From Candidatus Brocadia sp. (GTDB lineage Bacteria > Planctomycetota > Brocadiia > Brocadiales > Brocadiaceae): 32,000 nucleotides of DNA. Both the position numbers and the translations under genes were made by a program. The notes beneath the pieces were generated by a model, which ran no database searches, had not been told where the DNA came from, and worked only from the letters and a program-made list of their open reading frames with translations. Positions 1 to 32,000 of the stretch are shown here, in pieces. The DNA lies in assembly GCA_021650915.1 (NCBI GenBank), contig CP091279.1, forward strand, positions 330,001 through 362,000, read 5' to 3'. The first letter of the stretch is position 1. Every line of letters starts with the position of its first letter.

Positions 1-32
1 TCACTGCAAGGCAGCATAACCCAGGCATACCC

Positions 33-3000
33 GTGAAACATGTTTCTCGCTCGGATAGCATCGGGAAACAGATGGACGCACGGCAGGTGGCTGAGCCACT
101 GGTCTCGGTAATAATTCCCTGTTACAACCAGTCAAATTATTTGTCAGAGGCAGTTGAAAGTGTGGTTCATCAAGGCTATAAGAACTGGGAGTGCATTATT
201 GTTAATGATGGCAGCCCGGACGATGCAGCCTGCGTTGCTGAATTGTTGATTCAGAAATATCCGGACAAACGAATCCGGCTCGTGAATCAGGTGAACCAGG
301 GCTTGTCCTCTGCGCGGAACGCAGGAATCAAGGCAGCAAACGGTGAATATATCCTTCCCCTTGATGCGGATGATCTCATCCATCAGGACATGTTGCAAAA
401 GACAGTATCCTTATTAGCATCTCATCCGGAGATAGCAATTGCCTATACGGATGTAAGGCATTTTGGCGGTGCGGAACGAATTGTCTGTGCAGGAGAATAT
501 GATTTTAAACGATTATGTTTTCAAAATCATCTCAATTGTTGCTCACTGTACCGGCGTAAAGCCTGGGAGGCTGCAGGGGGGTATAATCCCAACATGACGT
601 GGGGGTACGAGGACTGGGATTTCTGGATATCCTGCGGAGAAAAAGGATATTATGGAAAGAGAATACCTGAGCCATTGTTTCTCTATCGGGTGAAAGAGAC
701 CAGTATGTATACAAAGGCCATTGAACATCATCGTGAGTTAATGGCTCAAATTATTGTCAACCACCCAAACCTTTATGACCCGAAATCCCTTTCAGAGGCA
801 AAAAGAATATTGGCTCCAGGGTGTACGGTTCCATTAAAAACCAAGCCCCTTGTTTCTGTTGTTGTGCCAACATATAACAGGCCAGACACCCTGAAAACTA
901 CCTTGGAAAGCATCGCTTCGCAGACGTACAAACATATCGAGGCAGTTGTGGTGAACGACGCAGGAGAAGACGTATCAACGGTTGTCGATCTTTTTCGTGA
1001 CCGGTTGCGTATTCAATATCTTGTTCACCCTGAGAATAAAGGGCTTGCAGCAGCAAGGAATACCGCTATCAGGCATGCTTCGGGTGAATATATTGCTTAC
1101 CTCGATGACGACGATATGTTTTATCAGGATCATATAGAAACCCTGGTAACGTATCTGGAAACGAGCGGTGATAAAGTAGCCTATACGGATGCATACCGCG
1201 TATGTCAGGAAAAAGAAGGCGGAAGGTATGCCATAAAACAAAAAGACGTTCCGTACTCCTTTGATTTCGATGCAGACCTCATTCTGGCACAAAACCTCTT
1301 TCCTGTCCTCTGCGTTATGCATCGAAAATCATGTCTGGATGAAGTAGGGCTTTTTGATGAGTCGCTCACCACCCATGAAGACTGGGATTTGTGGATTCGC
1401 ATATCCAGAAACTATCATTTTACCCATATAAAAAAGATCACCGGTGAGTTTACATGGAGGACAGATAGCGCCAGCATGTCGGGTGCAAGGCAAGCTGATT
1501 TTCTGAGGACAATGGGCATTATCTATGAAAAATACAAGAGCTATTTGCGAGACAAACAGCGGATTTTAGATTTGCAAACTGCATGGATTCAGCATCTTCA
1601 AAAGGTATCTATCATCATACCCGTTTTTAACAAGGTTGAATTCACCAAAAAATGCTGTGAGGCCTTGGTCAAAAATACACCACGAGGCCTGTACGAACTT
1701 ATTATTGTTGATAACGCATCAACAGATGATACCAGCGCTTTCCTGAAGGGGCTAAAAGGTGATGTTAAAATAATAACAAACGAAAAGAACCTGGGTTTTT
1801 CCAGGGCATGTAATCAGGGGGCACGGCTGGCCGCCACCAATTACCTCCTGTTCTTAAACAATGATACCGAACCGATGAAAGGGTGGTTGGAACCGCTCCT
1901 GCATATTCTTACCCAGGATAGCTCTGCAGGCGCTGTGGGCAGTAAACTTTTATTTCCGGACGGCACCATCCAGCATGCCGGGGTGGTAATTATCGATGAT
2001 CAAAAGTTACCTGATCCTCTGGTTGCCCGGCATGTTTATTATGGAGAACCCGGTGACGTCTCTGAGGCGAACCAATTGCGCCAGTACCAGGCATTAACCG
2101 CCGCCTGCCTCCTGGTAAGGAAGTCTGCATTTCATGAGGCAGGGGGGTTCGATGAGGCTTACTGGAACGGATACGAAGACGTAGACTTATGCTTTAATCT
2201 TCAGGAGAGGGGATGGAAGCTGGTTTATCAGCCCGAAAGCGTCCTCATCCATCATGAATCAAAAAGCGGCCCGGAACGTTTTTCTAAAGTATCAGAAAAC
2301 ATTCAGCGATTGCACAACAGGTGGATAGGCAAGATTAAGCCGGATATTCTTCTGAAGAAGGACGGATCAATGGCTATTACGGAAGATAGGAAAATACAGC
2401 GCTATCGAATGCCCAATGTGAGAGCAGCCCAATCGTGGGCTGGCAAGCAGCAAAAGCTGGTCTCCATAATTATACTTACCTGCAATGCCCTCGAATATAC
2501 TCAACAGTGCGTCAGTTCAATTCAAAAACATACGGGACGTCCATATGAAATTATCTTTGTTGATAACGCATCATCAGACGGTACCGTGGAATACCTGCGT
2601 AATCTTGCCGGAAAACAGGTAAACTATAAACTCATTGAAAATCGTGAAAACCTGGGCTTTGCAGCCGGGAATAATCAGGGGGTAGCCCTGGCACGCGGTG
2701 AGTACATTATGCTCCTGAACAATGACGTGCTGGTTTCTGATGGCTGGCTGGATGGTCTCGTGGAAGGTCTTGAAAGGGATGAAAAAATTGGCATGGTCGG
2801 GCCCATAACAAACTCAATCAGTGGTAGACAGATGGTAAGGGCGGTTCCCTATACCGATGAAGATGGATTTCATCACTTTTCACAGCGGGTGAGAAAGACT
2901 TATAGCGGGCGGCTGACTCCCAGAAACCGTATTGCTGGTTTTGCGGTATTGATGAGAAAGGCGCTTTATGACGAAGTAGGCGGACTCGATGAATCCTTTG

Positions 3001-3719
3001 GGACGGGAAATTATGAGGACGACGATTTGTGCCTGAAGGTACGTGGGAAGGGGTACGCTATCATGGTGGACGAGAGCGTGTTTATCCATCATTACGGAAG
3101 CAAAACCTTTCTTGCAAACAACATTGATTATCGGGGTAGTTTGTCGGTGAACGGGTCACACTTCAAAGAAAAATGGCCTGATGCAGATTATGATGAACTC
3201 CTTGAACTGCATACAAGTTTAGTTGATCTCAATGCCTCCATGCTGATAAAGGGTCAGGAGGCATTGGATGCAGGGCATCCGGCTGATGCCCTTGCCGTAT
3301 ATGCAAAAGTACTCACCGCAAACCCCATTGACGACGGCGCCTTGTACGGGACGGGACTCGCATTCCAAATGTCTGGCAAAACCGTCGAAGCCATTGCTGC
3401 ATTCAAAAAGGCATTGAAGGTAAACCCAACCCTCACTCATGCCTATGGCCGCCTTGCGCTTGCATACGAAAGTATGAATCAAACGGATGACGCCATTTCT
3501 GTACTTCAAAAGGCAACCGAATTCAACAATCATGACGCCGCAGTATATAACAATTTGGGGGTATTATATTTCAAAAAAAAGAACCACGCCAGCGCCCGAA
3601 ATTGTTTTGAGCGGGCATTATCAATTGATGTAAATTACCAGGAGGCGCAACAAAATCTCAAAAAAGTATCCTGGAGCAGCGAGAAAATAACCAATCACAC
3701 CTTCGCGCATATCTCGTAG
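33..3719 (+). CDS. Multidomain glycosyltransferase: four tandem family-2 (GT2) modules fused to C-terminal TPR repeats
   Basis: 1228-aa ORF. It has four copies of the GT2 N-terminal signature (VSVIIPCYN, VSVVVPTYN, VSIIIPVFN, VSIIILTCN). Each is followed by acidic DxD-type motifs (DADD; LDDDD; NNDT..YEDVDLC; NNDV..YEDDDLC). The last ~170 aa read as TPR repeats (ALAVYAKVL, AIAAFKKALKVNP, ARNCFERALSID). GTG at 33 or ATG at 72 could be the start. The frame is open to the window edge, so the start is uncertain. Confidence 0.85.
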   Translation: MKHVSRSDSIGKQMDARQVAEPLVSVIIPCYNQSNYLSEAVESVVHQGYKNWECIIVNDGSPDDAACVAELLIQKYPDKRIRLVNQVNQGLSSARNAGIKAANGEYILPLDADDLIHQDMLQKTVSLLASHPEIAIAYTDVRHFGGAERIVCAGEYDFKRLCFQNHLNCCSLYRRKAWEAAGGYNPNMTWGYEDWDFWISCGEKGYYGKRIPEPLFLYRVKETSMYTKAIEHHRELMAQIIVNHPNLYDPKSLSEAKRILAPGCTVPLKTKPLVSVVVPTYNRPDTLKTTLESIASQTYKHIEAVVVNDAGEDVSTVVDLFRDRLRIQYLVHPENKGLAAARNTAIRHASGEYIAYLDDDDMFYQDHIETLVTYLETSGDKVAYTDAYRVCQEKEGGRYAIKQKDVPYSFDFDADLILAQNLFPVLCVMHRKSCLDEVGLFDESLTTHEDWDLWIRISRNYHFTHIKKITGEFTWRTDSASMSGARQADFLRTMGIIYEKYKSYLRDKQRILDLQTAWIQHLQKVSIIIPVFNKVEFTKKCCEALVKNTPRGLYELIIVDNASTDDTSAFLKGLKGDVKIITNEKNLGFSRACNQGARLAATNYLLFLNNDTEPMKGWLEPLLHILTQDSSAGAVGSKLLFPDGTIQHAGVVIIDDQKLPDPLVARHVYYGEPGDVSEANQLRQYQALTAACLLVRKSAFHEAGGFDEAYWNGYEDVDLCFNLQERGWKLVYQPESVLIHHESKSGPERFSKVSENIQRLHNRWIGKIKPDILLKKDGSMAITEDRKIQRYRMPNVRAAQSWAGKQQKLVSIIILTCNALEYTQQCVSSIQKHTGRPYEIIFVDNASSDGTVEYLRNLAGKQVNYKLIENRENLGFAAGNNQGVALARGEYIMLLNNDVLVSDGWLDGLVEGLERDEKIGMVGPITNSISGRQMVRAVPYTDEDGFHHFSQRVRKTYSGRLTPRNRIAGFAVLMRKALYDEVGGLDESFGTGNYEDDDLCLKVRGKGYAIMVDESVFIHHYGSKTFLANNIDYRGSLSVNGSHFKEKWPDADYDELLELHTSLVDLNASMLIKGQEALDAGHPADALAVYAKVLTANPIDDGALYGTGLAFQMSGKTVEAIAAFKKALKVNPTLTHAYGRLALAYESMNQTDDAISVLQKATEFNNHDAAVYNNLGVLYFKKKNHASARNCFERALSIDVNYQEAQQNLKKVSWSSEKITNHTFAHIS

Positions 3720-3798
3720 TTCACCGTATAAAATCTTTCCTTTTTGTAACAATTGAATTAGGCCTTTGACGACTTTTTATATTACGGTTAAACTCACT

Positions 3799-3864
3799 CC
3801 GAATCTCCTCTCAGGAGGGGACTTCGTTCGTCTCCGCTTGAGAGGGGGTTGGGGGTGGGTAAGG
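3799..3864. repeat. Copy A of a ~66-bp G/C-run double-hairpin intergenic repeat family
   Basis: Shares the ordered blocks GAATC, TCCT, GGACTTC, CCGCT, GGGGGT and GGGGGTGG with 17735-17800. Contains short hairpins (CTCCT..AGGAG). Confidence 0.6.
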
Positions 3865-4046
3865 CAGGAGCAAAAAGGTTGAAATTCCTATACGTTTAAG
3901 CAGTGGTGAAGCATTAGCCAGTTAGGGGAGTGAACGCATTTGTGCCGTGTTATAGCAAATCCTTTGTCCCTGCGTTGTCAAATATCACATTTTCAGGAAT
4001 CCCAAACCGGGAAAGTATCAACCACATTTTTCAGCACATTTTATAC

Positions 4047-4075
4047 TTGACAATTATTACCACACATGGCAATAT
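4047..4075 (+). promoter_or_regulatory. Sigma70-like promoter upstream of the riboswitch candidate
   Basis: TTGACA (4047-4052), a 17-nt spacer ending in TGg, then CAATAT (4070-4075). It sits ~45 nt upstream of the GEMM-like core. Confidence 0.4.
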
Positions 4076-4120
4076 ACCCAGCCAAACGCCACAATAACCA
4101 GGGCCAAGAGAAAATATTAT

Positions 4121-4206
4121 GATAAGGGCAAACCCGGAGTGATCCGGGGACGCAAAGTAACAGGGTCTTTTGTAGGGGCGTATTGCAATATGCCCCTACC
4201 GTTAGG
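4121..4206 (+). promoter_or_regulatory. Candidate c-di-GMP-I (GEMM-I) riboswitch aptamer
   Basis: GGGCAAA (4126-4132), then a perfect 6-bp stem CCCGGA/TCCGGG capped by a GNRA tetraloop GUGA (4133-4148), then GACGCAAAG (4149-4157). This is the same order and spacing as the Vc2 aptamer core as I recall it (GGGCAAA-CCAUUC-GAAA-GAGUGG-GACGCAAAG). UAAC/GUUA then closes a long hairpin (4158-4204). Recognised from memory of the consensus, not from a covariance model. Confidence 0.5.
4172..4199. repeat. 28-nt near-perfect palindrome GTAGGGGCGTATTGCAATATGCCCCTAC
   Basis: Self-complementary except for one G:T position. Its core CGTATTGCAATA recurs at 17911-17925. It forms the distal hairpin of the riboswitch candidate. 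Confidence 0.8.
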
Positions 4207-4215
4207 AAAAAGACA

Positions 4216-4269
4216 GCCTTACTGCCGAAGATGTTTTTAAAAAGACATTTTTGCGGTAAGGCTTTTTTT
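4216..4269 (+). terminator. Intrinsic terminator (expression platform of the riboswitch candidate)
   Basis: GCCTTACTGC (4216-4225) pairs with GCGGTAAGGC (4253-4262), with one G-U wobble. There is extra inner pairing (ATGTTTTT/AAAAAgACAT). A run of 7 T follows (4263-4269). Confidence 0.65.
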
Positions 4270-4914
4270 ATTTGCAGAAAGGAAAGCGAAGCCGCAGACT
4301 TCAGCCATTGGCTGGTTCAATCGTCCACGATTGAACCAAAAAGTTTGGCAAGATTTCATAATTATTGCATCGGTTCAGCCCAGGCGTGCCATACAAAACG
4401 TCTGGTTCTGTCTGCAAGACTGAACCTGCTTGGCGTGAATTACAAATACTCTCATAATCCTCCCCATTTACGGGAGGAAACAGGATGGAAAATGACAGGG
4501 TGTGCAATGCCCATCCTGCCTGGCTTTTATGTCCGAAGGGCAAACAGGATAGAGCAGGGGGTGAAGCCCCATGAGCGCGAACATGTTTCAGATGACCTCG
4601 AAGTATTTTGAGATACGCACCTTTCGTGTTCTTCGATTATCCTCTAAGGAACACGCAATGTTGTTCCAGTGCTCAAGAACCTCCTGTAATAGTAACGCTG
4701 GTTTTATTGCCCGTTCTCCTTAATGAAGCATAAAAAACGAAATTGTGCCATTAGCTTCGGGTCTTCTGGCCGTGCCATGAAGTATCCACAGAGGAAAAAA
4801 GAATGGGTAAAATCTGATGATTTATCTGTCAAAAGAACAACGAATAATTTGCACACAGCCGAGCCCCTGAGCTCTCGTTACCGTATTTATACTCAAGAAG
4901 CTCATAATTTATGA

Positions 4915-4944
4915 TTGATAAACTTAATACAGACGTATCATAAT
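4915..4944 (+). promoter_or_regulatory. Possible promoter of the rsmA leader
   Basis: TTGATA (4915-4920), an 18-nt spacer, then CATAAT (4939-4944). The predicted start near 4951 coincides with the first arm of the downstream hairpin. Confidence 0.35.
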
Positions 4945-4955
4945 CTAACGGGGTG

Positions 4956-4988
4956 GCATGGACAAGCTGTGCTTGTCCATGCTTTTTG
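4956..4988 (+). terminator. Intrinsic terminator or attenuator hairpin upstream of rsmA
   Basis: Perfect 12-bp stem GCATGGACAAGC / GCTTGTCCATGC with loop TGT, followed by TTTTTG. Confidence 0.6.
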
Positions 4989-5132
4989 TAATACTGCTCA
5001 ATGCCTTGTGCTTGCAATGATCAGGCTTGGTTTGTCTATCCAATTTTTAACAGGGGTATTTCATAAACAACGTCGTGCAAGTTCAGCACGGGTAAACAGA
5101 GTTTGTCCATGCCACCTCATATTTATTAACTG

Positions 5133-6062
5133 ATGATGCCACAAGAAGAGATAGACTTTATTCCTCACACACCGTCTGTGCTGAAGCAGATTTTCATCCG
5201 CCGGGGAATTACCCCCAATAAGCGGTTTGGCCAGAATTTTCTTATTGATCAGAATATTTTATTATCTATTCCGGATATTGCAGGCCTGACTGAGAATGAC
5301 ATTGTGCTCGAGATTGGGACGGGCACGGGCGGATTGACGAGGTTGTTGGCCGCCAGGTCCCGGCAGGTATTTACGATAGAGATAGATAGAAAGTTATTTG
5401 AACTGTCGTCAGACATCCTCAAATTATACAACAACGTAATCCCCATAAATGCGGATATATTAGAAACAAAGCATGAATTGAACCCACGCATAACCTCTTT
5501 GATCCTCAATTGGCTCAGAGAACACAAGCAGGCCGCGATAAAAGTTGTCTCCAATCTGCCCTACAATATCAGTACGCCGGTGGTCATCAATCTTTTGGAA
5601 AGCGATCTGCCCATTGATGTCATGGCGCTGATGCTTCAGCAAGAGATTACGGAACGGATGACAGCGCTTCCCAGCACCAGGGAGTACGGGATATTGTCAG
5701 TAATTATCCAATTGTTTTCTGATGTGGAGATCGTAAAGACCCTGCCTCCGGAGGTATTCTGGCCAAGACCGGAGGTACATTCGGCAATCGTTAAGATAAG
5801 TATCCGCAAAGAGAAGTATATTGGCAGAATCACAGACTATCCGTTTTTCAAGAAGGTCATCAACGCTATATTTACTTCACGTCGCAAGACACTGGTCAAT
5901 AGTCTTGGCAGTTTCAGTGTACCGGGAATTACCAGAGAACACCTGAAGCAGATTCTGAAAGAGATGCAACTGGACGAGAGAATACGGGGTGAAGTGTTGA
6001 ATCTGGATCAATTGATCAGCCTCTCTGAGTCGATTGGAAAGCTTAAAAAACACCTCTCATAA
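5133..6062 (+). CDS. rsmA: 16S rRNA (adenine1518/1519-N6)-dimethyltransferase RsmA/KsgA
   Basis: 309 aa. Has the FGQNFL motif, the SAM-binding EIGTGTGGLT motif and the NLPYNIS motif, all typical of KsgA/Dim1. Confidence 0.9.
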   Translation: MMPQEEIDFIPHTPSVLKQIFIRRGITPNKRFGQNFLIDQNILLSIPDIAGLTENDIVLEIGTGTGGLTRLLAARSRQVFTIEIDRKLFELSSDILKLYNNVIPINADILETKHELNPRITSLILNWLREHKQAAIKVVSNLPYNISTPVVINLLESDLPIDVMALMLQQEITERMTALPSTREYGILSVIIQLFSDVEIVKTLPPEVFWPRPEVHSAIVKISIRKEKYIGRITDYPFFKKVINAIFTSRRKTLVNSLGSFSVPGITREHLKQILKEMQLDERIRGEVLNLDQLISLSESIGKLKKHLS

Positions 6063-6103
6063 AAATTGACGATAATAACTGATCGCAACAAGGTATTTTT
6101 TTT

Positions 6104-6144
6104 ATCTCCTATTATCAATGGGGAATGCAGGAGATTGTTTTTCG
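6104..6144 (+). terminator. Possible rsmA terminator
   Basis: ATCTCCT (6104-6110) pairs with AGGAGAT (6129-6135), followed by TGTTTTTCG. The 18-nt loop is long, so this is only moderate support. Confidence 0.35.
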
Positions 6145-6405
6145 TGTGAAAAGCGTATACGTTTTATCAATGTTGGATTTATCTCCAACCGTTGAAGATA
6201 TACTCTTAAAAAGACATACTGATTTAAAATTGTAATATGGTCGCGCAGTTTGGGCTGAACGTAAGTGAAGCCCAACGCCAACTGTTCATGTTCCAGATGT
6301 AATAAATTAAGTGATTGATGAAGACGCCAATTGTGGAGCTAAGGTCGGATCGCTTACAGCGGCCAGACTTTAACTCTTTGTGTTTTCGCGCTTCTTCGCG
6401 AAATC

Positions 6406-9400
6406 TCACCCGCAATTTTCACAACATATTTCCGGTACAACTGCCAGCCGCGATGTTCGCAGTATGCGATACCGCCCCAGTTCACGCGATAAGGGTCTTA
6501 CATCCGATACTTGCGCATCATAGTTATAAATGAACTGTTCATAACGCGGCATCATTTCTACCGCCAGTACACTCAACCCGATATTGCCACGCAGATGAAA
6601 CTGGTCCAGCAACAGATCAATCTCGTTAGCACTCCATCCGGCTTTGCCTGTTAACGGAATATCCGGGTTGGCTTGTAAACTATTGGCTGCAATTAACGTC
6701 AGGCTGGCCCGCGCCTTCAGGAATTCGGCTATCTGCTGCGGATGTGCGGTTTGTACATAGTCGAGTTTTACTTCCGATAACAAAATATTGCGGTTCTGTT
6801 TTCCATCGGCCTGTTTCACCTGGGCGTATAACATGCACCAGATTTCTGAACGCGGTGGCCTGGCCGTTACCTGTTTACCATTGAAAACAGCCTGTGCATA
6901 TTGGGCCGTTACCGCTATACCTTTATTGGTGCGTTCTACAAGGCATTTCAACGGTGGCGCCGGATGCTGCACACCGTTTACACGGGCAGGATGTCCGAAA
7001 CGGCCTTGCGCCGTACACCATATGGTATTGGTATGCCCAACCCTTAATTCATAGATGAAAAATCCGAAGAGTTCATTCGATTCATTATGCAATCCAGGCG
7101 GCAGGGGTAATAGATAATGCACCGGCGTTATTTTCATTAATGGCGTATCGGGATTAGGTGTTTCAGATACCATTAATTGCATGGCATCAATGCCGGCATT
7201 ATCATTGCCATGTCCTTTGGTAATCACCCGTATCAATTCCGGATCGATGGATAATGGCGGATCATCCTGTTTGACCAATACCTGGTCGGGATTGGGATAG
7301 GTTAGCAGGGGGTCTGGCGCATACGTAAGCACTCTTGCAAAATAGGCATCATTCGGGTCCTCTATAGGCGCTTCAAATTCGAACCATAAATATCTTTCAC
7401 GAGTGGCGGTTTCAGAGTAATCATCATTTTGCCGGTAAGGCGATAAGGCAATACCTGCTGCCACCACTTTGGGGACCTGTTTGGGTATAACGGTGGTGGG
7501 CAGGAGTACATCGGCTGTTGTAATTTGTGCATTGGCCGAAGCTGCCGATACGCTCTTGATAAATTGCGGCGTAAGCGTATATTTCACATCGATGGTATTA
7601 GGAAATGGTTGCGCAGCAGTTGCGGGTTTGTCCAGATCTTTTTTCGGTTCTACTGCATCGATAAAAACAATGCGGGTATAACTGCGGTCGGGATCGTTGA
7701 TGGCAATACGGCTGGCCGTTTTTTTCAATTCCAGATAACCTACTACTTCTGTTTCTTTCGTAGCAGGCTCGTTGGTAAATTGTTTTTCCCTCTCAAGTTT
7801 GATGCCGGTATCCGAAAGTCCGTCCCAGGTCCAGTCGCGGTTGATTTCATAAGACAGTACACATAACCAATGATTGAATAATTCGCCACTTGCGGCAAAG
7901 CTAAGTGAGGAGTTATCCGGCGCCAGGGTATGACGAATGCGATTGCTGCAACCGAACTGGATGCGTTCTCCCGGTTTGCCAATCAGCGATAATCCTTTAT
8001 AATCAAGATCCAGTTGAGCGGCCAGCCTTTGCATCACGGTAGTTTGCTCTGCTTCTTTCCCTGCCACGATTTCAGGAATAAAACTGACGGGATTTATTAT
8101 CTGTACCGGATCGGGTTGCAGGTAAATGCCCTGTAATTTTTTTGATTCCAACACCGGTTTAAAGAATTCCGGTTCGGCAGTGGCATCCTGCCTTACAAAA
8201 AATTGAATGGGTTCTCCCGTACGCACCAGTTCGCCTGCAATCAATTGCTTTTGCAAGCCAAAATAAGCAGGTGATGCTTCCTTATCGGAACAAACTGGGT
8301 ATAGTGTTATCCTCACGTCGCGGGAAGTGGGAACAACGATACTGTCGATTTGATCGATCTCTGTCTGTGAAATGTTCAAATCACCAAGGGTAAGGGTATT
8401 GCCAAAATCGATTACCCTGGCATCCCGGTATTCCAGATTCAGTTCATACGGTTCTTCCGGATCATGAGGAAATGTGCGGAAGGTTTTATACAAGGGAATA
8501 AAGGCTTCTTTCTGTGTTAAGGAAGCGAGATTATCCATCAACAATGTTCTTACTTCCACAATGACCATGATCTTGTCCACATCCGGATCAAAATAACTCA
8601 CCTCGCGCTGGTCTTTAATAGTTTCATTGGGAAGTTTGCCGGTATGCAAAAAGTTTTTATCATCCAGCAATTTCTGAAAAGCGTCTGCTGTATCCATTTC
8701 AGTGAACAGCAAAGCAGGATACCCAAGGCGCGGACGCAGGACTTCAAATCCTTCACCAGCATAAAAAATAATGGTGCCTGCATCCGGGGCAGGTTGTGCA
8801 GTAAGCGGTTTTAATGTTAGCTGCTTCGGCGCTACATATCTTTTAAAAATGATTGAAGAGCTGCTCGCCGGCGCATCGTTCAATTCATTGTCCGTTACCA
8901 GGGGGCCTCCGCCGGTCAGATCGGCAAAGCGCACACGGAATTCGTATTCCTTTCCATATTTCAATTCGCAATCTTCGGGAAGAAGAGGTTCGTACAATCC
9001 TCCTTTCTGTTCGGGAGGTATGGGTTTGATGCCATCGGTATATTTTCCGGGATCGGCCAATGCACCGGATGCATCCAGTTGTGCCGCCCTCGTATCGGGC
9101 AATACCAGTGAAGGGCCGTACCATTGTGTGAAATAACCCGGCAACCAGAAAAAAGCACCGGCATCGGCATTTACTTTCATGGGATATACCTGTACCCCTG
9201 TTTCCACGGGAGCGCCTGCAGGGGCAATGGTTTCACCTGCTAAGGTTAATTTCGCTTTGCTTTGCGTATTCACCAGGGAATTCCATGCCACGTTATTTTT
9301 TTCTTTTACATCCACGCGATAAGAAAACACTCCAAGCGGCGCATCGATACGTTGGCCCGGAGTCGTTGGATCAGATAAAAATTGCCGATTTTGCCAGATC

Positions 9401-10404
9401 AGCAATTGTTCGTCATCCCATCCCAGCCGGATACCCATTTCCTTTTGTACATGGATACCATCCGGTTCTTCACTTAATAAATTAGCGCTTACCGGTTGTA
9501 CCGCATGTACGATCTTGGCAAAGCCGTCATCATAATCGGCTACTTCTATTTTCAATAGATCAAACTGGCCATTGGGCTGGGCAGGACCGGGAACAACCGG
9601 AAACAGCACTGCTGCAAATAATTGCCTGGGCTGATCAATAGCCGGGATGCGTGCAGCATATTGTTTCAATTCTGTGGCTGCGTTGGTAATATCAAAATCT
9701 GTCAGGTTAGAAATAAGATTGAAATATACCCATCCGCCGTTTTCAAAATAGTTGGGATCGTTGAGATTCAGCGTCCAGGAATGCAATAAGCCAATGGCCC
9801 TTGCCAGTAATGGCTGGCGCAAACAAAATGCAATCACCCGGCCCCAGGTAATATCATCTTTCGATTGCTGAAAGGACGGATTCGGTTTGCCGGTACGTTT
9901 GATAGCACACTGATAGCTGTCATCTGTTTTGGCAAATGCGGTTCGCGGTGTAGTGAAATTAAAAGCGGTACGATAGGATTTCGGTAAATATTTCCGTATA
10001 CCATCCGCATCCGACAAAGGCGCACCGGCGCCTTTGGTAGTTCCCGATAAAGAAGTATCCAGCTTAAATTGCTTACTCAATCCTTCATATAATGCCGGAA
10101 GATTATTCGGGTAGGCCAGTGTGGTAGGCCATGTATCTGCCAAGACGCCTTCATTGGTCAATACGGTCGCATCGGAAAACGGATACGTGCTCAATCCTTT
10201 AATGGTCTTTATTTCCAGTTGCAGGTTAGCTTTGATAAACTTGGGCAGATCAACCGGGTTACCCGGATTCAGCACGCTATTGAACGTTGCCTGCGCATTC
10301 AATAAATTTTGCGTGGGCAATACCAAAACGTTTAGTTCAAGCTGATTGTCATTCACGCGTTGCGGAAAAGTAAGTATCCTGAGTTTTTCTGGCTGTAAAG
10401 GCAT
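6406..10404 (-). CDS. Giant hypothetical protein B (1332 aa), no recognisable domain
   Basis: Uninterrupted 3999-nt ORF with an ATG start, beginning 30 nt downstream of giant ORF A on the same strand. No signal peptide, Walker A or metal-binding motif seen. The C-terminus ends in CCENCG. Confidence 0.85.
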   Translation of the reverse strand: MPLQPEKLRILTFPQRVNDNQLELNVLVLPTQNLLNAQATFNSVLNPGNPVDLPKFIKANLQLEIKTIKGLSTYPFSDATVLTNEGVLADTWPTTLAYPNNLPALYEGLSKQFKLDTSLSGTTKGAGAPLSDADGIRKYLPKSYRTAFNFTTPRTAFAKTDDSYQCAIKRTGKPNPSFQQSKDDITWGRVIAFCLRQPLLARAIGLLHSWTLNLNDPNYFENGGWVYFNLISNLTDFDITNAATELKQYAARIPAIDQPRQLFAAVLFPVVPGPAQPNGQFDLLKIEVADYDDGFAKIVHAVQPVSANLLSEEPDGIHVQKEMGIRLGWDDEQLLIWQNRQFLSDPTTPGQRIDAPLGVFSYRVDVKEKNNVAWNSLVNTQSKAKLTLAGETIAPAGAPVETGVQVYPMKVNADAGAFFWLPGYFTQWYGPSLVLPDTRAAQLDASGALADPGKYTDGIKPIPPEQKGGLYEPLLPEDCELKYGKEYEFRVRFADLTGGGPLVTDNELNDAPASSSSIIFKRYVAPKQLTLKPLTAQPAPDAGTIIFYAGEGFEVLRPRLGYPALLFTEMDTADAFQKLLDDKNFLHTGKLPNETIKDQREVSYFDPDVDKIMVIVEVRTLLMDNLASLTQKEAFIPLYKTFRTFPHDPEEPYELNLEYRDARVIDFGNTLTLGDLNISQTEIDQIDSIVVPTSRDVRITLYPVCSDKEASPAYFGLQKQLIAGELVRTGEPIQFFVRQDATAEPEFFKPVLESKKLQGIYLQPDPVQIINPVSFIPEIVAGKEAEQTTVMQRLAAQLDLDYKGLSLIGKPGERIQFGCSNRIRHTLAPDNSSLSFAASGELFNHWLCVLSYEINRDWTWDGLSDTGIKLEREKQFTNEPATKETEVVGYLELKKTASRIAINDPDRSYTRIVFIDAVEPKKDLDKPATAAQPFPNTIDVKYTLTPQFIKSVSAASANAQITTADVLLPTTVIPKQVPKVVAAGIALSPYRQNDDYSETATRERYLWFEFEAPIEDPNDAYFARVLTYAPDPLLTYPNPDQVLVKQDDPPLSIDPELIRVITKGHGNDNAGIDAMQLMVSETPNPDTPLMKITPVHYLLPLPPGLHNESNELFGFFIYELRVGHTNTIWCTAQGRFGHPARVNGVQHPAPPLKCLVERTNKGIAVTAQYAQAVFNGKQVTARPPRSEIWCMLYAQVKQADGKQNRNILLSEVKLDYVQTAHPQQIAEFLKARASLTLIAANSLQANPDIPLTGKAGWSANEIDLLLDQFHLRGNIGLSVLAVEMMPRYEQFIYNYDAQVSDVRPLSRELGRYRILRTSRLAVVPEICCENCG

Positions 10405-10434
10405 AGAAATAATTAGAGTAGTTGAATAATTAAT

Positions 10435-13400
10435 TTAAGCAATTTGTCGCGATTCTTCCCAGCTGTCGGTGAAGTTGATATCGATCACCCATAATACACA
10501 TACATCTATTGAGAAAGTTACCTGCGCTACACAATTGGTGCGGTCGGTGGTCAGATCGCGATGAATACCACCACCGGCTTCTATCTGAATGCAGATAGCG
10601 ATCAATCCGCCACAGATCTCCGCTGATCCGCGGAACAACATGAGCGCTCCTACATCCAGGGAAGTGGTTCCTAATCCCACTTCCACTTCTACCATATATA
10701 ATACGGCTACATTGGCTACTACCGGTAACCCTACTACGATCTCTACGCCGAACCCAACTTTCATATACAGGTAAAGACCGGCTTTGCTGTCGGCCTGTAT
10801 ACCCAGCACTACCTGACCTACTGCATATACACTGGCCACAGCCAGGGTAAAACATTGTACCTGCAGCCTGCCGTAGAATTGGACATAGGCGCCGCAGGCG
10901 GGTACCAGCTGCTTGAGATCGCCGGGTATGGAAAGCACTTCGTTAAAATAGAAACCTACTTTCAACCCGGCTTCCAGTTTCAATGGCGGATTGGGATTGA
11001 TGGTGAGTTGTGCGGGAGAAGGAAATTTAATGACCGGGATTTCCTTGGAGCAATTGAATTTATATTCCCAACTCAGCGGTGCATTGCTCATGCCCACCTT
11101 CATGCCTTCATCAAAACCTTCGCCGGATAACATCGCCAGCACGCGTAATATATCTACTACAGGTTCTAATATCGGCCCGAACTGAAGATTGGGTTTATCA
11201 TATTTCGGATTAATGCCGCTGGAAGCATTGAAGTTTCCATCCACCCACATCAGTCTCTGGAAAGGACCGAGATCCACTACCACACGAATATTGGAAAGCG
11301 CAGCCTTCCACTTGTCGGCAATGGCAGCCACCGAATCAATACCCAATTTTAAATTACCATTACCTTCATTGCTTGAATATTCAGCATATACCTTTAAGAT
11401 ACCGGGCTCATCAATAAACGGGTATTGATAATTATTGGGCAATAGCGTGCCCAAATTAAGATTCCTGTCTGCCATCTTCATCAAACCTTCACCCAGTATC
11501 TGCAGTTCTTTTTCCGCATTGGTTAATTTCAGCGCATTGGCAATATTGGGAAATATACTTTTTGCATTGAGCAGTTTATAGGCGTCTGCAAAATACGTTT
11601 CATTGCTCAGCAGCTTTGGTACGCCGTTGCTGAATTGCGGAATATCGAATAATAATTTTTGCGTGCCGGTAGATTGCAATACGCCGAAATTAATTTTAGA
11701 AGCAGCCTGGACAACATCCGCAGGATTGGCAATCTTTACGTTGGTATTGCCATTGGCTTTGATCAGCGGAACGCTTTGTCCCTCTTCTACCGGTTTTACA
11801 TCGCCGCTATCGGTATGTTGTTTTACGACCGACCAGGAGCCATCCGGTGGTAAGATGAGTGAACCCCGGGCAGCGCTTACGAAAATGTTCTTCCCTGATG
11901 GATCTAATGCAGGATTGATATCGACACGCGAAAACCGCATCTTTTGCTTTGAACCGGCTATATCCATCGTACAGTCAACGGGTCCGCCGAGTGACCCGTT
12001 CTGGAAATTCAATAGGCCGGCAAAAACTTTAGGAGTGATCAGGATGCCCGTAGGAGACAGCTGTACATAACCGAGCATTTTGCGTGATTGAACTTTGAAA
12101 TCAGTACTGCTCTTTACTCCACCACTAGTTATATTATCCATATGCACATCGCCATCAAAGAGCACCGCTTGTAGTACAACCGGCAGTTGCTCATCAAGGC
12201 TAGTCAGGCTTTTAAAGACATGATCTTTCCAGTCGGTAAAGTTTTTGCCGGTAATTGACGGCAAACCGCTTTCATTCAAACTGAATGAAGAACTAAAGAC
12301 ACCTCCGGCAGGATAATCTTTTATTTCGCGAACATTGGACACGCCCTTAATTACACCTGCGTGAAATTCATAGGGATTCTTGATCTCCTTTAAATTCGGC
12401 TCACCGAAATCGATATTATAATCACAGTTATAAAATGCATCGCTTTCCGCTTTCCAGCCGGAATCAGAGCGGAATACGTATCCATTGGGGGAGCGCATCA
12501 GCGTTATGGTTCGTACCACATGTACAATACCTGTACACATATACATCACGCTTCTTACCTGCACCACTTCATGGGCAGTGCGTCCAACCAGTACATCGAA
12601 CTTGGCCTGACTCACGTCTGCTATCGCTGCGCCATCATTGAGCCAGTTACTGAATATACTGGCTCCATATCCGGAGAATTCAATTTTTTCCAGTGGTACT
12701 TTTGGTTTGTCAGCAGTGAATACTTTATTGAAAATATCTTTTACCTGTTTTCCCAGTGCGCTGCCGGAGATAGACAGTCCCAAAATGAACCACTTAATAT
12801 TATTGTCCAGCTGAAGAGTCCACCCTTTGAAAGAATTCTTTTCAAAAAATGACGTGGGAACAGGAGCCTCTGCTTTAATCTGTAACCCGCCGCGCAACTG
12901 GTTAAACCAGGGCATATGCAAATGAAGCTTTGCATTTTTGTTTTCGGGCTGGTTGATGTTGCGATTGAAATCGGCCTGTGCAATCATCGCAAATGGCAAT
13001 GTGAACGTTGAATGTAATTGCCGTGGAATTTGTTTGTCGTTGTACTCTTTTATAAAATGATGCGTTACCGATAAGGGTGTGATGGGCACCTGGTAAGGAC
13101 TTTCAGAAAATATATGCGTGGGGATGCCGTCATTATCATATACCAATATACCAGGGGTAACCGTAATCAGATCCTGTGGATCGGGCGGGCCTTCAATGGC
13201 CAGGGGAATATTGGAAATCGGTTCCCACGAAATTTGTGGTAAAGTAACTGCTCTTACATACTGACCAATACTCACTACATCCATATTCAATATCTGCAAC
13301 GGCATATTGGCTGCTGTGGAAACGGCGCGACTGGATACCGTGTCTATAGCAAGAAGATTGGTTTCACCATGCTCTCCTCTCTCCACACGGAAGCCCGTTC

Positions 13401-15765
13401 CAAAGCTAACGCCCATCTGGTCGGCATTGCTGGATACATCGAGCAGCATAAAAAGATCGCGGGCATATAATAAATTACTTCCTGTACTGACAGCCATGAA
13501 TGATCCTGCATCCATACTCGCTCCTGACACTACCGAACGATCAAACAAGCCACCGATGACAGACCGTTCCGTATTTCGCAAGGCGGTATCCAGTACGGCA
13601 TTCACCTGTTGCTTTTTGTCTTTAATATGACTGAGCAGTTGGTTTGATTCCAGGTTACGAATCGCTGTATTCAGATCATCTGATTGAACAGACCGGCGCA
13701 TCTTTTCACGGATATTGATATCCTGTACCGGTTGTAAAGCTTTTGCATGCAATGTTTCTTCCATGGGAACAAGCGGCAGATTCGCTTTATCAAGCGTCAT
13801 CCCTGTATTTAACGGCTGGTTAAAGGTGCGTACGCCGGTTTGAAAATTTCTGTTACCCGTTTGCACATTGCCTGTACCCGTATTGACGGAAGAAGTTCTT
13901 GAGGTAAATGCGGACTGATCGAATGGCACAAAACGGAAATATACATAAGCAGGATTATCCGCACTATCCTGCGGCTCAGCCACCTCTGCCGGATCAGGCC
14001 ATTTTACAAATCCTGCCAATGCCATTCCCGAACTACCGGAGCTCATCGCTTCCCTGCCTCGTAACAGGGAAGTATAGCTGGCCACATAGGGATCGGGCAA
14101 AGTGGGCAGGTATATATAAATACCATAGGTTAATACAGCTATACCTTTGGTAATGTGATTATCGTTCAGCAATTCTCCGGATAAAACCAGGCTATACGGA
14201 GCCGTAATGCTAAAAAATGCATTTCTCAGCGCAAGCGAATGGCGTATGTATGCGTCCGGTTTATTAAAGTTGCCATCGAATAATAAATCATTATCAAACA
14301 ACGACGCCCGGAAAGCAGTGCCTGTTTGCGTGATGCCTGCTAACGCAACAATGGATTCAATTTTAAACGGTGTGCCGTTCGCATCTACAGGCCTGTCGAA
14401 GGATGCTTTATGATTACAGAAATACCATACGCCTTCACTTCCTTTGGAAGAACTGATAAAAAGGAAGGGAAAGATTTTACCAAAGCCCAGGTTAATTTCT
14501 GAATGATGCTGAGAATGAGCATTTTCCCAGAGTATCCATTTTTGTTTGCCATACATGTTTTCTGCAAAAAAATCGATTACCGTTACCATGCCTGGTTCAA
14601 CGATGATAGCAGGGTGGTTCAGCCTGGTGTCGCCTCCCTTTAATCCTTTCCAGTTGGTGTGAATGCCTTTCTGTAACCCGATGCATAAAGCCCCGGTTCC
14701 CGATGCCGCGCCCAATTGTGACGGATTTAATTTTGCCGCAGGCAATAACCATCCGCTATTGGTATCCAGCTTTGCATTGTTTTTGAATGTACAGAGTTTG
14801 GAGCCGGATGAATGAATAGGAAAAGTATCCGGCGTATCACTCCTGGTGGTAACCGTATAAGGAATCAGTATCTGGCTCAGAAAACCGATCCATACCGGCG
14901 GCAGATTTTTAAATTGAAAATGGGTTTTAGTGTCAAATACGGTGCAGGAAGCATCCGGCGCTGTTACGGCGCTATGAAACGCATTGAATTGAAGCGAAAA
15001 GGTTTCCGGTAAATGAACCGTTGTGTTCGTGGCATCCAGTCCGGCATCGGCGGAAGGATTCGTGACGGTATTTTGATTGAGATCGAGCTGCAGGGAAGCC
15101 GTATTCGTCGGATGAATGATAATATTCCCGCCGCTGATCGTTGCATTTACAGAGAGATCGAGTGTACCGCCACGTACTTTTAAACCGGTATAATAACCTT
15201 GCAGCAAGGATGTTTTTGCAATGAAATGCGAGGCAATCCATACGCTGCCTGCTTCAATGCGATAGGATTTTTTCCCCGTCAATGTTCCCCACACCGGTAT
15301 CAATAAAGTCGGAGCAGCATTGCCCTGGATGTAAACACTTACCATTTTTACAGGTTGAAAAAAATCAAACCATATATCCAGGCCAAGGTCGTCTGTAAAA
15401 GGACCGTATGAATGCGTTACGGCCAATCCTGTTCCCCATTGCGGTACGGAGTTGCCGAGAAAAGTATTGTGAAAGGCGGTTTCCCTTTTAAAGATAAGCG
15501 GAGTAGTACCGCCAACTGCCGGCGGTTTTCTTTTCAGTAAATCGCTGATATGGCTAAAGCGTTCCGGCAGGTTGGGGACAGGTACGGTTCCTTCTGCGAC
15601 TGCATGCTGGAAACTGTTTCCTGAAATGGTCAGCTCAGGATGTTGCAGCAATTGCTCAGCCAAGATACGATGCAATGTCTTGAGGTCGTCATCGGTAGTG
15701 TCTTTGCCTGGTTTTAAGGTACCGGTAAGCTGATGAAGGGCAGATAACAACCGTTGACTATCCAT
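10435..15765 (-). CDS. Giant hypothetical protein A (1776 aa), no recognisable domain; C-terminal ~180 aa hydrophobic and Gly/Val-rich
   Basis: Uninterrupted 5331-nt ORF with an ATG start. The N-terminus MDSQRLLSALHQLTG lacks a signal peptide. No GxxxxGK[ST], HExxH or repeat modules seen. An A7 run at 15358-15364 is read through in frame. Confidence 0.85.
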   Translation of the reverse strand: MDSQRLLSALHQLTGTLKPGKDTTDDDLKTLHRILAEQLLQHPELTISGNSFQHAVAEGTVPVPNLPERFSHISDLLKRKPPAVGGTTPLIFKRETAFHNTFLGNSVPQWGTGLAVTHSYGPFTDDLGLDIWFDFFQPVKMVSVYIQGNAAPTLLIPVWGTLTGKKSYRIEAGSVWIASHFIAKTSLLQGYYTGLKVRGGTLDLSVNATISGGNIIIHPTNTASLQLDLNQNTVTNPSADAGLDATNTTVHLPETFSLQFNAFHSAVTAPDASCTVFDTKTHFQFKNLPPVWIGFLSQILIPYTVTTRSDTPDTFPIHSSGSKLCTFKNNAKLDTNSGWLLPAAKLNPSQLGAASGTGALCIGLQKGIHTNWKGLKGGDTRLNHPAIIVEPGMVTVIDFFAENMYGKQKWILWENAHSQHHSEINLGFGKIFPFLFISSSKGSEGVWYFCNHKASFDRPVDANGTPFKIESIVALAGITQTGTAFRASLFDNDLLFDGNFNKPDAYIRHSLALRNAFFSITAPYSLVLSGELLNDNHITKGIAVLTYGIYIYLPTLPDPYVASYTSLLRGREAMSSGSSGMALAGFVKWPDPAEVAEPQDSADNPAYVYFRFVPFDQSAFTSRTSSVNTGTGNVQTGNRNFQTGVRTFNQPLNTGMTLDKANLPLVPMEETLHAKALQPVQDINIREKMRRSVQSDDLNTAIRNLESNQLLSHIKDKKQQVNAVLDTALRNTERSVIGGLFDRSVVSGASMDAGSFMAVSTGSNLLYARDLFMLLDVSSNADQMGVSFGTGFRVERGEHGETNLLAIDTVSSRAVSTAANMPLQILNMDVVSIGQYVRAVTLPQISWEPISNIPLAIEGPPDPQDLITVTPGILVYDNDGIPTHIFSESPYQVPITPLSVTHHFIKEYNDKQIPRQLHSTFTLPFAMIAQADFNRNINQPENKNAKLHLHMPWFNQLRGGLQIKAEAPVPTSFFEKNSFKGWTLQLDNNIKWFILGLSISGSALGKQVKDIFNKVFTADKPKVPLEKIEFSGYGASIFSNWLNDGAAIADVSQAKFDVLVGRTAHEVVQVRSVMYMCTGIVHVVRTITLMRSPNGYVFRSDSGWKAESDAFYNCDYNIDFGEPNLKEIKNPYEFHAGVIKGVSNVREIKDYPAGGVFSSSFSLNESGLPSITGKNFTDWKDHVFKSLTSLDEQLPVVLQAVLFDGDVHMDNITSGGVKSSTDFKVQSRKMLGYVQLSPTGILITPKVFAGLLNFQNGSLGGPVDCTMDIAGSKQKMRFSRVDINPALDPSGKNIFVSAARGSLILPPDGSWSVVKQHTDSGDVKPVEEGQSVPLIKANGNTNVKIANPADVVQAASKINFGVLQSTGTQKLLFDIPQFSNGVPKLLSNETYFADAYKLLNAKSIFPNIANALKLTNAEKELQILGEGLMKMADRNLNLGTLLPNNYQYPFIDEPGILKVYAEYSSNEGNGNLKLGIDSVAAIADKWKAALSNIRVVVDLGPFQRLMWVDGNFNASSGINPKYDKPNLQFGPILEPVVDILRVLAMLSGEGFDEGMKVGMSNAPLSWEYKFNCSKEIPVIKFPSPAQLTINPNPPLKLEAGLKVGFYFNEVLSIPGDLKQLVPACGAYVQFYGRLQVQCFTLAVASVYAVGQVVLGIQADSKAGLYLYMKVGFGVEIVVGLPVVANVAVLYMVEVEVGLGTTSLDVGALMLFRGSAEICGGLIAICIQIEAGGGIHRDLTTDRTNCVAQVTFSIDVCVLWVIDINFTDSWEESRQIA

Positions 15766-15815
15766 AATCCGTTATGAGATGATAAGAAATTGCTACCTTT
15801 TATCAAACATGACAG

Positions 15816-16268
15816 TCAATGTAACAAAAGCAAAGAAAATTGCAAGGTATTTTTATACATGGTAGGGAAATGATCAATTTCCTGCAGGTGATTCTTGAAG
15901 GACGATACCTGTTCAGTCCCCTTTGAAATAGGTATAAATCTTCGGTTTCCCCGTTTCCCGAAAGCGTTTTTAACGCGGCTTCAAATTCTTCCTGGGCATA
16001 TTTTCCTATCCTGGTAAAAAAACAAACTTACAACGATATCGCATGTCTTAATGGCCTTGTTATACTCGTCTTGTAAACGGGTATCAGAAATAGCATCTAA
16101 AAAGTACTCCCACTGCACTAATTCAAGGTACATGCCTTTTTTGTGCAAGCGGTCATTTTCGATGCTTAGGAATATCCTGAATGCATCCCTGTCTTCTTTT
16201 AAGTCAGAGGATGAGGCAAGAAAGATTTTGATGGTTTTTGGAGAAGTTTCCCTTTTTCCATTGCTCAT
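15816..16268 (-). pseudogene. TIR / nucleoside-2-deoxyribosyltransferase-like (flavodoxin-fold) domain gene, disrupted by at least 3 frameshifts
   Basis: Frame 1 (ATG at 16268) reads MSNGKRETSPKTIKIFLASSSDLKEDRDAFRIFLSIENDRLHKKGMYLELVQWEYFLDAISDTRLQDEYNKAIKTCDIVVSLFF. The sense continues only after shifting frame at the A7/T7 run 16016-16022 (TRIGKYAQEEFEAALK). A second shift is needed at the T5 run 15967-15971 (RFRETGKPKIYTYFKGD). A third is needed near the C4 run 15918-15921 (EQVSSFKNHLQEIDHFPTMYKN). The domain assignment is from remembered family patterns (KIFLxSSS..., CDIxVxLFF, GKPxIxTYFK). Confidence 0.5.
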
Positions 16269-16461
16269 AGCGCAGCTGCAACCAAAAATAACTACCTCGC
16301 TTCCCCGCCTTCGCAAAGAAGGGATAAGATGGAGATAAAAACCTTGCTAAAAAAGGACGATTTTACTCAGCAATACCATACCGCAGTACAGCTGCAACCA
16401 AGTCTCCATTAACAAAGAGGGTAAAGGGGGTTGTCAGGAATCTCCCGAAAAGAGAAAGATT

Positions 16462-16647
16462 TTATGCGGTAATACGATACATCATCTTTGTGCAGCCTGC
16501 CGTGCCTTCTACCTGCATTGTCAGCGCCATTGCCTTTGTACCTACAAGGTGACATATTTTTATTATGGCTTTACCGTTTTCAGAATATCTAACTGCACAT
16601 GGTCCACACGGCATGGCAAGAGTATTTGCTATATATTCTTTGAACAT
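16462..16647 (-). CDS. Small Cys-containing hypothetical protein (61 aa)
   Basis: ATG-initiated ORF containing a PCGPC motif. Weak RBS and no recognised family. Confidence 0.3.
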   Translation of the reverse strand: MFKEYIANTLAMPCGPCAVRYSENGKAIIKICHLVGTKAMALTMQVEGTAGCTKMMYRITA

Positions 16648-16866
16648 CCGAAATTTCTCAGTATAATAAATACAACATGCGATTTCCTGAAAGCAAGAAC
16701 TGCCTGTTCTCAGACTTTGTGTGGGAACCCCCTGTTTATCAATCTAAATATTCATTGACTGAGAACCCTTTGAGTATATGTGGATTAATCGTTCTACTGG
16801 GCACACAGACGAAATCTGCAATGAGTGAACCAGTCCTGGAATATGGTATTATTTTACGGAAGCGGT

Positions 16867-17610
16867 ATGAACCGATCTAAGGCAAAGGGTAGCGAGACTA
16901 TCCGTAATATTATCCAAAAGACCTTGCACGAGCAGCGATACGAATTACTCGAACCAGAGGCCAAACAACTCATAGAGGCATTCGGTATAAAAACCACTGA
17001 GCATGGAGTTGCGCCTTCTCGTGAAGAAGCTGTTCGCGTGGCGCGATCCCTCGGTTATCCTGTTGCCCTCAAGATCGTCTCCCCCGATATCAGTCATAAA
17101 ACCGATGTGGGTGGGGTAAGGCTTGGTATCAGGGATGACGACAGCGTTGGGGATGCCTATGACGAGATTATGGGAAACGCAACAAAGACGATGCCGTCTG
17201 CACGGATTTATGGAGTCATTGTCCAGGAAATGGCAACGCCTTCCACGGAAGTCATTATCGGCGGGCTAAGAGATCCTCAATTTGGTCCTGCGGTGATGTT
17301 TGGGCTGGGCGGTATCTTTGTTGAAGTATTTCAGGACGTTTCCTTTCGCATCGCCCCGGTAGGGGAACACGAGGCGTTTGACATGATTTACAGCGTGAAG
17401 GGGTTCAGGATTCTCAAGCGTTTCAGAAACAGGGAGGCGGCGGATGTTGCCGCCCTGGCTCAGGCGATTGTAAAGGTCTCAGACATCATGGTTGACACAG
17501 AGGAGATTAAGGAAATTGATCTGAACCCCGTTCTTGTTTACCCACAAGGCCTGAAGGCCGTGGATGCGAGGATTATTCTGGGTCATTCGAATGGCGGCAC
17601 CAGTGCATAA
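16867..17610 (+). CDS. Acetate--CoA ligase (ADP-forming) family ATP-grasp (beta) subunit-like protein
   Basis: LLEPEAKQLIEAFGIKT..., YPVALKIVSPDISHKTDVGGVRLGI and EIDLNPVLV match the ATP-grasp domain of ADP-forming acyl-CoA synthetases. I prefer the ATG at 16867, which is preceded by GGAAG, over the GTG at 16825. Confidence 0.75.
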   Translation: MNRSKAKGSETIRNIIQKTLHEQRYELLEPEAKQLIEAFGIKTTEHGVAPSREEAVRVARSLGYPVALKIVSPDISHKTDVGGVRLGIRDDDSVGDAYDEIMGNATKTMPSARIYGVIVQEMATPSTEVIIGGLRDPQFGPAVMFGLGGIFVEVFQDVSFRIAPVGEHEAFDMIYSVKGFRILKRFRNREAADVAALAQAIVKVSDIMVDTEEIKEIDLNPVLVYPQGLKAVDARIILGHSNGGTSA

Positions 17611-17734
17611 ATTTGTGTGCAGGAATTTCAAGCACCCCCCATAATCCCCTCGGTAAACGGGGGGGGGAAGTTGCCGAAGGCCTAATTTAATGATAAGGAA
17701 TTTCAATCTTGTATCATAGCATACCAGACAACCC

Positions 17735-17800
17735 CCTGAATCCTCCTTTGGTAAGGTGGACTTCCCTGTCCCCCGCTGGCGGGGGTAGGGGGTGGATATC
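17735..17800. repeat. Copy B of the ~66-bp G/C-run double-hairpin repeat family
   Basis: Collinear with 3799-3864. Contains CCTCCTT..AAGGTGG and the CCCCCG-CTGG-CGGGGG hairpin. Partial relatives lie at 16296-16330 and 17646-17664. Confidence 0.6.
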
Positions 17801-17907
17801 CCCCTTAATAAATGGGGCGAGGGGATTGTTTATCATGGCATTTGCTATGTATCGAAAAGTCGTTGGGTTTTTGTCTTTTAAAACCCAACCTAATTTAACG
17901 CTTGGGT

Positions 17908-17928
17908 GAGGCGTATTGCAATACGTTC
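17908..17928. repeat. Second copy of the CGTATTGCAATACG palindrome
   Basis: GAGGCGTATTGCAATACGTTC. The core 17912-17925 is a perfect 14-nt palindrome, the same core as at 4172-4199. Confidence 0.75.
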
Positions 17929-17964
17929 TTACGGCTTACAGGGAACACTCAAATAGAGGTATAT

Positions 17965-19263
17965 GTGAAACTAAAAGAGACTGCATTTACAGTAAGGGCT
18001 GAACGCGCCATTCTTTTTCGGGTTATGCTGTCAGGAGAACAGCATGAGAATGAAGCGCCACTGGAAGAACTCCGGCGACTGGCGACGACTGCTGGCGCAA
18101 ATGTTATCCACACGGTCGTGCAAAAAAGACCTCAGATCGATCCGGTGTATTATATCGGAAAAGGAAAAGCCGGTGAATTATCAGGGCTTTCAAAGGATTT
18201 TCATGCCGATGTGCTTATTTGTGATGATGACCTGACCCCGGCACAGGTCAGGAATCTTGAAAAGGTTATCGAAAAGAAAGTCATTGACCGGAGTGAATTA
18301 ATCCTGGACATCTTTGCCACCCGGGCAAAGACCTTCCAGGCAAAGCTGCAGGTAGAACTGGCCCAGTTAGAGTACACGCGGCCCAGATTAAAGAGGATGT
18401 GGACTCACCTTTCCAGGATCGAGGGTGGCATTGGGACAAGGGGCCCCGGTGAAAAACAACTGGAAGTCGATAAGCGCATTGTGCTGAGAAAGATCCACGA
18501 CCTGAGAAAGAAGTTGTATGAAATTGAAAAGAGGCAGGAACGACTCGTTGCCTCACGGAAGGAATTTTTCACGGTGTCCCTTGTGGGATACACCAATGCT
18601 GGAAAATCGACGTTAATGAATGCCCTGACGGAGATTGATACCTTCGTTGAAGACAAGCTTTTTGCAACCCTTGACACCAAGACAAGTGTCTGCAGGCTGG
18701 AAAACGGGAAAAAGGTACTGGTGAGCGATACCGTGGGTTTTATCCAGAAGTTGCCCCATCACCTGGTTTCTTCCTTCAAGGCAACGCTTGAGGAGGCCAG
18801 GCACGCCGACCTTCTCCTTCATGTTGCAGACATCAGTTCCCCTCTCGTCCACAAACAGGTCGAAGCGGTAAATGCCGTGCTGAAAGAATTAGGATGCGGC
18901 AATACGCCAACGATTATGGTATTCAACAAAATAGATGCCTTAAAAGATGCGTCCATAGTTCCGCTCCTGCAGAGTAACTTCCGGGATAGCATTATGCTCT
19001 CTGCGAAGACTCAGGAGGGGATAGGAGGTTTGAAACGGAAAATCAGGGAGATCCTGGAAGAACGGTTTATAGACGTGGAGCTTACCTGCAGTCCGGGCAG
19101 CGGAAAATTAATTGCATACCTTCATGAACATGCCCGTATTCTAAGCAGCCGGTTTGAAGAACAGCGCGCCATATTCCGGCTGCTCATGGACGGCAAGCTG
19201 ATCCAGAAATTACGTACGCTGGATGATACGGTTCAGATAAAAGATGCTGTCGGCACAAATTAA
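17965..19263 (+). CDS. hflX: GTPase HflX
   Basis: ERAILFRV N-terminal domain, G1 GYTNAGKST, G3 DTVGF and G4 NKID. GTG at 17965 follows GAGG (17956-17959). TTG at 17902 is an alternative start, but it would translate the palindromic repeat. Confidence 0.9.
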   Translation: MKLKETAFTVRAERAILFRVMLSGEQHENEAPLEELRRLATTAGANVIHTVVQKRPQIDPVYYIGKGKAGELSGLSKDFHADVLICDDDLTPAQVRNLEKVIEKKVIDRSELILDIFATRAKTFQAKLQVELAQLEYTRPRLKRMWTHLSRIEGGIGTRGPGEKQLEVDKRIVLRKIHDLRKKLYEIEKRQERLVASRKEFFTVSLVGYTNAGKSTLMNALTEIDTFVEDKLFATLDTKTSVCRLENGKKVLVSDTVGFIQKLPHHLVSSFKATLEEARHADLLLHVADISSPLVHKQVEAVNAVLKELGCGNTPTIMVFNKIDALKDASIVPLLQSNFRDSIMLSAKTQEGIGGLKRKIREILEERFIDVELTCSPGSGKLIAYLHEHARILSSRFEEQRAIFRLLMDGKLIQKLRTLDDTVQIKDAVGTN

Positions 19264-19453
19264 ACTTTTTCGGTTACCTTGCTGGTTTCATTGTCCCCCA
19301 TTGAACCGAACCGTTTGGCGTAATGTCATACCGTGTGCTATTAAAAAACCACAATCTGTTAAAAATAGATTTATCGGCTTGGGGCGCCGGTTTTAATGGG
19401 AGCATGCCCGATTTTTTGTAAACCCGGAAGGCAAAAAACGGACGAAGAATACT

Positions 19454-19507
19454 GTAGCGCAGGCATCTTGCCTGCATCCAGCGATGCAGGCAAGATGCCT
19501 GCGCTAC
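19454..19507. repeat. 54-bp perfect palindrome (25-bp arms, 4-nt loop)
   Basis: GTAGCGCAGGCATCTTGCCTGCATC cagc GATGCAGGCAAGATGCCTGCGCTAC. It ends 5 bp before the IS left inverted repeat. Confidence 0.95.
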
Positions 19508-19661
19508 CTCTTCAACGGATGTTCACCCCAAGCAAACCACGTAAGTATTTAATATATTGGTAGTTAGTGTGGTTTTGTCTGCAATTATGTAGTCACTAAT
19601 ATATTGTTATTATTCAATAATGTGCTTGAAATGTTGAATAATATAGTATATTATAGTAGAC

Positions 19662-21316
19662 ATGCATATTGTGGAAAACAAATCAAAATCCGGCAAAAAA
19701 ATCTATCGCTCCATTCTTTTGCGGGAATCGTATCGGGAAGGCGGAAAGGTCAGGAAGCGTACCATTGCAAATCTGTCGAACTGCACATCGCGGGAGATAG
19801 AAGCGATAAAGCTTGCCCTCAGCCATAAAGAGGATCTCACTGCATTGGGGGCATTGTCAGGATCGGTGGAACTCCAGGAGGGGATGTCCGTGGGGGCGAT
19901 CTGGAGTGTGTACCAGGTGGCAAAGGAATTAGGGATAGAGGAGGCGTTGGGGAAGGATTTTCAAGGGAGACTGGCGCTGTGGCAGGTAATGGCGCGGGTG
20001 ATAAATCAGGGGTCAAGACTCTCGGCGGTGCGGCTGGCGCATGTGCATGCAGCGGGTGATGTGCTGGGTATGAAGCGGGGGTTCGACGAGAATGATCTCT
20101 ACGATAATTTATCGTGGTTATCGGAGCAACAGGCGAGGATAGAGCGAACGTTGTTTGAGGCAAGACGGGCAGGCAAGAAGCCGAAGCTGTTTCTGTATGA
20201 CGTGACGAGCAGTTATCTGGAGGGGAGCAGAATCGTTTTGGTGAGTACGGGTATAATCGTGACGGCAAGAAGGGGAAGAAGCAGATCGTGATTGGTATGC
20301 TGTGTGATGAATTTGGGGAGCCGGTGTCCACGGAGGTTTTTCGGGGCAATACTCAGGACCCAAAGACCTTTGAGTCTCAGGTAAAGAAGACGGCAGAACG
20401 GTTTGGGTGCACCGGGGTGACCATGGTAGGTGATCGGGGGATGATCAAGACGATGCAAATCGAATGTTTACCGGAGGGGTTTCATTACATAACGGCGATA
20501 ACCAAGCCGCAGATCGAGTCGTTGATAAAACAAGGGATTCTGCAGTTAGGGTTGTTTGAAGAAAAGCTCTGCGAGATAAAGAGTGAGGGGGTTCGGTATA
20601 TTCTGAGACGCAATCCGATAAGGGCAGAAGAGATGGCGAAGACTCGCATGTCAAAATTACAGAGTATGGAGAGATATGTCGAGAAGAGGAATGGTTATTT
20701 GAGAGAACATCCGAAGGCATCGGTATTGAAGGCGCTGGGGGCAGCGAAGGAGAAGCTCGGGAAGCTGAAGCTTGAGGGGTGGGTGCAGATAAAAGACGAG
20801 GCCGGGGCGCTGAAGATTGAGAACAATGAAGAAGCATTCAAGGAAGAATCGTATCTTGATGGATGTTATGTAATCAAGACCGATCTGAAGGAGGGCGATG
20901 CGGATGCCGATCTGGTGCACGACCGGTACAAGGACTTGTCAGAGGTGGAGAAGGTGTTTCGGGGGTGCAAGACGGTGAATCTTGAGGTTCGTCCTGTATA
21001 CGTGAGGAAAGAAGAGAGTACAAAAGGGCATGTGTTTGTGGTAATGCTTGCGTACCTGATAATCCGAAGGTTACGTGATGCGTGGAAGAGTTTTGATCTG
21101 ACGGTAGAGGAAGGACTCAAACAATTGACTACCATTTGTTCCGTGGAAGTGAAGGTGAAGGGTCAAAAGGCGCATTGCCAGAAGATACCACGTCCACGGC
21201 AACAATCACGTGAATTGTTAGAGGCATTGCAGGTAAAGCTGCCGGAGGCATTGCCAAGCCGGAACCTACGGGTAGTCACGAGAAAAAAACTTACCAGGCA
21301 ACAAATAAGCCAGTAA
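19662..21316 (+). pseudogene. IS1634-family DDE transposase, split by a 1-nt frameshift
   Basis: The N-terminal ORF (19662-20291) and the C-terminal ORF (20288-21316) join as ...LFLYDVTSSYLEG|EQNRFGEYGYNRDGKKGKKQIVIG... if one G is added to the G4 run at 20223-20226. The C-terminal part has DGCYVIKTDL and the HVFVVMLAYLI region typical of IS4/IS1634 transposases. Confidence 0.8.
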
Positions 21317-21320
21317 AATT

Positions 21321-21347
21321 AAGGCTTTCGCAGCCTTTTTGTTTTTT
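21321..21347 (+). terminator. Intrinsic terminator inside the IS, after the transposase gene
   Basis: AAGGCT / AGCCTT stem with loop TTCGC, followed by TTTGTTTTTT. Confidence 0.6.
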
Positions 21348-21369
21348 GCCTTGAGGTGAACATCCGCTG

Positions 21370-22589
21370 TAAAACGAGTAATGATACCCAAGACGGACGG
21401 AACGGAACGCCCGTTAGGCATTCCCACCATCCGTGACAGGGTAGCGCAGATGGCCGTAAAACTGGTCATAGAACCCATTTTTGAAGCCGATTTCTGCGAA
21501 TGTTCATACGGGTTCAGGCCGAAGAAATCTGCCCACGATGCCGTAGATGACGTAGCATATACCCTCAACAAGGGATATACCGAAATCATAGACGCCGACC
21601 TGTCCAAATACTTTGACACCATCCCCCATGCCAAGCTTATGGCTGTGGTAGCAGAGCGCATCAGTGACGGTGAGATACTGCACCTGATAAAGACGTGGCT
21701 CAAGGCTCCGGTCATAGAAAAAGGCAGAGACGGAAAACAAAGGAACATCGGCGGAGGTAAAGGGAACCGGAAAGGCACACCTCAAGGAGGAGTAATCTCA
21801 CCGTTACTAGCCAATCTCTACCTGCACCTCCTGGACAGGATATGGGAGAGACATCGACTGGAGAAGAAACTCGGAGCCAGATTAGTACGCTTTGCCGATG
21901 ACTTTGTCGTACTGTGCAGGCAAGGAACTGAACAGCCAATGGCGATAACAAAGCGGGTGCTGGACAAACTGGGACTGACGTTAAACGAGGCAAAGAGCCG
22001 TGTAGTAGACGCCATGAAAGAGGGATTTACCTTTCTTGGGTTTGAACTTCAAAAGAGGAAGAATTGGCGCACGGGGAAGAGTTATCCCCATGTTCAGCCG
22101 TCGAAGAAATCTCTCAAGAAGATAAAAGACCACATTACGGCACTTACCAGCAGGAACAGGTCCCCTCTACCGTTTGAAGCGATAGTCAAAGAGGTGAATA
22201 CGGCACTGATAGGATGGACAGGATACTTCCATTATCGCAATTGCAGCAGAGTCCTCAAGCAAGTAAGAGAACACGCTCAATTCCGGCTTCGGATACACCT
22301 GTACAGACGTCATAAAATCAGAGACAGGAAGACAGGGCTTAAGCGATACACAAACAGCATGTTATATGAGAGATATGGTCTTTACAAAGTGCCGACCACA
22401 GCGGTATGGAGATAGCGCATGCCTTATGGTGAAGGGCATCGGAAAGCCGTGTGCGGGAAAACCGCAAGCACGGTTTGATGAGGGAGGACTGGCGAAATAG
22501 CATGGTGAGGCTACTGAGGCACTGCCAGACGAAAGGGGCAGAAACAGATAGGCCAACCTAAACTATAGATAGCCAGTTCCCTACTCTAC
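21370..22589 (+). mobile_element. Group II intron remnant (5' part missing; RT ORF, domain V and domain VI present)
   Basis: An RT/maturase ORF is present. Domain V-like AAGCCGUGUGCGGGAAAACCGCAAGCACGGUUU (22444-22476) has the AGC triad, an apical GAAA-type loop and a 2-nt bulge. The 3' end ...CCAGUUCCCUACUCUAC (to 22589) resembles the Ll.LtrB end CCUCCCUACUUCAC as I recall it, and can pair with GAGGGAGGACUGG (22481-22493), leaving a bulged A. Confidence 0.7.
21381..22415 (+). pseudogene. Group II intron reverse transcriptase/maturase, N-terminally truncated
   Basis: IPKTDGTERPLGIPTIRDRVAQ (RT1-2), SYGFRP, RFADDFVVL (YADD box variant) and an X/maturase region (GWTGYFHY). In-frame upstream codons read only as far as VKRV at 21369, directly at the IS end. 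About 60-70 aa of a normal N-terminus is missing. Confidence 0.8.
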
Positions 22590-22592
22590 CCG

Positions 22593-22619
22593 GAATTCAC
22601 CAGAATTCACCAGAATTCA
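22593..22619 (+). repeat. Tandem decamer GAATTCACCA x2.7
   Basis: GAATTCACCA GAATTCACCA GAATTCA, immediately 3' of the intron end. Further GAATTCA or TGAATTC copies lie at 22624-22630, 22636-22643 and 22667-22676. Confidence 0.85.
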
Positions 22620-22892
22620 GAATGTGAATTATCAATGAATTCAAACTGGCTATCAATTCCCTGCTTGAATTCACCTCAACAAGCACACTCTCAAAGAACG
22701 AAAAACTTGCGCGTGATTATTTCAAAATCAAATTGAAACGAATGAAGAAAAAATTCGCCGCTTAATTTTTAACAAAGTACTGTTAAAACTGCTTTTGGGC
22801 AAAACACTGCTTAAAGAATTTAATTAGTGTTTGAACGGAAACCCCCCAAAGCCCTGTAAAGTAAGGAGAAACTAGAGGACATTCGATAGAAG

Positions 22893-23249
22893 ATGAGAAA
22901 GAGATTTGAGCAGCAATTGAAGCTTGGCATCATACCCATTTCAGGGGTAAAACTGCCAATAAAGAGTCGAGATGAGCTACCACCGATACTGAGGGCGTTG
23001 CAACATATCTATGTTACACCGGAGTTGAACGAGGAGGTATTCCGGATATTAGAGGCGAAGGTAACGAAGGGGAAGAAAAAGACGGGAAGATATGGGATGG
23101 ATTTATGGCATATTTTGGTGTTGTCGGTGGTGAGATTAGGGTTAGATGCCGATTATGACAGGTTGGAGGATTTTGCCAACCATCACAAACTTATCAGGCA
23201 GATAATGGGGGTTGAGACGGTATTTGGGGAGGCGAAGGTTTTTTCGTAA
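22893..23249 (+). pseudogene. Transposase N-terminal fragment (ISNCY-like by recollection), 118 aa
   Basis: MRKRFEQQLKLGIIPISGV..KSRDELPPILRALQHIYVTPELNEEVF..GRYGMDLWHILVLSVVRLGLDADYDRLEDFANHHKLIRQIMGV resembles the conserved N-terminus of ~450-aa ISNCY-type transposases as I remember them. The ORF stops after 118 aa, so the catalytic part is absent. Confidence 0.55.
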
Positions 23250-23309
23250 CAGTTCACACCAAGGGGTGAACTGTTACAAATTATCTATTGGTAAATAGAA
23301 AATCGACCT

Positions 23310-23336
23310 CGCACTTTTACAAAAAGTGCGTTTTCG
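23310..23336 (+). terminator. Intrinsic terminator-like hairpin
   Basis: CGCACTTTT / AAAAGTGCG 9-bp stem with loop ACA, followed by TTTTCG. Confidence 0.5.
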
Positions 23337-23475
23337 TTCAGACACTAATTACCTGCGGGTCATGTAAGGTAGGCATCACCTTCCATTTATCTGTTTCCAT
23401 ATCTTTTTCAAATCACAATCAGCCCTGTCAATTACAACAATATCATCTTCTTCAAAAAGCAGTTCCATTCTCAAC

Positions 23476-23512
23476 AAAAAAGGCCGTTAAGTCCAAAATG
23501 GAATTAACGGCC
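23476..23512 (-). terminator. Intrinsic terminator downstream of ssrA
   Basis: On the minus strand, a GGCCGTTAA / TTAACGGCC 9-bp stem is followed by TTTTTT. It lies ~55 nt after the tmRNA CCA end. Confidence 0.6.
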
Positions 23513-23566
23513 TCTTCTCACAAATATTTTTTTTCGCGAAATACTTCAAGTTTGCAGGAACTTAAT

Positions 23567-23922
23567 TGGTGGAGGCGGCGGGAATTGAACCCGCGTCCCT
23601 AGACATTTCAGCATAGGCTTCTACGTACATAGTCTATTTTTTGAGTCTCGTTATCCGGAACCCCAATAGACAGGGTCTCCGATAACCAGTCTGGTTTAAG
23701 GATTCGCTCAGTCCCCACCTGACAGAAGGACTGAACTAACCTGCTAATCGTCGTTTCATTAACCACGCAGGTGAGGATAATGGAACGTGGCTGTTAATTA
23801 AGCAGCCATTGCCATTGGATATTCGGCATTTAAATCATTTTGCCAGGTTTTTAATGAGGCCGCCTGACAACCTCAATACGCCACCTATACCTCAACTTGT
23901 CCGGTCGAATCCTTTCGCCCCC
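23567..23922 (-). ncRNA. ssrA: tmRNA (SsrA), 356 nt
   Basis: The 5' end GGGGGCGAAAGGAUUCGACCGG and the 3' end GGGACGCGGGUUCAAUUCCCGCCGCCUCCACCA form the acceptor stem with the G3-U pair and a T-arm. The internal tag frame AAU GAU UUA AAU GCC GAA UAU CCA AUG GCA AUG GCU GCU UAA reads NDLNAEYPMAMAA-stop. Confidence 0.92.
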
Positions 23923-24385
23923 TTATTATATGTTACCTTTAACAAATTTCTTGTCACATTTTACTTTTCAGTTTCTTAACATTTACATTATATCTGTTTT
24001 ATATGAAAATGCAATCCGTCAGTATTAATAAATACACTTGGCCAATTTCACAACGAATCTTGTGTAAACTTGTGGGAATTCTGTTACCCATAGTAATTCA
24101 CAATGAGTCTCTTTTCTCAGGTATTTTTGCAAGAAACAGCGTCAATCTCTGGATAATCATGGTCCCAAATTACCAGCAAAAACCAGAGCATCTTCCGTAA
24201 GATATTGATAACAAAGTATTTATTAAATTGTATTTACTTTCCACAGCGTACTATAGTGCAAAAATATCCGTGACCGTCATGCTTGTGCAATATTTTTCGA
24301 CACCATAGCAATATTTAGGTATAGAAATAGCTTATCTTGCCGTCGTACGTTGTTAATTTATAAGGTATTTACAAGGAGACGGTAC

Positions 24386-24721
24386 ATGGTAAACAATATC
24401 AATCCTACCACATCAAAACTTTTAGAACAGATACAGCGACTGTCTGCGCCTGCATCGAAAAAAGAAGCAAATCAGATCGATTTCAAAGACACGGTAATAA
24501 GCAATCGCATTCGTACTGATAAAGAATTGAAAAGAACAGATTTATTGAATTCTATTGAACGGATACAAAGGAAAAACAATATATCGGCGGCACCACCAGC
24601 AGACACAAAAAAAAAGATTTTCACGGGAAATACGCAACCATCGGAATGGACTCAATTTGTAGATACACAAAAAAACCATCGGAGGGAACCTTTGGGCACG
24701 GTTCTCGATATTTATCTTTAG
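24386..24721 (+). CDS. Hypothetical protein (111 aa)
   Basis: Strong SD AAGGAGA (24373-24379) lies 6 nt before the ATG at 24386. Charged, low-complexity product with no recognised family. Confidence 0.5.
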   Translation: MVNNINPTTSKLLEQIQRLSAPASKKEANQIDFKDTVISNRIRTDKELKRTDLLNSIERIQRKNNISAAPPADTKKKIFTGNTQPSEWTQFVDTQKNHRREPLGTVLDIYL

Positions 24722-24980
24722 AGAAGAAAGGTAGCAAGCTGACTTTCGAAGAAAAGGAGGAAAGCGAAAATCAGCTTGCTAAAAAGGAGAACAATTGACT
24801 ATTAAAACAGGTATCCGTCAAAAAAAGTTCCTATATCATAAAAATATTTTTGTATTTATTTATAATTGAATTATAATTGGATTCAAAAGAGTATTCATTC
24901 AATGCGCCAACAAAAGGTACGCGTGAATACCCTTCCGTTTCCCAAAATGGCAAAGATGGTTCTCTGCAGATGCGCTACGA

Positions 24981-25199
24981 ATGAAGACCTTCAAAAAATT
25001 GCTGCTGATTTTTGGTATCTGTTTGACCTATCTGGTAATGATCGCTGTGACCTACCATGCTGTCGCAAGAGTATACAGAACAAATGATCCTGCCTCTGCG
25101 AAAAAGGTAGTTCTTTTAACGTTCTTTGCAGATCTCTTCCTCTTTGGTGGTAGTGGATACCTAATTTACAAACTGAAAATTCCTCTGGATCAAAAATGA
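24981..25199 (+). CDS. Small membrane protein (72 aa, two predicted TM helices)
   Basis: Two hydrophobic segments: LLLIFGICLTYLVMIAVTY and VVLLTFFADLFLFGGSGYLIY. Its stop overlaps the htrA start in ATGA (25196-25199), suggesting translational coupling. No clear SD. Confidence 0.5.
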   Translation: MKTFKKLLLIFGICLTYLVMIAVTYHAVARVYRTNDPASAKKVVLLTFFADLFLFGGSGYLIYKLKIPLDQK

Positions 25200-26707
25200 A
25201 ACGTTTACGGGGCTTAATTTTCTGGTGGACATTCCTGAGCATTCTATCTCTATGGTATGTCCATCTTGTCTTTGCAGCCAGAAGTGACGATATCAGCCGT
25301 TTAAAGCAAGAGCTCCTTGATCTGGAAAAAGTTACCAACCCGCTGATTCAAACATTTCGAAAGGTTTCGCAACTCGTCAGCCCATCCGTAGTAAGTTTAA
25401 GCACTGAGAAAAAGGCATCACAGAATGAAAAAAATGTACCTGAACCACAGCCGCCATCTCAAAATTTTCCACCGAAACACGAGCCTCACGCTGACTCCCT
25501 GCCCAAAAAAGGACTTGGCTCAGGAATTATTATTGATGAACGTGGCTATATTTTAACGAACAATCATGTTATCACTGGTTTTGCTGAAGATGAAATCACG
25601 GTTGCCACGCATAACGGAGAACAATATAACCACGTGAAGATCGTTGGGGTCGACCCGAATACAGACATTGCGGTCATTAAGATTGAGGGGGAAGACTTTA
25701 CCCCGATTACCTTTGGTAATTCTGAGGAAGTACAAGTGGGAGATTGGGTTATTGCCATTGGCAGCCCCTTCGGATATCAGCAAACCGTTTCTGCCGGTAT
25801 TATCAGCGCCAAGGGAAGAACCCATGTTATTCCTTTTGAACTTCCCTTCATTTATGAAGATTTTTTTCAAACGGATGCCGCCATTAACCCCGGCAACAGC
25901 GGAGGGCCTCTGGTAAATTTGCGAGGTGAAGTAATCGGGGTGAATACCGCCATTGCAACACGATCAGGCGGTTTCCAGGGTGTGGGGTTTGCCATCTCGG
26001 CCGGTATTGTAAAAGAAACCGTTGATAATATCATGGCCACGGGAACCGTGGTGCGCGGATATTTAGGCGTGGGAACCCACGATATTAACAATGAACTGGC
26101 ACAGATACTCGGCCTCAAAGACAAAAAAGAAATTGCCCGCCGATTTAGCCTGCTATCAGAGAAAGGGGCATTTGTTCTTGAGGTATGGAGTGATACCCCT
26201 GCATCAAAGGCCGGCATCTCCCCGGGTGATATCATTTGTGAGATAGGCGGGAAAAAGATTGAGAACACCATAGATCTCCAGCATGCGATTCGCCGTGCAA
26301 AGGTGAATGCAGTTGTCATTGTAAAGGTCGTGCGTAACGGTGCAGAAAGCGCACTGGAGGTACTGGTAGAGCCGCAGCCACAGGACCTGGGCGGTAAAAC
26401 CTATGTTGCCATCAGAAAACTCGACGAACCCACAAAATTTTCTTTGGGGCTGGTAGTCAATGACTTAAATCCGGAAGTCGCAAAATCTCTCGGTCTGGAA
26501 GGTGAACATGGCGTTCTGGTTGTTGACGTAGAAACAAATAGCCCCTCTGAACGAGCCGGTATACAACCCGGTGATCTCATTACCAAGGTCGGCACAAAAG
26601 AGGTACGGTCTGTTTTAGAATTTATGACGCTTATGGAAGCGTTCATAGAAACAAACATGCCAGTGAGTATCTTTGTAAAGGATAAGGGCTTTATAACCCT
26701 GAAATAG
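25196..26707 (+). CDS. htrA: Periplasmic serine endoprotease HtrA/DegP/DegQ family with two PDZ domains
   Basis: N-terminal signal or anchor, catalytic His (TNNHVI), Asp (DIAVIKI) and Ser (GNSGGPLVN), then two PDZ-like regions (GISPGDIICEIGGKKI; GIQPGDLITKVGTKEV). Confidence 0.9.
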   Translation: MKRLRGLIFWWTFLSILSLWYVHLVFAARSDDISRLKQELLDLEKVTNPLIQTFRKVSQLVSPSVVSLSTEKKASQNEKNVPEPQPPSQNFPPKHEPHADSLPKKGLGSGIIIDERGYILTNNHVITGFAEDEITVATHNGEQYNHVKIVGVDPNTDIAVIKIEGEDFTPITFGNSEEVQVGDWVIAIGSPFGYQQTVSAGIISAKGRTHVIPFELPFIYEDFFQTDAAINPGNSGGPLVNLRGEVIGVNTAIATRSGGFQGVGFAISAGIVKETVDNIMATGTVVRGYLGVGTHDINNELAQILGLKDKKEIARRFSLLSEKGAFVLEVWSDTPASKAGISPGDIICEIGGKKIENTIDLQHAIRRAKVNAVVIVKVVRNGAESALEVLVEPQPQDLGGKTYVAIRKLDEPTKFSLGLVVNDLNPEVAKSLGLEGEHGVLVVDVETNSPSERAGIQPGDLITKVGTKEVRSVLEFMTLMEAFIETNMPVSIFVKDKGFITLK

Positions 26708-26803
26708 CCATGAAAGGCCGATATTTTCACTATTTACCAACACCGGATACTGATTATCGTTGATGGTCTGGCAAACGAATTTCAATGCACCGGCCGTTTA
26801 GAA

Positions 26804-27919
26804 TCACGGTTTCTTCAAAATTCCTCTTTCTAATGCAAGAGGATAAAATGACATACTCTGGCCGTAATAGTTTTGCATAAAAGATTCGTCAGTCAGCCGG
26901 TTTTTAAATGAAGCACGTATTGTGTCCGATTCAGCAGCCATGAGTTGTGCGAGAAAATAGGACATTGCATCTGCCGCTAAACTGCCATATTCCACCGTTG
27001 GTTCTCCCGTATACTGATATACAGCCTTTATTCCCCCGTTTTGCGGGATTGAAGATTGCAATAATTGAAGTATCCTTCCTAAGATTTTGCTGGCTTCTTC
27101 AGGGTGATACCAAAGCATGTCAAGTCCAATCCGCATTGGGATTCTCACTGCCTCCCATCCATAATCAGTTGATCTGCCTTCGGCCTTTCCTATATTTCCC
27201 TGTGCATCCACCACACACCAATCCGGTATGAAGCCGCTTCCCGGTATGGTATCTAACCTCACACTCGCCTGATGGAAAAGCCAGTAGCTGGTCTCAATTA
27301 ATTGCAACCATTGACCATCCCTGGTTGCTTCATAAAACCGACGAAAAGCCGCCGGGTTATAATAAGATGGGTTTTGTATAAGATGCCCGTTCTTCTCCTT
27401 GCCCCATAATCCTGGCAGCAAATAAAGTCGATTATCCACCCCCCTTACAACCTCATGTTTCATAATATCGCTAATTACTTCAATGGCCTTCTCACGATAC
27501 GCAGGTTCTTTCCACTGGCGTGAAGCCTGTAACAGGGCAAGCGCATAGTCACCATCGGCATCTGATGCGGGCATCCAGTCGCTGACATCCCCATCCTTCC
27601 AATACCAGGCAAGGAGATGATCCCCATATTTCCTGCTTCTGCCCAGATGATTCTCCGTCCACCGGAAAATCCAGTCAAATGCCTCTTTGTCATCCATAAA
27701 AACGGAGAATATCATGGCGTATGCCTGCCCTTCGCTTACCGTATCGTATGCGTGTTCAGGTCGTTGTATGCGTCCATCAGGAAGGAGGAAATTTTTTTTG
27801 TATGACTTCCACCATGCCCTCAGTTGTTTTTCAGGAGATATTCTCATTTCAGAACAACCACTGATGAATAAATAAAGCATGCTCAGTGCAAAGATAATCC
27901 TTTTACCGCTCATTCGCAT
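26804..27919 (-). CDS. Glycoside hydrolase family 8 (endoglucanase, BcsZ-like) lipoprotein
   Basis: Lipobox LFISGC, VSEGQAYAM (catalytic Glu region) and ASDADGDYALALLQASRQW, which is close to the GH8 signature A-[ST]-D-[AG]-D. Confidence 0.8.
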   Translation of the reverse strand: MRMSGKRIIFALSMLYLFISGCSEMRISPEKQLRAWWKSYKKNFLLPDGRIQRPEHAYDTVSEGQAYAMIFSVFMDDKEAFDWIFRWTENHLGRSRKYGDHLLAWYWKDGDVSDWMPASDADGDYALALLQASRQWKEPAYREKAIEVISDIMKHEVVRGVDNRLYLLPGLWGKEKNGHLIQNPSYYNPAAFRRFYEATRDGQWLQLIETSYWLFHQASVRLDTIPGSGFIPDWCVVDAQGNIGKAEGRSTDYGWEAVRIPMRIGLDMLWYHPEEASKILGRILQLLQSSIPQNGGIKAVYQYTGEPTVEYGSLAADAMSYFLAQLMAAESDTIRASFKNRLTDESFMQNYYGQSMSFYPLALERGILKKP

Positions 27920-27947
27920 AGAAATTCATGCTTTAACAAAGTGTATT

Positions 27948-30900
27948 TTAGAGACGAATATTACAAAAAACACCGGCCTGTTCTTCTTCAAAGACCTTTG
28001 ACTGCACAGGTTTTATTTCGACACCAATATTCCATCGTCTCTGGTTATCCCATCCAAATTCAAATTTTGGTTCGATAAAATCGACACTATCCGAATCGAT
28101 GCCTTCCTTTAAGGCAATCTCGTAATAGAGTTTCGGGGCGCCGCTGAAATGCTCCTTTCCCAGGTAATGCCGCCAGACCACCCCCCCCATATATTTCCGG
28201 TAACTATTTGGTGACCAGTATTCATCCTGGTGTGCATGGGTATCAAAGCCATAGATTTCCACGACAAATTTCAGGATTTTCGGATATAAGGACAGCTTAT
28301 ACCCAATGGTTGTATCATCCTCTATGCCGGTATTGCTGTCATCGTACCAGTACTTTTTCACCTGGCTCGAAATATCAATGCGTTGAGTTACGTCCCAGGC
28401 AAAACGTCCGCCAGTATAGTAACGACTCCGGCTATTCCTGAGGGTATTGAAATTTTGCAGGACATCCTCTCTGCCGCCTAACAAGGCAACATCAACCACG
28501 TCAAAGAACCGATAGGCGCCGCCGGCTTCAAACTGTGCTGTTTCGTGGCGGTTCAGAGAATACGTGGAAAATTCTCCATCAAAATACGTTGTTATTCCTT
28601 TCTGAAAATATTTATTGAACTGCAAGGTAAGATGTTCCGCAACCGAACCGCTGTGCTCGGTAAAATTAAACACCGTATTTCCCAGACCCACCGAGAGGTC
28701 CATAGCCTCAGAAATCCTCGCAGGAGCGTATGCGGCATCCGTTCTGAACATGGTGATCTCATAATTTCCAAAATCATCGCCGCGGCCTTTTTGATGGAGA
28801 TAGGACTGTTTCATCCGGACGGAATGCCGGCGTCTCCACTGTTCCGATTCCTGTGCAAATTGCGCACGATTGTGCTCCGGCTCATAGATGAGCAATTTCT
28901 GATAGGCATCTTCCGCCAATGAGCTCTGATTAAGCTGAGAGTACATTTGACCCAGATCAAACAGCATTTCATTGTCTTCAGGGTGTCGGTCTGCCAATGT
29001 GCGGTAAAATGACGCTGCCGTCCGTTTTCTCCCCAGCCAGTTATTCCTCTTTGCCTTCCACTCACATCGTATTTCATCATCTCCGGGATAATCTGCGCAC
29101 AGTTTTTGGTAAGCTTCGTTTGTCTCACAAAAACGCAATGCCCAACCATACACCCGGGCAACTTCACGGCGACGCTCAAAATCCGACGGACGTTCTCTCA
29201 GATACGCATGGTACCACACCAAAGATTCCTCGTATTCATGCCGCCAGGCATTGACCTGCGCCAGCCATCGTATGTATCTCACATCCGTGGGATCATTCTT
29301 CTGAAGCGTCAGAAATTGTTCACTGGCAAGATCATAATCGTTATGAGTGGCCAGTAATCTTGCATATTGATAGCGAAGTCCTGAATCATCCGGAAATTGC
29401 ACTGCCGCCCGATGCAGCCACTCCTTTGCAAATGCATAGTTTTGACTTTGCCGTCCTCTATCGAAATATCCAACCTTTTCTACTATTGTCTGAAATAGGG
29501 CGAGATTTCCCGGCTCCTGAGAAAGGTAGCGCTGTACAATTCCATCTGCCACTGCACGATCACCAGATTGAAGGGCTACAATTGTACTGATCGCCAGGGT
29601 AGAGGTTTTTTGTGAAATGTTTTCCGGAAACAATGACAATCCGACAGCAAACTCCTCTTTGCTCTTCTTTAGCTTAACCAATGCCTCAAAGTAACGGGCT
29701 GTTTCCTTTTCCGGTAAACGGGGCAACGGGATCTGGCGAAACAGTTCATCCGCTTCTTCCGGTTCATTCAAGCCCATGTAACATTCCACCATGCCAAGTT
29801 TATGCACCGGGTCTTGCCCGTTCTTTTCCAATTCCTGATAGATATTCAAAGCCTGTCGAAAATTACCCGCCTTATACTCAGCCTTTGCCCGCTGGGCACG
29901 CACTTCCGGATTATGGTACAGAGCCATCTCATCCGCAATTTTCCAGGCGGAAAGCGGTATGGCATCAAGGAGTTGAGGTCTGGCCATTTCAGTATCTGTT
30001 GTAAACTTAGCCAATACTGTACCTAATGACTGACTTGCTTTCTCATGTGCCTCCAATTGCCTCTCAGCAGCATGCAATAAAACGGTAAGAACAGCCGGAC
30101 CAGGGTCTTTGCCGTCTATTTTTGATAAGCATTCAATTTCTGAGCGGGCTTCCTGATAGCACCCCAAACGTATCTGGGAAAGAATGCGCAGCGTCAAGAC
30201 CTTGGCTTTATCAGTCATTTCCTCGCGAGACAGTTTTTGCAACAGGATCGATGATTTTTCAAGAAGCAAGACGTCTTTCTCCAATGCATAATAACATTCC
30301 AGTTCCAGGAGTTGCAGACGCAGCCCGGTTTCTTGCCTGCCTTCCAGGACTGAAAGCATTGACAACGCATCCTCATACCGCCCAGTCAAAGATATGATTT
30401 CGGCGCGGGTAGCGTCAAGAATCGTTTTTGTTTGAGAAGAGACGGGACATTGATTCAGGATAGCCAACCCTTTTGCGGGCATTTCCCGATAGGTATACAG
30501 AATTGCCAGTTTTGCCATCAGATAAACTTCAGGGACATATGCGGTATCGGACACAATTTTTTCGAGGGTATCCGATGCGGCAGCCAGTTTTCTCTGGGAA
30601 AGGAATTTGTCTACGATCTTCAGGGAAGAAGCACGCCACGTATCGGACCCCTTGGTAATTGAATTCCAAATCCCCATTGCCTTTTCTGATTCCCCCACGG
30701 ACAGATACGCCTCGACTAAAAGGGATCGGATATCATCGGTAATTTCAATCTTGTCCCGTCCTGCATGCACGGTATCCAGAAGCAATGGCCATTTCTGCGC
30801 CCACGCCGATACCCTGATCAGCTGAGACCACAGGTCCCGGTTATCAGGAAACTGCCGAATCAGCATTTGGTATTTTTCAATTGCCGCTTCGTAGTTTCCC

Positions 30901-31589
30901 GACCATGCATCAATATCAGCGGAAAGTTGCTGTAATTTCCCCCTGATTTCTTCGTCCGTGACTTTCGCGATTGCAGCCTTCGCCTCATCGTATCTCTTCA
31001 AACCGACGAGCAGATTAATTTTAAGCGTTGTGACTCCCCCATGTTGCGGATTATGCAATAAAATCTTTTCGCAAAGTTCAAGGGCTTTCGCCTCTTTCCC
31101 CTGTCCGGCAAAGACACCCGCTGCTTCCTCAGCAACCGCCAGATCATCCTCGTCTATTGATAAAGCCTGCAGGTAATACGTAATGGCATGATCAACCTTC
31201 TTATTTTTAATTGCATTTCTCGCCGCATTGAGCGTGAGTTTTTTTGCAAAGTCGTCCTTCCGTCCAGTTGTTATCCCTGTCTTCTGTATTAATTCATCGT
31301 AATGAGTTGCAGCTCCAGGGTAGTATCCGCTGTCCTGCAAATAATCGGCAAACTCCAACTCAACCAGATGATCTTCAGGATTGGTTTTGAGGTAGTTTTC
31401 ATAGCGTCGGATGGCTTTTTTGGTTAATCCTGCTTTCGCTGCGTTCCGGGCAGCCATCAGGAAGAGTACCGACTCGTCTTCCTTCTTTTCCTGTGCGGTA
31501 AGAGATGTGGTGAGACTCAAAAAGACTGAAATTCCCACGACAAAAAATATCCGTATTTTTTTCGCTATTTCTGCTTTTTGCATCTTCAC
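27948..31589 (-). CDS. TPR-repeat protein with C-terminal beta-barrel-like domain (BcsC/PgaA-like exopolysaccharide export component)
   Basis: Signal peptide (IFFVVGISVFLSLTTSLTAQE), ~850 aa of TPR-like repeats, and a C-terminal ~330 aa rich in alternating aromatic/Gly beta-strand patterns (YYTGGRFAWD, YKLSLYPK, WNIGVEIKP). The GH8 gene starts 28 nt downstream. GTG at 31589 or ATG at 31583. Confidence 0.7.
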   Translation of the reverse strand: MKMQKAEIAKKIRIFFVVGISVFLSLTTSLTAQEKKEDESVLFLMAARNAAKAGLTKKAIRRYENYLKTNPEDHLVELEFADYLQDSGYYPGAATHYDELIQKTGITTGRKDDFAKKLTLNAARNAIKNKKVDHAITYYLQALSIDEDDLAVAEEAAGVFAGQGKEAKALELCEKILLHNPQHGGVTTLKINLLVGLKRYDEAKAAIAKVTDEEIRGKLQQLSADIDAWSGNYEAAIEKYQMLIRQFPDNRDLWSQLIRVSAWAQKWPLLLDTVHAGRDKIEITDDIRSLLVEAYLSVGESEKAMGIWNSITKGSDTWRASSLKIVDKFLSQRKLAAASDTLEKIVSDTAYVPEVYLMAKLAILYTYREMPAKGLAILNQCPVSSQTKTILDATRAEIISLTGRYEDALSMLSVLEGRQETGLRLQLLELECYYALEKDVLLLEKSSILLQKLSREEMTDKAKVLTLRILSQIRLGCYQEARSEIECLSKIDGKDPGPAVLTVLLHAAERQLEAHEKASQSLGTVLAKFTTDTEMARPQLLDAIPLSAWKIADEMALYHNPEVRAQRAKAEYKAGNFRQALNIYQELEKNGQDPVHKLGMVECYMGLNEPEEADELFRQIPLPRLPEKETARYFEALVKLKKSKEEFAVGLSLFPENISQKTSTLAISTIVALQSGDRAVADGIVQRYLSQEPGNLALFQTIVEKVGYFDRGRQSQNYAFAKEWLHRAAVQFPDDSGLRYQYARLLATHNDYDLASEQFLTLQKNDPTDVRYIRWLAQVNAWRHEYEESLVWYHAYLRERPSDFERRREVARVYGWALRFCETNEAYQKLCADYPGDDEIRCEWKAKRNNWLGRKRTAASFYRTLADRHPEDNEMLFDLGQMYSQLNQSSLAEDAYQKLLIYEPEHNRAQFAQESEQWRRRHSVRMKQSYLHQKGRGDDFGNYEITMFRTDAAYAPARISEAMDLSVGLGNTVFNFTEHSGSVAEHLTLQFNKYFQKGITTYFDGEFSTYSLNRHETAQFEAGGAYRFFDVVDVALLGGREDVLQNFNTLRNSRSRYYTGGRFAWDVTQRIDISSQVKKYWYDDSNTGIEDDTTIGYKLSLYPKILKFVVEIYGFDTHAHQDEYWSPNSYRKYMGGVVWRHYLGKEHFSGAPKLYYEIALKEGIDSDSVDFIEPKFEFGWDNQRRWNIGVEIKPVQSKVFEEEQAGVFCNIRL

Positions 31590-31861
31590 AGAATATTATA
31601 CCAGGGAAGGAATCCCTGATGGCGCTCCATCAGGATTGATGCTATATTTTTGCCATTCCGTTCAAGAAAAAAAGGGACATCCTGGCAAACAGAGTTGATA
31701 GAATATCTGAAATATTTTAGGATTTCAAGGATTTTATGTAAATACGTGTGAGAAGAAAGGACGAACAAAAACGGCACGGGGGAAAGCGCCTTAACAAACT
31801 AATCAGAGTGATTCCCAAATCACTTGCACATAATGATAGGTCTCATCTTGGAACTACCTTA

Positions 31862-32000
31862 TTTCCCAAAAAACAGACGAAAGGTGCCTGCCTCTTTTTC
31901 AATACTTTCAGCCAACACCTGTTGCAGCCTGTGCAGGACAGACGCATCCCATTTTATTCCGTACGCTTGAACAAGCTTGATAATATCAGCATAAAGACTT
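31862..32000 (-). CDS. 3' end of an ORF entering from beyond the window (46 codons)
   Basis: Minus-strand frame from 31999 reads SLYADIIKLVQAYGIKWDASVLHRLQQVLAESIEKEAGTFRLFFGK, then TAA at 31859-31861. Not on the ORF track because it has no start codon in the window. Confidence 0.4.

Follow-up and report, generated by a model that had tools for sequence, protein, structure and literature searches.

Beta-barrel pore formers such as aerolysin, alpha-haemolysin, the MACPF/CDC proteins and the gasdermins are made in soluble form and carry amphipathic hairpins, with alternating hydrophobic and polar residues, that become a barrel; gasdermins have no signal peptide and reach the membrane from its cytoplasmic face. 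Tc toxins, TcdA/TcdB and colicins are giant proteins that also lack signal peptides, and are known for adjacent genes and a multi-subunit, membrane-penetrating logic; the TcB subunit carries FG-GAP repeats. In autotransporters, LptD, ushers, SprA and SlpA a C-terminal array of amphipathic strands comes after a large N-terminal portion, whilst the AsmA/TamB/YhdP proteins and the LptD jellyroll are giant, N/T/Q-rich and beta-rich, with one hydrophobic sheet face. Alpha-2-macroglobulin (A2M) and complement C3 are long chains of beta-sandwiches. Likenesses to each of these groups are found in a pair of giant genes, here called A and B, in a 32,000 nt stretch of a Candidatus Brocadia genome (the whole of the DNA analysed, hereafter the window). 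The initial annotation had placed two giant ORFs head-to-tail on the minus strand, and their positions, lengths and 30 nt separation were all confirmed:

10435-15765, minus strand: gene A, 1776 aa (L3J18_01530; ORF and translation)
6406-10404, minus strand: gene B, 1332 aa (L3J18_01525; ORF)
10405-10434, minus strand: intergenic spacer between A and B, 30 nt
15779-15806, minus strand: promoter-like site TTGATA-16 nt-TATCAT, 13 nt upstream of the A ATG (consensus scan, 10 of 12 matches)

Together the two genes make up approximately 9.3 kb of coding sequence, with orthologues in Ca. Brocadia fulgida (A, BROFUL_02150/KKO19167.1; B, KKO19166.1). Given their shared strand and short spacer, A and B are probably co-transcribed; the spacer measures 9-44 nt across all loci, with a stop/start overlap in Microvirga, and a search for terminators between the two genes gave none that was convincing. 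Neither ATG in this window is preceded by a Shine–Dalgarno (SD)-like sequence, as had been noted from the outset. Transcription from the promoter-like site would leave a very short 5′ UTR, which fits the lack of an SD; sites of this kind are rarer in the region than in shuffled sequence, and this one is no evidence of function. In Acidobacteriota, the homologues of both genes are preceded by AGGAAG or GAAGG. The missing SD was rejected as a sign of foreignness, as Bacteroidota homologues, like this host, also show none at either gene. Downstream, rsmA (5133-6062, plus strand) is convergent with B, and the upstream neighbour of A is a decayed ORF whose DUF4062/TIR-like match is weak (E 2e-3), both in agreement with the initial annotation. 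Large glycosyltransferase genes and debris of IS elements and introns are also present near the pair in this window. DNA tandem repeats were not detected.

Neither protein could be assigned to a known family. Searches of A and B against Pfam and NCBIfam, and against PADLOC-DB 2.0, returned 0 families at E<=1, and the divergent Bacillus and Chlorohelix members gave no match in Pfam. Matches to PHROGs were marginal only (E 0.09-0.41) with none above noise, and PDB sequences, compared with the individual proteins, with profiles of their full length and with one built on the C-terminal module of A alone, gave nothing better than chance matches (E 0.6-3). Parts of phage tails, extracellular contractile injection systems (eCIS) and T6SS (sheath, tube, baseplate, spike, fibre) showed no homology above noise. 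Walker A, HExxH, YD and lipobox motifs were absent from both proteins, as were internal repeats, and paralogy between A and B was rejected (hhalign probability 0.3 %). No relatives were found among 2.9 M viral contigs; with a sheath gene adjoining the pair in one locus only, a phage or prophage gene was also rejected. Literature searches by concept, accession or locus tag found no description of the family. The view that the pair cannot be placed in any described family has therefore stood, there being no confident profile or structure match to Tc toxins, adhesins, eCIS or T6SS. The absence of an N-terminal signal peptide or lipobox was likewise upheld, as neither protein has an N-terminal hydrophobic segment. 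The broader claim of no recognisable features holds for known motifs and domains and fails for residues 1591-1765 of A, a strongly amphipathic and hydrophobic beta-hairpin module. We regard A-B as a real module of two proteins, complete in itself, and one that has the look of a new protein system. Its parts are as follows:

13996-15765, minus strand: A N-terminal domain, approximately aa 1-590 (column identity 0.5-0.74, almost no indels, 99 sequences)
13486-13995, minus strand: A variable, partly low-complexity linker, approximately aa 591-760 (column identity 0.30-0.45; indel hotspot)
10996-13485, minus strand: A central/C-terminal beta-rich domain, approximately aa 761-1590 (AlphaFold2 model m080052802f51)
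10471-10995, minus strand: A C-terminal amphipathic beta-hairpin module, aa 1591-1765 (eight predicted strands of 15-21 residues)
6409-6435, minus strand: B C-terminal Cys motif PEIC(CENCG), with a nearly invariant Cys column

The AlphaFold models, which leave out residues 1-590 of A and 1201-1332 of B, are nearly all beta in the parts modelled. The N-terminal domain of A is kept at 25-31 % identity in distant A-like proteins and opens with a hydrophilic sequence, M(D/N)xxxI(L/F)xRLQQLTGxLKP, that marks the same start in 19 loci. Across these 19 loci a Sec signal peptide was absent in all homologues checked, and the maximum KD10 within the first 50 residues was 0.84. The A model begins in the linker region at pLDDT <50, then rises to mostly 85-97 over residues 761-1590, where long antiparallel strands predominate. 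The C-terminal module was modelled at pLDDT 62-77 and is among the best conserved parts of A (column identity ~0.8-0.87). It accounts for the sole hydrophobic segments in either protein (A 1636-1763) and for 47 of the 60 qualifying amphipathic windows of A, with almost none in B. In family averages its strands display strict i/i+2 amphipathy: face hydropathy in all eight (A 1595-1757) was +1.9 to +3.3 on one side versus +0.15 to -1.7 on the other, one face being aliphatic and the other polar, glycine-rich and charged. The same pattern is kept in the Bacillus and Chlorohelix clades, which are <20-30 % identical. The last strand bears an aromatic-containing VIDINF, after which the chain runs 11 residues further to end in ...RQIA.

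Because A ends in a putatively lipid-facing beta-hairpin module, the pair is probably membrane-active. Our preferred reading, held tentatively and with less than even confidence, is that A and B are a cytoplasmically made binary membrane-active complex in which A is the inserting or pore-forming subunit and B its partner. Both proteins would be made in the cytoplasm, given that signal peptides are lacking from the pair in every host. A would be an all-beta protein in three parts, and the four amphipathic hairpins arrayed at its C-terminus would engage lipid, inserting in the bilayer as a beta-barrel or pore stem either singly or once oligomerised. B, made from the same transcript, would serve as an obligate partner that holds A soluble before insertion, or that supplies target binding and triggering. 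Release by lysis may bring the proteins to the membrane of a foreign cell, in the manner of Tc toxins, large clostridial toxins and colicins; or they may attack the membrane of the producer itself from inside, in the manner of gasdermins. The physical complex, membrane insertion, pore formation and biological role are all what we infer from these features. Among the roles proposed in the initial annotation, that of a pore former thus gains some support from the amphipathic C-terminus of A, whilst that of a conflict-system scaffold gains little, as the flanks described below are not defence islands.

Equally, the amphipathic sheet may form a soluble core against the remainder of A, or it may line a groove that holds lipid. 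Foldseek returned only fold-class matches for A, to large beta-meander or barrel proteins. The best were membrane beta-barrels, led by LptD (E 3.5e-6) and including an OmpT porin (probability 1.0, TM-score normalised by target 0.33), ushers, SlpA, SprA and MtrB; BFVD contributed DUF481, porin and autotransporter beta-domains. Two further matches were to microsomal triglyceride transfer protein. Although the matches to LptD, porins and ushers had high probability, TM-scores normalised by query were <=0.14 with rmsd >17 Å for all structural matches, indicating fold class only. LptD and the triglyceride transfer protein are lipid handlers, and a lipid-binding or transfer machine, in which the A sheet lines a hydrophobic groove that carries or sequesters lipids or other hydrophobic molecules and B is a structural partner, would be expected to show the same strict strand amphipathy. 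Precedents for such a sheet are the LptD/LptA jellyroll, the AsmA/TamB/YhdP beta-taco, VPS13-type bridges and the beta-sheets of MTP/apoB/vitellogenin. Such a physiological role would also suit the high conservation and housekeeping-like dN/dS of the pair (see below) better than would a weapon. We nonetheless consider it unlikely: the LptD match is as easily due to the 26-strand barrel of that protein, no Pfam or NCBIfam match to AsmA, TamB/DUF490, LptD or OstA was found, and the pair lacks the N-terminal anchor or signal peptide of known bacterial bridges, which are envelope proteins. Its presence in monoderms as well as diderms, and a sporadic distribution that speaks against a core function, also count against a lipid machine.

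Were the sheet instead a core-packing or oligomerisation interface, the pair might build a structural assembly that involves no membrane: a cytoplasmic or surface scaffold, a cage, a storage body or a fibre of adhesin type. Neither of these all-beta, multi-domain proteins has catalytic motifs, conservation along their whole length is very strong, as is usual in structures that self-assemble, and BFVD yielded matches to tail-fibre and host-specificity proteins, albeit weak (TM-scores <=0.12). Repeats or fibre-like periodicity are lacking, however, as are viral-contig matches and any PHROGs match beyond the marginal ones above; a surface structure would want an export signal, and one-face hydrophobicity over eight long strands exceeds that of typical soluble interfaces. 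An assembly of this kind therefore seems improbable.

B is predicted from its model (m9b85f57b72a4; pLDDT 71) to be a soluble string of beta-sandwich domains without a hydrophobic segment. Foldseek gave generic MG/FnIII/arrestin-type matches with TM-scores normalised by query of 0.06-0.12, the top match being ECAM (E 5e-6). Many B homologues terminate exactly at ...APEIC (C-termini from 19 loci), and some relatives bear FG-GAP extensions. As modelled, these MG/FnIII-like sandwiches, together with the extensions, are typical of extracellularly acting proteins and count in favour of the preferred reading. None of the 12 Cys of B lies in a CxEQ thioester context. Invariant Asp/Glu/His/Arg clusters are many, in B for example at residues 290-294 (DYDDG), 329-333 (WDDEQ) and 1146-1147 (QH), and the number of such clusters raises the prospect of an enzyme pair, for example one modifying polysaccharide, peptidoglycan or lipid, with folds too divergent for profiles; beta-sandwich and beta-helix carbohydrate-active enzymes often escape them. 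The nearby glycosyltransferase genes would fit, but this neighbourhood is not kept at other loci, the sole enzyme fold match was a marginal one to a C5a-peptidase Fn3 region, and no cofactor or nucleotide motif was present. We judge an enzyme pair very unlikely.

Homologues of A and B co-occur adjacently, and wherever a locus is long enough to reveal it, A is followed by B; this was a check that the initial annotation had proposed. We identified 113 homologues of A, mostly full-length and 54-81 % identical across phyla, and 1363 of B, the best 120 of which share 61-85 % identity; the B superfamily comprises 980 clusters at the 50 % level (E<=1e-3). Pairing extends to clades only 26-40 % identical and to monoderms, and the pair spans at least ten bacterial phyla, its hosts belonging to Planctomycetota, Bacteroidota, Acidobacteriota, Methylomirabilota, Alpha-, Beta- and Gammaproteobacteria, Cyanobacteria, Bacillota and Chloroflexota. 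Monoderm carriers include Bacillus toyonensis, B. thuringiensis and Ca. Chlorohelix. Cultured carriers include Bradyrhizobium rifense CTAW71, Caballeronia terrestris LMG 22937, Acidobacteriaceae KBS 89, Mucilaginibacter aquaedulcis, Bacillus toyonensis DC11, Microvirga terrae R24 and Tistrella mobilis. Over 78 pairs, identity in A and identity in B were closely correlated (r = 0.98), indicating that the two are co-inherited. Between Brocadia and all other hosts dS was saturated and dN was 0.22-0.40; dN/dS values of ~0.15 for A and ~0.12 for B indicate that the pair is under strong purifying selection.

No third partner gene was conserved within 10 kb either side of the pair in 20+ loci, and all recurrent candidate ORF clusters proved to be shadow ORFs inside A or B. 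Among 138 flanking ORFs from 20 loci, the commonest families were histidine kinases, AraC proteins and response regulators, with only a handful of matches to defence models (one Septu PtuA/PtuB, one QatC and three AAA_21); a consistent defence-island location was not seen across these loci. Some copies reside on megaplasmids or near toxin–antitoxin (TA), Septu, QatC or CRISPR genes. The flanks lack a recurrent integrase or transposase, and a transposon-like selfish element was rejected. A released toxin fits poorly with the lack of any conserved lysis, secretion or immunity gene in the vicinity, and conservation of 55-85 % across phyla is unusually high beside that of toxins and immune effectors, whose sequences as a rule diversify.

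These observations also bear on abortive infection or programmed death, whereby B would sense infection in the cytoplasm and free A to perforate the producer membrane from inside, by a logic like that of gasdermins and Abi systems. Two cytoplasmic proteins, one with a candidate membrane-insertion module, would suit such a role, as would the sporadic distribution with cross-phylum transfer, the copies on megaplasmids or beside TA, Septu, QatC or CRISPR genes and, in this window, the decayed TIR-like gene and IS/intron debris close by. Even so, there was no PADLOC match, a defence gene lies within ~4 kb in only a minority of the 20 loci, and the flanks are mostly regulators and metabolism genes. 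The pair has none of the NTPase, nuclease or protease domains usual for a sensor, is conserved far above usual arms-race genes and, with its 3100 aa made up of beta-sandwiches, does not resemble known abortive infection systems. We give little credence to this alternative.

The initial annotation had also suggested a GC anomaly and recent horizontal acquisition, neither of which was reproduced locally. GC content was 0.458 for A and 0.468 for B, inside the range of neighbouring genes (rsmA 0.448, GT2-TPR 0.461, hflX 0.484, ATP-grasp 0.505), as were GC3 and codon usage. A recent foreign island judged by GC was rejected given this neighbour-like composition. Across hosts, cassette GC follows host GC from 0.46 to 0.67. 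Ca. Brocadia fulgida has this copy too, and beyond Brocadia the closest relative lies at dS 1.8; each host has carried the cassette for a long time. Across the family as a whole, transfer between phyla is nevertheless real, for example between Acidobacteriaceae and Rhodanobacteraceae, whose copies share 80/89 % amino acid identity at dS 0.5-0.7. An assembly chimera was rejected; identical junctions recur in at least six independent assemblies and no breakpoint was found.

The maintenance of 9.3 kb under strong purifying selection represents a large investment for an unnamed function. Should A be a membrane-inserting beta-hairpin protein, as in the preferred binary complex, it would supply a new architecture for pore-forming or membrane-remodelling biology; as a lipid handler or immune module its form would be equally unprecedented. 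A further step, somewhat more doubtful than the binary complex itself, is that the pair typifies a new class of two-component, cytoplasmically made beta-barrel perforating machines, horizontally spread yet under housekeeping-grade purifying selection. If true, this would open a new branch of pore-forming or cell-death biology with no relation to aerolysins, MACPF/CDC, gasdermins or Tc toxins. The function of the pair can be tested directly in the cultured hosts.

Compared with the systems described at the outset, A2M and complement C3 are the closest structural class to B, yet B has no Pfam A2M domain, CxEQ motif or signal peptide, and TM-scores normalised by query were 0.06-0.09; ECAM, moreover, is a periplasmic lipoprotein, unlike B. 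Outer-membrane barrels have a Sec signal peptide, a restriction to diderms and a terminal aromatic residue, whereas A and B have no signal peptide and occur in monoderms, and A ends in ...RQIA without a Pfam match to outer-membrane protein or autotransporter families. In AsmA/TamB conduits amphipathy runs the whole length of the protein, as opposed to the last 175 residues in A, which also lacks their N-terminal anchor. The Tc toxins share giant size and FG-GAP repeats with the pair or its relatives, but neither A nor B contains VRP1/TcA, SpvB or RHS/YD domains, and no Tc, RHS or teneurin chain appeared among the top 50 Foldseek PDB matches. Tc toxins are encoded by three genes (A, B and C) versus two here with no TcC-like third, and the TcA channel is alpha-helical whilst this pair is all-beta; the pair also lacks a conserved lysis cassette and is conserved far above toxins. 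Homology to pore-forming toxins (aerolysin/ETX-MTX2, leukocidin, MACPF/CDC, gasdermin) was absent from Pfam, PDB profile and Foldseek searches. The amphipathic hairpins that characterise beta-barrel pore formers are nonetheless present in the A module, and the cytoplasmic-side action of gasdermins is one of the two modes proposed for A; where pore formers have one or two hairpins per chain, A has four (eight strands), in a protein 5-10 times larger and with an obligatory partner of 1332 aa.

Annotation of the window bore out both the gene context and the two long ORFs described in the initial annotation, with coordinates, lengths and spacing all reproduced. Genes A and B are separated by a 30 nt spacer and lie between a convergent rsmA gene and a decayed TIR-like gene, beyond which are an ATP-grasp gene and then hflX:

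5133-6062, plus strand: rsmA/ksgA, convergent with B
6406-10404, minus strand: gene B (L3J18_01525), 1332 aa, ATG start
10435-15765, minus strand: gene A (L3J18_01530), 1776 aa, ATG start
15981-16316, minus strand: decayed short ORF upstream of A, with a weak DUF4062/TIR-like match (E 2e-3, under the gathering score)

The sequence of the decayed ORF suggests a gene truncated by a frameshift, and it was not kept beside the pair in other hosts. As previously stated, neither protein contains a Walker A, HExxH, YD-repeat core or lipobox motif. Neither an N-terminal hydrophobic segment nor internal protein repeats were found in A or B, and a search for DNA tandem repeats was likewise negative. The window is from Candidatus Brocadia, and both proteins are identical to those of Ca. 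Brocadia fulgida (BROFUL_02150 for A, KKO19166.1 for B). The junctions running from ATP-grasp through A and B to rsmA recurred in six or more contigs that had been assembled independently, GCA_000987375.1 among them; a chimeric assembly, a possibility raised in the initial annotation, is therefore excluded, no breakpoint being present at either junction.

Homology searches detected 113 homologues of A, mostly full-length (1750-1800 aa), 54-81 % identical and all annotated as hypothetical, and 1363 homologues of B, the best 120 of which displayed 61-85 % identity. An exhaustive phmmer search with B(1-1200) against 1.84 billion cluster representatives returned 980 clusters at E<=1e-3, of which 370 reached E<=1e-30. 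When one genome per species was sampled, the pair was found in Chitinophagaceae, many Acidobacteriota, Methylomirabilota, Rhodanobacteraceae, Bradyrhizobium rifense, Caballeronia terrestris and Cyanobium; Mucilaginibacter was among the hosts returned by the B homologue search. In all loci with sufficiently long contigs, B followed A on the same strand after a gap of 9-44 nt. This adjacency extended to distant A-like proteins at 26-40 % identity (P0111-P0113), downstream of which lay B-like ORFs sharing 31-43 % identity. Pairing was also observed on megaplasmids, namely in Bacillus toyonensis (1617 + 1232 aa), Ca. Chlorohelix (1695 + 1202 aa) and Microvirga terrae (1604 + 1216 aa, with stop/start overlap), whilst Tistrella mobilis carried a 1230-aa ORF approximately 1 kb upstream of a 1219-aa B-like gene. 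Seeding with the Bacillus protein revealed a second clade in B. thuringiensis, Microcystis, Flavobacteriia and Saprospiraceae (48-90 % identity). One divergent pair, in a soil metagenome MAG (L026, 10001-19641), had both genes split: the last 140 aa of A formed a separate overlapping ORF corresponding exactly to the amphipathic module described below, and B was in two pieces of 933 and 522 aa, reflecting either pseudogenization or sequencing frameshifts.

Searches of Pfam-A, NCBIfam and PADLOC-DB with a cut-off of E<=1 gave no match to A or B, PHROGs gave only marginal matches (E 0.09-0.41), and PDB chain sequences gave none by single sequence or family profile, leaving the pair absent from every curated library tested. 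Relatives were not found in 2.9 million viral contigs, and the literature searched held no publication mentioning A, B or an equivalent system. Conserved pairing and the lack of any library match thus support the earlier proposal of an undescribed two-protein system. Paralogy between A and B was rejected (hhalign probability 0.3 %).

Amino-acid identities of A and B were tightly correlated across 78 locus pairs (r = 0.98), so both genes travel and evolve as one unit. Cross-phylum transfer of this cassette is evident: Acidobacteriaceae and Rhodanobacteraceae copies share 80 % (A) and 89 % (B) amino-acid identity at a dS of 0.5-0.7. The closest relatives of the Brocadia copy outside Brocadia display 74-85 % identity in unrelated gene contexts, and with a dS of 1.8 to the closest of these, acquisition in Brocadia is old. 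Compared with all other hosts, dS was saturated and dN was 0.30-0.40 for A and 0.22-0.31 for B; median dN/dS, where dS was computable, was 0.15 and 0.12, respectively. The family is strongly constrained, and its interpretation as a fresh island fails. Together, transfer between phyla, the old Brocadia copy and this constraint therefore indicate a cassette mobile over evolutionary time and long resident in each host.

Composition told the same story for the window, where the GC contrast previously reported between the pair and its neighbours was not recovered.

GC content of A, B and neighbouring genes
A: 0.458
B: 0.468
rsmA: 0.448
GT2-TPR: 0.461
hflX: 0.484
ATP-grasp: 0.505

For both A and B, GC3 and RSCU distances also fell inside the spread of neighbouring genes; these values and the dS of 1.8 do not support a compositionally marked, recent acquisition. 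The missing Shine-Dalgarno (SD) sequence noted before A and B was confirmed, but its absence is host-typical and not a mark of foreignness: homologues in Acidobacteriota carry AGGAAG or GAAGG upstream of both genes, whilst those in Bacteroidota, like those in Brocadia, have none. Across hosts, cassette GC rose in step with that of the host, from 0.46 in Brocadia to 0.67 in Cyanobium and one genome of Acidobacteriota, with GC3 ranging from 0.45 to 0.9. It also regressed toward ~0.5 (L038, L039, L001 and L007 versus L005 and L012): in low-GC hosts the cassette exceeded its flanks by 3-7 points, whilst in some high-GC hosts it fell 2-7 points short of them. Either amelioration is incomplete, then, or amino-acid composition sets a limit to it.

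All-against-all clustering of ORFs from 24 loci yielded recurrent families within the A/B span only, these being shadow ORFs. Bulk Pfam and PADLOC scans of 138 flanking ORFs from 20 loci revealed mixed content in which histidine kinases, AraC regulators, response regulators and metabolic genes predominated, with only occasional defence genes (one Septu PtuA/PtuB, one QatC and three AAA_21) and no recurring integrase or transposase signal. A phage-tail-sheath-like gene and an M23 peptidase lay directly upstream of the pair in a Chitinophagaceae MAG (L001, 6042-9178); occurring in one locus only, this adjacency is probably coincidental. Elsewhere in the window, the following were observed:

33-3719, plus strand: protein of 1228 aa combining four GT2 glycosyltransferase domains in tandem with C-terminal TPR repeats; in B. 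fulgida the gene belongs to a larger glycosyltransferase/methyltransferase cluster
4118-4230, plus strand: c-di-GMP-I-GGC riboswitch aptamer (RF03167), scoring 60.3 bits where the gathering score is 59 and extending over the start of a TTG-initiated ORF of 142 aa (4183-4611), for which Pfam gave no match and whose translation is implausible; rsmA, at 5133, is the first solid gene further downstream
19662-22589, plus strand: mobile-element debris, in which ORFs 19662-20291 and 20288-21316 read by eye like one frameshifted DDE/IS-type transposase (GC skew extreme, +0.3 to +0.38), and behind them the remains of a group II intron, with its RT/maturase ORF (21381-22415; RVT_1 and GIIM) and then its catalytic domain (RF00029, 22442-22589)
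23567-23922, minus strand: full-length tmRNA gene (RF00023, 174 bits)

The conservation profile divided A into three parts:

about aa 1-590: N-terminal domain
about aa 600-760: variable, partly low-complexity linker
aa 760-1776: highly conserved C-terminal region

Conservation of B was uniform apart from residues 1201-1240, and the protein closes with a conserved ...PEIC motif, which forms the exact protein end in many homologues. Some B-like proteins carry FG-GAP repeats in a C-terminal extension (P0249, 1809 aa; P0352, 991 aa). AlphaFold2 models built from family alignments were mostly beta with a few helices for B(1-1200) (mean pLDDT 71, pTM 0.60; 1000-1200 ill-defined) and nearly all beta with numerous long strands for A(741-1776) (mean pLDDT 80.5, pTM 0.74). 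Foldseek comparison of both models with the PDB showed resemblance at fold-class level only. B matched beta-sandwich strings, including E. coli alpha-2-macroglobulin (E 5e-6), C3/C5, arrestins, FnIII arrays and C5a peptidase, at query-normalized TM-scores of 0.06-0.12. A matched large antiparallel beta-meander or barrel proteins at query-normalized TM-scores <=0.14, among them LptD (E 3.5e-6), OmpT porin (probability 1.0, target-normalized TM-score 0.33), ushers, SlpA, SprA, MtrB and, twice, microsomal triglyceride transfer protein. BFVD viral models gave A weak matches only, to tail fibres, porins, DUF481 and autotransporter beta-domains.

Across both proteins, hydrophobic segments were confined to A 1636-1763, within a C-terminal module (aa 1591-1765) that is the best-conserved part of A (column identity ~0.8-0.87). 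The model places eight consecutive strands of 15-21 residues at 1595-1757, and family-averaged hydropathy showed strict i/i+2 alternation in all eight. One face (V, I, L, F, A, M) averaged +1.9 to +3.3 on the Kyte-Doolittle scale and the other, rich in G, S, T, E, K, D, R, Q and Y, +0.15 to -1.7. A sliding scan placed 47 of the 60 strongly amphipathic windows of A within the module, whereas B had almost no such windows. Clades of Chlorohelix, P0111, P0113 and Bacillus preserve the physico-chemical pattern despite identities that fall below 20-30 %. As modelled, this four-hairpin array with one aliphatic face looks like a membrane beta-barrel or pore stem; it also looks like a lipid-binding groove, and may instead be a soluble sheet packed on the core. 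A module-only profile found nothing in the PDB (best E 0.6).

In sum, A and B are shown to be a real, ancient two-gene unit, co-inherited, strongly constrained and of very wide yet sporadic distribution, occurring in both monoderm and diderm bacteria without any export signal. We tentatively propose, as a possibility somewhat short of an even chance, that their products form a binary membrane-active complex in which A would contribute a beta-hairpin module that inserts into the membrane and possibly forms a pore, and B would be its soluble partner, acting as chaperone, trigger or target binder. The predicted extracellular-type fold class of B and the FG-GAP extensions on some of its relatives make us lean towards action outside the producer following release. 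Genes for lysis, secretion or immunity are not conserved near the pair, and conservation is unusually high for a weapon, which keeps alive the readings that A and B may serve in lipid handling, abortive infection or structural assembly rather than as such a membrane-active complex. The pair represents a large, conserved piece of dark matter, and the structural hypothesis for it is concrete and can be tested in cultured hosts. By the tests available, we rate it as outside every known kind of system, the membrane role being a candidate function: it fails at least one defining feature each of Tc toxins and known pore-forming toxin families, outer-membrane barrels and autotransporters, AsmA/TamB/LptD, alpha-2-macroglobulins, catalogued defence systems, and phage-tail, eCIS and T6SS parts.
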